This document shows, in pieces, positions 1 through 15,311 of a stretch of DNA of 15,311 nucleotides; within the stretch, counting starts at the first letter, position 1; each line of letters begins with the position of its first letter. Under the pieces are notes generated by a model, which saw only the letters and a list, made by a program, of their open reading frames with translations, ran no database searches and was not told the origin of the DNA. This DNA is from Escherichia coli. GTDB taxonomy: Bacteria > Pseudomonadota > Gammaproteobacteria > Enterobacterales > Enterobacteriaceae. The stretch lies in the NCBI RefSeq assembly GCF_003334815.1, contig NZ_QOWO01000056.1; one strand, written 5' to 3'. The position numbers were made by a program, and so were the translations under genes.

Positions 1-2
1 AC

Positions 3-1174
<1,172 letters not shown>

Positions 1175-1376
1175 CGAAAGTATCTTAGCGGGCATGAAAA
1201 TGGCAAATAACGGTCAAACATCGTGGCGTTGACATTCTGGCTGGAAGTATCGAGTACACGCTCGTAAGCGGCCCTCACGGCCCGCTAACGCGGAGATACG
1301 CCCCGACTTCGGGTAAACCCTCGTCGGGACCACTCCGACCGCGCACAGAAGCTCTCTCATGGCTGAAAGCGGGTAT

Positions 1377-1590
1377 GGTCTGGCAGGGCTGGGGATGGGT
1401 AAGGTGAAATCTATCAATCCGTACCGGCTTACGCCGGGCTTCGGCGGTTTTACTCCGGTATCACATGTAACCACAGCGTGCCGCCTTACATGCCGCTGAA
1501 GCGGCATTCAGTAGACAGGCTATGCACGACTCGCCAGTCTGGCCTGAACATGATATAAAATGAATATAAATAGACAGAATAGGGTTATTT
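1377..1590 (+). repeat. Copy 1 of a diverged ~200-bp direct repeat (structured leader-like element) upstream of the 294-aa gene
   Basis: Matches 9636-9834 by hand alignment: the first 61 nt have 5 mismatches, starting GGTCTGGCAGGG..GGGTAAGGTGAAA..GTACCGGCTTACGCCGG; a second block (TATCACATG..GTGCCGCCTTACATGCCGCTGAAGCGGCAT) is about 84% identical. Weaker similarity continues to the start codon. Copy 1 carries about 21 extra bp (GCTTCGGCGGTTTTACTCCGG). Confidence 0.7.
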
Positions 1591-2475
1591 ATGGATTTAT
1601 ATCACTTTACAGCAATTCCTATGTTGCATTCCATACTTGCATCTGAAGGCCTGAGAGAAGGATATCTAACGTTGTATGATGGAACAATTTTGTATAATAA
1701 AGTATGGTTAACGACATCTCCATTACCATATGGTCACGGATTATGTAACGGTACTGAAAAATTAAGTGAATCAGAAAAATCATTTATGCGAAGAGTCGGT
1801 AATATATCTGAGTCTACGTCTATAAATGGAACACATAATAAAAAGTTAATAAGGTTAAAAATAGATACTGAATGGATAAAAAAGCAGCCTGGATTTTGCT
1901 CATATAAAAAGCTGATGCGTGACCTTGGACAACCTAAAGCTTATGTTAAGTACGTAGGTGCAATGGGGGTTGAGGGGGCAAGGGGGATGACCGATGAGCA
2001 GATAAGTAAAATTATGCGAAAAGGTAACACAAAAGAAGATACCTGGTATATCTTTAATGGGGTCATCCCACCTTCAAAAATAGTCTCTGTTGAATATATG
2101 GAAACTAAAGATAAATATATACCATATGATTTTGAATTGCATGGAAGGGGATATATAGAAAACTCCGGCATTTATCCGATTTCGAATTTATTATTATCTG
2201 ATCTGAATCATACAATGCGAAATATTACATTTTTACCAGGTTCTGTCATAGCGTTTTGTCATAAAGCAAATTCAGAAGAAAATATTTTATTCAGACATGT
2301 ATTATTCACATGTTCAATCTCCTTGAGAAATTTTTCAGTACTGATAGCAACAGGTGATGAGACATCTTTCTATATTCATCTGGATGTATTAAAAAGTTGG
2401 ACTCAAAAAAACAGTAAAGTACTATGCCAACTTTTTGAAAAAGCACGTGAAAGTTACCACAGATACTATGGTTAG
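1591..2475 (+). CDS. Hypothetical protein, 294 aa, AT-rich, function unknown
   Basis: Long ORF in strongly AT-rich DNA with Lys/Asn/Ile-rich codon usage, unlike the flanking IS and backbone. No motif recognised with certainty. The N-terminal LYHFT..SIL..GL pattern is faintly reminiscent of ART-fold (DarT/DUF4433-like) N-termini, but downstream motifs do not obviously match. Confidence 0.6.
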   Translation: MDLYHFTAIPMLHSILASEGLREGYLTLYDGTILYNKVWLTTSPLPYGHGLCNGTEKLSESEKSFMRRVGNISESTSINGTHNKKLIRLKIDTEWIKKQPGFCSYKKLMRDLGQPKAYVKYVGAMGVEGARGMTDEQISKIMRKGNTKEDTWYIFNGVIPPSKIVSVEYMETKDKYIPYDFELHGRGYIENSGIYPISNLLLSDLNHTMRNITFLPGSVIAFCHKANSEENILFRHVLFTCSISLRNFSVLIATGDETSFYIHLDVLKSWTQKNSKVLCQLFEKARESYHRYYG

Positions 2476-2824
2476 AAACCACTGCGGGGAGAACATCAGT
2501 GGCACAAAACTAGACCGCCCGGAACCGGGACGCTTACTGATGGACAGTCATCGCAATGATATCTTGCTGGTTGAGCAGATAGGGGCTCCGTGGGAATTTC
2601 TGCGATAACACCCGCTAAGCGATTTCTCCCTGACGGAAATCACTTGTTTTTCGTTCAGAGGCAGGCAAGAGGAATATTCATCCCCAAAAACGGCGTTTTC
2701 ATATGCGGAAAACGCTGCCGGATAGTCGAATAGTACGACAAACTGACTTCTGACGTTTTCCGTACATTTCAGATTCAGTAACCCCGAATATTTGGGGTTG
2801 GTATGGCTAACGCCTTGAATTTCA

Positions 2825-2977
2825 ATGAACAATATTTTGTTACCGTGTACTGTCGCAGAAATGCCCACGGAACCCCTACTTGGACAGCATGTACTTTATG
2901 AAGTGAATGATGAGGCCAGTCGTGTCAATATCCTGGCGGTTGTAGGCCAGCGTCAGAATCCCCGATTCATTCTTTGA
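2825..2977 (+). pseudogene. Possible remnant of a RelE/ParE-family toxin (C-terminal half only)
   Basis: A 50-codon ORF ends ..GQHVLYEVNDEASRVNILAVVGQRQNPRFIL*, resembling the RelE/ParE C-terminal core (compare RelE ..GYRLVYQVIDEKVVVFVISVGKRER..). No matching N-terminal half was found in any frame upstream. Confidence 0.3.
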
Positions 2978-3012
2978 GTGTCCGGCTTGGAACTCCATCT
3001 TCAGAGAATCGA

Positions 3013-3678
3013 TCAACGTTCTTTAGCTCCTTCCACTAACAGCCGACCTATCTCAAACACCGCAGCTGACCGTCCCGACTTCACCGCTTCGGCTTTCTGT
3101 CCCTCAACAAACCAGTTATTACCGTCCGTTCGGACCAACTCAAACATCCATGACATATCGTAAACGTGTTCCGGGATCAGCGACCCTTCTCCGGCCAGAA
3201 TACCCGCCGTTATGGAGTGGTTGCCCCCGTGCACAAAGCCAATACGCCAGGGCAACCACAGGTCAACATAGTGGTTGTTTTTATCTTGCTTCCACGGCTT
3301 CCCCTTATGGGTTCCAATGCGTGAAACGTTATCGATATAGCGTGGTAGGCTCCAAGGCCACGGCAGCACTATGTCGCTTGCCAGCGACAACGGATAATCA
3401 GCGCCGTTCATCTCACACTCTTTCATCTTTTCGTAAGATTGTATTTGGGTAAGTCCCTTAAAGAAGAACTCCTGCGGGGTCATATCCGGGCGGGCATCTG
3501 TTCCCTCCTCAGCTACCGCCAGCAAGAAATCACTCTGTACTGGCCGCACGATAGCGCGAATGAGATCTGGTAGCGCCTTAACGGGTAGTTTCTCTGCCAC
3601 AGAAAGCAGATGATTGAAGCGTTTTTTTTCATTGGCTATAGTTGCTTTATCTTTCTTGTTTCGGTTCCAGAACATCAC
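3013..3678 (-). CDS. Hypothetical protein, 221 aa, function unknown
   Basis: ORF with a strong upstream Shine-Dalgarno (TAAGGAGGG about 9 nt before the GTG/ATG start); Trp-rich segment PWPWSLP..DLWLPWRIGFVHGGNHS; no family recognised. Convergent with the 294-aa gene. Confidence 0.6.
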   Translation of the reverse strand: MMFWNRNKKDKATIANEKKRFNHLLSVAEKLPVKALPDLIRAIVRPVQSDFLLAVAEEGTDARPDMTPQEFFFKGLTQIQSYEKMKECEMNGADYPLSLASDIVLPWPWSLPRYIDNVSRIGTHKGKPWKQDKNNHYVDLWLPWRIGFVHGGNHSITAGILAGEGSLIPEHVYDMSWMFELVRTDGNNWFVEGQKAEAVKSGRSAAVFEIGRLLVEGAKER

Positions 3679-4247
3679 TGTCTGTAGCCCTCCTTATCGT
3701 GATCAGGATGATGGTTTTCATTCTAATGGTGTAGTAGTTTCACGTCACGCGCACGTGCATATTCTTCGAAAGCTTCGGCGTTAGCCGGTCAACCAGGGGT
3801 TTGAGGCCCAACCGTACGAGATCGTACGCTAAGTTCATTTTTTGAGCAGAAGAGGTGAGTAAAGAAAACGAGGGTTTTGTTTACTCTTCCCGTCAATGCC
3901 AGTAGCCATGCGGTTTCAGGGACTTTCAGTGTTAATAAACTCGGTAATCAAATCAACGTAAACCTGCCTAACAACGCCACGACTTTATTGACTTAAAATC
4001 ATATAGTTAGCTTCTTAGCGTACGTTTCCGCTCCATTGGGCTTCAAACCCCACACCCAATGACATGAGAAAAGCTGGATCTGATTCTCAAAATGCTGGGA
4101 TACCCATCGAGATGGAGAACTCAGTCAATGTTCCATTCTTTCTGAAATATGTGTGGGGACACTGATCTGTCGGGAGCCGGATGCGGTAGTTCCGCAGGTC
4201 CGGTTCTGAGGAGGGGCCCGTCCGGGCAACCGGCGGGTCTACTCACC

Positions 4248-4811
4248 TCATCCCCCTACAACCACTCCCATTCGTTTAAGTATTTTTAAACCTGCTTCCT
4301 GTGGTATCTTTATAGATAAGATCCTGTTTATCTCAGGATTTATATCGAGACCTTCTGTCATTGAAAAATCACAGTGAGACAAATCAGAATGTCTGAACTC
4401 TGTATTATTAAACTCCGAACCAGTAAAATCAGATTTACGAAGGTCTGTTTCCTCAAATAAACAATCACGGAAGCGACAGGATAAAAAAATAGATTTCTGT
4501 AACCGTAAACTAATAAAATCAACAAATCTCAAATCACAATTTACAAGAGAAAAAGTACAGGGAAACATAATGTCTGCTGCATTTACTCCTTGTAATAAAC
4601 AATCTTTGAATTCACAGTCAATAAGTTTAAAAAAATTAAGTTTTAAATTCTTTATTGAGCAGTTTACGAAGCGACATTTTTCGAACTCACAATCGCGAAA
4701 GTTAAAGTTGTCAAGCTGTATTCGTTCAAATATACAATTGTAATAATTTACACCTGATAATTCACTTTCACTGAGGTGTCGTTTTGTGATTCTTTTTTCT
4801 ATTATATCCAT
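4248..4811 (-). CDS. mcbG: Microcin B17 immunity protein McbG (pentapeptide-repeat, Qnr-like gyrase protection), 187 aa
   Basis: Last gene of the mcb operon by position; length matches McbG; pentapeptide-repeat character visible (CIFERIQLDNFNFRDCEFEKCRFVNCSIKNLKLNFFKLIDCEFKDC..). Confidence 0.92.
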   Translation of the reverse strand: MDIIEKRITKRHLSESELSGVNYYNCIFERIQLDNFNFRDCEFEKCRFVNCSIKNLKLNFFKLIDCEFKDCLLQGVNAADIMFPCTFSLVNCDLRFVDFISLRLQKSIFLSCRFRDCLFEETDLRKSDFTGSEFNNTEFRHSDLSHCDFSMTEGLDINPEINRILSIKIPQEAGLKILKRMGVVVGG

Positions 4812-4814
4812 GTG

Positions 4815-5546
4815 TCAGTCTCCTGTTCCCATAACTTCTTTAATAAATGCCTTTTCTGGAGTTGTTTCATTATTGGATTGAATAAAATCACTCATATCAG
4901 AATAACGATTTATACTATTTTTTGAAAGCATATAGAAGGGGATTTTATCTCTTGTTAATTCATCAAAAATATGAGTTGAGAAAAATACCGTTTTCCCGTC
5001 AGCGGTGATCTTATTTATCAGTTCCCATAACATCATTCTGTACTGAATATCAATGCCTACAGTTGGTTCATCCAGTAAAAATAAACGGGCATTTTTGCAA
5101 AGCGTTAGCATCAAAGATATGATAAGCCAACGCTTCTCTCCATAACTTACCGTGTAAGTCCTTTTACGTCTTATTTTATCATAGCGAATGAAAAAATTAT
5201 CATTCCATTTATGATTAAGCTCTGTCCATGCCTGTTTTTTAGTTAACTTATTGAAGCAGCAAATCAAATCAAGAACCTCCTCATTCCTTAGTGTACCTGA
5301 AAGATTTATGACTTGAGGTAGACTTACTAATTCTCCACCAGAGAAATTTCGCTTGAGGGTCCCTTCATAATTACTGACTCCGCCCCTGATAAGGTTAAAA
5401 AGAGTGGTCTTCCCGGCTCCATTTTCTCCAAGCAGACCTATCAACTCTCCCTGCTCAATCTTAAGCGACAGATTATTGAAAACAGGGGGTAAATTTACTT
5501 TATATGAAAAGCTCAGAGAGTTGATTTCTAAAAGAGGTATGGTCAT
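4815..5546 (-). CDS. mcbF: Microcin B17 export/immunity ABC transporter ATP-binding protein McbF
   Basis: Walker A GENGAGKTT, ABC signature-like FSGGE, Walker B LFLLDEPT; 4-nt overlap with mcbE (ATGA) suggests translational coupling. Confidence 0.92.
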   Translation of the reverse strand: MTIPLLEINSLSFSYKVNLPPVFNNLSLKIEQGELIGLLGENGAGKTTLFNLIRGGVSNYEGTLKRNFSGGELVSLPQVINLSGTLRNEEVLDLICCFNKLTKKQAWTELNHKWNDNFFIRYDKIRRKRTYTVSYGEKRWLIISLMLTLCKNARLFLLDEPTVGIDIQYRMMLWELINKITADGKTVFFSTHIFDELTRDKIPFYMLSKNSINRYSDMSDFIQSNNETTPEKAFIKEVMGTGD

Positions 5547-6268
5547 TGAGAACTCCAGACTGGCTCAGTTTTGAAGGTTAGTGCTGAAATAATACTTATG
5601 ATTAACATTATACTATAGAAAAATATCGTCATCAGAGACAACTCCTGGTCTGACTGGAGTATTGTAGAATAGATGGCGATAGGATTAACCTGATTTATCC
5701 AGTAAACGATCCCCTCATTATATTTTAATGATACAATTCCTGATACCATACAGACAGTTATTAATACAGAATAGATAGTGCTGGCTGTTTGGAATGTGAC
5801 TCTGAACGATGCCATGAAAGTGAGTGAAACCATCATAAATGCATTTATGTATATCGATTTTAAAATAATCATTACTATTTGATAATCTGGACTTGCCTGG
5901 AATCCTGTTAGTACGACTAAAATGAAAAAAAACACATACAAAATAGACATGATAAGTGAGGCTATTAATTGAGAACGAATAAATAATAGTCGACCATCCA
6001 TATTATGCACGAAGGTAGCAATAAAACCACTTTCTCTTCTTCCGACCAGATACAGACAGTAATTAAACAGAACAACAGAAAAAGAAATGTAGCCTACAAA
6101 CCATGATATTTGTTTTCCGAGCCATGCTGTATCACCATAATGAAGTTCAATTTCATTGAAATGAAGGAAAAAGAACAACACTGTAGGTGACATAATTGTC
6201 CATATTAAGCTGAAAGGGGTTCTGATTTGTTCCATCAGAAAAATTATCGCCATTTTTAATGTAACCAT
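5543..6268 (-). CDS. mcbE: Microcin B17 export ABC transporter permease McbE, 241 aa
   Basis: Highly hydrophobic multi-pass membrane protein of the correct length, positioned between mcbD and mcbF. Confidence 0.9.
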   Translation of the reverse strand: MVTLKMAIIFLMEQIRTPFSLIWTIMSPTVLFFFLHFNEIELHYGDTAWLGKQISWFVGYISFSVVLFNYCLYLVGRRESGFIATFVHNMDGRLLFIRSQLIASLIMSILYVFFFILVVLTGFQASPDYQIVMIILKSIYINAFMMVSLTFMASFRVTFQTASTIYSVLITVCMVSGIVSLKYNEGIVYWINQVNPIAIYSTILQSDQELSLMTIFFYSIMLIISIISALTFKTEPVWSSQ

Positions 6269-6277
6269 TTGTTATCC

Positions 6278-7468
6278 TTATGGGAATGGTACCATCTTTG
6301 ATTCTCTGACTTTAATACCGTCCCCGGTATGGTAAATTTTATTATTAATGTTTATTGCACCTGAGTTATTCATATGAAGGAAAAAATCAGGGCTTACTAT
6401 TTTTGTGTACCAGACAAGGCTGTTACTTACTCTTTCCCTGGCATAGTAAACAAAAATATTATCAGAAATTTGTTGAAGATAGTTTAATAAATTTGTGTCT
6501 GACGTAATATTTTCCTCAAGCGTTAACTTGACATCATCAGACAGTAGTACCGTATTTTCACACAAATCCGTAAACGACTCGTACTTGTTGCATGACATAA
6601 AGTGACGCTGGTAACTATCAATAATGTCATCATCAGTATAACCGCCAATAAGAAAGTTGTGCAGGCATATATACGATTGCCACAATTCCACTACGGATTT
6701 ACAAAGTGCTTTTTTCAGACTATTAGCATAGGATAATCCGGTACTGTATTTTATTCGACTGATTTTGTTTTTTGTGCCATACAGGGTTAGTACTGCGTGT
6801 CCAGGAGCTCCGGGCAGGGTGATATCGAAAATCCTGATATCTCCTTCTGACCTGAGAGCCAGTAAAATCTCATCTATATGATTTATGCCTGTTACTATTT
6901 CACTGGATATTTCAGTATTGGCTTTTCCCTGTAACCAGTAAAGAAGGAGGGACTGTCTCTCCATAAATTCACACAAGGAACCTTCTATGGCATCGTTCAA
7001 ACTACCATGAAAGCTACATCCGCATGTATCTCTGTCAGGATAAAATTTCAGATCATCTGCAGCGGTTATATTGTCGAGTGCAATTATGACTGCAGGTATT
7101 TCTTGTTGTTCAAGGCTAAACAGATTAAAGGCTCTGACCGTTTTAAATTTATGGGTTATGATTTCATCGCGGGTCAGTGATGAGATCTGAAAAAATGCTT
7201 CGGTAAAAGCCTTTGCAGCAGATGGAGGCATCATCTCATATAATGTTTTCTGACCACCGGTGACTATCTCATTAAAAAAATGACGGCGTTCAAAATATTC
7301 ACCTATTGCCCCCTGAATTGACTTCAGAGTTTCACCGGCCGCGCTGGCTGGTGTAATACGCTCATAGTCCCATATCTGAGAAAACGTTGGCATATTTCTG
7401 TTCAGTTTTGGACTCATGGCCATTGTGGCCGGCCATGCGGACATAAGGTTACTGTAGACATTTATCAT
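6278..7468 (-). CDS. mcbD: Microcin B17 synthetase YcaO-type cyclodehydratase McbD, 396 aa
   Basis: Position and length match McbD of the mcbABCDEFG operon; start overlaps the mcbC 3' end by 20 nt. Confidence 0.92.
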   Translation of the reverse strand: MINVYSNLMSAWPATMAMSPKLNRNMPTFSQIWDYERITPASAAGETLKSIQGAIGEYFERRHFFNEIVTGGQKTLYEMMPPSAAKAFTEAFFQISSLTRDEIITHKFKTVRAFNLFSLEQQEIPAVIIALDNITAADDLKFYPDRDTCGCSFHGSLNDAIEGSLCEFMERQSLLLYWLQGKANTEISSEIVTGINHIDEILLALRSEGDIRIFDITLPGAPGHAVLTLYGTKNKISRIKYSTGLSYANSLKKALCKSVVELWQSYICLHNFLIGGYTDDDIIDSYQRHFMSCNKYESFTDLCENTVLLSDDVKLTLEENITSDTNLLNYLQQISDNIFVYYARERVSNSLVWYTKIVSPDFFLHMNNSGAININNKIYHTGDGIKVRESKMVPFP

Positions 7469-8267
7469 CGTTTACATCTCCAAAAAACTGAACGATCAGT
7501 GGCGCTACGGTCCTCTGATCCAGATTCATTGTTTTTGCTACGTATGAATCGGTATATCCCGCCCATACCCGGTTTTTCAGTCCTATTTGATCTGCAACCA
7601 ATACTGCGTTCTGATACATCGAACCTGTTTCCATTAAGGCCATCCGGTATCCTCTGTAGCGATATTTGAACAAAGCTTTTTCAAAAATAATGCAATAGAC
7701 GAGAGCAAAATGGGGTTTACCAAGACGTTCCGAATCCCCACCGGACAGGCTTCGGTAGAGTGACTGAGTATTACATGTAGCAACAGGTTCCAGTGCCTGA
7801 CTTAGCGGCAGGTAGTGATAAACATTAGTTCCTGCCTGCCAGTTTTCTGTATTTTCAGATAATCTGCATAAAAAAACTTCAATCGGGTACAATGCCCCCC
7901 CAGAAGGATAAGGTCTTCTTACAGAGCCAGGATCAGGTGAGCTGAATGCATTGACTAATAACTTTTCAATAGTACGAATGGAAAGTTTATTTTTGTCGCA
8001 AAAGTTTATTCCTGATGGGAGCCTTTCACGACTAAAATTATGTGATGAGGATATGTTTATTACGGAGCTGAAACCTGGCCTGAAGAGAACTTCTTTATTT
8101 TCAAATTTCTCCAGATGGGCAAGAGGTACCGCGGACACGAAAGTTCGTTCAGCAAATTCGGGGAGGGAAGCAAAGTTACCTCTGACATGAAAATCTTTAA
8201 CAATGGCCAGAACTTCAGGATCTGTGTAATGCGTTACTTCCACTAAAGAGAGTTCGTGTTTTGACAT
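7449..8267 (-). CDS. mcbC: Microcin B17 synthetase FMN-dependent dehydrogenase McbC, 272 aa
   Basis: Position and length match McbC; immediately follows mcbB with a 1-bp gap. Confidence 0.92.
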   Translation of the reverse strand: MSKHELSLVEVTHYTDPEVLAIVKDFHVRGNFASLPEFAERTFVSAVPLAHLEKFENKEVLFRPGFSSVINISSSHNFSRERLPSGINFCDKNKLSIRTIEKLLVNAFSSPDPGSVRRPYPSGGALYPIEVFLCRLSENTENWQAGTNVYHYLPLSQALEPVATCNTQSLYRSLSGGDSERLGKPHFALVYCIIFEKALFKYRYRGYRMALMETGSMYQNAVLVADQIGLKNRVWAGYTDSYVAKTMNLDQRTVAPLIVQFFGDVNDDKCLQ

Positions 8268-8268
8268 G

Positions 8269-9156
8269 TTATCTCTCCAGACAGCTGCAAGCCTGCCAGT
8301 GAATTACCGGCTCTTTACATAAAATACTGGTGATTAAATCAGCGCTAACAGATGACATAAAGTTATCGACATGACTTTTAACCAGTGAAGTACCTGTCAA
8401 CTCCTGAAGTCGCCGTTTTATTAAATGATAGCTGAATCCTCTTTCTGATTCGCCTAAAGCCAATGCTGGTAGTGTCATTTGGTATTTTTTCAGTAACTGA
8501 AGTAAGTTTGCCCAGGACATTTCGTTACGTCTGAAGCTTTTTTCTTCCCTGCTCAGCCATCTCTCTATATGACAAAAATGGCAGGGAGTACCAAGATCAG
8601 GTGAATATACTCCATCTATCCTGAATGACTCCTTTAGGTAGTAGCTTTGGATGAAGGCAACACCAGGGTTACTTTCAAATTTTGAATAGATTCTTTTTAC
8701 AATGTCTGAATGATAGTTTTCGAGATGTAACCAGATTAGTGTTGAATCGCTCACATTAATATTATTATCTTTTATATCAATGATATGAGAAACAAAAACA
8801 CCATCAGATTTCCATTGTTCCCGGGCATTACTGAAAAGATGTGGAACATCGCTTATTATGACTGAGTTTACCCAGAGAGGTGATGTTTTCGTTTTATTTA
8901 TCACGCCTGTGGTAATAAGAAACTCTTTGCCCTTGTCTTTATCAATAAGCGATTCGTCCAGTAGTTTATCAAGGAGGTATTCAGAAATAATACCCTGTTT
9001 GGATCGTAGGCTTTCGAGTACTTTTTTCATTCCCTCATGTGTAATGTCTACTGAAGAAATGTAGGTAATAAGCAGGGTCTTTGTATTTCTGGAAATTATC
9101 TCAAATGGCAGAATATTGATCATATCTTTTCCTTTTTTAATATCAGGGAGCACCAT
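8269..9156 (-). CDS. mcbB: Microcin B17 synthetase zinc-binding scaffold/cyclodehydratase subunit McbB, 295 aa
   Basis: Position and length match McbB; Cys/His clusters (..PCHFCHIERW.. and C-terminal ..HWQACSC..) are consistent with a zinc tetrad. Confidence 0.92.
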   Translation of the reverse strand: MVLPDIKKGKDMINILPFEIISRNTKTLLITYISSVDITHEGMKKVLESLRSKQGIISEYLLDKLLDESLIDKDKGKEFLITTGVINKTKTSPLWVNSVIISDVPHLFSNAREQWKSDGVFVSHIIDIKDNNINVSDSTLIWLHLENYHSDIVKRIYSKFESNPGVAFIQSYYLKESFRIDGVYSPDLGTPCHFCHIERWLSREEKSFRRNEMSWANLLQLLKKYQMTLPALALGESERGFSYHLIKRRLQELTGTSLVKSHVDNFMSSVSADLITSILCKEPVIHWQACSCLER

Positions 9157-9164
9157 GCTCCCTG
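9144..9164 (-). promoter_or_regulatory. Hairpin in the mcbA-mcbB intergenic region sequestering the mcbB Shine-Dalgarno, with the AUG in the loop
   Basis: Minus-strand RNA reads 5'-CAGGGAGC-AUGGU-GCUCCCUG-3': a perfect 8-bp stem whose 5' arm contains the AGGGAG ribosome-binding site, with the mcbB start codon in the 5-nt loop. Confidence 0.5.
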
Positions 9165-9182
9165 AACGGTTAATTCAACGTA

Positions 9183-9380
9183 TCAGATATGTGAACCACT
9201 TCCGCCGCTGCCACCGTTTCCACCACTACAACCGTTGCTGCAACCACCACAACCGCCACCTTGACCACCGCAGCTACCGCCGCCACCACCACCAATGCCA
9301 ACACCTAATGGAGACTGGCGTGATAATTTAAGAGCATCAACGGACAAAACTACACCAAATTCACTCGCTTTTAATTCCAT
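9183..9380 (-). CDS. mcbA: Microcin B17 precursor peptide McbA (65 aa in this copy)
   Basis: Translation MELKASEFGVVLSVDALKLSRQSPLG|VGIGGGGGGSCGGQGGGCGGCSNGCSGGNGGSGGSGSHI is the McbA leader plus Gly/Ser/Cys-rich core. Shine-Dalgarno AGGAG lies 5-6 nt upstream. Confidence 0.95.
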   Translation of the reverse strand: MELKASEFGVVLSVDALKLSRQSPLGVGIGGGGGGSCGGQGGGCGGCSNGCSGGNGGSGGSGSHI

Positions 9381-9600
9381 AAGGACTCCTTTTTTAAGGG
9401 AAATTAATGCTTATGACATCTGAATAGTATGTTGGCCAACACTAGTTACTTGCCGTAATTAACTATATTTTGCAATGATAATTTGAACTAAATTTGTACG
9501 CCTGTTAAATATTTAATAATAATATCAGTTGGTTATGTTTGTGTGGTTATTGTTTTTTTACAAAAATTAATATTGTGTTTACATTTTGCTTTCAGTTGCT
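9381..9600 (-). promoter_or_regulatory. Putative mcb operon promoter region (Pmcb)
   Basis: About 220 bp of very AT-rich non-coding DNA directly upstream of mcbA. The mcb operon is known to be driven by a stationary-phase, OmpR-dependent promoter upstream of mcbA. Exact -35/-10 not assigned. Confidence 0.45.
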
Positions 9601-9635
9601 GTCAGGATGTCACACTACCCCTTTAAGCCCCCACT

Positions 9636-9834
9636 GGTCTGGCAGGGCCGGGGGTGGGTAAGGTGAAACCTGTCAATCAGTACCGGCTTACGCCGGTATC
9701 ATATGCAACAACTGAGTGCCGCCTTCCATGCCGCTGGTGCGGCATATCCTGGTGACGATATCTGAATTGTTATAGATATGTATATACGTAGTAATGACAA
9801 GAATAGGATAAGTTAAAAATTTACAGGAGATGCA
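9636..9834 (+). repeat. Copy 2 of the diverged ~200-bp direct repeat, upstream of the small membrane protein gene
   Basis: See copy 1. Conserved hairpins CCGGCTTACGCCGG and ATGCCGC-NNNN-GCGGCAT (loop TGAA in copy 1, TGGT in copy 2, stem identical). Confidence 0.7.
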
Positions 9835-10131
9835 ATGATTCAGACACGTAATCAATATCTGCAGTTTATGCTGGTTATGCTGGCTGCATGGGGCATTAGC
9901 TGGGGAGCCAGATTTGTCATGGAGCTGGCCGTTCTGCTTTATGGGCCAGGAAAAAACTATTTGTTCTTCAGTCATGGTGCTGTTCTGATGTACCTGCTGT
10001 GTGTTTTCCTGGTATACCGCCGTTGGATAGCTCCACTACCGGTCGTTGGTCAGCTGCGCAACGTTGGCGTACTGTGGCTGGTCGGTGCGATGGCCGTGGT
10101 GTATATCGGTGTATTTCTGCTCGATCGATAG
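9835..10131 (+). CDS. Small hydrophobic membrane protein, 98 aa, about 3 predicted TM segments, function unknown
   Basis: Good Shine-Dalgarno (AGGAG 5 nt upstream); three hydrophobic stretches (FMLVMLAAWGISW, AVLMYLLCVFLVY, VLWLVGAMAVVYIGVFLL); GC-rich codon usage in contrast to the adjacent mcb genes. Confidence 0.6.
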   Translation: MIQTRNQYLQFMLVMLAAWGISWGARFVMELAVLLYGPGKNYLFFSHGAVLMYLLCVFLVYRRWIAPLPVVGQLRNVGVLWLVGAMAVVYIGVFLLDR

Positions 10132-10175
10132 GAATATTCCGGCAAGTGTCATCTGTATTTAAAGGTCGTGTGAGT

Positions 10176-10628
10176 ATGAAATTTATGGAATGTGCTGTCC
10201 GGGATGTGATTTATGGGACCAATGTCCGTATTGTCAAACCGGTCAACATTTATGAATGTGAACTCAGGGACAATGTGTTTGTCGGCCCCTTCGTTGAGAT
10301 ACAGAAAGGCTGTGTCATTGGTAGTGGAAGCCGGATACAGTCGCACACGTTTATTTGTGAGAACGTAACACTGGGGGAGAACTGCTTCATTGGTCATAAC
10401 GTGACGTTCGCCAACGATCTGTTTCGTTCAGGAGCACCAGATCCGTCACCGGATAACTGGATCAGCATTACCCTGGGGGATTCGGTTACTGTTGGCAGTG
10501 GAGCCATTATTCTGTCTCCGTATATATGCAGCGGAGCTGTTATTGGTGCGGGTTCAGTTGTGGTAAAACCGATTGAGAACAAAGGCATTTATGCAGGAAA
10601 CCCGGCAAGACTGCTCAGAATATTATGA
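10176..10628 (+). CDS. Hexapeptide-repeat (left-handed beta-helix) acyl/acetyltransferase, about 150 aa
   Basis: Repeated [LIV]-G-x-x-x-x hexapeptide pattern and the characteristic C-terminal ..IGAGSVVVKPIENKGIYAGNPARLLR. The track ORF 9999..10628 has an implausible N-terminal extension overlapping the membrane protein gene; the ATG at 10176 (MKFMECAV..) is the likely start. Confidence 0.75.
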   Translation: MKFMECAVRDVIYGTNVRIVKPVNIYECELRDNVFVGPFVEIQKGCVIGSGSRIQSHTFICENVTLGENCFIGHNVTFANDLFRSGAPDPSPDNWISITLGDSVTVGSGAIILSPYICSGAVIGAGSVVVKPIENKGIYAGNPARLLRIL

Positions 10629-10633
10629 AAAAG

Positions 10634-10658
10634 AAAAGGGCCGTTACTGGCCCTTTTT
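10634..10658 (+). terminator. Rho-independent terminator after the acetyltransferase gene (possibly bidirectional)
   Basis: AAAA-GGGCC-GTTACT-GGCCC-TTTTT: GC stem flanked by an A-run and a T-run, 6 nt after the stop codon. Confidence 0.7.
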
Positions 10659-11031
10659 ATCAGAGGTAGGTCTGTGAATACGGTAGGTGTACAGAAATCG
10701 ACTGCCGGGGATCGATTTCCAGGGCCGCCCGGTATTCTGCGTCAGTGATATCACCTTTTTTTCAGTAAATAACCGAGAGCATCGTTTCCCAGCCCTGACA
10801 GTATGCGTATTCTGGCGACCCGGACTGGCAAATAACCCATCAAAAACGTTATTGCCAGACATTGCGAACTCACCAATTTTGATTATTGGAGCCACTTTTT
10901 CATAAGTTCCGTGAAATTATTTCATAATAACGACCATGTTTATTTTATGTAATGACTGGCAATAAAATAACTTGATTAAGTTCCCTTTATCCAGCCTGAT
11001 AGTGGATAAAGGAAACTCAATCATAATTTAA

Positions 11032-11385
11032 TTAGTTTATTAACTTCATCGCATTCTTTTTTGTCTCCTCATCACTTTTTTGCTCCGATTGTGAAGAGGA
11101 CTGAATGATTGTTGAAGAATTTAAATCGGCCATCTCTTTTGGAAATAGCGATCTCAATATATTCACGATATCTGAAAATGTGGTTTCTTTCGTCAGCAAT
11201 TCACATAAAAGGAAAGGGGCCCTGGGATCTTGTCTGTATAAGGCCAGACCTGCCGTCAGTGCAGCCCGGTTAAGGCGGCTGCGTTCCCCTTGCGGGATAC
11301 TGTCCAGTGTATCACAAACAATTTTATCTGTTTGATTTACATCTGGATTTAGCTTAAAGGCAATGGTTCTGCGCTTGTCCATCAT
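11032..11385 (-). CDS. parR: Plasmid partition centromere-binding adaptor ParR (StbB), 117 aa
   Basis: Translation [50 protein letters not shown].. is recognised as R1/R100-type ParR; TAATG stop/start overlap with parM. Confidence 0.9.
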   Translation of the reverse strand: MMDKRRTIAFKLNPDVNQTDKIVCDTLDSIPQGERSRLNRAALTAGLALYRQDPRAPFLLCELLTKETTFSDIVNILRSLFPKEMADLNSSTIIQSSSQSEQKSDEETKKNAMKLIN

Positions 11386-12347
11386 TAATTACCTATGAGA
11401 TACATACCGTTAACTAAATCATATTGAGAGTTATTGGTTTTAAAAAAACGTTCATCACGAATCTGTGTGTTTTTTTTTACTGCATCGCATATTAATTCTG
11501 CGCCACCACCTATAACCATAACATGAGTATAACCAGAAAATTCATTGAGTGTATTTAATACACGTTGCTCAAGTTTACGAAGTGCTTCATTCATTGCTTC
11601 GGTGACTATTGATATTTTGTTCTCATCATTAATTCGTTGCTTCAGATAGTTATTATCTTTTCTGTGAATAATTATATCGTCAGCAAGATAGCTACTTCCT
11701 TTTGTTCTCGCAAGAGAAAGGGCATCTTTTACTGCAGATGTGACCAGAGATACACCAAGAGATGAGTCTCCGTATATTTTACTGATCCCCGATAATTTCC
11801 CCATTACCTGAGAAATATCTAATGTGGTGCCCCCGAGATCTATAATTAATAAAGAATCTAACTCATCCAGTTCTTGTAGAACTTCATAACCTGCCGGTAT
11901 AGATTCAGGCATGACTTTTACATCTTTTATTGTGAATGCATCCCCACCATTTAATGTAATTTTTTTCCGGAAGTTTGCTTTCTTACGCTCAATATTTTCC
12001 GTATTGGGTTGGTTATTCCTGTCGTAATACTCTGTCAGAGGAAGTGTGCAAACAATATCCACTTCACTTACCGGCAGGCCACTGGTCAGTAAGGCGTGGT
12101 GCACCGCAACGACATTAACGTCGCTGTATTGCCATGCGATATTGGTTGTGACTACAGCATCCGGGCTGATTGGATCAAATGAATACTGTTCGCCGTTCAG
12201 TGTGTAGTTAAAGACCTTTTTATCACCAAAAGAAACTGCCCACTCGCGTTTGAAGCTGTTCGGGCTAATGTGCTGTTTAATTGTTCCGTCGCTTTCCTGC
12301 CACTGTAGTTTGATGTTTGTTGAACCGTCATCAATGAATACCAACAT
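11385..12347 (-). CDS. parM: Plasmid segregation actin-like ATPase ParM (StbA), 320 aa
   Basis: Translation [36 protein letters not shown].. is recognised as R1-type ParM (actin fold, 320 aa); Shine-Dalgarno AGGAG upstream. Confidence 0.95.
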
Positions 12348-12362
12348 TTATAAAACTCCTTA

Positions 12363-12515
12363 TGGTGTTTTTTTTGGTGTTTGTTTGGGTGTGTTTTGGG
12401 TTTTAAGTGGGTTTATTTGTCAAGTTTACCCCATTTTAACTATCAATCAATGATTATTTGTCTTGTTTTGGTGTTTTATTGGGTTTGGCGTGGGTTGTTT
12501 TTGGGTTTTGTTTGG
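12363..12515 (-). repeat. parC: parC centromere: two clusters of five 11-bp iterons flanking the par promoter
   Basis: Directly visible 11-bp direct repeats ending in TGG/GGG (TGGTGTTTTTT, TTGGTGTTTGT, TTGGGTGTGTT, TTGGGTTTTAA, GTGGGTTTATT, then a ~43-bp spacer, then TCTTGTTTTGG, TGTTTTATTGG, GTTTGGCGTGG, GTTGTTTTTGG, GTTTTGTTTGG). This is the known R1 parC architecture. Confidence 0.8.
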
Positions 12516-12524
12516 CGGATAACA

Positions 12525-12860
12525 AAAGATGTCGCCGGGCTCCTCTTTTTACTGCGCCGGCTGACGCGGCGCGGCAGGAACGCTGCCTGTGGTCAGTGTC
12601 CCGCGTCCGGCCGGGCACGGGACGGGCGCTTTTACCGCTCCCGGCTGGCGTCGGTGACAGTGTACGCCAGCTCGTCGCCCTTTTCTGATGAGCGCCCTTC
12701 AAGCCGCTTTCGCGGCATAGCCTTGCCGTCAAAAAGACGACGGCTGCGGTATTCCACGGTCGGCCTGACCCGTTACCGGACGCGGTGAACAGCCCACAGG
12801 CAGCGGGGAACGGGCACCACAGGGGTGCCCTCCCGGTGCCCTCTGTAAGAGAAGGAGCGT
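12525..12860 (+). promoter_or_regulatory. GC-rich, hairpin-dense non-coding region upstream of the methyltransferase; candidate single-strand initiation / ssDNA promoter (Frpo-like) element
   Basis: Numerous inverted repeats (GACGCGG..CCGCGTC, GCTGGCGT-12nt-ACGCCAGC, CGGCA-TAGCCT-TGCCG, GGGCAC-CACAGG-GTGCCC). Its first ~40 bp (AAAAGATGTCGCCGGGCTCC..TTTAC..) recur at 15085. The functional assignment is inference. Confidence 0.35.
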
Positions 12861-12864
12861 TGTT

Positions 12865-13548
12865 ATGTCCCGTTTTGTCCTCGGTAACTGCATCGATGTT
12901 ATGGCCCGTATTCCTGATAACGCCATTGATTTCATACTGACTGACCCGCCGTACCTCGTCGGTTTTCGTGACCGTTCCGGGCGCACCATCGCTGGCGATA
13001 AAACCGATGAATGGCTGCAACCGGCCTGTAATGAAATGTACCGCGTACTCAAAAAAGATGCGCTGATGGTCAGCTTCTATGGCTGGAACCGCGTCGATCG
13101 CTTTGTGGCCGCCTGGAAAAATGCGGGATTCAGCGTGGTTGGTCACCTGGTCTTCACCAAAAACTACACATCGAAGGCCGCATATGTGGGCTATCGCCAC
13201 GAATGCGCTTACATCCTGGCAAAGGGCAGTCCGGCCCGGCCCCGTAACCCTCTGCCGGATGTGCTGGGCTGGAAATATTCGGGCAACCGCCATCACCCGA
13301 CGGAAAAGCCCGTTACCAGCCTGCAACCACTGATTGAGAGCTTCACACATCCGAACGCGATTGTGCTGGACCCGTTTGCAGGCAGCGGCTCAACCTGCGT
13401 CGCCGCCCTCCAGTCCGGACGTCGGTATATCGGTATCGAGCTGCTTGAGCAGTATCACCGTACCGGACAGCAACGTCTGGATGCCGTACAGCGGGCCATG
13501 CAGCAGGGGGCCGCAAATGATGACTGGTTTATGCCGGAGGCTGCGTAA
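12865..13548 (+). CDS. Orphan DNA methyltransferase, beta-class N6-adenine/N4-cytosine type, 227 aa
   Basis: Catalytic motif IV DPPY (..FILTDPPYLVGF..) precedes the SAM-binding motif I (..LDPFAGSGSTCVAA..), the beta-class order. No adjacent restriction endonuclease gene. Shine-Dalgarno AAGGAG upstream. Confidence 0.85.
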   Translation: MSRFVLGNCIDVMARIPDNAIDFILTDPPYLVGFRDRSGRTIAGDKTDEWLQPACNEMYRVLKKDALMVSFYGWNRVDRFVAAWKNAGFSVVGHLVFTKNYTSKAAYVGYRHECAYILAKGSPARPRNPLPDVLGWKYSGNRHHPTEKPVTSLQPLIESFTHPNAIVLDPFAGSGSTCVAALQSGRRYIGIELLEQYHRTGQQRLDAVQRAMQQGAANDDWFMPEAA

Positions 13549-13770
13549 ATGAACTATGCCGGACATGAAAAACTTCGCGCCGAAGTGGCGGAGGTGGCCA
13601 ATGCCATGTGCGACCTGCGTACAACCATGAATGAGATGGAGCGGCGGTACAGCTTTAATGCTGACACCCTGCCGGAACGTCTGGTGCGTCAGACGTTGTT
13701 TCGCGCAAACCGCCTCCTGATGGAGGCATATACCGAAATTCTGGAACTGGATTCCTGCTTCAAAGATTGA
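13549..13770 (+). CDS. Hypothetical small protein, 73 aa (plasmid leading-region type)
   Basis: ORF starts at the stop codon of the methyltransferase gene, suggesting coupling; no motif recognised. Confidence 0.5.
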   Translation: MNYAGHEKLRAEVAEVANAMCDLRTTMNEMERRYSFNADTLPERLVRQTLFRANRLLMEAYTEILELDSCFKD

Positions 13771-13781
13771 GGGGAGAGAGT

Positions 13782-14216
13782 ATGTACGGAACATGCGAAA
13801 TACTCTGCCGGGAGCTGGCAGCAAAGTATCCGGGAGACACGCCGCTGATGCTGGTTATCTGGTCTCCGGAAGAGATTCAGGCCCTTGCTGACGGAATGGA
13901 TATTTCCCTGTCCGATCATGAAATCAGGACCGTCCTGGCGCGCCTGGAGGACATCCCGGAAGACCAGCGGACTGAGTCCGGTATTTCTTCGGGTGCGGCT
14001 ATGGAGATTATCAGCAACGTGAGTGAAAACCGCCAGGTGACCGTCCCTGCTGAACTGCTGGCGTCCCTGATTCAGACCGCTGAACAGGCATTGTGGAAGC
14101 GTGAATGGGCCGCCCGTGATAACGGCCTCGTCGTCCCGGAATGCGTCACCCGCCGTCAGGCGGTGGTTAATCAGGCCCGCGCCCTGCTGAAAAACAACAC
14201 ACACGAAAACGACTGA
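13782..14216 (+). CDS. Hypothetical protein, about 144 aa (plasmid leading-region type)
   Basis: ORF with purine-rich Shine-Dalgarno (GAGGGGAGAGAG) before the ATG at 13782; the track's TTG start at 13767 is less likely. No confident family assignment. Confidence 0.6.
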
Positions 14217-14260
14217 TGTTATCGCCGCCTGCGGGCGGCGATTCAGGGAGACCATTAATC

Positions 14261-15031
14261 ATGAACAAAACGCTGAATGCACTGGTTTGTCGCCACGCCC
14301 GTAACCTGCTGCTGGCGCAGGGCTGGCCGGAAGAGACGGATATTGAACAACTGAATCCGCACTATCCGGGCTGGATCAGCATTTATGTGCGACTGGATGT
14401 ATCCCGGCTGGCGACGTTACTTATCAGCCGCCATGATGGCGTGCTGCCGCCGGTCCTGGCGTCTGCCATGCAAAAACTGACCGGAACCGTGGCGGAACTT
14501 GTACTGTCCGGCAGCCAGTGGCAGGCGCTGCCGGTACTTCCGGCAGACGGAACGCAGGTGTCTTTCCCGTATGCCGGTGAATGGCTGACGGAGGAAGAAA
14601 TCAGGGCAGTTCTTGATGCGGTGCGCGATGCAGTACGAAGCATCTGTTACCAGGTGGCAGACGATGCGCGGCGTATCCGGGCGGCGCTGACCACCACCGG
14701 TCAGACGTTGCTGACCCGGCAGACGCGCCGCTTTCGTCTGGTTGTGAAGGAAAGCGATTACCCCTGCTGGCTTGATGAGGACGACGAAAACCTGCCCGTG
14801 GTGCTCGATGCCATCCTGAACCGGGGCGCACGTTTTTCGGCGGTGGAAATGTACCTGGTCAGTGAGTGTGTGGAGCATATCCTGGCCAGTGGTCTGGTCT
14901 GTGATGTGCTGCGTATACCGGATGAACCGTCCCGTCGCTGGTTTGACAGGGATATTCTGCGGGAGGTTGTTCTGGAGGCACGGGATGAAATCCGCAGCAT
15001 GGCGGATGCACTGGCGAAAATCCGGAAATGA
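14261..15031 (+). CDS. Hypothetical protein, about 256 aa (plasmid leading-region type)
   Basis: Long GC-rich ORF; the ATG at 14261 (MNKTLNALV..) is preceded by Shine-Dalgarno AGGGAG. The track's upstream start at 14216 would overlap the previous gene and lacks an RBS. Confidence 0.6.
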
Positions 15032-15038
15032 TGACGCT

Positions 15039-15062
15039 GGCGGGGAAAAATCTCCGCCTTTT
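15039..15062 (+). terminator. Rho-independent terminator after the 256-aa gene
   Basis: GGCGGGGA-AAAA-TCTCCGCC stem (8 bp, one G-U pair) followed by TTTT, beginning 8 nt after the stop codon. Confidence 0.6.
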
Positions 15063-15082
15063 CCAGCCGGTCCCCGGACAGA

Positions 15083-15311
15083 GCAAAAGGATGTCGCCGC
15101 AGGCTCCGCTTTACCCGGCCATGCGGGGCATGGCCTTGTGGGTTTTCAGTTATGTGGCCTCAGCGTCGTGTGCGGGCTGTGCCGTGCCTCCATCTTAGCC
15201 GGGCTGGCGGGGATGCAAGGGTAAAATGCACGCGGCGGTCACCCGGTCCCTCCTTCCCGTCTGCCGTGATTTTCCGGTCGTTCACCCGCTCAGATTTCGC
15301 GGTCTCACCCT
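15083..15311 (+). promoter_or_regulatory. Second GC-rich structured non-coding region with a motif shared with 12525-12565; runs off the window
   Basis: AAAAGGATGTCGCCGCAGGCTCCGCTTTACCCGGCC aligns with AAAAGATGTCGCCGGGCTCCTCTTTTTACTGCGCCGGC at 12525. GC-rich with inverted repeats; no convincing ORF. Confidence 0.3.

Follow-up and report, generated by a model that had tools for sequence, protein, structure and literature searches.

The direct repeats flanking the microcin B17 genes of an Escherichia coli plasmid are alleles of the IncFII-family replicon right end and probably represent a primase start signal

The window analyzed here (the whole stretch of 15,311 nt of Escherichia coli DNA, NZ_QOWO01000056.1, with positions counted from its first letter) carries the microcin B17 (mcb) segment between two copies of a structured direct repeat, termed copy 1 and copy 2 (Table 1). 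At its left end lies an IS21-family insertion sequence, of which the window contains the right part, as judged from the translated left window end, which resembles IstA, and from the match of istB to NF038214 (E = 3e-90); plasmid backbone homology begins directly thereafter, at 1235, in more than 5000 plasmids. The two-copy repeat, noted in a preliminary description of this DNA, is real: a repeat search of the window delineated a first block of 62 nt with 92% identity (1376–1437 versus 9635–9696) and a second one of 58 nt with 84% identity (1450–1507 versus 9688–9745), blastn of the copy 1 region against the copy 2 region gave E = 4.5e-26, and MAFFT alignment placed a 21-nt indel between the copies. 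Both hairpins that had been claimed, H1a and H2, were found at their expected positions in either copy. The weaker similarity of the AT-rich tails up to the ATG codons was confirmed as well, with a local alignment score of 18 versus 10.7 ± 1.9 in shuffles, 4 out of 2000 of which reached 18 (residual homology at about p = 0.002). Other details had to be revised. Copy 1 had been taken to start at 1377, but the conserved unit reaches leftward to 1340 or beyond, and homology of the backbone continues as far as 1235, next to the end of the IS21-family element. The supposed 21-bp insertion in copy 1 (1438–1458) is instead a deletion in copy 2, as R100, F, and all other homologues have these 21 nt. 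The 294-aa gene following copy 1 belongs to the F-plasmid backbone and not to the mcb module, with 99.3% identity to F across 1235–2582, this gene included. Copy 2 is indeed followed by an ORF for a small membrane protein, which is, however, not an intact gene but a 5' fragment of tir.

Table 1. Features of the two repeat copies and their surroundings (window positions; R100 positions are those of locus L003; a dot marks features without strand assignment).
Feature	Position	Strand	Remarks
IS21-family insertion sequence, right part	1–1234	+	istA 3' end to 377, istB 374–1174; ends ...GTTGACA
IncFII backbone directly left of the element	1235–1339	+	3' half of the classical R100 repA4 ORF region, 10247–10351
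Copy 1, complete conserved element	1340–1515	-	F/RepFIC allele; nhmmer profile and homologue alignment
Candidate primase start motif, copy 1	1373–1398	-	bottom strand CCATCCCCAGCCCTGCCAGACCATAC; CTG at 1386–1384
Hairpin H1a, copy 1	1424–1437	.	CCGGC-TTAC-GCCGG; 93% of cells paired
Alternative hairpin H1b, copy 1	1432–1446	.	CGCCG-GGCTT-CGGCG; overlaps H1a and P4
Long-range stem P4, copy 1	1443–1485	.	GGCGG (1443–1447) with CCGCC (1481–1485); 33-nt variable A/T-rich loop
Hairpin H2, copy 1	1490–1507	.	ATGCCGC-TGAA-GCGGCAT; right border of the conserved replicon
AT-rich tail of copy 1	1508–1590	+	ends at ATG of the 294-aa gene (1591–2475); layout as in F
Copy 2, probable R100-type relic	9635–9745	-	5'-truncated, with 21-nt internal deletion; 91.4% identity to R100
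AT-rich tail of copy 2	9746–9834	+	natural tir upstream region of R100-type plasmids; contiguous R100 alignment
tir 5' fragment (CPBP/CAAX-family membrane protein)	9835–10131	+	R100 homology ends at 10123

Copy 1 and copy 2 each represent an allele of one replicon part, namely the conserved right end of IncFII-family basic replicons, which comprises the repA4 3' end and the DNA from there up to the tir upstream region. The element is a terminal, non-coding replicon segment and an already known part of the IncF plasmid replication apparatus, although the earlier description could not match it to any element: both copies are homologous to the replicon end of R100 and F. Window positions 1235–1507 are 94.9% identical to R100 10247–10519 (these blastn matches, 94.9% for R100 and 99.3% for F, include the backbone stretch left of the element), and 9635–10123 align with R100 10388–10897 at 91.4% identity, contiguously into tir. 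In R100, the element is single-copy and located ~720 nt after repA; a DnaA box and the AT-rich oriR (~9847–10032) are followed by two ter-like sites (~10075–10093 and ~10207–10230), and the element comes to the right of all of these. For R1, two ter sites have likewise been described between oriR and the leading-strand start (PMC10331603). In PLSDB, over 5000 plasmids have the segment 1235–1507, and most of them are conjugative IncF plasmids. With an nhmmer profile, the element was located 715–750 nt behind the repA stop codon, on the same strand and in the same orientation, in ~26 replicons. Their hosts belong to a dozen genera of Enterobacterales, among them Klebsiella, Pantoea, Erwinia, Yersinia, Hafnia, Serratia, Mixta, and Izhakiella. 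The repA4 ORF of NR1/R100 (128 aa, R100 10033–10419, named from source records; listed in UniProt as 'Uncharacterized protein repA4') extends across both ter sites into the element, of which it covers the left part with the CAGGG motif, whereas the conserved covarying hairpins sit to the right of the repA4 stop codon. Conservation of the repA4 ORF was not found in other genera, nor was any ORF over the element conserved; the constraint therefore acts on the DNA. Plasmid pEC958 has a RepFII with 99% identity to R100; it did not tolerate transposon insertions in 'repA4', which TraDIS classified as required for plasmid maintenance (PMC4398462).

Judged from sequence comparison, the plasmid is a patchwork of F-like and R100-like backbone, with copy 1 as the F-type RepFIC allele and copy 2 as an R100-type remnant, and this mosaic make-up would account for the element occurring twice and flanking the microcin genes. 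In related plasmids, the ter sites and oriR lie leftward of the element; in the window, the IS ending at 1234 replaces these left neighbors of copy 1, standing between it and the ter sites and oriR, while copy 2 is devoid of any left neighbors from a replicon. Copy 2 lacks a recognizable counterpart of 1340–1375, but has kept the CCCTG motif (CAGGG at 9643–9647), H1a (9683–9696), an orphan 3' arm of P4 (9719–9723), and H2 (9728–9745). As no origin adjoins it and one stem is lost, copy 2 is probably a relic. In pEcoUTI1d, the relic is cut shorter still (at 9729), such that H2 is gone as well, and the repA-proximal copy is complete.

The repeats had also been suggested to be recombination sites for capture of the microcin module. 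In this view, the mcb genes would have been inserted at site-specific sites or at hot spots, and the duplication would be a by-product of capture. Part of the evidence is in line with this idea, as the right mcb junction lies inside the element (~9618 to 9635, 8 nt from the conserved bottom-strand CTG) and is the same in ~105 plasmids. Moreover, rearrangements recur there: in Klebsiella and P. stewartii, a common insert follows directly after CAG/GTCTGG, Enterobacter has a second, partial right part of the element, and variable cargo all starts directly after H2. However, the copies are 8–16% diverged and stem from F-type and R100-type lineages, which does not fit a fresh duplication; terminal inverted repeats, a short target duplication, or a linked recombinase gene are absent; the left mcb junction with the F backbone is at ~2582 rather than at copy 1; and the left copy of pEcoUTI1d is a third allele, pointing to replicon swapping by ordinary homologous recombination. 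On balance, we regard capture via the repeats as unlikely. An IS or transposon end or a target-site duplication was rejected, since the direct repeats measure 111–132 nt, differ by 8–16%, and are not linked by inverted repeats; the only transposase genes nearby are those of the unrelated IS21-family element ending at 1234.

The preliminary description had interpreted the hairpins as a selected structure, and covariation in a sample of 24–26 homologues supports this interpretation: stems H1a, H2, and P4 stay paired by compensatory changes while their loops drift. Across the homologues, 92% of cells were paired versus 29–55% in slid controls, and changes on both sides were seen for six pairs, a number reached in none of 500 shuffles. 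Among 26 homologues, 22 have H2 with a perfect stem of 6 bp or more, compared with a mean of 1.2 in shuffles; at least six different stem sequences occur, the loops vary freely, and 4 of the 7 pairs of H2 are changed on both sides. Compensatory variants of H1a are GCGGC/GCCGC (Hafnia) and CCCGC/GCGGG (C. braakii), those of P4 are GGCGCCA/TGGCGCC, GGCGG/CCGCC, and GGTGCCA/TGGCACC. H1b is 99% paired, yet invariant, and thus offers no covariation by which it could be judged. The long-range stem P4 had been overlooked in the earlier description; the 21-nt deletion in copy 2 takes out its 5' arm together with H1b. As all stems are perfect palindromes, pairing as such is compatible with folding of either strand and of DNA as well as RNA. 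Fold z-scores of the element as DNA were -2.2 to -2.6 versus -4.65 for the G4 origin (oric).

Stem covariation would suit RNA too, and one earlier suggestion was that the repeats are paralogous 5' leaders with a structure that acts as a riboregulator, an attenuator, or an sRNA target. They would be transcribed with, and control, the 294-aa gene and tir. In each copy, the start codon comes after an 83–89-nt AT-rich tail with residual homology, and H1b looks like a terminator in the R100/F-type alleles because it is followed there, and only there, by GTTTTACT. Nevertheless, a leader function is very unlikely: the element travels with repA/oriR, keeping a constant distance to repA but not to the next gene, and the unrelated ORFs downstream (tir, the 294-aa gene, ParA, a 311-aa gene, and others, depending on the lineage) begin at distances from 43 to over 1000 nt. 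In most lineages, conservation ends at H2, the T-run after H1b is missing outside the R100/F types, a scan for sigma-70-like promoters upstream of either copy found none, and an Rfam search with both copies returned no match at E ≤ 1. Furthermore, tir retains only a relic that lacks one stem and, in pEcoUTI1d, H2 in addition. A conserved intrinsic terminator was likewise rejected, as the combination of H1b and GTTTTACT is confined to R100/F types, is deleted in copy 2, and has no T-run in other genera.

The G site of R1, or ssiA of R100, is reportedly a primase-dependent signal for leading-strand priming downstream of oriR (Masai & Arai 1989; Nomura et al. 1991; Bernander et al. 1992), and the distance from oriR to the leading-strand start is reported to be ~380–400 bp (Masai & Arai 1989; Bernander et al. 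1992). We consider it quite likely that the element is this G site/ssiA, i.e., a signal on single-stranded DNA for DnaG primase to start, and that the leading strand is probably primed here, just past the origin. Based on position, motif, and the literature, this equation is our best reading of the element. The two belong to one replicon family, lie on the same side of oriR with both ter sites to their left, and have in common stable hairpins, a CTG conserved on the leading-strand template, and a similar distance to oriR (about 365–405 bp compared with the reported 380–400 bp). In R100, the conserved CAG (10396–10398) is ~365–370 bp away from the oriR end; a second CTG, which follows H1a at 2 nt in R100 as well as copy 2 and is missing there from copy 1, would also suit 'about 400 bp'. 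The copies in the window differ from the G site/ssiA in that copy 2 is truncated and originless and copy 1 is severed from oriR by the IS. The direction of replication was deduced from the orientation of the ter sites and from the literature (PMC10331603), which thus places the CTG on the leading-strand template. We propose that the active strand of copy 1 is this bottom strand; priming itself, the exact start nucleotide, and the active strand are what we infer from the comparison.

CAGGG at 1384–1388, CCCTG on the bottom strand, is near-invariant in the homologue alignment. A weight matrix of the start motif, built from the bottom strand of 20 IncFII homologues, placed the CTG annotated as primer start in phage G4 at rank 1 of 181; in alpha3, the intergenic site corresponding to it came out first of 243. 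This result was equaled by only 10 of 500 column-permuted matrices. The Hafnia allele, CTGCAAAGCCAAA, has 13 nt identical to G4. The alleles of the window (CTGCCAGACCATAC) fit the phage start motif less well than those of Hafnia and Yersinia, and when the test was reversed, using a two-phage matrix, they did not come out near the top. Overall homology to the G4 oric was not found when the element profile was run against the G4 genome (nhmmer, E ≤ 100). The likeness to the oric of G4, alpha3, and St-1 consists of a template strand with three stem-loops 5' of the CTG where primase starts or, in the IncFII element, would start, and of a common start-site motif made up of a pyrimidine tract, CTGCnAAGCC, and an A-run. 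The stems differ in size and order, though, and the hairpin nearest to the CTG is 3 nt away in G4 versus 37 nt in the IncFII element. The phage origins reside on a packaged ssDNA genome, whereas the IncFII element is part of a duplex theta replicon and would become exposed after helicase unwinding. Other hairpin-forming single-strand initiation signals of plasmids are the phiX174-type primosome assembly sites (PriA/n' sites) and the Frpo-type ssDNA promoters of the F leading region. Copy 1 has AAGCGG-like hexamers reminiscent of PriA/n' sites at 1270, 1368, and 1497, but AAGCGG is not conserved among the homologues (ATGCGG in R100). Unlike Frpo, the element has no long imperfect hairpin with -35/-10 boxes and lies outside the leading region.

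According to the mechanism we envisage, RepA would open oriR, followed by rightward unwinding by DnaB, which would render the bottom strand of the element single-stranded and allow the three hairpins H2, P4, and H1a to fold. In the manner of the phage G4 complementary-strand origin, DnaG primase would then initiate an RNA primer at 5'-CCCTG-3', the near-invariant motif, and copying would run rightward through the hairpins. The conserved replicon part might instead serve another role at the DNA level, such as repA4-region stability or multimer avoidance, binding of a protein, or priming of the lagging strand or of the complementary strand in conjugation. The repA4 region has been reported to be important for stable inheritance (PMC4398462, citing Jiang et al. 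1993), the H1a/H1b and P4 arms are almost invariant, as expected for protein contacts, and the bottom strand would also be the transferred strand, as suggested by the orientation of leading-region genes. We nonetheless hold such a role to be highly improbable: the phage-like start motif and the position relative to oriR and the ter sites specifically favor priming by primase, and covariation of H2, P4, and H1a favors folded single strands over a duplex binding site. A further, rather doubtful idea is that the leading-strand start region also acts as a recurrent breakpoint for the joining of cargo, and that orphan copies such as copy 2, which would lie on the transferred strand, are perhaps kept to prime the complementary strand in conjugation recipients. 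The breakpoint idea would fit the start of all variable DNA directly behind H2, the distance of 8 nt between the mcb junction and the CTG, and the independent inserts or partial duplications at this spot in Klebsiella, Pantoea, and Enterobacter.

The structured repeat pair is thus ordinary and already known plasmid anatomy, and recognizing it as such keeps it from being mistaken for a novel riboregulator or a new site of microcin B17 module capture. As a modest by-product, comparison of the homologues portrays the IncFII post-origin element as having three covarying stems and a G4-like primase-start motif. This may be of use for annotating the right boundary of IncFII replicons, which pipelines now leave blank or label 'hypothetical protein', and for spotting relic replicon ends in mosaic IncF plasmids.

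The repeat pair seen in the preliminary description was recovered by repeat search, with 1376-1437 matching 9635-9696 at 92% over 62 nt and 1450-1507 matching 9688-9745 at 84% over 58 nt; blastn of copy 1 (the repeat before the 294-aa gene) against copy 2 gave E = 4.5e-26. Both hairpins described for the pair were found as well (1424-1437/9683-9696, here termed H1a, and 1490-1507/9728-9745, termed H2), and the AT-rich tails extending to the ATGs do resemble each other weakly but beyond chance (local score 18 vs 10.7 +/- 1.9; 4 of 2000 shuffles reach 18). The 21-nt indel that separates the two blocks in a MAFFT alignment had been called an insertion in copy 1; R100, F and every other homologue carry these nucleotides, and the event is actually a deletion in copy 2, located between CCGG repeats. 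Since the copy 2 region (9635-10123) aligns to R100 with 91.4% identity and continues into tir, the 98-aa ORF behind it, previously listed as a small membrane protein gene, is a tir fragment. This tir (9835-10628 region) is truncated, with R100 homology ending at 10123, and a hexapeptide-repeat acetyltransferase ORF (9999-10628) overlaps it and continues past it. A reading of the repeats as IS ends or a target duplication is contradicted by how diverged and how long the copies are and by the absence of inverted repeats.

Instead, the repeats are, with essential certainty, the post-origin segment of IncFII replicons. The IncF backbone of the window begins at 1235, and 1235-1507 has matches of 90-99% in more than 5000 plasmids of PLSDB, for the most part conjugative IncF plasmids from Escherichia, Klebsiella, Shigella and Salmonella. 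The 94.9% identity of this interval to R100 falls on the same single-copy stretch that is matched by 9635-10123. Together with the 294-aa gene, 1235-2582 is 99.3% identical to plasmid F, where its counterpart comes after RepFIC repA. The adjoining IS21-family element is inserted 17 nt right of where terRR lies in R100, and therefore puts at least 1.2 kb between the RepFIC origin and ter sites on one side and the putative start of the leading strand on the other.

Features of the window and of the R100 replicon (L003) referred to in the text
Feature	Sequence	Position	Remarks
IS21-family element, right part	window	1-1234	istA 3' end; istB 374-1174 matches NF038214, E = 3e-90
DUF6710-family gene	window	3013-3678	minus strand; within 2885-4107
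repA stop	R100	9670	
DnaA box TTATCCACA	R100	9847	AT-rich origin follows, to about 10032
128-aa ORF, RepA4 by source names	R100	10033-10419	covers the two ter sites plus the element's left part
Two inverted ter-like sites, GTTGTAAC cores	R100	about 10075-10093 and 10207-10230	
The element (conserved hairpin-rich replicon end)	R100	about 10352-10527	
tir	R100	10609	

In R1, which replicates unidirectionally and clockwise, the leading-strand start site is separated from the minimal origin by both ter sites (review, PMC10331603). The element itself was rejected as part of the minimal oriR, as in R100 it is about 360 nt to the right of the DnaA box and AT-rich origin, and as a ter site, as GTTGTAAC cores are found to its left and none within it. 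TraDIS of pEC958 (RepFII 99% identical to that of R100) listed repA4 among the elements needed for maintenance (PMC4398462).

For a broader view, one genome per species was scanned with R100 RepA, which gave 33 loci with RepA identities of 74-97%, from Klebsiella, Lelliottia, Pantoea, Erwinia, Citrobacter, Mixta, Izhakiella, Yersinia pestis, Hafnia, Serratia, Salmonella arizonae and others; a RepA protein homologue search returned close relatives only and added no diversity. By profile search (alignment A2), the element was present in about 26 of the 33 loci, invariably 715-750 nt past the repA stop and on the same strand as repA, with conservation ending a few nucleotides past H2. Which ORF follows depends on the lineage (tir, the 294-aa protein, ParA, a 311-aa protein, others), and the distance to its start ranges from 43 to more than 1000 nt; no conserved ORF runs over the element among the homologues. 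The element is therefore a non-coding part of the replicon and does not belong to the downstream gene. A protein-coding reading, either as a 46-aa ORF or as the repA4 tail, was rejected because start codons and reading frames are not kept: the ATG of the 46-aa 'hypothetical protein' occurs in R100/F-type alleles only, and single-nucleotide indels are common in the element. The proposal that the repeats are structured 5' leaders, i.e. RNA leaders of the genes that follow, is contradicted by the variation of these genes, by an Rfam search without a match, by a promoter scan upstream of the copies that revealed no promoter-like sites, and by the decay of copy 2.

The earlier inference that the hairpins are selected structures proved correct, as the stems keep their pairing through compensatory changes. 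H2 pairs perfectly over at least 6 bp in 22 of 26 sequences (shuffle mean 1.2 of 26), built from at least six stem sequences (ATGCCGC, ATGCGCC, ATGCGC, ATGACGC, TGTGCCGC and CTTGTC) around unconstrained loops of 3-6 nt. For H1a (CCGGC/GCCGG), compensatory variants occur in Hafnia and C. braakii. The element also forms a third stem, P4, by long-range pairing (GGCGCCA...TGGCGCC across a loop of 28-34 nt); here the compensatory alleles are GGCGG/CCGCC, found in R100, F and copy 1, and GGTGCCA/TGGCACC. Taken together, the three helices are 92% paired in alignment A3, compared with 29-55% for slid partners, and six pairs are changed on both sides, a number reached in none of 500 shuffles. H1b, an alternative hairpin overlapping H1a and P4, is 99% paired but invariant, and thus uninformative on covariation; along with the 5' arm of P4, it is gone from copy 2 through the 21-nt deletion. 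In folding energy, single copies beat shuffles by no more than a moderate margin (z -2.2 to -2.6; G4 oric, -4.65). Hairpins of this kind could be read as a transcription terminator, which is contradicted by a T-run that is not conserved.

The most conserved block in the left part of the element is CAGGG (1384-1388 and 9643-9647), or CCCTG when read on the bottom strand, which is the template of a rightward leading strand. The bottom-strand order is 5'-H2, P4, H1a, 37 nt, CCCTG-3'; stem-loops likewise lie 5' of the CTG in phage G4, those of the element being further away from it. A profile HMM of the whole element detected no homology to the G4 genome. With a 26-nt weight matrix, derived from the bottom strand of 20 distinct IncFII sites aligned at this CTG and applied to every CTG of the phage genomes, the annotated G4 primer start (RNA primer 3970-3997, origin 3998) ranked first of 181 (score 14.5 vs 7.2 for the next best), and the corresponding G-H intergenic site of alpha3 ranked first of 243 (21.9 vs 1.1); only 10 of 500 column-permuted matrices did as well. 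The phages alpha3 and St-1 had been added by accession, as a blastn search of the phage collection with G4 oric brought up no phage below 90% identity. The Hafnia allele CTGCAAAGCCAAA has 13 nt identical to G4, and the Yersinia allele at the start motif is CTGCAAAGCTAAA; those of the window itself, CTGCCAGACCATAC and CTGCCAGACCAGTG, have diverged further and are not conspicuous in the reverse test.

Leading-strand synthesis reportedly starts at the G site, about 380-400 bp past oriR. In R100, the conserved CAG (10396-10398, corresponding to window 1384-1386) lies about 365-370 bp from the right end of the origin, and a second, non-conserved CTG, present 2 nt past H1a in R100 and copy 2, lies at about 403 bp. 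Position, strand, hairpins and start motif suggest that the element is probably the primase-dependent G site of R1, which in R100 goes by the name ssiA. A PriA-type site was rejected since its hexamer, AAGCGG, is not kept among the homologues, and so was an Frpo-type single-stranded DNA promoter of the leading region, since the element adjoins repA/oriR instead and has no long hairpin with promoter boxes. The ssiA of F RepFIA has only the 10-mer CAGGGCGAAG in common with the element. In L042 (F RepFIA), this 10-mer, which agrees fully with the IncFII consensus that surrounds the proposed start, lies within 2560-2620, upstream of the oriS DnaA boxes in the reported F ssiA region; on the bottom strand it falls within a GGGC-TTC-GCCC hairpin followed by TG, and its weight-matrix score is low.

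As to why the segment occurs twice, copy 1 is an F/RepFIC allele and copy 2 an R100-type allele, each with its natural downstream gene (tir for copy 2). Copy 2 lacks everything left of about 9618-9635, where the mcb (microcin B17 operon) promoter region abuts, a junction that is the same in about 105 plasmids. The copy nearer to repA in pEcoUTI1d is complete and represents a third allele; directly after it come a toxin-antitoxin pair, the DUF6710 gene and the mcb operon. The counterpart of copy 2 in this plasmid is further truncated, at window position 9729, with loss of H2. Given the two allele lineages with their natural neighbours and the junction positions, the bracketing reflects a mosaic of replicon ends, arising from recombination between related IncF plasmids and from deletions. 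The suggestion that the repeats are paired capture sites for the module does not fit, as non-F DNA starts at about 2582 and not at copy 1. There is a small probability that the element is a recombination hot spot, for which recurrent rearrangements within it speak: its left part occurs twice in two Klebsiella replicons (L007 4540-4910, L031 4618-4986) and in Pantoea stewartii (L017 4569-4899), with a common insert of about 150 nt, starting CTACCGTGTT, between the occurrences and right after the conserved CAG/GTCTGG, and in an Enterobacter replicon (L021 4566-4877) the right part, which bears the hairpins, is present a second time in partial form.

Several other features were observed in the window. 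An inverted repeat (2580-2618/2840-2878; 39-nt arms, 82% complementarity, 221 nt apart, MITE-like) begins exactly at the end of F homology (2582), where the non-F DNA has its left junction; 3796-3833 and 4014-4051 form another, similar pair. The segment 2885-4107 is missing from the closest plasmid, CP057670.1, and present in many other mcb plasmids; in relatives it adjoins a RelE/ParE toxin-antitoxin pair, and it looks like part of an ancestral mcb-linked module. Abutting the mcbG stop, 4172-4247 (+) scores 34.4 bits (E = 0.0012) with the Rfam group II intron (domain V/VI) model, whose gathering score of 40 it does not reach; it may be what is left of the 3' end of an intron. T/G-rich repeats whose period is 11 nt (12357-12519) lie immediately upstream of the minus-strand gene parM/stbA (11385-12347) and resemble the parC-type centromere iterons by which R1/R100 are partitioned.

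The repeats had been said to match no known element; they are a long-known component of the replicon, present twice for historical reasons.

What the first reader, a model, noticed from the sequence alone, without database searches (positions are those of the whole stretch)
1510..9620. Sharp compositional island: the microcin module is AT-rich and embedded in GC-richer plasmid backbone
From about 1510 to 9620 the DNA is conspicuously AT-rich (codon usage dominated by AAA/AAT/ATT/TTT), whereas the IS element, the membrane protein/acetyltransferase pair, and the methyltransferase region are GC-balanced to GC-rich. The 221-aa gene is an intermediate exception inside the block. This fits horizontal acquisition of the mcb operon plus the 294-aa gene from a low-GC donor, with the boundaries coinciding with the two direct-repeat copies.
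Basis: seen in the sequence. Interest (0 to 1): 0.4.

Follow-up and report, generated by a model that had tools for sequence, protein, structure and literature searches.

The report
AT-rich microcin B17 cargo mosaic
The AT-rich stretch is real, but it is two unrelated AT-rich gene modules (the known microcin B17 operon and a separate 294-aa gene) joined by ordinary-GC DNA and small transposon relics in the cargo slot of an IncFII plasmid, so it is an ordinary plasmid mosaic and not one island acquired at once.

Summary
Observation partly confirmed. GC falls sharply at about 1508-1545 (0.59 to 0.35) and rises locally at about 9620-9635 (0.30 to 0.47). Both steps sit next to a real diverged direct repeat (1376-1507 and 9635-9746). 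But 1510-9620 is not one homogeneous block. Unbiased segmentation puts change points at 1545, 2480, 4270, 6775 and 12530, and none at 9620. About 1.7 kb inside the block has GC 0.49. The backbone parMR region is as AT-rich (0.38) as mcb (0.38).

Interpretation not supported as stated. The 294-aa gene occurs at 99% identity or more in about 300 plasmids, nearly all without mcb. Most mcb plasmids carry a ParDE-type toxin-antitoxin pair in its place. The joint between the two contexts is a 295-bp Tn3-derived miniature element (2582-2876) with no target duplication. The repeats are two diverged copies of the IncFII replicon tail. The second copy continues into a truncated CPBP protease gene, as in R100, so it is a recombination scar and not an insertion duplication.

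Low GC is a family-wide property of mcb-like clusters, including a Pseudomonas chromosome (0.43 against 0.62). No low-GC donor was found. A second mcb lineage lies inside a Tn3-family transposon.

Ordinary and largely known. Interest is low.

The parts
1..1234 (+). 3' part of an IS21-family element (istB 374-1174). Its end lies at about 1234. Related mcb plasmids lack it. GC 0.53.
   Evidence: NCBIfam NF038214 IstB, 302 bits. Homology to relatives starts at 1235. IS21 copies match 1-1241 at 99.7%.
1235..1507 (+). Tail of the conserved IncFII basic replicon, downstream of repA and ori in relatives. It includes repeat copy R1 (1376-1507) and ends in the hairpin ATGCCGC-TGAA-GCGGCAT (1490-1507). 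GC 0.60.
   Evidence: It is contiguous with repA in L001, L003, L006 and R100. Identity is 99.3% to L006 and 95.3% to R100, L002 and L003. Different DNA follows the hairpin in different plasmids.
1508..2581 (+). AT-rich module 1: the 294-aa gene (1591-2475) with its flanks. GC 0.36, GC3 0.26. It is an independent cargo gene with a predicted ADP-ribosyltransferase-like fold.
2582..2876 (.). TIME1: a 295-bp Tn3-derived inverted-repeat miniature element (IRs 2582-2619 and 2839-2876). It is the joint between the orf294 context and the mcb-plasmid context. There is no 5-bp target duplication (AGATA against TACTT).
   Evidence: Inverted repeat I1. IRs start with GGGG and are 89-94% identical to the IR beside a Tn3-family tnpA fragment in L008. 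The IR end also matches DNA beside a DUF4158 transposase. Both outer ends are homology breakpoints.
2877..2989 (+). Remnant of the 3' end of a relE/parE toxin gene plus 22 nt downstream of it. It is a relic of the ParDE-type toxin-antitoxin pair that occupies this position in most mcb plasmids.
   Evidence: 96.5% identical to L002 4944-5056, L003 2379-2491 and L015 2379-2491.
2990..3795 (-). DUF6710 module: the 221-aa gene at 3013-3678 on the minus strand. GC 0.50, GC3 0.55. This is where the DNA absent from the mcb-less plasmid L002 begins.
   Evidence: Pfam PF20457, E = 1.3e-48. The segment occurs alone in other plasmids, at about 86% identity beside MobF relaxases. It is not linked to mcb in the second lineage.
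3796..4051 (.). TIME2: a 256-bp Tn3-derived miniature element with IS101/Tn1000-like 38-bp IRs (3796-3833 and 4014-4051). There is no target duplication here (AACCA against ACACC).
   Evidence: Inverted repeat I2. It occurs as a discrete 256-bp unit in unrelated plasmids at 81-100% identity (H280-H285). Its IR is 89% identical to the IS101 IR and 86% to the IR of the mcb-carrying transposon in L010. Homology with L016 starts exactly at 3796.
4052..4247 (.). 196-bp spacer, GC 0.54, between TIME2 and the mcbG stop codon. Fragments 91-94% identical lie beside group II intron ltrA genes in other plasmids.
   Evidence: H286-H291.
4248..9380 (-). AT-rich module 2: the microcin B17 operon. mcbG 4248-4811, mcbF 4815-5546, mcbE 5543-6268, mcbD 6278-7468, mcbC 7449-8267, mcbB 8269-9156, mcbA 9183-9380. 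GC 0.378, GC3 0.25-0.37.
   Evidence: ORF sizes 187/243/241/396/272/295 aa match Table 1 of PMC10912980. McbD is 100% identical to cluster P0001. Annotation of L001 and L003. McbA translation. Per-gene GC.
9381..9634 (-). AT-rich mcb upstream/promoter region, GC 0.31. Homology to the second mcb lineage ends at about 9484.
9635..9746 (+). R2: the second, diverged copy of the IncFII replicon tail. It starts at the equivalent of 1376, lacks 21 nt, and ends in the same hairpin.
   Evidence: Identity to R100 is 93.5% (9635-9696), and 95.2% for 9688-10123, which includes the downstream CPBP homology. Identity to R1 is only 92% and 84%.
9747..10135 (+). Truncated 5' part of the CPBP/CAAX intramembrane protease gene that follows the replicon in R100-type plasmids. 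Homology ends at 10123.
   Evidence: More than 2800 plasmids match 9635-10123 at about 91%. R100 has a 654-bp CPBP gene here, followed by pemIK. L008 has the full-length gene after mcb and R2.
10136..12530 (.). Backbone: hexapeptide-repeat acetyltransferase (10176-10628, +), parR (11032-11385, -), parM (11385-12347, -) and parC-like 11-bp iterons (12357-12519). The parMR part has GC 0.38.
   Evidence: (D1). 99.2% identical to the mcb-less plasmid L002.

Best explanation
The low-GC stretch is the variable cargo slot of an IncFII-type plasmid, between the end of the basic replicon and the parMR partition genes. It holds at least two unrelated AT-rich cargo units that arrived separately. They are joined by about 1.7 kb of ordinary-GC DNA made of transposon relics and gene fragments.

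Unit 1 (1508-2581) is a 294-aa gene that normally sits next to the replicon of other IncF plasmids, beside the anti-phage gene ppl.

Unit 2 (4248-9634) is the microcin B17 operon with its promoter.

Shown by comparison:
- The left arm (1235-2582) is 99.3% identical to an orf294/ppl plasmid.
- The right arm (2877-9729) is 99.6% identical to pMccB17-type plasmids.
- A 295-bp Tn3-derived miniature element without a target duplication sits exactly at the joint.
- The flanking 'direct repeats' are two diverged copies of the replicon tail. The second is still attached to the truncated CPBP gene that follows the replicon in R100.

Inferred:
- The hybrid arose when the miniature element, moved in trans by a Tn3-family transposase, fused two IncF plasmids. 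Homologous recombination in the shared backbone then reduced the cointegrate.
- R2 is the scar left when a redundant second IncFII replicon was deleted.

The AT-richness of mcb is an old, family-wide trait that travels with the operon. It is not evidence of a recent import from a named low-GC donor.
For: - Segmentation and per-segment GC.
- Independent distribution of orf294.
- Toxin-antitoxin pair instead of orf294 in most mcb plasmids, and the relE remnant at 2877-2989.
- TIME1 ends coincide with homology breakpoints in three independent comparisons: L003/L005 at 2877, L004 at 2876/4108, and L006 at 2582.
- A cognate Tn3-family tnpA fragment with a TIME1-like IR is present in relative L008.
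- R2 plus the truncated CPBP gene equals R100 backbone.
- L015 holds a different cargo (colicin-type lysis and immunity genes) in the same slot, again followed by a partial R tail.
- The mcb segment is 99.6% identical between plasmids whose flanks are only 93-95% identical.
- mcb-like clusters are AT-richer than their flanks in five contexts: 0.378/0.488, 0.404/0.487, 0.438/0.508, 0.482/0.552 and 0.432/0.624.
Against: - No parental plasmid with TIME1 inside an intact relE, or beside orf294 with a different right flank, was found. The cointegrate route is therefore inferred and not observed.
- Neither TIME has a 5-bp target duplication here.
- L002, the only mcb-less plasmid with the toxin-antitoxin pair directly beside the acetyltransferase, is itself a unique recombinant. 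No clean empty site exists.
- The ultimate reason for the low GC of mcb remains unexplained.
Confidence: 0.78

Rival explanations
1. One reading: 1510-9620 is one compositional island. mcb and the 294-aa gene were acquired together from a low-GC donor, and the two direct repeats mark the insertion junctions.
For: GC steps lie within about 40 nt of the inner ends of both repeats. orf294 and the mcb genes have similarly low GC3, 0.26 against 0.25-0.37.
Against: - orf294 and mcb have independent distributions.
- 1.67 kb of GC 0.49 DNA with two TIMEs and a relE remnant lies between them.
- The repeats are 8-16% diverged and derive from backbone. R2 is contiguous with the CPBP gene as in R100.
- There is no change point at 9620.
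- No low-GC relative was found.
Confidence: 0.05
2. The AT-richness does not reflect any donor. It is produced or maintained on mobile elements themselves, by AT-biased mutation or relaxed selection on plasmid cargo, or by selection for AT-rich DNA that nucleoid proteins can silence. On this view mcb, orf294 and parMR are AT-rich for the same general reason.
For: - The backbone parMR region is as AT-rich as mcb, 0.380 against 0.378.
- mcb-like clusters stay 7-19 GC points below their surroundings in hosts from Mixta to Pseudomonas.
- All named relatives of both gene families are Gammaproteobacteria and other Proteobacteria with moderate or high GC.
- That plasmids and other mobile DNA tend to be AT-richer than host chromosomes is established general knowledge. 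It was not tested here.
Against: - Other cargo in the same slot (the DUF6710 gene, the acetyltransferase) and the leading region are not AT-rich. Being on a plasmid is therefore not sufficient.
- The chromosomal Mixta copy has GC3 of 0.52-0.61. This fits amelioration toward the host from a lower-GC starting point.
Confidence: 0.3
3. The R sequence, in particular its terminal hairpin at 1490-1507 and 9729-9746, is a dedicated recombination site at which cargo cassettes are exchanged. R1 and R2 would then be functional cassette boundaries and not passive scars.
For: Different DNA follows the same hairpin end in the window (orf294), in R100 (CPBP) and, less cleanly, in L002/L003 (toxin-antitoxin pair). 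A second partial R tail also lies to the right of a different cargo in L015.
Against: - No recombinase gene is associated with it.
- R2 and the L015 copy start at different internal points (the equivalents of 1376 and 1465), as expected for random deletion end-points.
- In L003 the R2 copy is truncated before the hairpin.
- The sequence after R in L002 keeps residual similarity to R100, so that divergence is gradual and not a clean cut.
Confidence: 0.07

Closest known systems
pMccB17, the prototype IncFII microcin B17 plasmid (GenBank ON989342; Ajeigbe et al. 2024, PMC10912980)
   Same: It has the same seven-gene mcb operon with the same protein lengths (295/272/396/241/243/187 aa). It has the same neighbours: a hypothetical gene on the mcbG side, the fdtC-type acetyltransferase, and stbAB/parMR. 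Plasmids with that published gene order (L003) are 99.6% identical to window 2877-9729.
   Different: - The window has the 294-aa gene plus TIME1 in place of most of ParDE.
- It has an IS21-family insertion at 1234/1235.
- It keeps R2 complete, with a truncated CPBP gene.
- It encodes a 65-aa McbA with 6 linker glycines instead of 10.
- The paper reports no transposable elements. L003-type plasmids do contain the 256-bp TIME2.
- pMccB17 itself was not available to check.
R100/NR1-type IncFII replicon-proximal region (repA, ori, CPBP protease, pemIK)
   Same: R1 and R2 both match the R100 replicon tail. R2 plus the 98-aa ORF is collinear with R100 L009 3501-4010 at 93-95% identity.
   Different: In the window the CPBP gene is cut after about 96 codons and fused to the acetyltransferase region. 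The copy is separated from the active replicon by 8.1 kb of cargo.
[quoted passage not shown] 2014, PMC4133298; PMC13367494)
   Same: Both elements have 38-bp Tn3-family IRs that start with GGGG, are 256-295 bp long, and encode no transposase. TIME2 recurs as a discrete unit in unrelated plasmids.
   Different: Neither copy here has 5-bp direct repeats. Their internal sequences match none of IS101, MITESen1, IMU or TIME244, with at most 66% global identity. They sit at recombination joints and do not form a TIME-COMP around a resistance gene.
Second mcb lineage inside a Tn3-family transposon (K. pneumoniae plasmid NZ_CP031793, L010; Edwardsiella tarda NZ_CP116677, L011)
   Same: Same seven genes in the same order, 79% nucleotide and 83% McbD identity over window 4264-9484. 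It is also AT-rich, 0.40 against flanks of 0.49, with the same gradient (mcbG lowest). A Tn3-type IR lies just beyond mcbG.
   Different: There the operon lies between a tnpA (975 aa), a serine recombinase and the terminal IRs. In the window no tnpA or tnpR remains, and the IR pair beside mcbG forms a self-contained TIME.

Membership tests
Microcin B17 (mcb) biosynthesis, export and immunity operon | Seven co-oriented genes mcbABCDEFG with the published product sizes | tested here: met
   ORFs of 65/295/272/396/241/243/187 aa on the minus strand. Sizes match Table 1 of PMC10912980 except McbA, which is 65 aa against 69.
Microcin B17 (mcb) biosynthesis, export and immunity operon | McbA precursor with leader, poly-Gly linker and a Gly/Ser/Cys-rich core | tested here: met
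   The translation is MELKASEFGVVLSVDALKLSRQSPLGVGIGGGGGGSCGGQGGGCGGCSNGCSGGNGGSGGSGSHI. It is identical to L003 McbA except for 4 fewer Gly.
Microcin B17 (mcb) biosynthesis, export and immunity operon | YcaO cyclodehydratase McbD identical or near-identical to the E. coli prototype | tested here: met
   100% identity to cluster P0001 (819 members) and to McbD in about 100 plasmids.
Single-event genomic or compositional island | Homogeneous atypical composition across the block | tested here: not met
   Internal change points lie at 2480, 4270 and 6775. The stretch 2582-4247 has GC 0.488.
Single-event genomic or compositional island | The whole block is present or absent as a unit among relatives | tested here: not met
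   orf294, the DUF6710 gene, TIME2 and mcb each occur without the others.
Single-event genomic or compositional island | Flanking direct repeats created by the integration event (target duplication or split att site) | tested here: not met
   The repeats are 132 and 112 nt long, 92% and 84% identical, with a 21-nt indel. Both are IncFII backbone sequence, and R2 is collinear with R100 beyond the repeat.
Single-event genomic or compositional island | An identifiable donor lineage of matching composition | tested here: not met
   Named McbD relatives are Enterobacterales, Pseudomonas, Cupriavidus and Rhizobium. orf294 relatives are E. coli, Serratia and Pantoea.
TIME (Tn3-derived inverted-repeat miniature element) | Terminal 38-bp IRs of Tn3-family type | tested here: met
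   TIME1 and TIME2 IRs start with GGGG and end with TAAG/TAAC. TIME2 IR is 89% identical to the IS101 IR. TIME1 IR is 91-94% identical to the IR next to the Tn3-family tnpA in L008.
TIME (Tn3-derived inverted-repeat miniature element) | Small (50-500 bp) and non-autonomous, with no transposase | tested here: met
   295 bp and 256 bp. The only ORF overlapping TIME1 (2548-2868, 106 aa) extends outside the element. It was not searched against any protein family and is assumed not to be a gene.
TIME (Tn3-derived inverted-repeat miniature element) | 5-bp direct repeats flanking the copy | tested here: not met
   TIME1 has AGATA against TACTT. TIME2 has AACCA against ACACC (read). This is expected if the copies are recombination joints, but it gives no direct proof of transposition.
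TIME (Tn3-derived inverted-repeat miniature element) | Recurs as a discrete unit in unrelated contexts | tested here: met
   TIME2 meets this: exact 256-bp hits in E. coli, Klebsiella, Morganella and Providencia plasmids. For TIME1 only the ends and a 215-bp part recur outside this lineage.
Tn3-family transposon carrying mcb (second lineage, L010) | Tn3-family transposase, resolvase-type serine recombinase and terminal IRs around the cargo | tested here: met
   tnpA matches NF033527 at 1138 bits. A 183-aa serine recombinase is present. IR_L lies at L010 1071-1108, and three IR copies lie after mcbG, the last ending at 10589, which is also the end of L010/L011 homology.
Tn3-family transposon carrying mcb (second lineage, L010) | 5-bp target duplication or an empty site showing transposition | tested here: not met
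   The flanks are AATAT and ATCGG. No plasmid joins the two flanks.
ADP-ribosyltransferase fold (Tpt1/KptA and DarT clade), for the 294-aa protein | ART-fold core and the NAD-binding or catalytic motif | tested here: inconclusive
   [not shown]

The most novel reading that the evidence does not exclude
The microcin B17 operon is, or was, the passenger of a Tn3-family transposon. The transposon is intact in the Klebsiella/Edwardsiella lineage and reduced to an IR-bearing relic beside mcbG in pMccB17-type plasmids. Tn3-derived miniature elements, which IS-finding tools miss (the pMccB17 paper reports no transposable elements), would then be the joints that shuffle bacteriocin, defence and toxin-antitoxin cargo in the replicon-proximal slot of IncF plasmids. 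The co-resident 294-aa gene would be an unrecognised DarT/Tpt1-like ADP-ribosyltransferase.
Probability: 0.45. Interest if true: 0.35.

Novelty: already known. Interest (0 to 1): 0.18.

Why it matters
It matters little beyond bookkeeping. The mcb operon, its IncFII carrier and the general AT-richness of horizontally moving cargo are all established. The useful outcome is a correction. A GC profile alone suggested one island bounded by repeats, but comparison with relatives shows a mosaic assembled in several steps, and the repeats are replicon-tail scars.

Two side results could interest plasmid biologists:
- mcb sits inside a Tn3-family transposon in a second lineage.
- Unannotated TIMEs lie exactly at the recombination joints of mcb plasmids.

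Tried and rejected
- **Clean empty site for the mcb block.** A chimeric query (1235-1507 + 9746-10900) found no plasmid with the flanks joined. The one mcb-less relative with the toxin-antitoxin pair next to the acetyltransferase (L002) has a unique junction and is itself a recombinant.
- **Target duplications for TIME1, TIME2 and the L010 transposon.** None found.
- **Empty site for the L010 transposon.** None found.
- **Tn3-type IR at the mcbA-side boundary (9597-9634).** None found.
- **Is the 215-aa gene occupying the DUF6710 position in L015 a DUF6710 homologue?** No.
- **Is TIME2 the same as MITESen1, which is also 256 bp?** No, 66% global identity. A MITESen1-like element does lie downstream of orf294 in L006 and L007.
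- **Sequence-family assignment of the 294-aa protein.** No hits in Pfam, NCBIfam, PADLOC, PHROGs or PDB sequences.
- **Rfam on the whole window.** No hits.
- **Literature statement on the low GC of the mcb operon.** Not found in the held library. I recall that a 2007 review by Duquesne et al. noted low G+C for microcin clusters, but I could not verify this.
- **pMccB17 (ON989342).** Not in the collections.
- **Exact source of the window.** Not found among complete E. coli genomes.

Full report
**What the window is.** The ORF sizes and order on the minus strand between 4248 and 9380 (187, 243, 241, 396, 272, 295 and 65 aa) are those of mcbG-F-E-D-C-B-A. McbD is 100% identical to the E. coli prototype cluster. 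The window from 1235 onward aligns at 98.2% to complete conjugative E. coli plasmids that carry repA (IncFII family), the mcb genes, an acetyltransferase, parM/parR and the leading-region methylase. Positions 1-1234 are the end of an IS21-family element (IstB) that none of these relatives has at this site.

**Checking the observation.** GC is 0.396 for 1510-9620, 0.597 for 1235-1507 and 0.505 for 9621-15311.

- The left edge is a true discontinuity. In 300-nt flanks GC goes 0.59 to 0.35 at 1509 (p = 6e-9).
- There is a local step at 9620, 0.30 to 0.47 (p = 6e-5).
- A maximum-likelihood segmentation with a BIC-like penalty places change points at 1545, 2480, 4270, 6775 and 12530, and none at 9620. 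At stricter penalties the low-GC domain is 1546-12530.
- Two internal steps, at 2480 and 4270, are as strong as the one at 9620.
- The stretch 2582-4247 (1.67 kb, a fifth of the 'island') has GC 0.488.
- The 221-aa gene has GC3 of 0.554. That is backbone level, not intermediate.
- mcbA has GC 0.515 only because of its glycine codons. Its GC3 is 0.30, like the rest of the operon.
- To the right, the parR-parM-parC backbone has GC 0.380, the same as mcb.

The direct repeats exist and are far beyond chance: 62 nt at 92% plus 58 nt at 84%, separated by a 21-nt indel.

**Comparative anatomy.** Six related arrangements were aligned to the window.

1. *L003 (CP090301).* This is the common mcb plasmid type and has the gene order published for pMccB17 (PMC10912980). 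The order is repA, ori, R, ParD/RelE toxin-antitoxin pair, DUF6710 gene, TIME2, mcb, truncated R2, acetyltransferase, parMR. Window 2877-9729 is 99.6% identical to it. The flanks are only 95.3% (1235-1507) and 93.2% (12522-15311) identical.

2. *L005 (a Klebsiella plasmid with an IncI-gamma/K1 replicon).* It is collinear with window 2877-15311.

3. *L006 (NZ_CP099591, no mcb).* It is 99.3% identical to window 1235-2582: repA, ori, R, the 294-aa gene. It then continues to the anti-phage gene ppl.

4. *The 294-aa module.* It occurs at 99% identity or more in about 306 plasmids. Only six carry mcb, and all six come from UK sheep faeces.

5. *L004.* It lacks window 2877-4107.

6. *L002 (NZ_AP027260).* It lacks mcb and has the toxin-antitoxin pair followed by the acetyltransferase. 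That junction is unique to this one record.

**The joints.** Window 2582-2876 is a 295-bp element bounded by 38-bp inverted repeats of Tn3-family type (GGGG...TAAG). I call it TIME1.

- Its left outer end is where homology with L006 stops.
- Its right outer end is where homology with L003 and L005 starts, and also where the L004 deletion starts.
- The next 113 nt (2877-2989) are the last part of the relE/parE gene and 22 nt downstream of it.
- The 5-bp flanks differ (AGATA against TACTT). This copy is therefore a joint between two contexts and not a simple insertion.
- A Tn3-family transposase fragment with an IR 91-94% identical to TIME1's sits in relative L008.

A second element, TIME2 (3796-4051, 256 bp), has IS101/Tn1000-like IRs. 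It recurs as an exact 256-bp unit in unrelated E. coli, Klebsiella, Morganella and Providencia plasmids. In the IncK2/Z plasmid L016, homology to the window begins exactly at its outer end, 3796.

The DUF6710 segment (Pfam PF20457) and the 196-bp spacer at 4052-4247 also occur on their own elsewhere.

**The repeats.** R1 (1376-1507) is the end of the conserved IncFII replicon module and closes with the hairpin ATGCCGC-TGAA-GCGGCAT.

R2 (9635-9746) is a second copy. It begins at the equivalent of 1376. It continues without a break into the first 96 or so codons of the CPBP/CAAX protease gene that follows the replicon in R100 and in more than 2800 other plasmids. Identity to R100 is 93-95%, against 92% and 84% to R1.

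In L008 the full-length CPBP gene and pemIK follow mcb and R2. In L015 the same slot holds colicin-type lysis and immunity genes, and it is again followed by a partial R tail that starts at a different point.

The repeats are therefore backbone sequence from two different IncFII lineages. They are most simply scars of plasmid-plasmid recombination followed by loss of the redundant replicon. That last step is inference.

**Where the low GC comes from.** A second mcb lineage (79% nucleotide and 83% McbD identity over window 4264-9484) is present in 28 plasmids of Klebsiella, Edwardsiella and E. coli. This defines the conserved core as mcbA-G plus about 100 nt upstream, without the DUF6710 gene or orf294.

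In L010 this core lies inside a Tn3-family transposon. The transposon has a tnpA of 975 aa (NF033527, 1138 bits), a serine recombinase and terminal IRs. The L010/L011 shared block ends exactly at the last IR. No target duplication or empty site was found.

More distant clusters were retrieved through McbD homologues. Every one is AT-richer than its surroundings:

| Context | Cluster GC | Flank GC |
|---|---|---|
| Window | 0.378 | 0.488 |
| L010 (second lineage) | 0.404 | 0.487 |
| Rep3 plasmid | 0.438 | 0.508 |
| Mixta theicola chromosome | 0.482 | 0.552 |
| Pseudomonas fluorescens chromosome | 0.432 | 0.624 |

All named relatives are Proteobacteria of moderate or high GC. A foreign, lower-GC ultimate origin is plausible, but it is old and unidentified. 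Maintenance of AT-richness on mobile DNA is an alternative that the data do not exclude.

**Literature.** The 2024 pMccB17 paper gives a plasmid GC of 51%, places mcb between a hypothetical gene and fdtC, with ParDE next to repA, and reports no transposable elements. It does not discuss a GC island or the R1/R2 repeats. Its own 149-bp repeats are in the leading region. TIMEs as a class are described in PMC4133298 and PMC13367494.

**Verdict.** The feature is real but ordinary, and the interpretation as a single island is wrong. What is present is a known operon in a known kind of plasmid cargo slot, assembled stepwise. Two unrelated AT-rich units happen to lie near each other. Novelty: already known. 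Interest: about 0.18.

Noticed in passing
window 9183-9380 (mcbA): McbA is 65 aa here instead of 69. The poly-glycine linker between leader and core has 6 Gly instead of 10. Annotated mcbA lengths in relatives range from 198 to 210 nt, so the GGN run appears to be length-polymorphic. The effect on processing by McbBCD is unknown.
   Followed up: partly
L010 (NZ_CP031793) 1071-10589; L011 (NZ_CP116677) 4390-10590: A second mcb lineage (83% McbD identity) lies inside a Tn3-family transposon: IR, tnpA of 975 aa, serine recombinase, mcbABCDEFG, then three nested IR relics. No target duplication or empty site was found.
   Followed up: partly
[not shown]
   Followed up: partly
window 3796-4051 and 2582-2876: Two unannotated Tn3-derived miniature elements. 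TIME2 is also present in pMccB17-type plasmids (L003 3298-3553), although the pMccB17 paper reports no transposable elements. Neither matches IS101, MITESen1, IMU or TIME244 internally.
   Followed up: yes
window 1234/1235; L008 5118-5158: The replicon tail is an insertion hot spot. An IS21-family element ends at 1234 in the window, and a Tn3-family transposon end abuts the equivalent of position 1255 in L008.
   Followed up: partly
window 12357-12519: An array of roughly 11-bp T/G-rich iterons lies upstream of parM. It is probably the parC centromere and promoter of the parMR system. The strongest GC step of the whole window (0.38 to 0.68) lies just after it, at about 12530.
   Followed up: no
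L015 (NZ_CP076712) 2700-6830: The same replicon-proximal slot holds colicin-type lysis and immunity genes, an Exc2 lipoprotein and two copies of a 215-aa hypothetical gene. The second copy is preceded by a 44-bp partial R tail. The slot seems to collect bacteriocin, defence and toxin-antitoxin cargo.
   Followed up: partly
window 4052-4256: A 205-bp GC-normal fragment between TIME2 and mcbG recurs at 91-94% identity beside group II intron ltrA genes in plasmids of E. coli, E. albertii, Salmonella and Aeromonas. Its nature is unknown.
   Followed up: no
L006 2854-3037; L007 6098-6159: A MITESen1-like TIME (89-95% identity, partial) lies just downstream of the 294-aa gene in non-mcb plasmids.
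   Followed up: no

Follow-up and report, generated by a model that had tools for sequence, protein, structure and literature searches.

A 294-codon gene in a piece of an Escherichia coli IncF-type plasmid (NZ_QOWO01000056.1; the whole 15,311-nt stretch analysed is referred to as the window) was found to represent a protein family carried almost only by conjugative plasmids. The product is very probably an NAD+-binding protein of the ADP-ribosyltransferase (ART) fold, and it is best explained as a cytoplasmic two-domain protein, with an N-terminal ART domain of the Tpt1/KptA–DarT–PARP ('H-x-T') branch and a C-terminal DUF4160-like domain. Because the protein did not pass as a DarT or as a Tpt1, it is best treated as an ART family of its own, so far unnamed, whose architecture is also new. 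It is tentatively read as an NAD+-using ART with a role in plasmid–host conflict, rather than a classical toxin–antitoxin (TA) toxin or a DarTG-like defence toxin.

Bacterial immunity and counter-immunity have come to involve ADP-ribosylation of DNA, RNA, and proteins as a central theme, as DarTG, CmdTAC, and T4 Alt/ModB illustrate. Pfam, NCBIfam, PADLOC, and PHROGs all lacked a profile for the family described here, although hundreds of sequenced conjugative plasmids carry it; the gene is a widespread plasmid gene, clinically and agriculturally ubiquitous, of an enzyme class under intense study.

The gene and the segment that carries it

The gene is genuine, because it has full-length homologues at 24–46% identity. 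It formed an ATG-to-stop ORF with the extent given in the first-pass annotation, a Shine-Dalgarno-like AGGG was located 6 nt upstream of the ATG, and the chance of 294 stop-free codons was about 1.5e-11 at the ORF's own base composition (66% A+T). The AFDB entry A0A0S4G9E5 ('Orf2') was 100% identical to the product. The first-pass annotation had rightly placed the gene behind a repeat copy (1376–1437 matched 9635–9696 at 92%, with similarity reaching about 1376–1510 versus 9635–9750) and between an IS element and a microcin operon (Table 1), but its GC content (33.7%) was not the lowest in the window as claimed, being equalled by mcbE (33.7%) and undercut by mcbG (31.9%). The Rfam scan of the whole window gave no match.

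Table 1. Features of the window, with the parts of the 294-aa protein and of the segment around its gene
Feature	Position	Strand	Remarks and basis
istB, IS21-family	374–1174		Upstream of the 294-codon gene
1369-bp segment	1508–2876	+	Stands where usual microcin B17 plasmids have an antitoxin gene and the first (5') two-thirds of the RelE/ParE gene (blastn and annotation)
1027-bp module	1556–2582	+	35 bp upstream, the gene, and 107 bp downstream; 99.8% match to pGUE-NDM-type IncF plasmids, flanks differing there (blastn)
Complete ORF, 294 aa plus stop	1591–2475	+	ORF call; 'ycf' or 'Orf2' in some records, otherwise 'hypothetical protein'
N-terminal ART-fold domain, about aa 1–180	1591–2130	+	
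Junction helix, aa 181–192	2131–2166	+	Near-invariant Y179-D-F-E182-x-H-G-R186; short single-domain relatives end before it
C-terminal DUF4160-like domain, aa 193–294	2167–2472	+	Model, Pfam in relatives, weak Foldseek matches
Serine recombinase/resolvase gene remnant	2489–2581	+	Just 3' of the stop; PHROG DNA-invertase match to aa 19–49 of ORF 2435–2608; 'recombinase family protein/resolvase' in RefSeq
RelE/ParE toxin gene 3' remnant	2877–2977	+	Last 101 nt, 33 codons plus stop (comparison with usual mcb plasmids)
221-aa gene	3013–3678		Convergent with the 294-codon gene
Microcin B17 operon mcbA–G, complete	4248–9380	-	Downstream of the 294-codon gene
parMR	11032–12347		
DNA methylase, leading-region gene	12865–13548		
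Leading-region methylase block	12865–15031		Same strand as the 294-codon gene

The sequence comparison by blastn was applied to the window and the usual mcb plasmids (e.g., NZ_CP098204), and the two were homologous, collinearly, only at 1235–1507 and 2877–7250, which left the 1369-bp segment as the intervening replacement. Within this segment lay the 1027-bp module shared with pGUE-NDM-type plasmids, and the recombinase remnant at the end of the module is likely a scar of how it moved. The impression of a toxin or defence islet, as the first-pass annotation had described the neighbourhood, arose because the segment was inserted into an unrelated TA locus; the RelE/ParE-like fragment had been correctly noticed between the two convergent genes, and it was rejected as a partner, being a remnant with 33 codons.

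The convergent 221-aa gene was present as described, but it did not remain an unassigned one: its product was a DUF6710 family protein (Pfam, E 1.3e-48). The functional link proposed between it and the 294-codon gene did not survive the comparison of their distributions, which were separate: most mcb plasmids carried the DUF6710 gene without the 294-codon gene, and most plasmids bearing the latter lacked the former. The DUF6710 gene is part of the mcb plasmid backbone, there with or without the 294-codon gene, and was rejected as its partner on account of this unconserved co-occurrence; together with the RelE/ParE remnant it is an incidental backbone neighbour. Only six mcb plasmids carrying the gene were found in PLSDB, all from UK sheep-faeces isolates, and the whole stretch was matched in only two of them; a link to microcin B17 was likewise rejected on distribution.

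Domain architecture and conserved residues

The AlphaFold2 model of the protein (built with 11 homologues; mean pLDDT 85.5, pTM 0.80) displayed two domains. The N-terminal domain had the predicted split beta-sheet fold of ARTs: strand 1 contained LYHFT (H5 and T7), helix 1 contained SIL..GL, and strand 2 contained VWLTT (W39 and T41), followed by the later motifs NK..IR (K84 and R88) and TWY (W152). A large family-specific insert was located at aa 42–86, including the low-confidence and probably flexible loop PLPYGHGL (aa 44–51), and family-specific helical inserts were located at about aa 93–150. The best PDB matches to the model were almost all from the ART superfamily (Tpt1, DarT1, ArtA, LT, pertussis S1, and Scabin); the lower matches comprised pertussis-like ArtA (7.8), DUF952 protein CC0527 (7.7), Rhs toxin TreX, heat-labile enterotoxin, the DarT proteins of M. 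tuberculosis and Thermus, pertussis S1, and Scabin. Foldseek of the model against AFDB50 recovered the identical protein, then full-length family members, and then remote relatives (E 2e-18 to 4e-7) listed in UniProt under the names 'DarT domain-containing' or 'DUF4433 domain-containing'.

At the profile level, the alignment of 22 short relatives against three Tpt1 structures and DarT1 gave sub-significant matches (E 0.2–0.9), located exactly at the strand 1–helix 1 motif (ilYHfT...l.sIl.eGl), where strand 1 aligned with H-G-T of Tpt1 and H-F-T of DarT1; hhalign against E. coli KptA covered 22–28 columns, again this motif only. The loose N-terminal resemblance to an H-x-T..SIL..GL signature of ART-fold enzymes, on which the first-pass annotation had remarked, was thus upheld at the level of motif and fold only.

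The sequence-family searches gave no assignment. The protein had no match in PADLOC, NCBIfam, or Pfam (PADLOC v2: no family at E ≤ 1) and only chance-level matches among PHROGs and PDB chain sequences (E 0.2–1.3), and the earlier statement that it fits no family held at the sequence level. Among ten diverse relatives searched at E ≤ 10, PADLOC returned no family, and NCBIfam returned only sub-threshold matches to RNA 2'-phosphotransferase and toxin_DhiT. The Pfam search with 22 short and 31 long relatives recovered no ART or DarT family, the sole entry being DUF4160 in the C-terminal domain, and none of the 143 profile-found relatives had a precomputed Pfam domain in the N-terminal part or a DarT domain anywhere. 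No study of the family turned up in the literature, whether it was searched by five accessions or by the theme of DarT-like or Tpt1-like ARTs on conjugative plasmids.

Two known ART groups were close enough in fold for direct comparison. (i) DarT (DUF4433) of DarTG systems: its sequence profiles (Pfam PF14487/DUF4433, PADLOC, and NCBIfam) were unmatched by the protein, the 22 short, the 31 long, and 10 further relatives; the C-terminal domain was different; an invariant catalytic glutamate was not identifiable; and the DarG (macrodomain) or NADAR gene that accompanies DarT was absent from the neighbourhood of the gene in the window and in nine other contexts. (ii) Tpt1/KptA: the NCBIfam RNA 2'-phosphotransferase profile did not match the protein, and the best relative reached 12.1 bits against a cut-off of 239; Tpt1/KptA has an N-terminal RNA-binding lobe with a catalytic Arg-His-Arg, whereas the protein lacked this lobe and started at strand 1 (residue 3), the equivalent motif beginning only at residue 102 of the 184 residues of E. 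coli KptA; the protein additionally had the inserts at aa 42–86 and 93–150 and the extra DUF4160-like domain; and its gene was plasmid-borne and solitary, while Tpt1/KptA is encoded by a housekeeping gene.

The alignment of 31 full-length homologues, down to 24% identity, contained seven invariant residues (H5, T7, W39, T41, G50, W152, and G193) and fourteen near-invariant ones (I15, G24, G48, H49, G54, K84, R88, Y179, F181, E182, G185, R186, W270, and L278), with K84, R88, E182, and R186 each present in at least 29/31. Motif alignment, and in the case of strand 2 a visual comparison with 'VHLS' of KptA, places H5-x-T7 and W39-L-T41 at the positions through which H-x-[ST] ARTs contact NAD+. 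An invariant acid was not identified by sequence in the minimal ART core of the 31 full-length and the short relatives: at E168, the likeliest position in strand 5 or the last core strand, D or E occurred in 25/31 and S, A, or Q in 6/31, and some short relatives had C, H, L, or Q there. E182 and R186 (29/31 each) were outside the minimal core, in the junction helix that short relatives lack. This pattern would be closer to that of phosphate-attacking ARTs such as Tpt1 than to that of DarT.

The C-terminal domain modelled alone reached a pLDDT of 97.3, and it was composed of a short strand plus a helix, four beta-strands, and two long helices, with the near-invariant W270 and L278. It is best explained as a diverged DUF4160 domain: the Pfam profile DUF4160 (PF13711) matched several members of the family over their last 100 residues (4/30 at E ≤ 1e-3 and 9/30 at E ≤ 0.1), one relative (P0051) had a weak match to NCBIfam toxin_DhiT, and the RefSeq name of the Ti-plasmid homologues was 'DUF4160 domain-containing protein'. 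The domain of the protein itself had no match to PF13711 even at E ≤ 10, and the Foldseek matches to DUF4160 were weak (E about 0.03). The DUF4160 consensus has a His-rich 'PPHFH' motif, at the place of which 'P.V.FR' would stand here. DhiT is a toxin, and DUF4160 is a candidate effector domain (NsnC) of Menshen (PMC8198452, PMC12065111); in contrast to stand-alone DhiT/DUF4160, the domain was here fused behind an ART, and a DUF2442 (DhiA) antitoxin gene was absent 3' of the gene and elsewhere in all contexts, the sequence just downstream in the window containing only the recombinase remnant.

Distribution and genetic neighbourhoods

The HMMER scan of 1.84 billion representatives recovered 105 clusters, about 45 of which were full-length (about 290 aa) while many others were short (150–200 aa) with the ART domain only. 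In PLSDB, tblastn found a homologue on 400 plasmids (329 in another search) from alpha-, beta-, and gammaproteobacteria, and 352 of the 400 were conjugative; the counts by genus were Escherichia 228, Klebsiella 70, Agrobacterium 43, Salmonella 16, Enterobacter 8, Pseudomonas 8, Pantoea 7, Rhizobium 7, and Ralstonia 4. The plasmid types included IncF resistance plasmids (NDM-carrying ones of E. coli and Klebsiella among them), Agrobacterium Ti plasmids, and others. Among complete E. coli genomes, the gene was present in 196 of 5,426, and 208 of its 212 places were on plasmids. Of the plasmids of E. coli that carry it, about half had only its first 372 nt, and therefore it is dispensable; a stump of this 372-nt type was located about 0.9 kb downstream of IncFII repA in pAPEC-1. 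Short relatives had integrases, HTH_17 excisionase-like genes, ProQ, or ParA as neighbours in integrative elements. A phage origin was rejected, since tblastn with the protein and one short relative gave no match in 50,697 phage records; one IMG/VR contig contained a homologue, with uninformative neighbours.

The neighbours of the gene differed in every lineage examined: none was common to the nine contexts, and a conserved small adjacent partner in the style of type II TA systems was not found among them. In IncF plasmids, the gene occupied a conserved position immediately downstream of IncFII repA/oriR; in the window and in other IncF plasmids it was beside oriR and outside the leading region proper, and pGUE-NDM-type plasmids additionally harbored Ppl and a DUF4238 protein near it. 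In Ti plasmids (two types plus the related pTiC6.5), the organization was traA–oriT–traCDG–(thermonuclease in 2/3)–WGR–HU and then, about 6 kb from oriT, the gene followed by HEPN (468 aa); ArdC was located a few kb beyond the gene in 2/3, a NUDIX gene adjoined it in one, and a zeta toxin accompanied HEPN in two. The gene–HEPN pair was 71% and 83% identical between two Ti variants, and this adjacency is not independent evidence because the two variants are too close.

Other contexts were as follows: (i) KorA/TrfB, the gene, a 125-aa ORF, and DUF932, with nikA and relaxase further on, in Pseudomonas syringae plasmids; (ii) ParA, a 97-aa ORF, DUF7706, and the gene in a Serratia plasmid, where ArdA and a methylase lay some 6 kb off; (iii) a contig with an AcrVA2-like gene 5' and H-NS 3'; (iv) a contig with a MobC/NikA-like gene directly 5' and Dsr2 directly 3' on the same strand (PADLOC, E 5e-144); and (v) a contig with the gene between T4SS and pilus operons.

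Proposed role and competing explanations

In the proposed mechanism, the ART domain would hold NAD+ through H5, T7, W39, and T41 and use it to transfer ADP-ribose onto a macromolecular target. Because the closest folds are those of Tpt1 and DarT and because K84, R88, K148, and R186 are conserved, this target would most likely be a phosphate end or a nucleic acid. Targeting or regulation may fall to the DUF4160-like domain as a module, and the protein would act for the plasmid in its conflict with the host by altering a component of the host or of a defence when the plasmid enters or while it resides there.

A role in plasmid conflict of one kind or the other is rather probable. Establishment or anti-defence in particular is put forward with more hesitation, and the lean towards it was taken because no lineage had an antitoxin or hydrolase partner, the family was confined to mobile elements, the neighbours were often oriT-proximal, and the ARTs of phage T4 and of the polyvalent proteins of conjugative elements set a precedent. 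ART is the commonest protein-modifying domain in the polyvalent proteins of conjugative elements, T4 Alt/ModA/ModB are the phage examples, and such mobile-element ARTs (Tox-ART-HYD2 included) were proposed or shown to modify host components in favour of establishment (PMC5512222). The protein shares with them the ART fold and the mobile setting; they belong, however, to the H-Y-D or R-S-E clade and usually occur in giant multidomain proteins or are packaged in virions, whereas the protein was a small stand-alone one of the Tpt1/DarT-like branch with no sign of transfer together with DNA.

Orientation adds a minor point: leading-region anti-defence genes have a common orientation (PMC11541004), and the strand shared by the gene and the leading-region methylase block of the window is weak evidence for an establishment role, with a prior of one in two. 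Among the terms found in that study's tables of leading-region enrichment, this family did not occur.

A bolder form of the same idea is doubtful: the protein might be the founding member of a plasmid-specific family of ARTs with a DUF4160-like domain, ADP-ribosylating host nucleic acid or a defence component for establishment or persistence, and would then be a plasmid counterpart of T4 Alt/Mod with a new anti-defence mechanism. If the ART is active, plasmid–host conflict would gain a new family of enzymes and, with an ART joined to a DhiT-like domain and lacking an antitoxin, a new architecture; the gene would also offer a tractable single-gene route to how plasmids establish themselves in defended recipients. 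If the protein were inactive or the product of a plain accessory gene, the family definition would still be useful, replacing 'hypothetical' in plasmid annotations.

A serious rival, although somewhat unlikely, is a single-gene defence or exclusion toxin, namely an abortive-infection-type ART effector that would shield the host of the plasmid from phages or rival elements. No separate antitoxin would be needed because the fused DUF4160-like domain would hold the ART inactive or trigger it. DarT ADP-ribosylates phage DNA, and the DarT-like fold of the protein, the known toxin DhiT and the candidate Menshen effectors in the family of its C-terminal domain, and the defence genes adjoining it in three lineages (Ppl plus DUF4238; Dsr2; HEPN plus zeta toxin) all speak for such a toxin; indeed, these defence-gene neighbours point equally to a defence role, and the family contexts fit establishment or anti-defence at least as well as defence. 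The PADLOC models, on the other hand, matched neither the protein nor 10 relatives (the relatives even at E ≤ 10), no DarG/macro/NADAR-type or DUF2442 partner adjoined the gene in any context examined, the short relatives that lack the C-terminal domain were also without a partner, and the gene was essentially absent from E. coli chromosomal defence islands (4/212 places chromosomal). The novel toxin or defence function proposed in the first-pass annotation was accordingly not established, given the PADLOC result and nine independent contexts with no conserved partner or antitoxin.

End processing of the Tpt1/KptA kind is improbable. Here NAD+ would be spent on taking 2'-, 3'-, or 5'-phosphates off the ends of RNA or DNA, or on capping them, and the protein could in this way help to repair RNAs cut by metal-independent RNases (HEPN or RelE-type toxins) of the host or a rival, a repair role of this kind having been proposed for KptA homologues of phages. 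The missing N-terminal lobe, which forms half of Tpt1, stands against it, as do the restriction of the KptA similarity to 28 columns, the NCBIfam score of 12 bits, against a cut-off of 239, in one relative, and the finding of no RNA ligase or 2H partner genes nearby.

It is also quite unlikely that the protein is a non-catalytic ART-fold pseudoenzyme, that is, a regulator or decoy binding NAD+/ADP-ribose or nucleic acid (for example, for the sequestration of an immune signal or for plasmid DNA binding near oriR). The variable acid position of the minimal core would suit a pseudoenzyme, as would the conserved IncF position just 3' of repA/oriR and the presence of the pseudo-PARP domains of TASOR, RCD1, and PARP13 among the structural matches; but H5, T7, W39, T41, and G50 were strictly invariant at 24–46% identity, as is usual for a functional NAD site, and in other plasmid groups the gene was not near the replication origin. 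Last and far the least probable is an Arr-type small-molecule ADP-ribosyltransferase inactivating an antibiotic or a microcin, for which the carriage of the gene on many antimicrobial-resistance plasmids such as pGUE-NDM and its place beside the microcin B17 operon in the window could be cited.

Direct repeat at the edges of the accessory block

The direct repeat (Table) had a total length of ~135 nt including a 21-nt indel between its two copies, and each copy was immediately followed on its 3' side by one plus-strand ORF (starts at 1591, the target gene predicted to encode an ART-fold plus DUF4160-like protein, and at 9835); the repeat similarity picked up again directly 5' of both start codons (AGAATAGG.TA). 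The region around copy 1 (1235-1507) was collinear with IncF plasmids that had no target gene (L002), and at least 5000 plasmid records matched some part of query 1200-4250, the matched part probably being this same stretch. Folding of the direct repeat as ssDNA gave a modest gain over shuffled sequences (z -2.1 and -2.5), and the repeat possibly serves as a promoter or as an element of the priming/ssi type 3' of oriR. The 46-codon ORF inside copy 1 may be a mere artefact of this conserved oriR-downstream element. The 209-aa ORF behind copy 2 looked like a hexapeptide-repeat acetyltransferase. The two copies bracketed the whole accessory block, composed of the target gene, the DUF6710 gene, and the microcin B17 (mcb) operon.

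Features of the window and of homologue-carrying plasmids
Feature	Location	Details
Direct repeat	window 1376-1510 and 9635-9750	core 62 nt, 92% identity
46-codon ORF	window 1359-1499	inside repeat copy 1; CP057527 annotates it as a hypothetical protein (record coordinates 1561-1701)
209-aa ORF	within window 9835-10628	behind repeat copy 2
98-aa hydrophobic ORF	within window 9835-10628	behind repeat copy 2
IS21-family element	within window 374-1234	end ~1234; istB 374-1174
Serine recombinase/resolvase gene remnant	window 2489-2581	GTKLDRPE...DILLVEQI
Long imperfect inverted repeat	window 12560-12830	arms 12581-12610 and 12776-12805
372-nt truncated allele	L033 (pAPEC-1) 4001-4345	also ~95 other E. 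coli plasmids
Agrobacterium Ti-plasmid homologue loci	L022 5393-10321; L031 4599-8328	
Locus with target homologue	L016 751-5385	30% identity; small metagenomic plasmid contig

Mobile-element traces and a truncated allele

Homology to IS-free relatives of the window plasmid began at 1235, and therefore the IS21-family element separated repA/oriR from the conserved region downstream of oriR. The serine recombinase/resolvase remnant was located directly 3' of the target stop codon, and on other IncF plasmids it likewise accompanied the target gene. Among E. coli plasmids carrying the target gene, roughly one in two retained just its first 372 nt (114 codons); this stump, a common truncated allele of the target gene among E. 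coli plasmids, was annotated as a separate hypothetical protein and found ~0.9 kb 3' of IncFII repA.

Neighbours of homologues on other plasmids

The Ti-plasmid homologues were accompanied by (i) a HEPN-domain gene (467-468 aa) 60-75 nt downstream on the same strand and (ii) a gene for a small WGR-domain protein on the upstream side, plus a divergent upstream NUDIX gene in pTi1D1487; this setting was NAD/ADP-ribose-flavoured and was observed solely among closely related plasmids. The L016 homologue had a MobC/NikA-like gene on one side and, on the other, a Dsr2 (SIR2) defence gene of full length (PADLOC E 5e-144).

Inverted repeat at the leading-region methylase gene

The inverted repeat was situated immediately 5' of the leading-region methylase gene (12865); as ssDNA it formed a very stable predicted hairpin (-84.6 kcal/mol, z -6.3), equalled by 0 of 200 shuffles, and it looked like a Frpo/ssi-type single-strand promoter as in IncF leading regions.

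Follow-up and report, generated by a model that had tools for sequence, protein, structure and literature searches.

Does the short open reading frame (ORF) found between two genes of unassigned role in an Escherichia coli plasmid mark a lost toxin–antitoxin system and, if so, how was that system lost? The DNA analyzed here, called the window throughout (the whole stretch of 15,311 nt), is part of an F-type conjugative plasmid and carries a complete microcin B17 operon (mcbG to mcbB, 4248–9156) together with parM/parR. The 50-codon ORF lies between a 294-aa gene (1591–2475, +) and a 221-aa gene on the opposite strand, and an earlier sequence-only reading had noticed a RelE/ParE-like C-terminal core at its end. 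We find that the right terminus of a Tn3-derived inverted-repeat miniature element (TIME) is joined precisely to nucleotide 200 of the toxin gene yacB. What follows the joint is very probably a dead stump of that gene, the remainder having been lost through a joint made by a transposase (Table 1).

Table 1. Features around the yacB joint, in window coordinates (a slash between two numbers or sequences marks a joint, here and in the text).
Feature	Position	Strand	Size	Details
Left arm, F(NCM3722)-like IncFIC backbone	1235–2581	+		99.3% identical to L007 5001–6348
Serine-recombinase (resolvase) pseudogene fragment	2486–2581	+	32 codons	GENISGTKLDRPEPGRLLMDSHRNDILLVEQI; cut by the TIME at 2581/2582
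Tn3-derived inverted-repeat miniature element (TIME)	2582–2876		295 bp	Without a transposase ORF
TIME left inverted repeat (IR-L)	2582–2619		38 bp	GGGG-terminal; GGGGCTCCGTGGGAATTTCTGCGATAACACCCGCTAAG
TIME right inverted repeat (IR-R)	2839–2876		38 bp	GGGG-terminal; reverse complement GGGGTTCCGTGGGCATTTCTGCGACAGTACACGGTAAC
50-codon ORF	2825–2977	+	50 aa	MNNILLPCTVAEMPTEPLLGQHVLYEVNDEASRVNILAVVGQRQNPRFIL; chimera of TIME and yacB
yacB 3′ remnant (ParE/RelE-family toxin)	2877–2977	+	101 nt	nt 200–300 of the 300-nt gene
Native spacer between convergent yacB and yacC	2978–3012		35 nt	Unbroken and unchanged in L001 and L005
yacC (DUF6710 family gene), intact	3013–3678	−	221 aa	100% identical to L001 4137..4802

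The toxin part of the ORF was identified by comparison with intact genes. Searching the window by tblastn with the intact toxin placed residues 67–99 at 2876–2974 with 100% identity (E 1.7e-18), so the core seen in the sequence-only reading is that of YacB, a toxin of the ParE_toxin family. In a megablast search of 2400–3100 against PLSDB, the query split cleanly at 2876/2877; the portion 2877–3100 matched hundreds of IncF plasmids at 100% identity and is annotated there as ‘type II toxin-antitoxin system RelE/ParE family toxin’ and ‘DUF6710 family protein’. The toxin-side sequence was matched at 99% identity or better by 339 PLSDB records, far above chance. The remnant comprises codon 67 (its last 2 nt) to codon 99 and the stop codon of yacB, and is 100% identical to positions 4001–4101 of NZ_CP024888.1 (L001) and 3444–3544 of pF16EC0052-2 (L005). 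In the former, identity continues for 741 nt past the toxin part into the conserved neighbor gene (window 2877–3718 against 4001–4842). Comparison with intact loci in related plasmids, as had been proposed, therefore returned an unbroken match of 842 nt.

Against this background, the probability that the RelE/ParE resemblance arose by chance in a spurious ORF is close to nil. The 50-aa ORF alone gave no Pfam or NCBIfam match, even at permissive thresholds, as a chance resemblance would; but 101 nt of a toxin gene at 100% identity, followed by 741 nt into its neighbor and present in hundreds of plasmids, together with the tblastn E value, refute that reading. The sequence-only reading would have let an empty profile search stand for chance similarity. 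The empty search proved to be a false negative instead: so short a fragment does not score by itself, and both its homology and its place in the RelE/ParE family rest on identity to residues 67–99 of intact YacB. The full-length 99-aa protein (L001 and L005) matched the Pfam family PF05016 (ParE_toxin), that of the ParE toxins of parDE systems, essentially end to end, over model positions 1–88 of 89 (E 9.6e-13). Its closest relative of solved structure was Caulobacter ParE1 (PDB 3KXE), a weak match (E 0.049). Of this domain, the remnant represents only the C-terminal third.

The intact locus shows what is missing. In NZ_CP024888.1, the annotated RelE/ParE toxin coding sequence (3802..4101) overlaps a 264-nt antitoxin gene that precedes it (3549..3812), and a convergent DUF6710 gene comes next; the antitoxin gene overlaps the toxin start likewise in pF16EC0052-2. 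Neither residues 1–66 of YacB, in any frame, nor the antitoxin YacA gave a tblastn match at E ≤ 10 in any part of the 15.3-kb window, in agreement with the sequence-only reading, which had found no N-terminal half and no antitoxin upstream. With the antitoxin and the first 199 nt of yacB absent, no yacAB toxin–antitoxin system is left in the window. PADLOC and NCBIfam searches assigned no family to intact YacB, to YacC or to the 294-aa neighbor, and a sub-threshold RelB-antitoxin match to YacA was the only match that these searches gave for proteins of the module. On a sister plasmid, NZ_JBXRYY010000004.1 (L006), PGAP labels 3078..3179 (window 2876–2977) ‘RelE/ParE family toxin, incomplete, missing N-terminus’; the yacB remnant is thus an ordinary, presumably non-functional pseudogene, already flagged by routine annotation.

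The ORF itself is only in part a piece of toxin gene. Its end is indeed the toxin C terminus, as the sequence-only reading had it, but codons 1–17 (2825–2875), including the ATG, are internal to the TIME and contain no toxin sequence. Codon 18 (CTA) straddles the junction, with its first base derived from the TIME, and keeps the leucine of the original TTA by chance; codons 19–50 are derived from yacB. As its start and 17 codons were supplied by the TIME, the ORF is a fusion artifact and not a shortened gene.

It is extremely unlikely that 2825–2977 is nevertheless a functional small gene, encoding for example a peptide that binds gyrase or the YacA of a co-resident plasmid. The frame is open from the ATG to the native yacB stop, but a scan of 2400–3100 revealed no promoter-like site, and no Shine–Dalgarno-like or other ribosome-binding motif is visible upstream of the ATG at 2825. 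Nor is that ATG conserved: in a diverged TIME copy on a Salmonella Rubislaw plasmid (L004), it is a GTG in another frame context. Two thirds of the PF05016 domain are gone, in keeping with the failed profile searches, and the stump, called a pseudogene by PGAP, is deleted entirely in some sister plasmids. A complete ParE domain of about 90–100 aa, with its N-terminal helical hairpin and β-sheet, is absent, as 33 of the 99 residues are left. Judged from ParE structures, the retained residues presumably correspond to the last β-strands and the C-terminal tail. What is missing would then be the N-terminal helical hairpin and the first strand, which we take to form the core and the antitoxin interface. 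The chimeric ORF is accordingly not expected to fold or act, and the likelihood that it is both expressed and active is minimal. It should be neither annotated as a gene nor counted as a toxin–antitoxin system.

The yacB breakpoint coincides, exact to the nucleotide, with the outermost base (2876) of the right repeat of the TIME. Among the inverted repeats of the window, its two terminal repeats rank first, with 30 of 38 positions identical, and they have the form typical of the Tn3 family, with a GGGG tip and ACGnTAAG-like inner ends. At 295 bp and with no transposase gene, the element falls within the size range of TIMEs (50–500 bp). Its first 73 nt are 96–97% identical to the repeat end of Tn3-family remnants on pO145 and on the E. 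coli ML35 chromosome (L009 and L012); in these remnants, a resolvase gene comes after the repeat, and after it a gene for DUF4158, the N-terminal part of Tn3 transposases (IR-tnpR-tnpA/DUF4158). Judged by these sequence features, 2582–2876 is a Tn3-derived TIME. No intact cognate or parent Tn3-family transposase was identified, the relatives found being truncated, and the annotation of the sister plasmid lists no Tn3-family transposase.

Copies of the element occur elsewhere. One in pJNE25-005_2 (L008) is 100% identical and lies between unrelated flanks; another, on a metagenome contig (L010), is 94.7% identical, again with unrelated flanks and with no target duplication. The Salmonella Rubislaw copy is 84.5% identical; TTTAG stands on both sides of it as a perfect 5-bp duplication, which is the signature of Tn3-family transposition. 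In L008, L010 and the sister plasmid L003, the right terminus is conserved and the flanks diverge immediately beyond it. A target duplication was thus seen in one of five TIME contexts (L004), and none in the window, L003, L008 or L010.

Published TIMEs of Enterobacteriaceae likewise have 38-bp repeats of the GGGG...ACGnTAAG type, a length of a few hundred base pairs and no transposase. The element described here also resembles them in having one copy with a 5-bp duplication and duplication-less copies beside rearrangements. Its repeats were compared with those of IS101, IMU, MITESen1 and TIME244, taken from Table S2 of PMC13367494. Identity with any of these as the same element was rejected, because only 16–21 of 38 repeat positions are identical and the interiors are unrelated. 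Unlike the four named TIMEs, the element in the window has a left end that matches a Tn3-family remnant on pO145-type plasmids. Judged against those four, it appears to be unnamed, a by-product of this analysis that is only mildly new. A full-text literature search with its repeat sequence returned only irrelevant matches.

Mobile-element annotation does not cover the TIME in any of six sister plasmid records or in the Salmonella record, and two E. coli genome records carry spurious T6SS-sheath or RelE/ParE calls over it. A minus-strand ORF through the element (2548–2868) was considered as a gene and rejected, as the diverged Salmonella copy has a break and a frameshift in it. The same minus-strand frame is open through the whole TIME in three of four copies, and in pJNE25-005_2 (2727–3287) PGAP joins it to a T6SS sheath fragment as one ‘protein’, an annotation artifact.

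The sequences on the two sides of the TIME come from different IncF backbones. To the left, the window follows a common F-like backbone, exemplified by plasmid F of strain NCM3722 (L007); this arm holds ori-downstream sequence, the 294-aa gene and the start of a resolvase fragment, and it matches the yacAB-type backbones L001 and L005 at about 95%, only over 1235–1507. The resolvase fragment, annotated by PGAP on the sister plasmid L006 (2688..2783, window 2486–2581) as ‘recombinase family protein, missing N- and C-terminus’, continues in plasmid F of NCM3722 as ...AGATA/GAACAACACG, and the TIME of the window sits at that slash. To the right, the window is 99.7% identical to pF16EC0052-2, an IncFII microcin B17 (mcb) plasmid. 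Replicon typing, which assigned the window-type sister plasmids to IncFIC and pF16EC0052-2 to IncFII, agrees with hybrid arms. The TIME stands in for 670 bp of the yacAB-type backbone (L001 3331–4000), that is, for yacA and 199 nt of yacB. On these alignments, the TIME reads as the seam between two IncF lineages. The suggestion that the module is of mosaic origin is thereby upheld, with an F(NCM3722)-like left arm and an mcb-plasmid right arm. The interval 2476–3012, regarded earlier as a former insertion or decay site, is likewise a site of rearrangement, made up of the resolvase fragment, the TIME, the yacB remnant and the 35-nt spacer. Position 1507/1508 was considered as a second breakpoint and rejected; it is contiguous in F(NCM3722)-like plasmids and merely marks where the two backbone types diverge.

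In most microcin B17 plasmids, the yacABC module lies between the replication origin and mcbG. The ancestral layout, repA-ori-yacA-yacB-yacC-(256-bp element)-mcbG, is seen in pF16EC0052-2, and the stretch from repA to mcbG is covered to at least 80% by 63 PLSDB records. The window-type arrangement occurs in only two PLSDB records and a further-deleted type in four.

How the missing 670 bp were lost can be narrowed down at the joint. A simple insertion of the TIME into its present place was rejected, as its flanks (AGATA on the left and TACTT on the right) form no 5-bp duplication; with simple insertion excluded, the route of loss has to be deduced from the joints themselves. The sequence-only reading spoke of a degraded toxin–antitoxin locus. 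The locus is indeed a presumably non-functional remnant, yet mutational decay did not make it one: compared with intact yacB alleles, the remnant carries zero substitutions, and its end falls exactly on a transposon terminus, which argues for a clean and probably recent truncation.

Random deletion or slow decay, with the TIME adjoining by coincidence, is therefore very improbable. Toxin–antitoxin loci do decay, as the frameshift in yacB of the Shigella invasion plasmid pINV illustrates (PMC9455713, PMC7354431), but a breakpoint that falls exactly on the terminal base of an inverted repeat effectively refutes coincidence. Further transposon-end joints in related plasmids speak against decay as well. 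The right TIME end that meets yacB in the window abuts 4108/4109 instead in four sister plasmids of PLSDB, among which the junction was read in L003, and on L011, a metagenome contig. Exactly 2877 to 4107 or 4108 is missing there, including the yacB stump and yacC. By its sequence, this type would be a nested deletion from the same TIME end. In the mcb plasmid p14EC033c (L013, NZ_CP024150.1, 5001–5155), the left-repeat end of a related Tn3-family transposon, which over 155 nt matches the pO145 remnant at 98%, abuts yacC at window 3139/3140. There, yacC is truncated 127 nt before its stop and everything beyond is replaced. Across different mcb plasmids, the 1.3 kb of yacB-yacC-mcbG thus contain three distinct end-joints, which point to joints made by a transposase rather than to slow decay.

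We therefore favor loss by a transposase-made joint, as judged from a breakpoint that meets the repeat terminus to the base, the same end at 4108/4109 and the related left repeat at 3139/3140. In the proposed order of events, the TIME would first have interrupted the resolvase pseudogene in an F-like backbone. A Tn3-family transposase would then have joined its right terminus to yacB nt 200 by strand transfer, and yacA and the first 199 nt of yacB would have been lost as a by-product of the joint. Since no intact transposase was seen and none is annotated on the sister plasmid, the enzyme would have had to come in trans. Tn3-family intermolecular events yield cointegrates in which each copy of the element has one donor and one target flank, and intramolecular events yield deletions that begin exactly at the element end (PMC13367494). 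The favored mechanism would accordingly be replicative transposition, either through a cointegrate between the F-like and mcb plasmids that was later trimmed or through an intramolecular ‘adjacent deletion’. It predicts a precursor with the TIME in the resolvase fragment, with the junction GGAACCCC/AGATAGAACAACACG and an AGATA duplication.

Another route, which we consider rather unlikely though worth weighing, is RecA-dependent homologous recombination between two TIME copies, one in the F-like resolvase fragment and one inserted in yacB of an mcb plasmid, by which the two arms were fused. It would differ from the favored route only in the step that removes yacA and the 5′ part of yacB. The arms on either side of the TIME belong to different backbone lineages and the missing target duplication fits a crossover between copies, both as such recombination would have it; the same route has been proposed for MITESen1 structures without direct repeats (PMC13367494). 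It would, however, need a separate insertion for each right-end joint (yacB nt 200 and 4108/4109), and none was found in PLSDB, in complete E. coli genomes or in the metagenome scan. The nested deletion of the L003 type is also explained more economically by one-step intramolecular transposition. Recombination between copies predicts a reciprocal junction, ...GCTTACTT/GGGGCTCCGTGG, and a precursor with the TIME in yacB, in which the 5′ part of yacB would meet the left repeat as GTATTAGCTTACTT/GGGGCTCCGTGG with a TACTT duplication. Blastn searches of PLSDB and of complete E. coli genomes found neither a resolvase fragment interrupted by the TIME with both flanks nor a yacB that was complete apart from a TIME insertion. 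When metagenome contigs were scanned for exact matches to the right repeat, no precursor emerged, only L011 (of the L003 type) and the L010 copy.

Whichever step removed the 5′ part of yacB, toxin and antitoxin went together, so the loss would have been harmless and carried no killing penalty. The sister plasmid retains hok/sok, and the window has its own parM/parR.

This plasmid lineage has lost yacAB, a pair known from other IncF plasmids. The yacAB genes form a toxin–antitoxin pair typically found beside the colicin regions of IncF plasmids (PMC4707298). In pS88, a yacA-yacB-yacC module lies directly after repA1 and before colicin Ia, and yacC is named ‘putative exoribonuclease’ (PMC3438092). 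The window shares the yacB gene of such modules (pS88, ColV/ColBM plasmids and pWR100/pINV), at 100% over the part that remains, and keeps both the yacC/DUF6710 neighbor and the site just downstream of repA/ori. The adjoining bacteriocin operon is that of microcin B17 in the window and of colicin Ia in pS88. Unlike the intact modules, the window has only nt 200–300 of yacB and no yacA. The pINV of Shigella flexneri offers another natural yacAB locus in which toxin function was lost, but by a different event: there, a frameshift inactivated yacB and left yacA as an orphan antitoxin (PMC9455713, PMC7354431), whereas the joint in the window took yacA and two thirds of yacB.

The stump matters little except for annotation. 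A mechanistic point of modest use is that a small, readily missed Tn3-derived miniature element would serve both as the seam of two IncF backbones and as a source of nested deletions beside the microcin B17 operon. Elements of this kind, which are under-annotated, can account for mosaic joints that otherwise look puzzling in plasmids with resistance or bacteriocin genes. It is possible, although somewhat short of probable, that the 295-bp element represents an unnamed TIME family whose ends, together with those of the parent Tn3-family transposon, have been active recently and have repeatedly re-cut the cargo slot that follows the IncF origin. If so, active TIME ends would strip the yacAB addiction module from plasmids and splice IncF backbones of different lineages.

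Several further observations were made in the surrounding sequence. YacB, which belongs by family to the ParE group, adjoins the microcin B17 operon, which includes the gene for the gyrase-protecting immunity protein McbG. Characterized members of the ParE group poison DNA gyrase, and microcin B17 is another gyrase poison. The proximity of the two is probably a coincidence, as yacABC also neighbors colicin Ia in pS88.

At the left end of the window (1–1234), the end of an IS21-family element (istB 374–1174 and the istA C terminus 120–377) abuts the ori-downstream backbone at 1234/1235. The sister plasmids L002, L003 and L006 have no IS21-family end and carry repA/ori at that place. The 294-aa protein encoded on the plus strand had no Pfam, NCBIfam or PADLOC match and is 99% conserved beside the resolvase fragment in many F-like plasmids. 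In plasmid F of NCM3722, its gene has anti-phage neighbors (ppl, a TIR-domain gene and a KAP NTPase gene), and it may be cargo of a defense or variable slot.

A diverged second copy (~75%) of 110–130 nt of the ori-downstream sequence (1235–1507) was found at 9635–9746, just past the mcbA end of the microcin operon. The module of yacABC and mcb genes is therefore bracketed by two copies, which may mark where an old insertion or duplication began and ended.

Between yacC and mcbG lies a second miniature element of 256 bp (3796–4051), with 38-bp inverted repeats GGGGTTTGAGGCCCAACCGTACGAGATCGTACGCTAAG and GGGGTTTGAAGCCCAATGGAGCGGAAACGTACGCTAAG. Its repeats are identical to those of IS101 at 30–34 of 38 positions, its interior is different, and its flanks (AACCA and ACACC) form no 5-bp duplication; mcb plasmids that retain a complete yacAB, such as pF16EC0052-2, carry the 256-bp element as well. 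Between parM and a DNA methylase gene, a 30-nt inverted repeat (12581–12610 and 12776–12805) is 83% complementary, with its two arms 165 nt apart.

Follow-up and report, generated by a model that had tools for sequence, protein, structure and literature searches.

A spacer of 569 bp separates the microcin B17 immunity gene mcbG from the next gene in a DNA segment of Escherichia coli, and its content raises the question of whether it is a regulatory region, the remains of a gene or DNA of some other origin. The segment analysed (NZ_QOWO01000056.1), termed here the window, is 15,311 nucleotides in length, and the spacer occupies positions 3679-4247. On one side is mcbG (4248-4811, minus strand), which encodes the pentapeptide-repeat protein of microcin B17 immunity, an assignment based in part on published work (PMC10912980). 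On the other side is a 221-aa gene (3013-3678, minus strand), whose product is DUF6710/FipA-like and belongs to the fertility-inhibition family.

The initial annotation of this locus described a gap of about 550 bp with no convincing protein, and this description holds. The spacer is non-coding; the longest open reading frame listed for 3679-4247 has 56 aa, and none is credible. Two palindromes and a GC-rich hairpin-prone stretch were also pointed out, and operator sites, a decayed gene or a small RNA locus were offered as explanations. The decayed gene comes closest, while the operator and small RNA proposals are unsupported. Two disrupted genes align with the spacer, i.e. the tail of a mobF relaxase gene and the tail of a group II intron reverse transcriptase (RT) reading frame; alignment to a known disrupted gene was what the annotation itself had named as evidence against its proposal. 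It is highly probable that the spacer is a junction scar assembled from pieces of four mobile elements, and not a purpose-built regulatory spacer. The features that drew attention to it are real but ordinary, and they represent known kinds of mobile-element remains.

Mosaic composition and the relaxase remnant

A sensitive BLAST search of the spacer against 72,556 plasmids gives matches in 1282 records, only 97 of which cover most of the spacer. Among the matches listed, the records with full coverage are mcb plasmids, and the others match separate sub-segments in unrelated contexts. Positions 6-89 of the spacer query match within mobF relaxase genes. Positions 117-374 are matched as a single unit by plasmid DNA without annotation from E. 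coli, Enterobacter, Serratia and Providencia, and the two ends of this unit alone match DNA that adjoins Tn3-family transposase and resolvase genes. Positions 371-569 match DNA adjoining ltrA, the gene of a group II intron reverse transcriptase.

From left to right, the spacer thus consists of a relaxase remnant (3679-3767, minus strand), a 28 bp orphan segment (3768-3795), an apparently intact Tn3-derived inverted-repeat miniature element, or TIME (3796-4051, plus strand, 256 bp), and the 3' end of a group II intron (4052-4247, plus strand, 196 nt), which is antisense to mcb. Directly after the intron is the sequence TCATCCCCC (4248-4256, plus strand), the 3' exon of the intron, which probably represents the outermost 9 bp of a Tn3-family repeat. 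The 28 bp segment between the relaxase remnant and the TIME is unrelated to the IncN sequence discussed below, and among the matches listed it is covered by mcb plasmids only.

The relaxase remnant comprises the last ∼30 codons of a MobF-family gene. Window positions 3022-3767 align without gaps to positions 3339-4084 of the stretch compared from the IncN plasmid pEC448_OXA163, with 86% nucleotide identity, and mobF homology stops at position 3767. The MobF C-terminal peptide (∼30 codons) can still be aligned, with an internal stop present. In minus-strand translation the remnant reads FEEYARARDVKLLHH, a TAG stop codon in frame, NENHHPDHDKEGYRQ and a second stop, and the IncN MobF C-terminus reads YEEYERARDVELPQHEHENHQHDHDKEGYGL followed by its stop.

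The adjoining 221-aa gene has the same relationship to IncN. In an ungapped nucleotide alignment it is 86% identical to the gene that directly follows mobF in pEC448_OXA163. The protein matches Pfam family PF20457 (DUF6710; E = 1.3e-48), with no family found in an NCBIfam search, and shows 50% identity over 90% of its length to the product of a gene annotated fipA (JN102344). FipA is the fertility-inhibition factor of IncN plasmids (PMC5696584). An intact open reading frame, with ≥99% identity, is present in 90 plasmid records.

The locus therefore resembles the IncN traI(mobF)-fipA module (pKM101-type, here represented by pEC448_OXA163) in gene order and in the junction itself, at 86% nucleotide identity. 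In both, the stop codon of mobF and the start codon of the DUF6710/FipA-like gene overlap, and the ribosome binding site AAGGAGG, which is conserved relative to IncN, sits inside the relaxase tail. The locus differs in that only 89 bp of a ∼3.2 kb relaxase gene are left in the window, with a stop codon in frame, and in that it is found in an IncFII plasmid beside mcb and not in a transfer operon. In its native setting the mobF gene is translationally coupled to the FipA-like gene, and the last 89 bp of a relaxase gene of this type are retained here.

One of the palindromes is found in this remnant. The 8 bp sequence GCACGTGC exists, at 3751-3758 and not at 3752-3759 where it had been placed. 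The corresponding position in the IncN homologue reads AACGTGCG, a difference of a single A-to-C change. Since the IncN gene has AACGTGCG, the palindrome is a one-base accident in dead coding sequence.

A widespread TIME family

TIMEs have Tn3-type terminal repeats and target duplications of 5 bp (rarely 6 bp), encode no transposase and are mobilized in trans (PMC13367494; PMC4133298). The class is defined by a length of 50-500 bp and the lack of a transposase or resolvase gene, and the 256 bp element of the window belongs to it. No open reading frame of ≥40 aa is present within the element (the longest that overlap it are ≤39 aa), and there is no transposase or resolvase gene.

The terminal inverted repeats are at 3796-3833 (plus strand, GGGGTTTGAGGCCCAACCGTACGAGATCGTACGCTAAG) and 4014-4051 (minus-strand reading, GGGGTTTGAAGCCCAATGGAGCGGAAACGTACGCTAAG). 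They are 38 nt in length, 79% complementary, and fit the ∼38 bp Tn3-family pattern GGGG...ACGYTAAG. Between 26 and 32 of the 38 positions match the repeat of Tn3 and a Tn1000-like repeat. Each repeat also has relatives of its own. The left repeat agrees at 35/38 positions with a transposon end in a Klebsiella plasmid, where a resolvase gene adjoins it. The right repeat agrees at 34/38 positions with the end, on the transposase side, of a Tn3-family transposon found in an Enterobacter plasmid, and at 32/38 with a repeat split by an intron in plasmid pCss165Kan. The two repeats thus resemble two different transposon ends, which is the pattern expected of an internal-deletion derivative.

The second palindrome lies in the left repeat. 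The GATC-centred sequence CGTACGAGATCGTACG is present, at 3813-3828 and not at 3816-3831 as first reported. It consists of two self-complementary CGTACG hexamers with AGAT between them, and the GATC is at 3820-3823. The unit CGTACG-AGAT-CGTACG is explained as the transposase-binding part of the TIME left repeat.

Mobility of the family is evident from sister copies flanked by perfect 5 bp target duplications: AGAAA in pH1519-76, GTTCA in a 9 kb Shigella sonnei plasmid, and TAAAC around an 84%-identical copy in Pantoea stewartii plasmid p1. A 5 bp duplication is a signature of Tn3-family transposition (PMC13367494). The TIME of the window has no such duplication, with AACCA on the left versus ACACC on the right. 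Therefore its flanks were not originally contiguous and were joined by rearrangement. TIMEs are known to occupy rearrangement junctions without duplications (PMC13367494; PMC4133298). That the window copy itself once transposed is suggested by its sister copies.

Copies with 78-100% identity are found in E. coli, E. albertii, Enterobacter, Serratia, Pantoea, Providencia and Erwinia, in at least 10 distinct contexts and 7 genera or species. Two Enterobacter plasmids have direct pairs of the element ∼890 bp apart. The core is present in 222 plasmid records. Among complete E. coli genomes, 164 of 5426 (∼3%) have the element, at 185 places, all but one of which (184) are on plasmids. No feature is annotated under the TIME in 24 of 25 records among the matches listed, and the remaining one is annotated as an IS1 transposase. 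A full-text literature search for the repeat strings returned no paper. The family is thus widespread and apparently unnamed, and this constitutes the modest novelty of the locus. The window contains another element, of 295 bp, at 2582-2876. Elements of this kind move resistance genes as composite structures (PMC13367494), and a catalogued sequence would aid plasmid annotation.

Conservation across genera has a mean column identity of 88% over the whole element. There are invariant blocks, and these include a hairpin at 3857-3886 with 13 bp arms. Conservation of the core hints at a function.

One of the closest known systems is IS101, a 209 bp TIME of pSC101 that is mobilized by the Tn1000 (gamma-delta) transposase (PMC4133298; PMC13367494). 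Like the TIME of the window, IS101 is short, non-coding, bounded by 38 bp repeats of the Tn3 subgroup and found mostly on plasmids. Its right repeat (CGTACGAAAACGTACG) matches the left repeat of the window element at 34/38 positions by our count, with the CGTACG-NNNN-CGTACG architecture included (sequence from PMC13367494, Table S2). This similarity suggests that the window TIME may also be mobilized in trans by a Tn3-family (Tn1000-like) transposase. The two elements differ in length (256 bp vs 209 bp) and in their cores, which are unrelated: global alignment is no better than with shuffled sequence, and the Smith-Waterman z-score is -0.3.

IS101 also has a res site that functions with the Tn3 and Tn1000 resolvases (PMC4133298, PMC13367494). 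The core of the window TIME shows no res-like similarity by Smith-Waterman comparison (z = -1.2 to +1.4, within the shuffle range) to a set composed of the IS101 core, the resolvase-transposase intergenic regions of two related Tn3-family transposons, 60 bp at the start of one resolvase gene, and one resolvase-side transposon end.

For Enterobacteriaceae, ISfinder was reported to list only MITEKpn1, MITESen1 and MITEEc1 (PMC13367494). MITESen1, TIME244, IMU and TIME1-4 are of the same class as the window TIME, but their sequences differ. MITESen1 is also 256 bp in length. This is a coincidence, as identity in global alignment is ∼52%, which is background. TIME244 and IMU have Tn21-type repeats and are ruled out, as are TIME1-4, which are 262 bp Pseudomonas elements reported to be absent from Enterobacteriaceae.

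The intron tail and the end of mcbG

Over the 208 nt of window positions 4049-4256, the sequence is 93.75% identical to the closing part of a group II intron in pCss165Kan (NC_022333), with the 9 bp 3' exon included. The intron of pCss165Kan is full length, with 1911 nt; it starts with GTGCG and encodes ltrA. Only intron positions ∼1716-1911 are retained in the window. They include the last 31 codons of the RT/maturase open reading frame (4053-4145), which display a tryptophan-to-stop (TGG-to-TGA) and an arginine-to-phenylalanine difference. Both gene tails in the spacer, that of the relaxase and that of the reverse transcriptase, are thus decayed.

The remaining part consists of domain V (∼4173-4207) and domain VI (∼4208-4247). 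The GC-rich hairpin-prone stretch at 4190-4245, noted in the initial annotation, corresponds to these two domains, with GCCCGTCCGGGC at 4216-4227 within it. The predicted RNA fold has two hairpins, which would represent domains V and VI, with a bulged A at 4241, which is position -7; in domain VI a bulged branch-point A is expected 7-8 nt from the 3' end. The terminal dinucleotide is CC and not AY. The Rfam model RF00029 matches over its full length at 4172-4247 with 34.4 bits (E = 6.5e-5). This is below the gathering score of 40, and the assignment rests mainly on homology to the full-length copy.

The full introns of pCss165Kan and pJJ1887-5 (NZ_CP014320) have the same predicted domain V/VI structure as the window. 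Unlike them, the window copy has only 196 of 1911 nt and lacks the 5' GUGYG, domains I-IV and a functional RT open reading frame; in addition, the terminal AC of the full intron is changed to CC. Accordingly, it is a remnant, incapable of splicing or moving. Literature searches brought up no specific account of a named group II intron with Tn3-type repeats as its target.

The intron is followed by TCATCCCCC, and this sequence overlaps the end of mcbG: its complement, GGGGGATGA, supplies the final two sense codons and the stop. Elsewhere, the 3' exons of the intron read TCAACCCCC, TCAGACCCC (the Tn2/Tn3 repeat beside blaTEM-1), TCAAACCCC and TCGGAACCCC. In both pCss165Kan and pJJ1887-5 the intron splits a 38 bp Tn3-type repeat, with 29 bp upstream and 9 bp downstream, and in pJJ1887-5 the split repeat is that of Tn2/Tn3 beside blaTEM-1. 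Repeat tips likewise follow the truncated copies of the intron that are present in plasmids of Aeromonas salmonicida and Yersinia similis. By this comparison, positions 4248-4256 probably form the outer end, 9 bp in length, of a Tn3-family repeat that was split by the intron, and the end of mcbG would have been supplied by the repeat.

The sequence TCATCCCCC matches a repeat tip at only 8 of 9 positions, with one base that is unlike every tip seen, and no more than 9 bp can be compared. Group II introns can retrotranspose to ectopic sites. Perhaps the intron inserted directly after mcbG in this way, at a site that only resembles its homing site, with no Tn3-family repeat ever present at 4248-4256. 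A Klebsiella McbG homologue of nearly equal length, which indicates that mcbG is not grossly truncated, agrees with such an insertion. A Tn3-type repeat tip, however, follows the intron in 4/4 non-mcb contexts examined, and both full copies have the 29 bp inner part of the repeat upstream. Base pairing between group II introns and their targets is mostly in the 5' exon. A match of 8/9 positions in the 3' exon is for this reason explained more simply by a real repeat, and ectopic insertion is unlikely.

The repeat tip is thus taken as the probable end of a Tn3-family element, and the junction of the intron with mcbG proves to be constant. The intron/mcbG junction is identical in 3/3 mcb loci inspected, and the alignment crosses it in every mcbG match listed, whether it comes from the plasmids or from the 5426 E. 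coli genomes. Among the matches listed from these 5426 genomes and the 72,556 plasmids, there is no mcbG without the intron/repeat scar. The initial annotation had proposed a comparison with other mcb plasmids, and the outcome is divided: the mcbG junction does not vary, but the intron tail is cut at differing points. Three left-hand cuts are found in mcb plasmids. The cut at ∼4052 is that of the TIME, the one at ∼4071-4082 is present in plasmids typed as IncK2/Z, and the one at 4194 is in a diverged lineage. As the junction with mcbG is constant while the left cuts vary, the repeat/intron scar would be older than the TIME junction.

The Klebsiella McbG homologue has 73% identity and is 186 aa in length, compared with 187 aa here. 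Therefore mcbG lost at most a few codons. The mcb-like cluster of Klebsiella was considered as the ancestral state and rejected; its 3' end differs, and the debris of Tn3-type repeats found there is separate and oppositely oriented. The possibility that mcb was carried as transposon cargo was also rejected, as no second Tn3-type repeat was found on the far side of mcb, and the tip of the repeat, at 4256, points away from mcb. The downstream border of mcb has now gained a concrete picture of its assembly, one which suggests why mcbG ends where it does.

Assembly history and possible functions

The order of events can be proposed as follows. A Tn3-family element may first have sat against the end of mcbG. 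A group II intron would then have homed into the repeat of this element, 29 bp from its inner end and 9 bp from its outer end. Later, a TIME would have created a new junction inside the intron, of which only the last 196 nt survive. Either intramolecular replicative transposition or recombination involving a pair of TIME copies may have formed this junction. The same event would have deleted the remainder of both the intron and the relaxase gene and placed the IncN-derived fipA-like gene beside mcb. There are precedents for such steps. Rearrangements around TIMEs that lack duplications have been described (PMC13367494), and intramolecular transposition into a group II intron has been proposed for the Tn3-family element Tn4401 (PMC4471558).

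Is the scar only debris? It may have been co-opted, i.e. it may be debris by origin that now provides a promoter for the FipA-like gene, or 3' hairpins that terminate or shield the mcb mRNA, or both. The sole promoter-like site on the minus strand, GTGACG-17-TAGAAT (3748-3720), has a score of 9/12. Its -10 hexamer TAGAAT (3725-3720) replaces GAGCAC of IncN and coincides with the in-frame stop, and therefore it arose after or with truncation of the relaxase. The conserved ribosome binding site and the intact reading frame of the 221-aa gene in 90 records also agree with co-option. So does the antisense strand of the intron tail, which is likewise stable (-48 kcal/mol, z = -2.2), together with the finding that no terminator-like site is predicted on the minus strand between mcbG and the 221-aa gene.

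Against this, the promoter and terminator prediction called for in the initial annotation gave matches at the background level of shuffled sequences, with three promoter-like sites found and 1.5 ± 1.2 expected, and no T-run follows the hairpins of the antisense intron strand. In other mcb plasmids the intron tail is cut elsewhere, and no DUF6710 gene is present within 3.5 kb of mcbG in 2/2 inspected. The differing cuts and the lack of a nearby DUF6710 gene indicate that the arrangement is dispensable for mcb. Co-option is compatible with a mobile-element scar as the origin of the spacer, but it is improbable.

A more speculative suggestion concerns the TIME family and its core. The family may still be active, and the strongly conserved core (the invariant hairpin at 3857-3886 and blocks at ∼3932-3965 and ∼3995-4010) may act in cis, for instance as a site of recombination or resolution. 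The conserved GATC in the left repeat might make transposase binding Dam-sensitive, and intramolecular transposition of the TIME may be what welded mcb to the IncN-derived fipA module. As a whole this scheme is doubtful. If it is true, the TIME could still reshuffle microcin plasmids that have a co-resident Tn1000-like transposon.

Palindrome counts were compared with 500 dinucleotide-preserving shuffles of the spacer. One perfect 8 bp palindrome is present versus 1.93 expected; one with 7 bp arms and a loop of ≤4 is present versus 0.16 expected, a count reached in 13.6% of shuffles; and five with 5 bp arms are present versus 2.7 expected. There is no enrichment in any class tested, all counts being within the shuffle range. 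The motifs matter through the elements that contain them and not through their symmetry. The palindromes of themselves are of little importance and arise as side effects of a dead gene and of the ends of mobile elements.

It is very unlikely that the palindromes at 3813-3828 and 3751-3758 are operators that bind a regulator of the 221-aa gene. Both are upstream of this gene, and GCACGTGC abuts the -35-like hexamer of the only minus-strand promoter-like site. However, GCACGTGC is absent from the IncN homologue and ∼1.9 8 bp palindromes are expected by chance. The 16 nt motif is inside a transposon repeat, is conserved with that repeat whatever the neighbouring gene, accompanies it into loci that are unrelated, and recurs with this architecture in the right repeat of IS101. 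In addition, there is no adjacent regulator gene.

A small regulatory RNA encoded by the spacer has an equally slight chance of being the explanation: stable structures at 4168-4256 and the conserved TIME hairpin at 3857-3886 might suggest one, but the former are the intron domains V/VI, the best small RNA-type Rfam matches have E > 3, no promoter/terminator pair above the level of shuffles surrounds any segment, and homology explains each piece better. At the gathering threshold no Rfam family is found in the whole window. Matches to TYMV_upPK, Pinc, ES003, CC2171 and sR36, with E up to 10, are noise, and only the intron domain V/VI models are credible. The fold of the 89 nt at 4168-4256 is itself stable, at -49 kcal/mol (z = -3.1), with 0/200 shuffles as good. 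A dedicated regulatory role of the spacer would be absent.

These results also bear on the prototype microcin plasmid pMccB17. In its published sequence, gene_14 (hypothetical, 666 bp) and mcbG are 569 bp apart, and the plasmid was reported to have no insertion sequences or other mobile elements (PMC10912980). A spacer of the same length in the gene table very probably holds the intact TIME and the three relics, and the statement on mobile elements is refined to that extent.

Apparent intron target and the end of mcbG

The window retains, at 4052–4247 (+), the 3′-terminal 196 nt of a group II intron. Full copies of this family are 1911 nt long and carry ltrA, and the family appears to target the 38 bp terminal repeats of Tn3-family transposons. 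Copies are found at 2259–4207 in pCss165Kan (L002), ∼1755–3706 in L017 and ∼3501–3653 in L018, and the contexts are a Tn1000-like repeat, the Tn2/Tn3 repeat adjoining blaTEM-1 and an Aeromonas plasmid. The insertion point within the repeat appears to be fixed, with 29 bp on its inner side and 9 bp on its outer side. A literature search found no published description of Tn3-type repeats as the target of this intron family.

In the window, the outer 9 bp of the probable Tn3-type terminal repeat (4248–4256) are also the final two codons and stop codon of the microcin B17 immunity gene mcbG (4248–4811, minus strand), GGG GGA TGA. Thus, the C-terminus of McbG, a well-studied immunity protein, may have been set by a transposon end. 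McbG terminates in ...GVVVGG*, whereas the Klebsiella homologue terminates in ...GVIIS*.

Tn3-type ends and TIMEs in other genomes

The Klebsiella pneumoniae plasmid NZ_CP016160.1 (L022) has a diverged mcb-like cluster with a McbG that is 73% identical. At 3711–3938 of L022, no more than 380 bp past the mcbG stop of this cluster, are three sequences resembling Tn3-type repeats. They are in opposite orientation to the Tn3-derived miniature element (TIME) of the window (3796–4051), and one carries ∼30 bp of TIME-like core. The sequence 3′ of mcbG may be a place where Tn3-family ends have repeatedly landed or decayed.

Two Enterobacter plasmids (L007, 3001–4145; L012, 1571–2715) each have two TIME copies of a 255 bp variant, in direct orientation and ∼890 bp apart. 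The pairs display no flanking duplications and no annotated feature between copies; the arrangement looks like a composite, TIME-COMP-like one. One complete E. coli genome matches the window TIME in eight places, the median being one, which could represent recent amplification.

A second miniature element and departures from the usual mcb plasmid

The TIME is not the only miniature element in the window: positions 2582–2876 (295 bp) form a second one, with inverted repeats at its ends. Its arms are 39 nt, 82% complementary and of the GGGGCTCCGTGGGAATTTCTGCGATAACACCCGCTAAG type. No target duplication is present, the flanks being AGATA and TACTT. Homology to the usual mcb plasmid (L008) begins exactly at the right end of the element, at position 2877, which is within a relE/parE toxin gene; accordingly, this element, like the TIME, marks a rearrangement breakpoint. 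Of the 362 plasmid records that match, a large share contain the left ∼75 bp of the element, and only seven have the entire region. Nearly all of the window left of 2877 (1–2876) differs from L008, the sole match being 1235–1507 (96%). Upstream of mcbA, ∼400 bp (9729–10136) are replaced or inserted relative to L008.

The 221-amino-acid gene

The 221-amino-acid "hypothetical" gene (3013–3678; gene_14 of the prototype plasmid pMccB17) encodes a protein of the DUF6710/FipA family. In IncN plasmids the family gene is directly 3′ of the mobF relaxase gene; the copy in the window, which lies in an IncFII plasmid, is an orphan that has been separated from that operon. The orphan FipA-like protein might continue to inhibit transfer of rival plasmids.

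Follow-up and report, generated by a model that had tools for sequence, protein, structure and literature searches.

A conserved RNA hairpin downstream of the microcin B17 precursor gene mcbA as a candidate 3'-end element

Hairpins follow the lantibiotic structural genes nisA, epiA, and spaS. Intercistronic 3'-stabilisers, such as the malE-malF REP hairpins of E. coli and the pufBA hairpins of Rhodobacter, keep 3'-to-5' exonucleases off the upstream segment once the mRNA has been cleaved further down, and the cistrons are thereby expressed unequally; a U-tract is not required for this. At the replicase start of phage MS2, a translational operator hairpin sequesters both the Shine-Dalgarno sequence and the AUG. 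The precursor genes at the head of RiPP operons commonly have imperfect terminators or attenuators behind them (PMC7113386). In the microcin C operon, the hairpin between mccA and mccB leads to a short transcript that is both abundant and very stable, with read-through as a minor product (Zukher et al., 2014, PMC4231749), and in the streptolysin S operon only some of the sagA transcripts read through into sagB (PMC2765633).

We analyzed the mcb operon on the minus strand of a 15.3-kb stretch of E. coli DNA (hereafter, the window). Like mcb, the mcc operon is a plasmid-borne enterobacterial microcin operon with a hairpin between a tiny precursor gene and the first modification gene, and for mcc the pair of transcripts produced at the hairpin is documented to set the substrate-to-enzyme ratio; the mcc and mcb hairpins share no sequence similarity. 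The closest biosynthetic relative is the sagA-sagB junction of streptolysin S, a TOMM like microcin B17, where the precursor gene likewise comes first and is followed by a stem-loop with partial read-through. The features of the mcbA-mcbB junction in the window are as follows:

9183..9380, minus strand: mcbA, the microcin B17 precursor gene, 65 aa, with its TGA stop at 9185..9183 (from the list of open reading frames)
9166..9182, minus strand: single-stranded linker of 17 nt between the mcbA stop and the hairpin (from the sequence and the 19-locus comparison)
9143..9165, minus strand: intercistronic RNA hairpin UCAGGGAGCA-UGG-UGCUCCCUGA (5' arm 9165..9156, loop 9155..9153, 3' arm 9152..9143)
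9158..9163, minus strand: Shine-Dalgarno-like AGGGAG in the 5' arm (fully paired upon folding, P(unpaired) 0.000)
9154..9156, minus strand: AUG at the hairpin tip, where the 295-aa form of McbB begins, probably not the physiological start
9124..9142, minus strand: mcbB leader, A/U-rich and unstructured, with AAGGA at 9134..9130 (from the sequence and folding)
8269..9123, minus strand: mcbB, 284 aa, with its ATG at 9123..9121 (from RefSeq, homologue lengths, TIGR04424, and N-terminal alignment)

On the near-identical plasmid NZ_CP049848.1, the same mcbA gene is annotated as microcin B17 family TOMM. Its glycine linker is 4 residues shorter than that of the classic 69-aa form of McbA, with 6 linker glycines in the window (Gly tract at ~9270-9290, minus strand) versus 10 in the classic form. 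Matches of a 581-nt query on other plasmids span 584, 589-590, 593, 596, or 599 nt, and given these varied lengths the (GGN)n tract of mcbA appears to be length-polymorphic in nature. The McbB encoded here carries Ser at residues 117 and 277 (295-aa numbering), both of which are Cys in the PDB sequence; Ser117 agrees with the re-sequenced pMccB17 (PMC10912980).

The stop codon of mcbA is separated by a 26-nt spacer from the ATG of the 295-aa mcbB reading frame (9156..9154), a distance reported by an earlier reading of this locus from the sequence alone (the sequence-only reading) and confirmed here from the coordinates. An inverted-repeat search and folding revealed at this junction a hairpin of 10 perfect pairs with a 3-nt loop, starting 17 nt past the mcbA stop and ending 19 nt ahead of the mcbB AUG at 9123. 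The sequence-only reading had described a perfect 8-bp stem at 9144..9164; the palindrome CAGGGAGC/GCTCCCTG is real, although the stem is actually 10 bp long, with one more pair at each end and a shorter loop. Of the loop AUG, the A is paired and the UG lies within the loop. The hairpin has a folding energy of -17.6 kcal/mol (z = -5.55 relative to dinucleotide shuffles) and remains the dominant fold in the 101-nt and 401-nt contexts; folding of the junction, which had been suggested as a check on the structure, thus upheld it. The window contains a single perfect inverted repeat of at least 10 bp with a 3- to 8-nt loop, compared to 0.1 expected from block shuffles. The hairpin is among the approximately six most stable 29-nt folds of the 30,566 windows folded, and it is the only one of these located inside the AT-rich (40%-GC) mcb operon. 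Further local hairpins of high stability (-18 to -21 kcal/mol per 29-nt fold) were observed at 4213, 12597, 12806, and 14215, mostly in the GC-rich right-hand part of the 15.3-kb stretch. In addition, an inverted repeat with 21-nt arms of 90% complementarity and a 9-nt gap (10973-11023) lies immediately 3' of the minus-strand stbB/parR-like gene (11032-11385) and may represent a terminator or partition-site element.

A search of the Rfam 15 database yielded no family at the gathering score, with below-threshold matches to isrP (19.2 bits vs 45, E = 0.4) and SCARNA7 (E = 0.92), and the mcb literature searched mentions no hairpin, stem-loop, terminator, or intergenic element for the mcbA-mcbB junction. 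Two further candidates were considered and rejected. A repeated or mobile element is at odds with the matches of a covariance model of the motif, which occur once in the window and, in the related loci, at the junction only. A long-range helix around the hairpin (CAUAUCU/AGAUAUG), which would pair the AUG at 9123, is not kept in the Klebsiella lineage and is absent from the 115-nt folds.

We compared 19 non-redundant mcb-like junctions collected from plasmid records, GTDB genomes, and contigs with graded McbB homologues (82% to 42% identity). A stable hairpin was found between the precursor stop and mcbB in all 19 loci, across McbB identities of 42-100% and with energies of -12 to -22 kcal/mol; the conservation in other mcb-like clusters by which the sequence-only reading proposed to judge the stem was thereby established. 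In each of the 19 loci the hairpin lies on the sense strand, directly 3' of the precursor gene and ahead of the first modification gene. Wobble and compensatory changes occur among the stems, which sort into at least nine classes by sequence:

E. coli type: UCAGGG[AG]G[CU]A-UGG-[UC]GC[UC]CCCUGA
Pantoea type: CAGGGGGC[UC]-CAA/AAA/AGU-GGCUCCCUG
L015 (unclassified Salmonella): GUCAGGGAGCA-UCU-UGCUCUCUGAC
L016: UGCCAGGGC-AACAAGAUG-GCCCUGGCA
L021: CGAACUAAGGGGG-GAUG-UCCCCUUAGUUCG
Rahnella and L017: AGGCUAAGGACG-CUCAUU-CGUCCUUAGCCU
L022: CUUACAGGGACAU-UAGA-AUGUCCCUGUAAG
Mixta: GGGGGCGG-CGG-CCGCCCCC
L019 and L020: two further stems

The observed energy was reached by 0 of 100 spacer shuffles in 15 of 17 loci, and mcbB coding segments of equal length had a mean of approximately -5 kcal/mol. 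Among the 11 alignable hairpins, 97.3% of the cells pair in the standard register versus 44-50% when the partner is slid by 1-3 columns. Half of the pairs (5/10) are variable in this set: one stem pair is A-U in 4 hairpins, G.U in 6, and G-C in 1, and the top stem pair is A-U in 7, C-G in 2, U.G in 1, and mismatched in 1. The core C-AGGG...CCCU-G is common to most stem classes, which fits their common descent, and we infer that the classes have changed via wobble intermediates. Because the distant hairpins are beyond the reach of the covariance model, which was built from the alignable set, we count them as conserved in position and structure and claim no alignable homology for them. Taken as a whole, the comparison argues for a stable stem-loop maintained by selection, a property that we used to define a RiPP precursor-proximal hairpin.

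The element is also a perfect 10-3-10 palindrome at the DNA level, and it might accordingly be read as an operator of a dimeric regulator, a cruciform, a recombination site, or a functionless chance repeat, the more so as the 8-bp version first described would be expected approximately twice per window by chance. Chance is ruled out by the presence of the hairpin in 19/19 loci. Substitutions keep G.U pairing on the sense strand only and leave A-C mismatches in the fold of the complementary strand, and the occurrence of unrelated palindromes at the same position in other lineages is a poor fit to a specific protein-binding site. In most lineages the sense strand is more stable than the antisense strand owing to the G.U pairs (-18.4 vs -12.6 kcal/mol in Klebsiella). 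This strand bias argues for an RNA structure formed by the mcb transcript over a DNA palindrome, and we consider a DNA-level or chance origin extremely improbable.

The distance from the precursor stop to the stem is 10-27 nt in 19/19 loci, and that from the end of the hairpin to the mcbB AUG is 17-28 nt in 18/19 loci. None of the Pantoea-group, Rahnella, Mixta, and other non-E. coli-type hairpins examined overlaps the mcbB Shine-Dalgarno sequence or AUG. In L015, the hairpin is located 27 nt past the precursor stop, with mcbB a further 238 nt on. The lack of overlap with the mcbB start, together with the L015 hairpin staying by its precursor gene, indicates that the element is tied to the 3' end of the precursor gene and not to the mcbB ribosome-binding site. 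The precursor of L015 (AAYPMC010000051.1) is a divergent 62-aa peptide, and the ~240 nt between its hairpin and mcbB (within 460-690) are best read as an insertion in this lineage. The constant spacing of the hairpin and the mcbB AUG in the other 18 loci could instead reflect a role at the mcbB ribosome-binding site.

A constant geometry would also be expected of a translational insulator, in which the hairpin would stop ribosomes leaving the heavily translated mcbA from sliding and re-initiating at mcbB, so that McbB would need slower de novo initiation. The stem is placed just beyond the footprint of a terminating ribosome, its end precedes the mcbB AUG by a nearly uniform distance, and the remaining junctions of the operon are tightly coupled, with mcbB and mcbC separated by 1 nt. 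However, a longer spacer alone would do the same, and the hairpin is kept in L015, where mcbB is so far off that coupling is no issue. We consider an insulator unlikely.

The loop AUG gives the 295-aa McbB that is found in UniProt, GenBank, and the PDB entries 6GOS, 6GRG, 6GRH, and 6GRI and is also used in the literature (PMC10912980). RefSeq instead calls McbB as a 284-aa protein from the next in-frame ATG, at 9123, which corresponds to Met12 of the longer form. In the protein collection, the principal E. coli cluster (P0001) has 294 aa, as would be obtained if the GTG second codon were taken as the start.

Starting from the loop AUG, the sequence-only reading took the 5' arm for the mcbB Shine-Dalgarno sequence and suggested that the hairpin throttles McbB translation. 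Such a hairpin would sequester AGGGAG and the start codon and limit McbB initiation directly. As in the MS2-type operator, a Shine-Dalgarno-like purine run forms part of the 5' arm, and the hairpin is topped by an AUG. The AGGGAG motif forms a duplex of -7.4 kcal/mol with the anti-Shine-Dalgarno sequence and is fully paired within the stem, the opening of the -20..+10 region of the loop AUG costs 20.8 kcal/mol, and in the E. coli lineage the loop AUG is in frame with mcbB. However, the gap between the end of AGGGAG and the loop AUG is 0-1 nt (AGGGAG-C-AUG), compared to a functional Shine-Dalgarno spacing of about 4-9 nt, and the motif is therefore too close for a Shine-Dalgarno interaction. 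The AUG at 9123 has AAGGA 6 nt ahead of it, and its ribosome-binding site lies outside the hairpin and is single-stranded and accessible upon folding, with an opening cost of 3.3 kcal/mol for the same region.

The reading frame of the loop AUG is not kept outside the E. coli lineage. In Klebsiella, Edwardsiella, Kosakonia, Tenebrionibacter, Erwinia, and Salmonella, it is separated from the downstream AUG by 32 nt, not 33, and is therefore out of frame with mcbB in these six genera, as it is in every non-E. coli lineage that has a loop AUG. In the E. coli plasmids CP057501.1 and LR890664.1 (L023 and L024), A5 replaces the A6 run of the mcbB leader (9138..9133, minus strand), which puts the loop AUG out of frame as well; the A5 may be a true polymorphism or may stem from a sequencing error in the homopolymer. 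In the 19-locus comparison, most stem classes have no AUG inside the hairpin, and the loop AUG is absent from the Pantoea, Rahnella, Mixta, P0037, and P0038 lineages. Almost all full-length McbB homologues have annotated lengths of 283-286 aa, and it is with Met12 of the 295-aa reading frame that their N-termini align; positions 1-286 of the curated TIGR04424 profile match residues 13-294 of the same frame. Based on these comparisons, McbB probably starts at Met12 (ATG 9123), 33 bases downstream of the usual annotation; the 284-aa RefSeq call is probably right, and the 11 extra residues of the 295-aa form are probably not part of the natural protein. The mcb literature searched yielded no protein-level determination of the McbB N-terminus. 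In contrast to the MS2-type operator, the loop AUG of mcb is thus most likely unused and stands 1 nt from the purine run, and neither feature is conserved in orthologous clusters. Direct occlusion of the McbB start, on which the throttling of translation depended, appears quite unlikely.

A coding constraint on the loop-AUG frame was rejected as well. Substitutions in the 3' arm would be non-synonymous in this frame, which is broken in most lineages, and the constraint is therefore structural, not coding. Nor was an upstream reading frame that ends on the mcbB AUG accepted as a sign of selection, because the Leu-Asn or Ile-Asn codons of mcbB by themselves create the overlapping TGA. Nearly all hairpins retain the Shine-Dalgarno-like AGGG core in the 5' arm, and the AUG stands at the tip in E. 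coli-type lineages. The two elements might form a structured stand-by or decoy site, at which a stem melted, for example, by ribosomes finishing mcbA would load a 30S subunit, leading to translation of a 12-codon upstream reading frame ending on the mcbB AUG or, in E. coli, of a 295-aa McbB isoform beside the 284-aa one; McbB would then be coupled to McbA synthesis. We regard this arrangement as very improbable. In plasmid CP042359.1 of Rahnella aquatilis (2450-2500), the hairpin's 3' arm, UCCUUAGC, could pair either with the 5' arm or with the mcbB Shine-Dalgarno region GCUAAGGA, 9 nt downstream, the two pairings being mutually exclusive. Such an alternative was rejected as a general feature, since the 3' arm can reach the true mcbB Shine-Dalgarno sequence in this way in Rahnella and cannot do so in E. 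coli.

With its GC-rich stem and short loop (3-8 nt), the hairpin has the first part of an intrinsic (Rho-independent) terminator. A U-rich tract immediately 3' of the stem is absent in the window, where the tail UAUUAAAAAAGG has a T-weight of 1.82, and a terminator scan of 8200-9700 returned 0 sites. Across the 19 loci, the tails are A/U-rich and form the unstructured mcbB leader; their T-weights range from 0.05 to 3.1, with values below 3 in 18/19 tails and many below 1.1 (0.20 in Rahnella and 0.05 in L021). Based on the scan and on the poor tail scores in nearly all lineages, a canonical intrinsic terminator was rejected, and termination survives only in a leaky or non-canonical form. As a leaky attenuator, the hairpin would cause RNA polymerase to pause and terminate in a fraction of rounds, leaving fewer mcbBCD transcripts with no processing needed. 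Attenuation of this kind is documented for mccA-mccB (PMC4231749), for the read-through at sagA-sagB (PMC2765633), and more generally (PMC7113386). At mcb it would be served by the GC-rich stem, by the 8 nt after the stem that are all A/U in E. coli (UAUUAAAA), and by the UUUU or UUU that follows the Pantoea-group hairpins (T-weights 2.4-3.1). Against it, selected termination should keep the U-tract at least as well as the stem, contrary to the scores obtained for most tails. The known attenuators also differ from mcb in this respect. The mcc element has been demonstrated to be an intrinsic terminator, and its activity hinges on ribosomes binding to mccA; a canonical U-tract is missing from the mcb hairpin in at least 18 of the 19 lineages. 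The sag and lantibiotic attenuators are Gram-positive, U-tract-bearing imperfect terminators, whereas the mcb tail is A-rich and also serves as leader for the gene that follows. A leaky attenuator is thus a possible but doubtful account of the mcb hairpin.

Since the hairpin lacks a canonical U-tract and no terminator was found in the scan, a 3'-end-protecting role is favoured. With moderate confidence, we propose that the hairpin is a 3'-end element of mcbA, which would mark and protect a short mcbA-only mRNA and thereby favour substrate over enzyme. In this proposal, the 3' end would be made by endonucleolytic cleavage in the downstream A/U-rich stretch, followed by 3'-exonuclease trimming to the stem. 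The A/U-rich mcbB leader (9124..9142) is a candidate site for such processing, and by its composition it may be cleaved by RNase E. Alternatively, the 3' end would originate from weak termination at the hairpin; as no lineage has a canonical U-tract, any such termination must be inefficient or non-canonical. The 10-bp GC-rich stem would then block 3'-to-5' exonucleases, and mcbA mRNA would outlast or outnumber mcbBCD mRNA, providing more substrate than enzyme. McbB would be translated from the downstream AUG (9123, Met12), the AAGGA site being left single-stranded.

The location of the hairpin directly after mcbA and ahead of mcbB fits the need to keep the precursor in excess over the synthetase, as the sequence-only reading had supposed. 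Its further suggestion of an RNA-processing or stability determinant corresponds to the role favoured here, in which the short stable mcbA transcript, the origin of its 3' end, and the processing are what we infer from the junction. The mcb hairpin resembles the REP and pufBA stabilisers as a stable stem-loop between cistrons, with processing at mcb being a proposal; the REP elements occur as dispersed repeats, in contrast to the mcb hairpin, of which the window has a single copy. Protection of the mcbA 3' end would match the documented logic of RiPP operons (PMC7113386, PMC4231749, PMC2765633). By analogy, the mcb element probably works like the precursor-proximal hairpins of other RiPP operons, while lacking both the U-tract of a canonical terminator and the usable Shine-Dalgarno sequence and AUG of a translational operator.

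Among thiazole/oxazole-modified peptides, microcin B17 has served as the founding model, and wide use is made of its operon in heterologous production and engineering. Should the ratio of precursor to synthetase be set by the hairpin, yields would change upon its deletion or upon cloning of mcbB from the "textbook" ATG inside it. On the comparative evidence, the McbB numbering in UniProt, PDB 6GOS, and the literature (295 aa) includes 11 residues that probably do not belong to the natural protein. Finally, a hairpin without a U-tract that is present across a whole gene-cluster family offers a test case for whether the "attenuators" of RiPP operons act by termination or by 3'-end protection.

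Follow-up and report, generated by a model that had tools for sequence, protein, structure and literature searches.

A six-glycine allele of the microcin B17 precursor gene mcbA in Escherichia coli, probably derived by loss of GGC units from a triplet repeat

We analysed a stretch of 15,311 nucleotides from Escherichia coli (RefSeq assembly GCF_003334815.1, contig NZ_QOWO01000056.1), called the window below, whose minus strand carries the genes for the production, export and immunity of microcin B17 (MccB17). The precursor peptide, McbA, has a run of six glycines in its linker, and we therefore refer to this allele as G6 and to other alleles by their glycine counts in the same manner. The features of the locus, with the basis of each assignment, are as follows.

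9183..9380, minus strand: mcbA, microcin B17 precursor, 65 aa (G6 allele) plus stop (NF041037 profile, translations of relatives)
9303..9380, minus strand: leader peptide, codons 1-26, MELKASEFGVVLSVDALKLSRQSPLG (same as the reference, by comparison with plasmid L010)
9186..9302, minus strand: core peptide, 39 codons, 43 in the reference (sequence comparison)
9276..9293, minus strand: Gly linker, six codons, GGT GGT GGT GGC GGC GGT (sequence; the reference has (GGT)3(GGC)6GGT)
9279..9284, minus strand: (GGC)2, apparently left over from a (GGC)6 triplet microsatellite (allele comparison)
9270..9275, minus strand: site A Ser-Cys, the first oxazole-thiazole bis-heterocycle (sequence; site assignment from the MccB17 review)
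9143..9165, minus strand: 10-bp perfect hairpin between mcbA and mcbB (RNA folding)
8269..9156, minus strand: mcbB, 295 aa, scaffold and leader-binding subunit, with C277S (TIGR04424, 287 bits)
7449..8267, minus strand: mcbC, 272 aa, FMN dehydrogenase (same protein in G9/G10 plasmids)
6278..7468, minus strand: mcbD, 396 aa, YcaO cyclodehydratase (same protein in G9/G10 plasmids)
5543..6268, minus strand: mcbE, 241 aa, export and immunity (ORF list, relatives)
4815..5546, minus strand: mcbF, 243 aa, ABC ATPase, export and immunity (ORF list, relatives)
4248..4811, minus strand: mcbG, 187 aa, pentapeptide-repeat gyrase protection (ORF list, relatives)
374..1174, plus strand: IS21-family IstB helper ATPase gene (NF038214, 302 bits)

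The mcbA reading frame consists of 65 codons followed by TGA, and its translation is MELKASEFGVVLSVDALKLSRQSPLGVGIGGGGGGSCGGQGGGCGGCSNGCSGGNGGSGGSGSHI. The protein scores 123.3 bits against the NCBIfam profile NF041037 ('microcin B17 family TOMM'; cutoff, 70 bits), with residues 1-65 aligned on profile positions 1-69; given this score and its position directly upstream of full-length mcbB to mcbG, mcbA is not a chance open reading frame. Two further frames overlap it, one of 71 aa that is rich in His and Arg (9116..9331, plus strand) and one of 44 aa that is rich in Val and Ala (9170..9304, minus strand), and both are by-products of the GGN repeat read in other frames. Tails of the VVAAV type also occur in frameshifted database proteins (P0033, P0035, P0038 and P0039).

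The definitive sequence paper on pMccB17 gives McbA as a protein of 69 aa, in which ten glycines (residues G30-G39) separate the leader from the first heterocycle (Collin & Maxwell 2019). As the reference for DNA comparison we used a G10 plasmid (L010, NZ_CP024888), whose run reads (GGT)3(GGC)6GGT. The ten-Gly linker of the type sequence is absent from the McbA of the window, which has six glycines instead, and the Ser-Cys of site A lies 4 residues nearer the leader than in the reference. The leader itself (26 aa, ending at Gly26 and containing the McbB-binding helix) is the same as in L010, as is the core 3' of the Gly run, with its sites GSC, GC, GCS, GCS, GS and GS and the C-terminal SHI. 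Since the leader and the remaining core match the reference, the sole difference in McbA is a 12-nt in-frame deletion. A sequence-only reading of this DNA had described a 65-aa precursor with these six codons on the minus strand, and had called it a deletion of four glycines from a canonical McbA of 69 aa (26-aa leader, 43-aa core, 10 Gly). The codons at 9276..9293 agree with that description, the canonical figures are borne out by the pMccB17 paper, the review and L010, and the deletion stands as a 12-nt loss with the remainder identical to L010.

Compared with the canonical McbA of pMccB17 (GenBank ON989342 and M24253; 69 aa), with which it shares the leader, heterocyclisation sites and C-terminus, the McbA of the window has four glycines fewer ((GGC)2 versus (GGC)6) and a predicted mature peptide of 39 rather than 43 residues, 228 Da lighter; the two operons also share the gene order mcbABCDEFG and the McbC-G proteins. 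RefSeq applies the name 'microcin B17 family TOMM' to the G6, G7, G8 and G9 proteins alike, so that ten glycines are a trait of the type allele and not of the family.

The observation of a G6 McbA is correct but not new, and the novelty that the sequence-only reading had implied does not hold: the allele is already present in RefSeq, in UniProt and in Table S2 of Cox, Doroghazi & Mitchell 2015. The translation of the window mcbA is the same as those of four plasmids (L001, L002, L005 and L006), and the identical 65-aa protein is RefSeq WP_021545189.1, annotated on L001, L005 and L006. Table S2 gives this exact 65-aa sequence as UniProt T8B6T6 (E. coli HVH 216), and the same table holds a 71-aa McbA allele (KTE39). 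Cox et al. reported in 2015 that Gly-linker length varies among E. coli McbA precursors, a polymorphism that is repeated in the 2019 review (Collin & Maxwell), and the G9 allele of pSF-173-1 has been noted by another group. Our literature search found neither a functional test of the natural G6 allele nor an explicit treatment of mcbA in terms of slippage or trinucleotide repeats. The same 65-aa protein is encoded by the same codon string in L001, L002 and L006, but the operon of the window is 3 SNPs away from those of these G6 plasmids and encodes McbB C277S, and its backbone matches no PLSDB record exactly.

The distribution of linker lengths was surveyed with two DNA queries. The first, 381 nt around mcbA, was run against PLSDB and the complete RefSeq E. 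coli genomes and gave hits in 132 plasmids of PLSDB and in 108 records of the complete E. coli genomes, all of them plasmids and none chromosomal; the matched spans varied from 381 to 393 nt, which is a length polymorphism. The second query, the 210-nt G10 gene, separates the alleles by identity band (108 E. coli records and 131 PLSDB records), as listed here.

Identity of at least 99%: G10; 83/108 in E. coli complete genomes, 71/131 in PLSDB
Identity of 95-99%: G7-G9, G11 (213 nt) and G12 (216 nt); 19/108 in E. coli, 31/131 in PLSDB
Identity of 90-95%: G6 and one divergent G7 (SCU-111); 4/108 in E. coli (three G6), 4/131 in PLSDB (three G6)
Identity of 80-90%: divergent mcbA, mostly from Klebsiella in PLSDB; 2/108 in E. 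coli, 25/131 in PLSDB

When both collections are taken together, G6 is carried by five separate records of complete plasmids, originating in four countries: UPEC-245U/190328 (Mexico), EC03 (Spain), PRO_A-1462 (Tanzania) and two plasmids from UK sheep farms, which are probably related to each other. The codon string of the window was read directly in L001, L002 and L006 and is also present, as judged by a 198-nt span, in CP057547. The mcbA lengths seen were 198, 201, 204, 207, 210, 213 and 216 nt, all of them multiples of three. Expanded alleles were found at 213 nt (G11; among others in strains Ch1, BEN5202 and FDAARGOS_1287) and 216 nt (G12; strain 21437, CP088657), in records H166-H169 and H218-H220. 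Contractions of the linker outnumber expansions. The G5 allele lies on 155 contigs in a large protein collection, and G4 on a few; G5 is also listed in 308 blocks of an assembly collection, and mcbB-G were full length in 8 of the 8 contigs fetched. The allelic series thus runs from G4 to G12 across hundreds of assemblies. An exact-sequence look-up of the G4-G13 forms of McbA in a 15-billion-protein collection returned only G4 (63 aa) and G5 (64 aa); the alleles of 65 to 72 aa, canonical 69-aa McbA included, are absent from it, and the whole McbA cluster seems to be missing. Because the canonical protein, which is certainly public, is also missing, absence from this collection is uninformative on rarity, and since it lacks G6-G13, allele frequencies were taken from the DNA searches of complete plasmids.

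The alleles differ in a simple way, with six GGC units in G10, five in G9, four in G8, three in G7, two in G6 (the window) and one in G5, all the differences being in whole GGC units. The earlier remark that the GGN tract is prone to slippage holds. Over about 5.3 kb, the operons of L010 (G10), L001 (G6) and L018 (G5) have 0 SNPs between them. The window shares a haplotype with L002 and L006 (A at 9106 and C at 7509), whereas L001 has G and T at these positions, as does L010. Plasmid L005 arrives at six glycines by another codon route, (GGT)2(GGC)3GGT, and three or more haplotype groups carry G5. The same length change therefore recurs, with G6 on at least two haplotypes and by two codon routes, which rules out a single origin of G6. 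These comparisons indicate that linker length changes faster than point mutations accumulate, and the allelic series points to repeated slipped-strand mispairing in a triplet microsatellite. We propose that the canonical linker is encoded by one such short microsatellite, (GGT)3(GGC)6GGT, from which replication slippage would remove, or to which it would add, GGC units in frame; in the window allele four units would have been lost, leaving (GGC)2. Recombination could add to the spread of lengths across haplotypes, as an alternative to recurrence.

The tract has the property of a simple sequence repeat locus, in that the copy number of the tandem repeat varies between near-identical relatives. 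It does not show the reversible on/off switching that is a classical trait of contingency loci, as the triplet unit leaves all alleles (198-216 nt) in frame. Otherwise identical TOMM precursors of the faecalisins (Cox et al. 2015) differ in Gly-linker length alone, like the mcbA alleles, which suggests the same repeat-slippage process; the faecalisins differ from McbA in that their core, a Cys repeat, is unrelated, their producers are different and no product is known.

The sequence-only reading had left undecided whether the short linker was a natural variant or an artefact, in which the true sequence would have ten Gly codons and the GGN-rich tract would have been collapsed in sequencing or assembly. 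GGN repeats are indeed error-prone on some platforms, and the window is an independent record for which PLSDB holds no identical match (the best match has 98.2% identity over 92%, and the operon is at least 2 SNPs from any other). However, the codon string of the window recurs in complete plasmids assembled by different groups, and this favours the natural variant; the deletion amounts to exactly four GGC units and is in frame; the full G4-G12 series is found in hundreds of assemblies; and the protein has had accessions of its own for years (WP_021545189.1 and T8B6T6). At 18 nt (18-30 nt across the alleles), the tract is also far shorter than any read, and assemblers would for this reason not collapse it. 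We consider an artefact very improbable.

The remainder of the operon gives no sign of damage. All six genes from mcbB to mcbG follow mcbA on the same strand at reference lengths, the operon is 3 SNPs from those of the G6 plasmids L001, L002 and L006, and it encodes the same McbC-G proteins as the G9 and G10 plasmids, with McbB differing by C277S alone. The serine codon (AGT) results from a SNP at window position 8328 (mcbB codon 277, minus strand); Cys277 (TGT) is found in L001, L002, L005, L006, L007, L009 and L010 and in all eight G5 contigs, and Ser277 is common to the window and L003 (G7). The zinc ligands of McbB have been published as C192, C195, C290 and C292, and a C266A/C269A double mutant was reported to show unaltered MccB17 production. 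In the 284-aa numbering, C266/C269 is the CxxC motif that holds residue 277, and it is not the zinc site. The possibility that C277S is a zinc-ligand lesion that kills the synthetase was thus ruled out: the residue is not a ligand, the C266A/C269A mutant is normal, and L003 shares the serine. The substitution is probably neutral. A compensatory change in the synthetase for the short linker was likewise ruled out, McbC and McbD being the same as in the G9/G10 plasmids.

The first ATG of the 295-aa McbB frame lies within the hairpin between mcbA and mcbB, UCAGGGAGCA-UGG-UGCUCCCUGA (folding of 9110-9200 gives an MFE of -25.1 kcal/mol, z = -3.3). The second McbB ATG (Met12, at 9123) has an AAGGA Shine-Dalgarno sequence of its own and is the RefSeq start (284 aa). 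Either the ratio of mcbA to mcbB expression or the choice of McbB start could depend on the hairpin, which has no T-run and so is not a classical terminator. At the other end of the window, the closest mcb plasmids in PLSDB match only from base 1235 onward, with 1..1234 unmatched, and from this point of match we take the IS21-type element to bound the conserved backbone. Scanning the window against Rfam, for tandem repeats and for promoters and terminators yielded nothing that bears on the linker variant; at the thresholds of the tandem-repeat finder, the 18-nt Gly tract goes unreported.

What a six-glycine linker would mean for the microcin can be approached from two bodies of published work that point in different directions. 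In a linker series from the Walsh laboratory (11, 9, 7, 5 and 3 Gly, in McbA1-46, in vitro), as summarised by Collin & Maxwell 2019, the 11-Gly and 9-Gly substrates were like wild type by MS, with the former processed twice as fast as wild type and the latter at 20% of wild-type velocity; the 7-Gly substrate gave 10% velocity and one ring only, and those with 5 or 3 Gly were near or at background. The variable in this series, the Gly count between leader and site A, is the same one that differs in the window, and its six glycines lie between the 7 and the 5 that were assayed. Interpolation between these two in vitro values would make G6 a poor substrate and the operon possibly a weak producer or a nonproducer. 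The Walsh substrates were, however, truncated, single-site and processed in vitro, whereas the window encodes a full-length natural precursor together with its own synthetase. In vivo, variants without the whole polyglycine are processed normally and retain 85% activity (Collin & Maxwell 2019). The same review describes Ec-McbI, an engineered deletion of residues G28-G37, and a P. syringae microcin, Ps_MccB17, which works with two residues only before site A (both Metelev et al. 2013). In both, the spacer before site A is short or absent, and yet the peptide is processed and active in vivo; Ec-McbI is engineered and Ps_MccB17 belongs to a remote homologous system whose synthetase has diverged, whereas the window keeps six glycines and the E. 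coli synthetase.

From the in vivo data on linker-less variants, we predict that the G6 precursor would yield a processed, active microcin of 39 residues and about 2865 Da. With the TldD/E cleavage site unchanged, the product should be MccB17 minus four N-terminal glycines; its calculated mass with 8 rings is 2864.9 Da, compared with 3093.0 Da for the reference. Because the tether between the Ser-Cys and the McbB clamp that holds the leader is shorter, the first bis-heterocycle probably forms more slowly from G6, and any change in yield and activity in vivo is probably modest. Tether length would then affect rate rather than feasibility, which fits the published structure: there the leader anchors the substrate to the clamp on McbB, and the core moves back and forth between active sites some 40 Å from one another. 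The deleted glycines precede the gyrase-poisoning core, on its N-terminal side, and matter chiefly for uptake; the N-terminal region of MccB17 has been found to affect uptake and not gyrase poisoning (Collin & Maxwell 2019). Presumably, the Gly run is a flexible tether with some part in uptake that contacts neither gyrase nor the active sites. Since the leader, the heterocyclisation sites, McbBCD, the exporter and the immunity gene are all intact, we infer that the operon still makes microcin. Our best reading of G6 is that it would be a mildly suboptimal but functional allele. The occurrence of G5 in intact operons speaks against strong counter-selection, or at any rate against later decay, while the G10 majority and the retention of ten glycines in the divergent Klebsiella-type mcbA suggest that ten are favoured in the long term.

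Taken as a whole, we hold with good confidence that the mcbA of the window is a genuine, catalogued natural allele, carried on an IncF-type plasmid, that would have arisen by GGC slippage in an operon that should still make microcin. Set against this is the view that six glycines form too short a tether for efficient processing of site A by McbBCD, so that G6 is a loss-of-function allele or a strong hypomorph and the operon hitch-hikes on a successful conjugative plasmid. The in vitro velocities (10% at G7, background at G5) are what this view would lead one to expect, as is the dominance of G10 in nature and its retention in the divergent Klebsiella lineage, and other natural alleles delete site A outright (P0010 and P0029), so that damaged mcbA alleles do circulate. 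We nevertheless regard loss of function as unlikely, given the normal in vivo processing and 85% activity of variants without polyglycine, the P. syringae system with its two residues before site A, and the absence of secondary decay, the six downstream genes being full length both in the window and in 8/8 G5 contigs.

It might also be supposed that (GGC)n is a functionally meaningful, hypermutable in-frame tuner, in which the G4-G12 series sets the speed of site A cyclisation and uptake. We think this doubtful, and were it so, the abundance of G5 and G6 in intact operons would mean that the in vitro rule (activity lost below about 7 Gly) fails in vivo for the full-length precursor. A stronger version, that the repeat is a selected in-frame contingency locus whose lengths are kept for production rate, self-toxicity or uptake specificity (OmpF/SbmA), we consider highly improbable. 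Linker length does outpace SNPs and recurs on several haplotypes, the N-terminal region does affect uptake rather than gyrase poisoning, and the doubled speed of the 11-Gly substrate in vitro implies that length tunes rate. But the tract is short (6 units), the fetched records display no association of length with host, source or plasmid type, and a single dominant allele, with most of the others contracted, is the pattern expected from slippage that is neutral or mildly deleterious.

As a discovery, the G6 allele is of small value, given that accessions exist and that the polymorphism has been in print since 2015, with a further mention in the 2019 review. Its use lies elsewhere: natural G4-G6 alleles in intact operons offer a ready test, in vivo, of the long-tether requirement seen in vitro. 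Mass spectrometric screens of MccB17 producers should expect shorter mature microcins (about 2865 Da predicted for G6), and a McbA of other than 69 aa should not be annotated as an error.

Several other mcbA variants were encountered. A Klebsiella-type mcb operon is found in L019 (7001..7210; K. pneumoniae INF235 plasmid NZ_CP031818) and in about 24 other Klebsiella plasmids, where it sits between umuC and umuD. Its mcbA has 86-87% DNA identity (about 13% divergence) and encodes a 69-aa McbA with V27I and C41S; the latter makes site A GSSG and not GSCG, and so predicts an oxazole-oxazole or a single oxazole in place of the oxazole-thiazole. The ten-Gly tract of this type is one of mixed codons (GGC GGC GGT GGC GGT GGC GGT GGC GGC GGA) and is less prone to slippage. 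Larger in-frame deletions of the core that remove heterocyclisation sites are seen in P0010, P0012, P0013, P0020, P0025, P0029, P0019 and P0022; P0010 (62 aa, 22 contigs) lacks the Ser-Cys of site A, and in P0029 (54 aa, 11 contigs) the linker runs straight into GCGGCS. From these sequences, the indel hotspot appears to be the whole GGN-rich core and not the linker alone. Finally, L004 (6101..7777; E. coli HCP4S3_I4 plasmid, NZ_JBWDPW010000003) carries an orphan G8 mcbA with an IS3-family transposase about 260 nt on; its mcbB is cut to 11 codons and mcbC-G are absent, and it is a decayed operon remnant.

Follow-up and report, generated by a model that had tools for sequence, protein, structure and literature searches.

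A truncated tir gene and an acyltransferase gene joined beside the microcin B17 operon in Escherichia coli

Layout of the locus and its mosaic boundaries

The stretch of Escherichia coli DNA analysed here, called the window in what follows, is 15,311 nucleotides long (contig NZ_QOWO01000056.1). At positions 9835 to 10658, next to the microcin B17 (mcb) genes, two reading frames lie divergently from mcbA, which occupies 9183–9380 on the minus strand and is separated from the first of them by 454 bp. The second is named acT below. The features are as follows.

9635–9834, plus strand: native IncFII repA4-tir intergenic DNA; repeat copy 2 lies within it (9635 to ~9746), as does the ribosome-binding site of tir
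9835–10131, plus strand: tir' pseudogene, consisting of 96 native codons and 2 foreign codons, then TAG
10124–10135, no strand assigned: junction filler of 12 nt, ATCGATAGGAAT, delimited by alignment against tir-bearing and acT-bearing loci
10136–10824, no strand assigned: accessory-module fragment of 689 bp, colinear with comparison loci L004–L007, L018 and L021
10176–10628, plus strand: acT, encoding a 150-aa hexapeptide acyltransferase (Pfam Hexapep, AF2 model, Foldseek and profile matches)
10634–10657, no strand assigned: bidirectional intrinsic terminator hairpin, AAAAGGGCC-GTTACT-GGCCCTTTT (terminator scan and RNA fold)
10660–10822, minus strand: 3' remnant of an FMO-like oxidoreductase gene (L006 protein aligned to the window by tblastn)

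A first-pass annotation had described these two reading frames as a two-gene unit with a good ribosome-binding site and a clean terminator, divergent from mcbA and distinct from mcb in GC content. The individual features were all confirmed. The first reading frame starts with ATG, encodes 98 aa and is preceded by AGGAG; its GC content is 50.5%, that of acT 46.8%, and that of mcbG-A 37.8%. The hairpin at 10634–10657 is followed by a U-run (RNA fold −16 kcal/mol, z = −3.1). It is native to the space between the convergent acT and FMO-like genes and serves both; the same hairpin is found in comparison locus L002. What remains of the FMO-like gene in the window is 54 codons, corresponding to aa 407–460 of a 510-aa FAD-dependent oxidoreductase, with a frameshift near 10757–10761 and 88–95% identity to the L006 protein in two frames. 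The full-length gene is present in loci L018, L021, L022 and L023.

Alignment to related plasmids placed mosaic boundaries at 9635, 10123 and 10136. DNA specific to mcb stops at 9634, homology to the tir region covers 9635–10123, and homology to the acT module covers 10136–10824. These boundaries, together with the GC contrast, bear out the earlier proposal that the genes were acquired separately from mcb. On the left side, 9635–9834 aligns with the pRSB225 DNA found upstream of tir (repA4-tir), and repeat copy 2 matches copy 1 of the window (1376 to ~1507) with 92% identity over a 62-nt gapless core. In pSTEC1024_2, the same repA4-tir intergenic DNA is contiguous with both mcb and a full tir: the match to the window runs uninterrupted over 3177–10123 and continues into full tir-pemIK, giving the order mcbA, divergent tir-pemI-pemK, with no acT adjacent to mcb. 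On the right side, the fragment 10136–10824 is 87–99% identical to loci L004–L007, L018 and L021, and homology of other plasmids on the parR side starts at ~10820. The same acT-FMO'-parR-parM block, without mcb, is carried by pA1705-NDM.

The proposed two-gene unit is therefore a junction rather than a conserved operon, as its two reading frames belong to different DNA segments joined by the 12-nt filler. The left partner is mcb with a duplicated IncFII repA4-tir piece and tir, the arrangement still intact in pSTEC1024_2, and the right partner a plasmid-backbone block made of acT, the FMO remnant, parR and parM. The event deleted tir from codon 97 onward, plus all DNA up to 40 bp before the acT ATG. 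We conclude that what lies here next to mcb is no natural operon but the scar of a recombination or deletion.

The junction exactly as in the window was found in 9 of 72,556 plasmids, and in five complete E. coli genomes. Most mcb plasmids, the prototype pMccB17 among them, have a different junction, which joins position 9729 to 140 bp of native acT-upstream DNA (L002, 4861–5000), and the tir stump is absent from these plasmids. In pSF-173-1 (L017), a Tn3 lies between the stump and acT, its inverted repeats flanked by a 5-bp GAATA duplication; the GAATA at 10132–10136 of the window is the target that was duplicated there. Thus the lineage was assembled by joining mcb, with its duplicated repA4-tir segment, to the backbone block through at least two independent junctions.

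In other plasmids acT has a native upstream region of 140 bp or more, which was lost here. Given this loss, acT in the window would be transcribed only if transcripts from the tir promoter region (9635–9834) continue into it. Scans for consensus sigma-70 promoters gave no hit in 9635–9834, nor ahead of acT at either type of junction, and expression of acT is therefore something that we infer.

The tir fragment

Pfam and NCBIfam scans of the 98-aa reading frame returned no match, and its identity was established afterwards by DNA homology. It corresponds to the 5' 40% of the 217-codon tir gene, which encodes the transfer inhibition protein, an intramembrane protease of CPBP/CAAX type; homology to tir ends at 10123. 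The first 289 nt of tir, present in ~3,200 plasmids, are 97–99% identical to it at the DNA level, and its product is 93% identical to Tir aa 1–98. Because of these identities and of the native upstream DNA retained in front of it, the reading frame is, as judged from its sequence, a fragment of a gene of the CPBP/CAAX family (Rce1-like, PF02517), Tir subgroup, and not a functional member.

In full-length Tir, Pfam places the Rce1-like domain at aa 120–207, and the CPBP motifs EExxxR, FxxxH and His (NEETLFR, FVAAH and HMEAT) all lie beyond aa 130. The stump ends at native residue 96, so the whole catalytic domain is gone. Compared with tir of the IncFII plasmids R100/NR1 (repA4-tir-pemI-pemK), its 96 native codons and the 200 bp preceding them are 97–99% identical in DNA, and it keeps the position of tir relative to repA4 sequence. 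It differs in being cut at codon 97, in lacking the Rce1-like domain and pemIK, and in adjoining mcb, whereas the R100/NR1-type tir adjoins repA4 of the active replicon. RefSeq (PGAP) also classes 9835–10131 as a pseudogene, “incomplete; missing C-terminus”. The first-pass annotation had taken it for an independent gene encoding a small membrane protein, and three hydrophobic segments are indeed predicted, including about aa 42–61 and 76–97 (Kyte-Doolittle). Being a tir gene truncated at 10123 and devoid of CPBP motifs, it should rather be labelled a tir pseudogene.

The acyltransferase gene and its amino-sugar neighbourhood

The acT reading frame starts at ATG 10176, as agreed by orthologue alignment and PGAP, with only AAGG as a Shine-Dalgarno sequence 10 nt upstream. 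A start at 10167 was ruled out, as the aligned orthologues all start at 10176. The product is named “acyltransferase” in RefSeq (WP_000670963.1) and “fdtC” in pMccB17 (ON989342). It matches Pfam Hexapep PF00132 (E = 8.2e-8), with further hexapeptide repeats, and its AF2 monomer model is a left-handed beta-helix (LbH) with mean pLDDT 95.2 and pTM 0.88. Orthologues are 70–89% identical across Enterobacterales and Vibrionaceae, dN/dS is 0.05–0.08, and the residues invariant across 43 homologues include His57, Cys61 and His74. By these measures acT encodes an intact, strongly conserved enzyme under purifying selection, presumably functional.

Foldseek with the model gave TM scores of 0.86 for WlbB, 0.80–0.82 for FdtD and 0.75 for the gamma-carbonic-anhydrase-like YrdA. 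Profile matches were best for the N-acetyltransferase domain of FdtD (1.7e-31) and a 165-aa N-acetyltransferase (7s43, 1.6e-29), followed by QdtC (1.7e-27) and WlbB (7e-25). YrdA heads the Foldseek list by E-value; a gamma-carbonic-anhydrase reading was nevertheless set aside, because in the sequence profile N-acetyltransferases score better by many orders of magnitude, the NCBIfam gamma-carbonic-anhydrase match is only 7e-6, and the TM scores of WlbB and FdtD are higher. The closest solved relatives, FdtD, QdtC and WlbB, acetylate the C3 amino group of a sugar, and acT is therefore probably an amino-sugar N-acetyltransferase. With FdtD (N-terminal domain, 4mzu), QdtC (3fs8) and WlbB (3mqg), it shares the LbH fold (TM 0.80–0.86) and the motifs F-I-G-x-N-V-x-F-x-N-D and, at the C-terminus, G-N-P-A-R. 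It differs from them in being a minimal 150-aa protein, in having His57, Cys61 and His74, which are replaced in those enzymes, and in lacking nucleotide-sugar pathway neighbours. Homology and structure searches upheld the earlier prediction of a hexapeptide acyltransferase, which probably acts on a small molecule; the membrane protein placed before it proved to be a tir stump. The more precise prediction of an O-acetyltransferase was not supported: the closest characterised relatives are N-acetyltransferases.

In its intact form, the module containing acT has the order acT, convergent FMO-like oxidoreductase, SemiSWEET, Gfo/Idh/MocA, HAD-IIB and DegT aminotransferase. This six-gene cluster is found on E. 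albertii and E. coli plasmids, on an Erwinia plasmid and in Pantoea ananatis, each time with different flanks; in Erwinia and Pantoea, order and spacing are identical, with 72–75% protein identity. On pEA50_1 (NZ_CP117571), the six genes occupy 26839–32231. Among plasmids, the module is intact in 59 and partial in 534. The cluster aminotransferase matches KabA (4e-91) and NtdA (3e-88), and the phosphatase matches NtdB (6e-47). In kind and order, three enzymes of the operon correspond to those of ntdABC of Bacillus subtilis and kabABC of B. cereus: a KabA/NtdA-like aminotransferase, an NtdB-like HAD-IIB phosphatase and a Gfo/Idh/MocA dehydrogenase. The enterobacterial cluster exceeds these by the SemiSWEET transporter, the FMO-like monooxygenase and the convergent LbH acyltransferase. 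Such ntd-like genes lie beside acT orthologues of 72–99% identity in L018, L021, L022 and L023, where acT is convergent to the operon and outside it. NtdA/KabA-like, NtdB-like and Gfo/Idh/MocA genes are all absent from the window, in which the 689-bp fragment 10136–10824, with its 54 monooxygenase codons, is what survives of the module. In the searchable literature, the sole trace of the enterobacterial cluster was a passing mention of ntdABC on an E. coli pAA plasmid (PMC5320562).

The native setting of acT would accordingly be beside an ntdABC/kabABC-like operon for a kanosamine-type 3-amino-3-deoxy sugar. Its most likely reaction would be N-acetylation, with acetyl-CoA as donor, of the 3-amino group on this sugar or on a derivative, for tailoring or self-protection. 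This substrate is deduced from homology at ~25% identity and from gene adjacency. A conserved operon partner was sought in ten genomes with chromosomal orthologues, and in eight of these ten contexts the distant orthologue stands by itself, surrounded by housekeeping genes unrelated to it, which means that the substrate of acT need not be the product of the cluster. An enzyme able to work alone would explain both the persistence of orphan acT after cluster decay and the single-gene inserts seen in many chromosomes.

A bolder reading, less probable than not, makes acT the orphan of a pathway for an antibiotic built on a kanosamine-like 3-amino sugar, or for a derivative, in which it would serve tailoring or self-protection; the cluster repeatedly lies beside colicin and microcin loci and decays piecemeal. 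The pathway, plasmid-borne in Enterobacterales, would combine the ntdABC-like operon with a flavin N-monooxygenase and, for export, a SemiSWEET protein. As the cluster decays, acT would stay behind by itself, a gene of resistance type both on microcin B17 plasmids and in many chromosomes. An unlikely alternative is that acT is itself a stand-alone resistance-type enzyme modifying xenobiotics or antibiotics, for which adjacency to the ntd-like cluster is incidental. Its lone occurrence in 8 of 10 distant contexts, with different housekeeping neighbours in each, its intactness under purifying selection, its outlasting of the decay of neighbouring genes, and weaker matches to acetyltransferases of the Vat, CatB, Maa and LacA types all agree with such a role. 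However, Erwinia and Pantoea both have the six-gene arrangement, and its recurrent order and spacing between unrelated flanks argue for selection on linkage; moreover, 3-amino-sugar N-acetyltransferases score at least 10 orders of magnitude above xenobiotic acetyltransferases in the profile search. It is very unlikely that acT is FdtC proper, the dTDP-3-amino-3,6-dideoxy-galactose 3-N-acetyltransferase acting on nucleotide sugars for O-antigen or LPS, and thereby modifying the envelope. FdtD, QdtC and WlbB are the best PDB profile matches, and two database records bear an FdtC-type name, that of pMccB17 coming from Prokka. Yet identity to FdtD, QdtC and WlbB is only about 24–26%, and no NCBIfam equivalog cut-off was reached, the best being TIGR03570 with 60.3 bits against a cut-off of 160.8. 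In at least 20 contexts, no nucleotide-sugar gene (RmlA/B, FdtA-type isomerase, glycosyltransferases) adjoins acT; what lies beside it is either the ntdABC-like set, whose products work on sugar phosphates, or housekeeping genes unrelated to it. With scores below threshold and pathway neighbours missing, equivalence to FdtC was rejected. The amino-sugar cluster is the sole lead from this locus that is worth pursuing.

Relation to the microcin B17 operon

Adjacency of mcb and acT was counted by junction-spanning queries, not by intersecting lists of acT-positive and mcb-positive plasmids. The gene acT is present on 342 plasmids; it is next to mcbA on 88 of them and without adjacent mcb on about 250. 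E. coli-type mcbAB is present on about 107 plasmids. Among E. coli genomes, 424 of 5,426 carry acT, with 91 chromosomal places among its locations. It is also found on ColV, ColIa and ColM plasmids, and orthologues exist in many genera. The first-pass annotation had reasoned that a pair common in plasmids without mcb would speak against a microcin role; for acT, this is largely the situation. The stump is missing from most mcb plasmids. A divergent mcb-like cluster of Klebsiella has neither the stump nor acT. Within the pMccB17-like lineage, 96 plasmids have the acT-parR junction, and mcb lies next door in 88 of them, a tight linkage that cannot by itself separate hitch-hiking from function.

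Adjacency of the tir stump and acT is ordinary plasmid mosaicism, outside the microcin system. Taking both genes together, we consider it likely that the locus is the junction of a dead tir stump with an intact amino-sugar-type acyltransferase gene, without a demonstrated or required role in microcin B17 biology. Two ways in which the pair, or its first member, could still be active were weighed against this. That the 98-aa Tir N-terminal fragment works as a small membrane protein, for instance in inhibition of RP4 transfer, the role published for tir (Tanimoto et al. 1985, as cited in PMC5696584 and PMC4398462), or as a modulator, is highly improbable. The frame is open, retains its native ribosome-binding site, upstream region and three hydrophobic segments, and is kept in at least nine plasmids and in the Tn3 derivative; but every CPBP motif is missing, and most sister plasmids have the stump wholly deleted. 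Its carriers are moreover 99.7–99.9% identical across the region, which makes recent shared ancestry, rather than selection, the reason for its persistence. We regard as extremely improbable the proposal that a membrane protein and an O-acetyltransferase form a functional operon, co-regulated with Pmcb, that aids self-protection against microcin B17, its export or its modification. Both frames are open, the first has a good ribosome-binding site, the 454-bp intergenic region is shared with mcbA, and acT adjoins mcb in the 88 plasmids of the pMccB17-like lineage. Against this, the first frame is a truncated tir without catalytic domain, flagged as a pseudogene; the prototype pMccB17 does without it; Tn3 splits the two frames in pSF-173-1; about 250 plasmids have acT without adjacent mcb; the Klebsiella cluster carries neither gene; and 9635–9834 is native tir upstream sequence, with no mcb regulatory DNA. 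Furthermore, the literature assigns production, export and immunity of microcin B17 to the seven mcb genes (PMC10912980).

Neither sequence comparison nor the literature yielded evidence for a role of acT or the tir stump in microcin production, export or immunity. The junction is of little consequence for the microcin B17 system, to which the pair adds no unrecognised accessory function. In the prototype pMccB17 (ON989342), the gene named fdtC is the same acT, likewise located between mcbA and stbB/stbA; the paper describing this plasmid gives the automatic name only, without analysis (Ajeigbe et al. 2024, PMC10912980). Over 901 bp, from acT through to parR, the match to pMccB17 is 99.0%. In that plasmid, mcbA and acT are separated by 529 bp, with ~140 bp of the native acT upstream region kept and no tir reading frame.

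The reading frames between mcbA and parR

The feature comprises two ORFs on the plus strand, lying between mcbA and parR; the window is a section of an IncFII plasmid for microcin B17.

Elements at and around the feature in the window
4248-9380, minus: mcbG-mcbA
9835-10131, plus: tir-stump ORF (ATG start, 98 aa, AGGAG box upstream)
10176-10628, plus: acT, hexapeptide acyltransferase gene (150 aa)
10634-10657: hairpin (-16 kcal/mol, z = -3.1), then a U-run
10660-10822, minus: oxidoreductase remnant
11032-11385, minus: parR
11385-12347, minus: parM

The two ORFs, the ribosome binding site of the first and the hairpin terminator seen in the first-pass annotation were all found, as was the sharp GC contrast with mcb (50.5% for the tir stump and 46.8% for the acyltransferase, versus 37.8%). 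The acyltransferase ORF is present too (Pfam Hexapep, E = 8e-8), but its start had to be moved to ATG 10176, the position used by RefSeq and shared by every orthologue.

The first ORF had been read as a small membrane protein. By Kyte-Doolittle analysis it is strongly hydrophobic around aa 42-61 and 76-97 and less so in a further stretch at the N-terminus, and Pfam and NCBIfam scans gave no family match. Megablast of 9835-10658 against 72,556 plasmids matched 3,573 records, only 9 of them with at least 80% query coverage. Most matches were limited to query bases 1-289, over genes annotated "CPBP family intramembrane glutamic endopeptidase" or "tir: transfer inhibition protein". On pRSB225, tir has 217 codons and lies in the order repA1 - repA4 - tir - pemI - pemK, which is the classical one. 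The window ORF shares 93% identity with Tir over residues 1-98 and is cut before the Rce1-like domain of the full protein (aa 120-207), whose EExxxR, FxxxH and His motifs all lie past residue 130. For the same ORF in sister plasmids, RefSeq gives the label "incomplete; missing C-terminus". The first ORF is a stump of tir, whose product is described in the literature as inhibiting RP4 transfer (PMC5696584, PMC4398462).

On the right-hand side, 10136-10824 is colinear with a module present on many plasmids, of which the window retains only the first 689 bp. Positions 10660-10822 carry, with a frameshift, the codons for residues 407-460 of an FAD-dependent oxidoreductase whose gene is convergent with acT (tblastn), and the hairpin is the terminator common to this gene and acT. 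Homology of other plasmids on the parR side starts at about 10820.

Junctions and distribution

Alignment places native repA4-tir DNA at 9635-10123, followed by 12 unrelated bases (10124-10135); the other segment starts at 10136. pSTEC1024_2 matches 3177-10123 without a break at 99.6% identity and then continues into full-length tir-pemI-pemK, which is likely the ancestral left-hand arrangement. Window 10136-12846 matches a block acT - remnant - parR - parM that pA1705-NDM, a plasmid without mcb, has as well. In the majority of mcb plasmids, among them the sequenced prototype pMccB17 (ON989342), the junction is another one: tir-side DNA reaches only to 9729 and there meets about 140 bp from the native region upstream of acT, which leaves no tir ORF. 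Since the junction types agree at neither end, they reflect separate deletion or recombination events. The window type was found on 9 plasmids and in 5 of 5,426 complete E. coli genomes, where its copies are 99.7-99.9% identical, which indicates one recent lineage. We are thus dealing, very probably, with a junction of a tir stump with a relic module. This is ordinary plasmid mosaicism. Both components are of known kinds and have been annotated before, tir on IncFII plasmids and the acyltransferase gene as "fdtC" in the published pMccB17 sequence, where it lies between mcbA and stbB.

In pSF-173-1 (L017 2047-6996), a Tn3 carrying blaTEM-1 sits exactly between the tir stump and acT, with a GAATA target duplication equal to window 10132-10136. 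A resistance transposon has here entered an MccB17 plasmid backbone that is otherwise resistance-free.

We found acT on 342 plasmids and in 424 of the 5,426 E. coli genomes, 91 chromosomal places included. E. coli-type mcbAB (at least 95% identity) is on about 107 plasmids, and a query spanning mcbA to acT was covered to at least 80% in 88. About three quarters of the acT plasmids therefore lack an adjacent mcb.

Contexts of acT without mcb include
ColIa/ColV plasmids
IncK2/Z and IncI-gamma plasmids with colicin M or Ia
Salmonella plasmid with a tRNase colicin
Integrative island of an APEC chromosome

An identical protein, WP_000670963.1, is encoded on mcb and ColV plasmids. Beside the mcbA of a divergent Klebsiella mcb-like cluster (79% identity) there is neither tir nor acT. 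Linkage is tight within the pMccB17-like backbone (acT-parR junction on 96 plasmids, mcbA-acT on 88), which is the pattern expected from a single lineage.

At six loci (L004, L005, L006, L007, L020, L021) a bacteriocin locus is found no more than a few kb from the module: colicin Ia, V or M, a tRNase colicin, or a remnant of colicin lysis/transport genes. The module's neighbour in the window is mcb. The stretches examined of pA1705-NDM (L019) and Escherichia albertii pEA50_1 (L018) hold no bacteriocin gene.

The acyltransferase and its native neighbourhood

The 150-aa acyltransferase family is well conserved in Enterobacterales and Vibrionaceae (70-89% identity). The dN/dS is 0.05-0.08 against Salmonella plasmid, Brenneria and Klebsiella sp. 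orthologues; acT is intact, and its family is under purifying selection. An AF2 model built from 43 homologues is a left-handed beta-helix (pLDDT 95), for which Foldseek gave WlbB (TM 0.86) and FdtD (TM 0.80-0.82). A profile search of PDB sequences was topped by the FdtD N-acetyltransferase domain (1.7e-31), with the 165-aa N-acetyltransferase 7s43 (1.6e-29), QdtC (1.7e-27) and WlbB (7e-25); maltose/galactoside, Vat and CatB acetyltransferases ranked well below. FdtD, QdtC and WlbB each acetylate the C3 amino group of a sugar. No NCBIfam model reached its cut-off and the family has its own near-invariant residues (His57, Cys61, His74), which makes it a relative of these enzymes outside any characterised equivalog. 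The former O-acetyltransferase label is unsupported.

On E. albertii pEA50_1 (L018 8001-13393) and E. coli pF16EC0186-1, acT is followed by a convergent operon encoding, as transcribed, a DegT-type aminotransferase, a HAD-IIB hydrolase, a Gfo/Idh/MocA oxidoreductase, a SemiSWEET and a 510-aa FMO-like oxidoreductase. The six-gene cluster that acT forms with this operon, seen at L018, L021, L022 and L023, is conserved on replicons of Escherichia, Erwinia and Pantoea. The aminotransferase matches KabA (4e-91) and NtdA (3e-88), and the hydrolase NtdB (6e-47). These enzymes and their order are those of the ntdABC/kabABC pathway to kanosamine (3-amino-3-deoxy-glucose), a pathway reportedly described by Vetter et al. 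2013. Apart from additional genes for tailoring and export, the cluster resembles a kanosamine-type pathway. Orthologues with 72-75% identity on a plasmid of Erwinia and in Pantoea ananatis have the same layout beside them, with unrelated flanking genes. Among PLSDB plasmids the module is intact in 59 and partial in 534, and in eight other genera the acT orthologue stands alone between unrelated housekeeping genes. The cluster appears unstudied: the searchable literature gave only a passing mention of ntdABC on an E. coli pAA plasmid (PMC5320562). This uncharacterised ntd-like cluster, as the origin of acT, is the only part of the finding with some promise.

The enzyme might act in tailoring or self-protection by N-acetylating a 3-amino sugar, and could work alone. 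That its substrate is a kanosamine-type 3-amino sugar or derivative is a tentative proposal, somewhat short of an even chance. A stand-alone xenobiotic acetyltransferase is a reasonable alternative that shares ground with the idea of self-protection. An FdtC in the strict sense, with LPS as its target, would stand without any pathway context. A microcin-related operon is very unlikely: production, export and immunity are assigned to mcbA-G (PMC10912980), the first ORF is a tir stump at a junction seen in 9 plasmids, and most acT plasmids have no mcb alongside. As for a functional Tir N-terminal peptide, nothing beyond the open ORF speaks for it.

In the window variant acT would have lost its own upstream region, and its transcription would depend on read-through from tir upstream DNA. 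Sigma-70 scans found no consensus promoter in either junction type. Just one sigma-70-like match faces the tir stump. This match, TTTACA-17-TACATT (9/12; 9557-9585, plus), lies upstream of repeat copy 2 within the AT-rich promoter region that is specific to mcb, and is kept in L002, an mcb plasmid with the prototype-type junction; such matches were no more numerous than in shuffled sequence.

Other features of the window

Direct repeats of the IncFII repA4 3' region (1376-~1507 and 9635-~9746) bracket an 8.26-kb segment with an exonuclease gene, a hypothetical gene, a Tn3-family IR remnant and the whole mcb operon. They share a gapless core of 62 nt at 92% identity and, with a 21-nt indel, run to about 110-135 nt. 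Compared with R100-type plasmids, copy 1 is almost the same and copy 2 has diverged further, which suggests that mcb brought along a piece of another IncFII replicon. On the opposite side of the operon, just downstream of mcbG, 38-nt Tn3-family-like terminal inverted repeats (3796-3833 and 4014-4051; GGGGTTTGAGG...ACGCTAAG, 79% complementary), 180 nt apart, are a miniature transposon remnant.

In the window the mcbA product (9183-9380, minus) is 65 aa long and has a run of 6 Gly following VGI, whereas canonical McbA has 69 aa (PMC10912980) and sister plasmids annotate 68-69 aa; the poly-Gly linker is thus polymorphic in length. Directly upstream of parM, T/G-rich direct repeats with a spacing of about 11 nt (12357-12519) are likely the parC centromere iterons, as known from the R1 par system.

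Follow-up and report, generated by a model that had tools for sequence, protein, structure and literature searches.

In the centromere parC of plasmid R1, a 39-bp stretch containing the par promoter lies between two sets of five 11-bp iterons, and each iteron binds approximately one dimer of ParR (PMC2241845). The parA system (parMRC) of R1 and the stb system (stbA/stbB) of R100/NR1 share with the locus described here the gene order, the protein lengths and the overlap of stop and start codons, and likewise a parC of ten 11-bp iterons arranged around a 39-bp promoter core and a stem-loop that follows parR. The par2 system of pB171 (ParMRC; ParR structure 2jd3) has a ParR of the same fold family by sequence and follows the same type II partition logic, but it belongs to another subfamily which is only distantly related to the present locus, and its centromere is organized differently from the parC found here.

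The window analysed, a stretch of 15,311 nucleotides from Escherichia coli, carries on its minus strand the elements parC, parM and parR in that order. We consider it about 95% probable, on the basis of sequence comparison, that these form an intact R1/R100-type type II (actin-like) parMRC/stb partition operon, and the analysis produced no evidence contrary to this assignment. The locus is of the textbook kind, an ordinary and already known member of the best-studied family of plasmid partition systems. Its layout of 5 x 11 + 39 + 5 x 11 bp and its Shine–Dalgarno sequence are maintained, and the DNA aligns with the stb locus of R100 over 2658 bp at 95.6% identity, in an alignment that starts at window position 10945 and continues past 13600. 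The references for these comparisons were R100 and the ParM structures of R1, since R1 itself (KY749247) is absent from the plasmid collection. The elements of the operon are as follows.

12364 to 12513, minus strand: parC centromere/operator, ten iterons (5+5) around the promoter core, 150 bp (149 bp in R100)
12459 to 12513, minus strand: iterons 1–5, parsed as AAACAAAACCC, AAAAACAACCC, ACGCCAAACCC, AATAAAACACC and AAAACAAGACA
12420 to 12458, minus strand: 39-bp core with the par promoter, of a length that matches the R1 literature
12364 to 12419, minus strand: iterons 6–10, parsed as CAAATAAACCC, ACTTAAAACCC, AAAACACACCC, AAACAAACACC and AAAAAAAACACC
12356 to 12361, minus strand: Shine–Dalgarno AAGGAG, separated by 8 nt from the ATG of parM, read from the sequence
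11385 to 12347, minus strand: parM (stbA), actin-like ATPase of 320 aa, assigned from PDB 1mwk and Pfam PF06406 and PF21523
11032 to 11385, minus strand: parR (stbB), centromere-binding adaptor and repressor of 117 aa, assigned from Pfam PF10784, 2jd3 and R100 StbB

The limits of both open reading frames are exactly those given in the sequence-only reading of this DNA, and its proposal of a complete parMRC locus is borne out by the two proteins and by an undisrupted iteron array. ParM is identical to the crystallized ParM of R1 (PDB 1mwk) at 318 of 320 residues (99.4%, E 1e-211), the only differences being T137A and H293N. The protein matches the Pfam domain StbA_N (1e-80) and the ParM C-terminal domain (ParM_N, 1.7e-71), and residues D6, E148 and D170 are all in place. 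Of the nine loci compared, which include that of CP056941 with its par region of 99.9% identity, only the window has the H293N replacement (codon 11469–11471). NCBIfam offered no useful model for either ParM or ParR, giving only a weak match to PRTRC_D, and the assignment of both proteins is for this reason made through Pfam and PDB.

The reading frames of parM and parR overlap by one base in the sequence TAATG, which provides both the parM stop and the parR start. ParR matches the Pfam family Plasmid_stab_B (PF10784, 1e-29) and the solved ParR/StbB of pB171 (2jd3, 1.8e-9), and is 94.9% identical to R100 StbB (111 of 117 residues). All six changes with respect to R100 StbB fall within residues 56–100, the linker region, leaving residues 1–55 and 101–117 identical. 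The N-terminal 55 residues are the DNA-binding part in the ParR/StbB family, and residues 101–117 correspond to the ParM-binding tail in R1 (ParM–ParR peptide structure 4a62); 4a62 appears as a ParM entry among the structure matches.

The mechanism by which ParR and ParM act is established for R1, and near-identity to that system is the ground on which it is extended to the present locus. By analogy, ParR dimers would bind the ten parC iterons cooperatively, and ParR assembled on parC would both repress the promoter situated between the two iteron sets and build the segrosome. The C-terminal tails of ParR would then capture the ends of ATP-bound ParM filaments, and antiparallel filaments growing by insertion between two ParR/parC complexes would push sister plasmids to opposite poles. 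The locus further predicts parC-mediated incompatibility with plasmids of the R1/R100 type.

The layout of parC agrees with that published for R1 (PMC2241845), and the count of ten units in a 5+5 arrangement made in the sequence-only reading is upheld. Nine of the units are 11 bp long and unit 10 has 12 bp, with a core of exactly 39 bp between the two sets. The tract is rich in A and C on the minus strand and its units are degenerate, with an A-rich stretch followed by CCC, ACC or ACA. Within each arm, lag 11 is the top autocorrelation lag (reached by 119 and 61 of 5000 dinucleotide shuffles respectively), and a lag of 94 (= 55 + 39) brings one arm into register with the other. Compared with R100 parC the identity is approximately 95%, the roughly nine point differences including three positions in iteron 3 and the extra A in unit 10, where AAAAAAAACACC presents a run of eight A residues (A8) in place of the seven (A7) of R100. 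Among eight other plasmids compared, the A8 form is present in CP056941 and CP101955 and absent from the remaining six, and since two of the eight carry it, the additional A in iteron 10 counts as natural variation, not as damage to the array.

This 1-bp insertion, together with the private H293N replacement in ParM and the presence of an IS element and other rearrangements elsewhere in the window, could be taken as signs of a decaying, non-functional copy of par. Such an interpretation is exceedingly improbable, as both reading frames are of full length, no damage affects the catalytic residues, the Shine–Dalgarno sequence or the candidate promoter hexamers, the A8 iteron is common to independent plasmids and the ParR allele is also found in CP056941. 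The best candidate for the par promoter pairs TTGATT (12450 to 12445) with TAAACT (12428 to 12423) at a distance of 16 nt. In nine plasmids TAAACT is invariant, as is the AAGGAG Shine–Dalgarno sequence, and the −35 hexamer is TTGATT in eight and TTGACT in one (L007). A consensus scan of 10850–12900 returned no par promoter call, the candidate scoring 8/12 against a threshold of 9. An exact, lone copy of iteron 1 (AAACAAAACCC) lies at 3872–3882 on the minus strand, between the open reading frame 3013..3678 and mcbG, and is probably a chance occurrence in A/C-rich sequence.

The par locus is widespread. At least 5000 plasmid records match the 1.7-kb par region, of which at least 1644 have a query coverage of 80% or higher; the matches listed come chiefly from Escherichia, Klebsiella, Salmonella and Shigella and are for the most part typed as conjugative. 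Identity is highest (99.9%) to E. coli plasmids of 65 kb in which the microcin B17 operon adjoins par, as it does in the window. The F-type plasmids CP056941, CP057527 and CP057547, which resemble pMccB17, have a par region of 99.9% identity with the mcb operon next to it, match 84–92% of the window at about 98% identity, and share with the window the A8 form of iteron 10 and the ParR allele. They differ from the window in that they run on towards repA where the window has the end of an IS21-family element (1–1234), and asparagine 293 of ParM is found in the window alone. The closest full-length relatives cover 80–92% of the window at approximately 98% identity and carry the mcb operon.

The sequence-only reading had further proposed that par anchors the replicon as IncFII and places the microcin module on a conjugative plasmid of that type. 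With respect to the replicon, only the assignment to an F-like backbone stands. The same par locus (at least 95% identity) is found on plasmids typed by MOB-suite as varied combinations of IncFIA, FIB, FIC, FII, IncR, IncI1 and IncX1, and since it sits on so many replicon combinations it points to an F-like backbone without singling out IncFII. The window itself contains no rep gene, no IncFII replication module (repA/copA/copB/oriR) and no transfer genes. As regards the conjugative plasmid, the claim draws its support from the relatives: the closest carry mcb and belong to collections whose matches are mostly typed as conjugative, and CP056941, the one relative examined in detail, combines a RepA of the IncFII family with a MOBF relaxase and MPF_F. 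From these relatives we infer that the source is a conjugative plasmid whose RepA belongs to the IncFII family. The segment carrying microcin B17 thus possesses an intact active-partition cassette, which fits stable inheritance at low copy number. Beyond annotation the significance of the locus is small, and its sole loose end is the conserved stem-loop with which the operon ends, defined by the following two features.

10973 to 11023, minus strand: stem-loop with an imperfect stem of about 20 bp, 8 nt past the parR stop, from folding
10960 to 10969, minus strand: U-rich run UUAUUUUAUU, 3 nt (AAG) past the stem, read from the sequence

A palindrome downstream of parR had previously been placed at about 10986–11016 and proposed to be either a terminator or a protein-binding site. 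The palindrome exists, although its perfect 10-bp arms, CCTTTATCCA and TGGATAAAGG, are located at 10984–10993 and 11003–11012 with an N9 spacer between them, and they form the top of the longer stem. Of the two functions, that of terminator is the better option, a protein-binding site being less likely. The stem-loop is most likely a non-canonical terminator or a 3′ stabilizer of the parMR mRNA, and not a protein site.

Folding favours the par sense, with −31.3 kcal/mol (z −6.7) for the par-sense RNA and −25.3 kcal/mol (z −3.9) for the opposite strand, because the imperfections of the stem are G·U pairs on the par-sense strand. In R100 the hairpin is perfect over 19 bp, whereas the window has three changes, two of which turn G-C into G·U. 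Across 13 plasmids the structure is conserved, as 250 of 260 cells (96%) are paired in the par sense compared with 232 of 260 on the opposite strand, the differences between sequences appearing as G·U pairs in the former and as A·C mismatches in the latter. Variation in the stem comprises one compensated pair (CG/UG/UA) and two further pairs that vary just via G·U (G-C/G·U and U-A/U·G). The covariation is weak, with 25 of 500 shuffles reaching the observed score, because the 13 sequences are close relatives. The U-rich run is kept in 12 of the 13.

The distribution of these imperfections bears directly on the proposal that the palindrome is a duplex-DNA site for a dimeric protein, such as a pair of DnaA boxes or a site for another regulator. 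The perfect 10-bp inverted arms are what such a site would present, and on the minus strand TTATCCACT agrees at 8 of 9 positions with the DnaA box, the consensus of which is TTATCCACA. However the second arm reaches only 7 of 9, and in L006, L012 and L014 a C replaces a T within the box (TTACCCACT), so that the DnaA-box reading was rejected for want of conservation. G·U imperfections confined to one strand point to RNA and not to duplex DNA, and plasmids of the NZ_CP098354 type exchange the whole sequence yet retain a hairpin. The element moreover occurs at 1588 places in 1562 records, almost all of them beside parR, a distribution which also led us to reject a mobile or repeated element. A protein-binding site is accordingly regarded as very unlikely.

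In the 135 plasmid records of the NZ_CP098354 type (L008) the place after parR is occupied by another hairpin of 16 bp, UUGAUAUCUUUACCCC...GGGGUAAAGGUAUCAA, followed by UAUUUUUU and located at 360–405 in L008. It is possibly homologous to the window's hairpin, but strongly diverged and with compensated pairs. A distant ParMR operon, the parM DNA of which is approximately 68% identical over 362 alignable bases, carries a canonical terminator in the corresponding place.

The stem of the window's hairpin is strong by folding energy but A/U-rich, and its U-run is interrupted and begins only after the 3-nt spacer. The consensus scan of 10850–12900 made no terminator call after parR, the site falling just under the threshold, a result explained by the base composition of the stem and by the gap between stem and U-run. 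A long A/U-rich stem that lacks a contiguous U-tract would also suit an element acting mainly as a 3′ stabilizer or processing site of the mRNA, or insulating the operon from transcription that converges on it from the acetyltransferase side, and not as an efficient terminator. This alternative is unlikely, though it deserves serious consideration: the plus strand folds too, with the z score given above, and genes converge on the stem-loop both here and in R100, but its position and architecture are like those of the terminators of related operons, and the conservation of the U-rich run argues in the same direction. As structure and position suggest, parM–parR transcription would most likely end at the A/U-rich stem-loop right after parR, or the mRNA would be protected by it. 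Because genes converge at this point, the stem-loop possibly acts in both directions.

A more far-reaching proposal is that the stem-loop represents a conserved functional RNA of the par operon and not a plain terminator, either a 3′-UTR structure setting ParM:ParR mRNA stability or a bidirectional insulator, with at least two structurally equivalent sequence types in F-like plasmids and, separately, that the A8 form of iteron 10 subtly alters centromere phasing or autorepression; this we regard as distinctly doubtful. Searches of Rfam gave no family at the gathering score over the whole window, and between 10850 and 12900 only chance-level matches, to MIR159 (E 0.084) on the hairpin and to Erse (E 0.13) on a GC-rich block beyond parC. 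The open literature yielded neither a mapped 3′ end of the par mRNA nor any description of the stem-loop.

The left flank of R100 differs from that of the window, and homology between them stops at approximately 10945, which places the left boundary of the par cassette at about 10916–10950. Beyond this boundary the flanks vary by plasmid, with genes for an HNH endonuclease or a ParE toxin or hypothetical open reading frames, the place being taken in the window by an acetyltransferase reading frame (9999..10628). That the left flanks differ between plasmids suggests that par moves as a module.

On the other side of the operon, the GC-rich block (12520–12870) lies between parC and a DNA methylase gene and contains a 30-nt imperfect inverted repeat (12581–12610 / 12776–12805). 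As single-stranded DNA its minus strand folds with −99.3 kcal/mol (z −6.05). In the same plasmid search, many F-like plasmids match the block over its first 39 nt while lacking the remainder of the par locus. One possible role of the block is that of a single-strand promoter or initiation element of the leading region (Frpo/ssi-like). The idea that it is another copy of an Frpo-type repeat was rejected, the flanking 23–50 kb of two plasmids having yielded no second one. RefSeq annotates in this region a hypothetical open reading frame of 97 aa, the TTG start of which (12495) is placed inside the parC iterons.

At the opposite end of the window, positions 1–1234 are the 3′ part of the IS21-family element, in which the reading frame 374..1174 encodes the IstB helper ATPase (3e-90). 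Homology to the pMccB17-type backbone begins at 1235, and the end of the IS21-family element therefore marks a rearrangement. Two further reading frames, 1591–2475 (plus strand, 294 aa) and 3013–3678 (minus strand, 221 aa), gave no NCBIfam match; the former corresponds to a hypothetical protein annotated in related plasmids.

Follow-up and report, generated by a model that had tools for sequence, protein, structure and literature searches.

Class 2 and class 3 single-strand promoter homologues at the methylase operon of a putative F-like plasmid leading region

Introduction

The Frpo/ssi elements, referred to here as class 1, include F ssiD/Frpo1-2 and ColIb ssi1-3, and they work through a hairpin of the transferred strand that recruits RNA polymerase of the host and falls silent once the second strand has been synthesized (Masai and Arai 1997; Bates et al. 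1999; Couturier et al. 2023). In the plasmid pESBL, six operons are induced up to ~500-fold in transconjugants, as measured by RNA-seq (Wen et al., NAR 2025, PMC12672017). The start sites were mapped by 5' RACE, and induction was also seen in F (PMC12672017). Class 2 hairpins are located upstream of klcA and ardA, while a class 3 hairpin is located upstream of the gene of M.EcoGIX, and both classes are conserved in F (PMC12672017). For the class 3 copy of pESBL, the same study mapped a transconjugant-specific start site and named the element ssDNA promoter ssp3. The class 2 element of F, ssp2, is a roadblock that stalls complementary-strand synthesis at the end of its stem until it is unwound by UvrD, and ssp3 is as strong a promoter but does not act as a roadblock (bioRxiv 10.64898/2026.01.09.698686). 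M.EcoGIX, encoded by segment 54782-55465 of pESBL (PMC4288162), is a single-strand-specific orphan adenine methylase with the degenerate specificity SAY (PMC7736820), and it protects incoming plasmids from restriction (PMC4288162, PMC7736820). The promoter elements time anti-restriction expression in the first minutes after entry of a resistance plasmid, and they therefore bear on plasmid host range.

Here, we analysed a stretch of 15,311 nucleotides from Escherichia coli (contig NZ_QOWO01000056.1), hereafter referred to as the window. It contains two GC-rich elements, E1 and E2, located at either end of a methylase operon, and we describe their homology, synteny, folding, covariation and strand bias, as well as the promoter boxes of E2. 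Both promoter elements and the methylase have already been described in near-identical plasmids. The value of the window lies in correct annotation, E1 being a regulatory DNA element.

Results

Segment 12524-15311 of the window aligned collinearly to segment 53825-56619 of F with an identity of 89.9%, and at least 5000 plasmid records match it. F, pESBL and pO165 share the gene order of the window, and the genes point toward oriT, as they do in the leading region of F. By this collinearity, which agrees with an earlier proposal that the segment comes from a plasmid leading region, 12524-15311 is assigned to the oriT-distal part of the leading region of an F-like (IncFII-type) plasmid. In F, oriT is located ~12 kb beyond the matched region, and the window itself ends before oriT. 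From the collinearity with F, and from the strand to which ssiD maps there, we infer that the transferred strand is the minus strand of the window; because oriT lies outside the window, this assignment is one of synteny. The features of the segment are summarized in Table 1.

Table 1 Features of the leading-region segment of the window.
Feature	Coordinates	Strand	Basis or remark
E1, class 3 single-strand promoter (ssp3) homologue, upstream of M.EcoGIX orthologue	12524..12864	-	homology, fold, covariation
Start motif AAAGATGTCGCCGGGCTCCTCTTT, common to E1 and E2	12525..12548	+	upstream module edge
Long stem of E1, 3' arm (helices 4-6 of alignment A4)	12581..12621	-	pairs with 12769-12805
Conserved mismatch bubble GACACT in long-stem 3' arm	12600->12595	-	alignment A4
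Branch P3 (helices 10-12), 12691-12697 with 12624-12630	12624..12697	-	covariation
Branch P1 (helices 7-9), 12748-12768 with 12699-12722	12699..12768	-	covariation
Long stem of E1, 5' arm, would-be template arm; bubble 12786-12791	12769..12805	-	fold and covariation
Small hairpin GGGCACC...GGTGCCC just 5' of ribosome-binding site	12812..12830	-	helix 2
Orphan N6-adenine DNA methyltransferase, 227 aa, M.EcoGIX orthologue (YfeA of F, YfbB of R64)	12865..13548	+	homology
YubE-family gene, 73 aa	13549..13770	+	synteny with F and pESBL
DUF1380 gene, 144 aa	13782..14216	+	DUF1380 annotation in F, pESBL, pO165
Intergenic hairpin, perfect 9 bp, ATCGCCGCC-TGCG-GGCGGCGAT	14221..14242	.	read from sequence
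yffB/YchA-like gene, 256 aa	14261..15031	+	synteny with F
GC-rich hairpin then TTTT, probable methylase-operon terminator	15039..15063	+	read from sequence
E2, oriT-distal part of class 2 single-strand promoter (ssp2)	15086..15311	-	homology
Class 2 boxes TTGCAT (15218->15213), 15-nt spacer, TAAGAT (15197->15192)	15192..15218	-	class 2 alignment

The methylase has an amino-acid identity of 96% to M.EcoGIX of pESBL, from which it differs by nine substitutions, and the two enzymes are alike in their 227 residues and their DPPY motif (LTDPPY in the alignment). It matches the family NF010253 (PRK13699) with 492.6 bits, for a cutoff of 244. No restriction enzyme partner was found near its gene, whose neighbours are parMR, yubE, DUF1380 and yffB; in this it is like M.EcoGIX and M.BceJIII (Fomenkov et al. 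2020; Yamaichi et al. 2015), which are also leading-region enzymes with no partner nuclease. No relatives of the methylase were found among viral contigs. By analogy, the enzyme may share the single-strand specificity of M.EcoGIX and its protection of the plasmid upon entry. The preliminary description of this DNA spoke of an orphan methyltransferase followed by three small genes. The methylase and three genes are present, but the last of them is too long to be called small. Homologues of the YubE-family gene in diverged loci carry PF27407. Near 14770, the window agrees with a published primer, 'yffB up F', at 19 of its 20 positions. F and pESBL have an equivalent of the probable terminator hairpin ahead of their start motif; a consensus scan did not list the terminator hairpin 15039-15063. 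A scan of 12300-15311 for consensus sigma-70 promoters gave zero sites, so that no duplex promoter was found 5' of the operon.

E1, which ends at the ATG of the methylase gene (12865), has identities of 95.9% to its F counterpart and of 96.8% over 340 nt to that of pESBL, both located directly 5' of an orthologous methylase gene at the head of the same operon. In these copies, as in E1, a large hairpin is formed on the template strand. The context of E1 differs, since the copies of pESBL and pO165 follow a DUF1281 gene and a terminator whereas E1 directly abuts the parMR centromere parC of the studied plasmid. The GC content is ~0.64 in E1 and 0.39-0.42 immediately upstream. By homology, E1 is assigned to class 3 (ssp3) and not to Frpo/ssi class 1, and its activity as a promoter on ssDNA, silent as duplex, is predicted from the pESBL and F homologues.

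The reported abundance of inverted repeats at 12525-12860 exceeds chance. A repeat search revealed arms of 30 nt, 12581-12610 and 12776-12805, which are 83% complementary, plus nested palindromes. Folded as ssDNA, the 341 nt of E1 gave -99.3 kcal/mol on the minus strand (z = -6.07, a value matched by none of 100 shuffles) and -95.3 kcal/mol on the plus strand (z = -4.96). A large stable fold is found, and it is stronger on the minus strand. In seven of eight comparisons, E1 is conserved to the same degree as the neighbouring coding sequence or more strongly.

PLSDB searches were dominated by >5000 near-identical records, and diverged homologues were gathered through protein homologues and their contigs. 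The class 3 alignment (A4) has nine sequences, four of them near-identical. In its consensus structure, 96.7% of cells are paired, compared with 36-45% in slid controls, and 20 pairs are changed on both sides, compared with 0-4 in the controls; none of 500 shuffles did as well as the alignment. The structure can be described as a long stem that leads to two branches, P1 and P3. In the long stem, 9 of 31 pairs are changed on both sides. Branch P1 is capped by a small covarying hairpin [12725-12744], has compensatory changes in its helices (columns 107/164, 120/148 and 129/140) and carries the segment TTGA (12702->12699), conserved in eight of nine homologues, the TT being absent in L133. Branch P3 ends in a local hairpin formed by 12664-12672 and 12643-12651, and the loop of this hairpin opens with the conserved segment TA(A/C)A(C/A)T (12664->12659). 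The small hairpin that adjoins the ribosome-binding site has seven pairs, four of which covary, and F has a compensatory change from A-T to G-C there. A minimum-free-energy helix of 12 bp, 12731-12742 with 12673-12684, was rejected, as it is not conserved in the diverged homologues. A mini-hairpin GCCGC-GAAA-GCGGC as apex is disfavoured by a Pectobacterium change that breaks it but finds its compensation in the long-range pairing.

In all nine class 3 homologues, the better fold is that of the minus strand. The consensus structure has 59 G.T versus 6 A.C cells, a count that is biased since the prediction of the structure used the minus strand. The consensus energy is -64.9 for the minus strand versus -55.5 for the plus strand, a comparison that corrects for this bias only in part, given also the four near-identical sequences among the nine.

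No contiguous -35/-10 pair was found on either strand of E1 by the consensus scan and a box search, and only composite models can be proposed. In model A, the -35 box would be TTGACC, composed of TTGA at a helix end (12702-12699) and of CC at the start of the long stem (12621-12620). The -10 candidate of this model would be the conserved mismatched segment xAxAxT (GACACT, 12600-12595), located ~17 helical steps on, and transcription would be predicted to start near 12798. In model B, the P3 loop segment at 12664->12659 is an alternative -10 candidate, and transcription would be expected to start near 12655-12662. The segment TTGACG was dropped as a -35 box, being unconserved among diverged homologues.

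The second GC-rich region that had been noted after the terminator corresponds to E2, which is cut by the end of the window. The window holds its non-template arm and part of its apex, while the template arm and the klcA/ardB gene are located beyond 15311, and 61 of the 72 consensus pairs have a partner outside the window. Over 227 nt, E2 has identities of 92.5-93% to the klcA-upstream elements of F and pESBL; it is also homologous to the ardA-upstream element of pESBL, and it aligned to the candidate Frpo'4 (Samuel et al. 2024) with 82% identity over 228 nt. The candidates Frpo'4, Frpo*1 and Frpo*3 of that study are of the same kind as class 2. With F ssp2 and the pESBL klcA and ardA hairpins, E2 shares its boxes TTGCAT-N15-TAAGAT, the start motif and the place after yffB, but it is partial, lacking the template arm and the anti-restriction gene inside the window. 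In the class 2 alignment of 14 sequences, 91.8% of cells are paired, compared with 32-37% in controls, and 35 pairs are changed on both sides, compared with 5-7. The pattern TTGnnn-N15-TAnnnT with a mismatched -10 is found in all 14 sequences and also in the three candidates of Samuel et al. The -35 box is in duplex, and three bases of the -10 box are in a conserved bubble (columns 276-278). A check for -35/-10 boxes thus gave a clear answer for the class 2 element, and for class 3 it yielded only the proposed composite model. By sequence homology, E2 is assigned to class 2 (ssp2) and not to Frpo/ssi class 1. Covariation-supported multi-branch hairpins are kept in both elements among plasmids of Edwardsiella, Pectobacterium, Serratia, Klebsiella and Erwinia, which is new here, as are the strand bias of the E1 fold and the box pattern kept throughout class 2.

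Discussion

With a probability of about 0.9, E1 and E2 are ssDNA promoters in the leading region of an F-like plasmid, which front the methylase operon and the one that follows it. Upon conjugative transfer, the strand to enter the recipient as ssDNA would be the minus strand of the window, and E1 would fold on it into a large hairpin with several branches. This hairpin may serve the sigma-70 RNA polymerase of the host as a class 3 promoter (ssp3), so that the methylase, yubE, DUF1380 and yffB genes would be transcribed before the complementary strand is synthesized. The M.EcoGIX orthologue could then methylate adenines of the entering single strand and blunt restriction. Double-stranding would remove the hairpin and switch the promoter off. 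Past the operon terminator, E2 would open the next module as the ssp2 of the klcA/ardB anti-restriction operon. Promoter activity, start sites, methylase activity and protection are taken from the literature on near-identical sequences and are expected here by analogy. The earlier suggestion that ssDNA hairpin promoters drive early genes is backed by these experimentally shown homologues (PMC12672017). The analysis adds modest support to the published experiments through the covariation in both classes, the folding bias toward the transferred strand, the conserved TTG-N18-TA-N3-T of class 2 and the replacement of class 3 by class 2 before the methylase.

The preliminary description assigned the elements to the Frpo/ssi family. 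E1 and E2 follow the same principle as class 1, are placed like it upstream of leading-region genes, and have their long hairpins on the same strand as ssiD; both ssiD and ssiE map to the strand of F that corresponds to the transferred strand of the elements. However, a transferred-strand hairpin 5' of a leading-region operon is common to classes 1, 2 and 3 and does not discriminate between them. The sequences themselves speak against this assignment. [quoted passage not shown] The hairpin architecture is also different, class 1 having an A+T-rich apex that E1 and E2 lack. Real class 1 copies in the same plasmids sit elsewhere, upstream of ssb and ygeA, and the hairpins of klcA/ardA and of M.EcoGIX are described as non-homologous to ssi1-3 (Wen et al., PMC12672017). 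True membership of E1 and E2 in class 1 is thus extremely improbable. Deriving class 1 Frpo boxes from sequence as a guide to promoter orientation gave an ambiguous outcome. It is less improbable, though still unlikely, that the primary role of the elements is DNA-level control of replication, as a priming site or roadblock on the incoming strand, with transcription secondary. Frpo transcripts are reported to prime DNA synthesis (Masai and Arai), and in F conversion is stalled where the stem of ssp2, the homologue of E2, ends, so that UvrD is needed. The invariant core of class 3 resembles part of F ssiE (80% over 30 nt), a resemblance that, with E = 0.096, is not statistically significant. 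Against such a primary role, ssp3 is reported to be without roadblock activity (bioRxiv 10.64898/2026.01.09.698686), and E1 and E2 are located exactly in promoter position before operons induced upon entry (PMC12672017). The replication-control and promoter roles are not mutually exclusive.

Two further alternatives concern E1 as RNA or as coding sequence. Its conserved structure could act not in the DNA but in the transcript, as a 5' leader controlling translation or mRNA stability. The covarying hairpin at 12812-12830 would lie inside the transcript under model A, and the upstream-edge motif holds an anti-Shine-Dalgarno-like CTCC. However, no duplex promoter able to transcribe the whole of E1 was found upstream, the antisense (minus) strand is the one that forms the more stable structure in all nine homologues, a scan of the whole window with Rfam gave zero family matches, and the published start sites (PMC12672017) fall within the hairpins; we consider a role as mRNA leader very unlikely. 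The idea that E1 is the coding sequence of a small protein, an annotation given to this stretch in F (53784-54089) and pESBL (54394-54705), has the lowest probability of all, close to nil. Open frames do run over E1 [12381-12788 and 12458-12688], and many records carry 'hypothetical protein' calls there. However, the ORF of F begins upstream of the homology boundary, so that the window lacks its start codon, and single-base indels inside the ORF separate F from pESBL. In four of five diverged class 3 loci (L125, L126, L130 and L131) no gene is called over the element, and in L128 the nearest gene call ends ~50 nt upstream. Substitutions in E1 track base-pairing, not codon positions. Thousands of records have a 'hypothetical protein' call over E1 that is very likely spurious.

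The start motif, written AAGGATGTCGC in the form common to classes 2 and 3, marks the point where homology with F begins. The pattern GATGTCGCCG-N0-2-GGCTCCNCTTT occurs in the window only at 12528 and 15090, with 0 occurrences expected by chance. The motif reported earlier as shared by the two GC-rich regions is real, but it is shorter than the ~40 bp then given: ~27-30 bases align, interrupted by two small indels, and E1 and E2 have no similarity past it. A scan of a genome collection (298 Gb) for GATGTCGCCGN{0,4}GGCTCC, with 16 specified bases, gave chance matches in GC-rich genomes only. Possible, although doubtful, is a joint reading of E1 in which the class 3 -35 box is assembled across a three-way junction only when the strand is folded, while the start motif and the ssiE-like invariant core have a role of their own; these two would then serve, for example, in priming or as a stop point of second-strand synthesis. 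Of 12 regions upstream of a methylase gene, diverged genera included, 11 have retained the motif. Erwinia and Salmonella plasmids have a class 2 element in place of class 3 before the methylase, and the comparison shows that the promoters are exchangeable modules bounded by the conserved motif.

Setting of the gene block

From 12524 to its end, the window aligns with positions 53825-56619 of plasmid F (NC_002483) at 89.9% identity, and the block is present in at least 5000 plasmid records, mainly from conjugative plasmids of Escherichia, Klebsiella, Salmonella and Shigella. The methylase is 96% identical to M.EcoGIX of pESBL and reaches 492.6 bits against the NCBIfam profile NF010253 (cutoff 244); M.EcoGIX is the pESBL gene at 54782-55465 (table, PMC4288162). 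F, pESBL-EA11 and pO165 have a common gene order of methylase, 73-aa gene, DUF1380 gene and ~258-aa gene, followed by a long intergenic region and a KlcA/ArdB-type anti-restriction gene, with ssb, psiB, psiA and oriT farther along. The block is therefore the oriT-distal part of the leading region. Direct repeats that look like the parC centromere are joined directly to the first hairpin element, E1, in the window, whereas in pO165, pESBL and many others the two are separated by a DUF1281 gene, a small ORF and a terminator.

Features of the block and its left flank
Feature	Coordinates	Strand	Remark
parM/parR (stbA/stbB)	11032-12347	minus	320 and 117 aa; left of E1
T/G-rich direct repeats	12350-12520		spacing 11 bp, or 11-12 bp over 12357-12519; right after parR/parM
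Hairpin element E1	12524-12864		directly upstream of methylase gene
Methyltransferase	12865-13548		227 aa
First gene after methylase	13549-13770
Second gene after methylase	13782-14216
Third gene after methylase	14261-15031
GC hairpin and T run	15039-15063
Hairpin element E2	15086-15311		ends at window edge
E2 -35 box, TTGCAT	15218->15213	transferred	class 2
E2 -10 box, TAAGAT	15197->15192	transferred	class 2

A perfect 9-bp hairpin, ATCGCCGCC-TGCG-GGCGGCGAT, lies at 14221-14242 between the DUF1380 and yffB-like genes. The ORF listing starts yffB at ATG 14216, across this hairpin, and the true start is probably elsewhere.

Identity of the two elements

The GC content of E1 is about 0.64, compared with about 0.4 just upstream. 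Inverted repeats are abundant, the longest having 30-nt arms (12581-12610 and 12776-12805). As single-stranded DNA, the minus strand, by collinearity with F the presumed transferred strand, folds with -99.3 kcal/mol (z = -6.07; none of 100 shuffles was equally stable) and the plus strand with -95.3 kcal/mol (z = -4.96). The dense inverted repeats of the preliminary description are confirmed. The motif that it had placed at the start of both elements is real, with a length of ~27-30 bases and not 40: GATGTCGCCG-N0-2-GGCTCCNCTTT was found at 12528 and 15090 only (0 expected by chance), and this motif is also the exact point from which the window and F are homologous.

E1 is 95.9% and 96.8% identical to the sequences directly upstream of the methylase gene in F and pESBL, respectively. 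E2, incomplete as it ends at the window edge, shares 93% identity with the element that precedes klcA in F and pESBL, and 82% over 228 nt with the candidate Frpo'4 (Samuel et al. 2024); the element in front of ardA in pESBL is a further homologue. Wen et al. (NAR 2025, PMC12672017) sequenced RNA after mating with the donors eliminated and found six pESBL operons induced up to ~500-fold; for each, 5' RACE located the start site and a large hairpin was predicted upstream. Three classes were distinguished: ssi1-3 and Frpo form class 1, the hairpins that precede klcA and ardA form class 2, and the one that precedes M.EcoGIX is class 3. According to the same study, F has conserved versions of classes 2 and 3, and its two corresponding operons were likewise induced. 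The names ssp1, ssp2 and ssp3 were given in a 2026 preprint (bioRxiv 10.64898/2026.01.09.698686), which places F ssp2 between yffB and yfgB (ArdB). Because of these identities, E1 is an ssp3 homologue and E2 the first part of ssp2. The mechanism first proposed, that of Frpo/ssi-type hairpin promoters, is supported, but the family needs correcting: membership of class 1 is highly improbable, since BLAST with F ssiD, ssiE and ColIb ssi1-3 found no significant match in either element. In F, ssiD lies upstream of ygeA and of ssb, on the minus strand, the strand of the E1 fold. The elements were already known from the 2025-2026 papers; our comparative evidence and junction model are minor additions.

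Conservation of structure

Methylases of 76-86% identity gave nine loci, from Edwardsiella, Pectobacterium, Erwinia, Serratia, Klebsiella, Salmonella and E. coli, and a class 3 element precedes the methylase in six of them. These six were aligned with the window, F and pESBL (n = 9) on the transferred strand. The RNAalifold structure could be described as a long stem leading to a three-way junction with two branches. In it, 96.7% of cells pair, compared with 36-45% when partners are slid by 1-3 columns, and 20 pairs are altered on both sides (0-4 in the slid controls); none of 500 shuffles reached the observed values. For class 2 (14 sequences), 91.8% of cells pair against 32-37% in slid controls, and 35 pairs are altered on both sides against 5-7. 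In seven of eight comparisons, the nucleotide conservation of E1 equals or exceeds that of the methylase gene next to it (95.9% vs 90.9% in F; 81% vs 74% in Serratia S1B). The motif AAGGATGTCGC (12525-12535 and 15087-15097) marks the upstream edge of class 3 and class 2 elements alike, and is kept in Erwinia, Serratia and Edwardsiella loci despite divergence of much of each element.

At three loci (L127:3225-3503, L129:2789-3061, L132:3160-3503), from Erwinia amylovora, E. mallotivora and one Salmonella, a class 2-like element with TTG-N18-TA-N3-T and a GCCCGGCTA core replaces class 3 before the methylase; promoter modules therefore appear interchangeable between operons.

Strand and function

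In each of the nine class 3 homologues the minus strand gave the more stable fold with DNA energy parameters, the margin being 0.5-9.9 kcal/mol; four of the nine sequences are close relatives. The consensus energies are -64.9 (minus) and -55.5 (plus). The consensus structure has 59 G.T and 6 A.C cells, a count skewed by the use of the minus strand for structure prediction. The preference for the minus strand is what would be expected if the transferred strand is the one that folds, and it speaks against an mRNA leader, a role that is very unlikely for E1 as there is also no upstream duplex promoter. Still less probable is a protein-coding ORF across E1: the start codon is missing, indels break the frame, and most diverged loci have no gene call there. 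A 'hypothetical protein' is annotated over the class 3 element in F (53784-54089), pESBL (54394-54705) and most of the plasmid records listed among the matches; our analysis indicates that these are spurious ORFs over a structured non-coding element. Replication control is unlikely as the primary role of the elements, and plausible as an added function. It has been shown for ssp2, where complementary-strand synthesis stalls in F until UvrD acts, but ssp3 showed no stalling and has no reported roadblock activity (bioRxiv 10.64898/2026.01.09.698686). For class 3 there is a weak hint in a core that resembles ssiE (80% over 30 nt).

Promoter boxes

The promoter-forming hairpin with -35 and -10 boxes that had been anticipated is found in class 2; no contiguous -35/-10 pair was found in the class 3 element. 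All 14 class 2 sequences, and three candidates of Samuel et al., carry TTGnnn-N15-TAnnnT, on the 3' arm of the transferred strand in the 14. In the predicted structure the -35 is in duplex, three -10 bases are in a conserved bubble, and the spacer has extra bases on the template side. In E2, 61 of 72 pairs cross the window end, the template arm lying beyond it.

For class 3, two models could be built. In the junction model, the branch P1 (12699-12768) would stack on the long stem, so that TTGA (12702-12699) and CC (12621-12620) form TTGACC. A spacing of 18-19 nt on that strand and 15 nt on the template strand would lead to a putative -10, (G/C)A(C/G)ACT, in a conserved bubble (12600-12595 opposite 12786-12791), and transcripts would begin near 12798 with a ~67-nt leader. 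This geometry is constant across diverged sequences. Alternatively, TTGAAG may be used with a hexamer from the loop of a local hairpin, TA(A/C)A(C/A)T (12664-12659); here the linear spacing varies (29-32 nt) and the polymerase would have to run round the loop.

In the most likely mechanism, the minus strand would enter first, from oriT, and E1 would fold on it and recruit host RNA polymerase. The methylase operon would be expressed from single-stranded DNA and the methylase would modify the entering strand, until second-strand synthesis melts the hairpin and turns the promoter off. E2 would start the next module, serving the anti-restriction operon. In this scheme the activity of the promoters, the specificity of the methylase and its protective effect are taken from published work on near-identical sequences.

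Other features

Hairpins TATGCCGC-loop-GCGGCATGGAAGG at 9713-9749 and 12694-12722 (both minus) resemble positions 30-67 of ssiE, a single-strand initiation sequence of F (E = 1.9e-4 and 0.096, respectively); the latter forms the core that is invariant in class 3. Two clusters of 280-aa proteins (P0116 and P0117; 63-72 contigs) join a PsiB domain (PF06290) to the C-terminal 79% of the methylase, a pattern suggesting that fusions of psiB with the methylase gene have arisen repeatedly by deletion inside leading regions. The start of the window falls inside an IS21-like element (1-1174) whose IstB helper ATPase (NF038214, 3.2e-90) is encoded by ORF 374-1174. A low-GC block (30-40%) at 4248-9380 (minus) has a complete microcin B17 operon, comprising McbB (TIGR04424, 1.8e-85), SagB-type McbC, YcaO-type McbD, McbE, the ABC ATPase McbF and the pentapeptide-repeat McbG, with a 65-aa ORF (9183-9380) in the mcbA position; the window is therefore from a pMccB17-like F-type plasmid.
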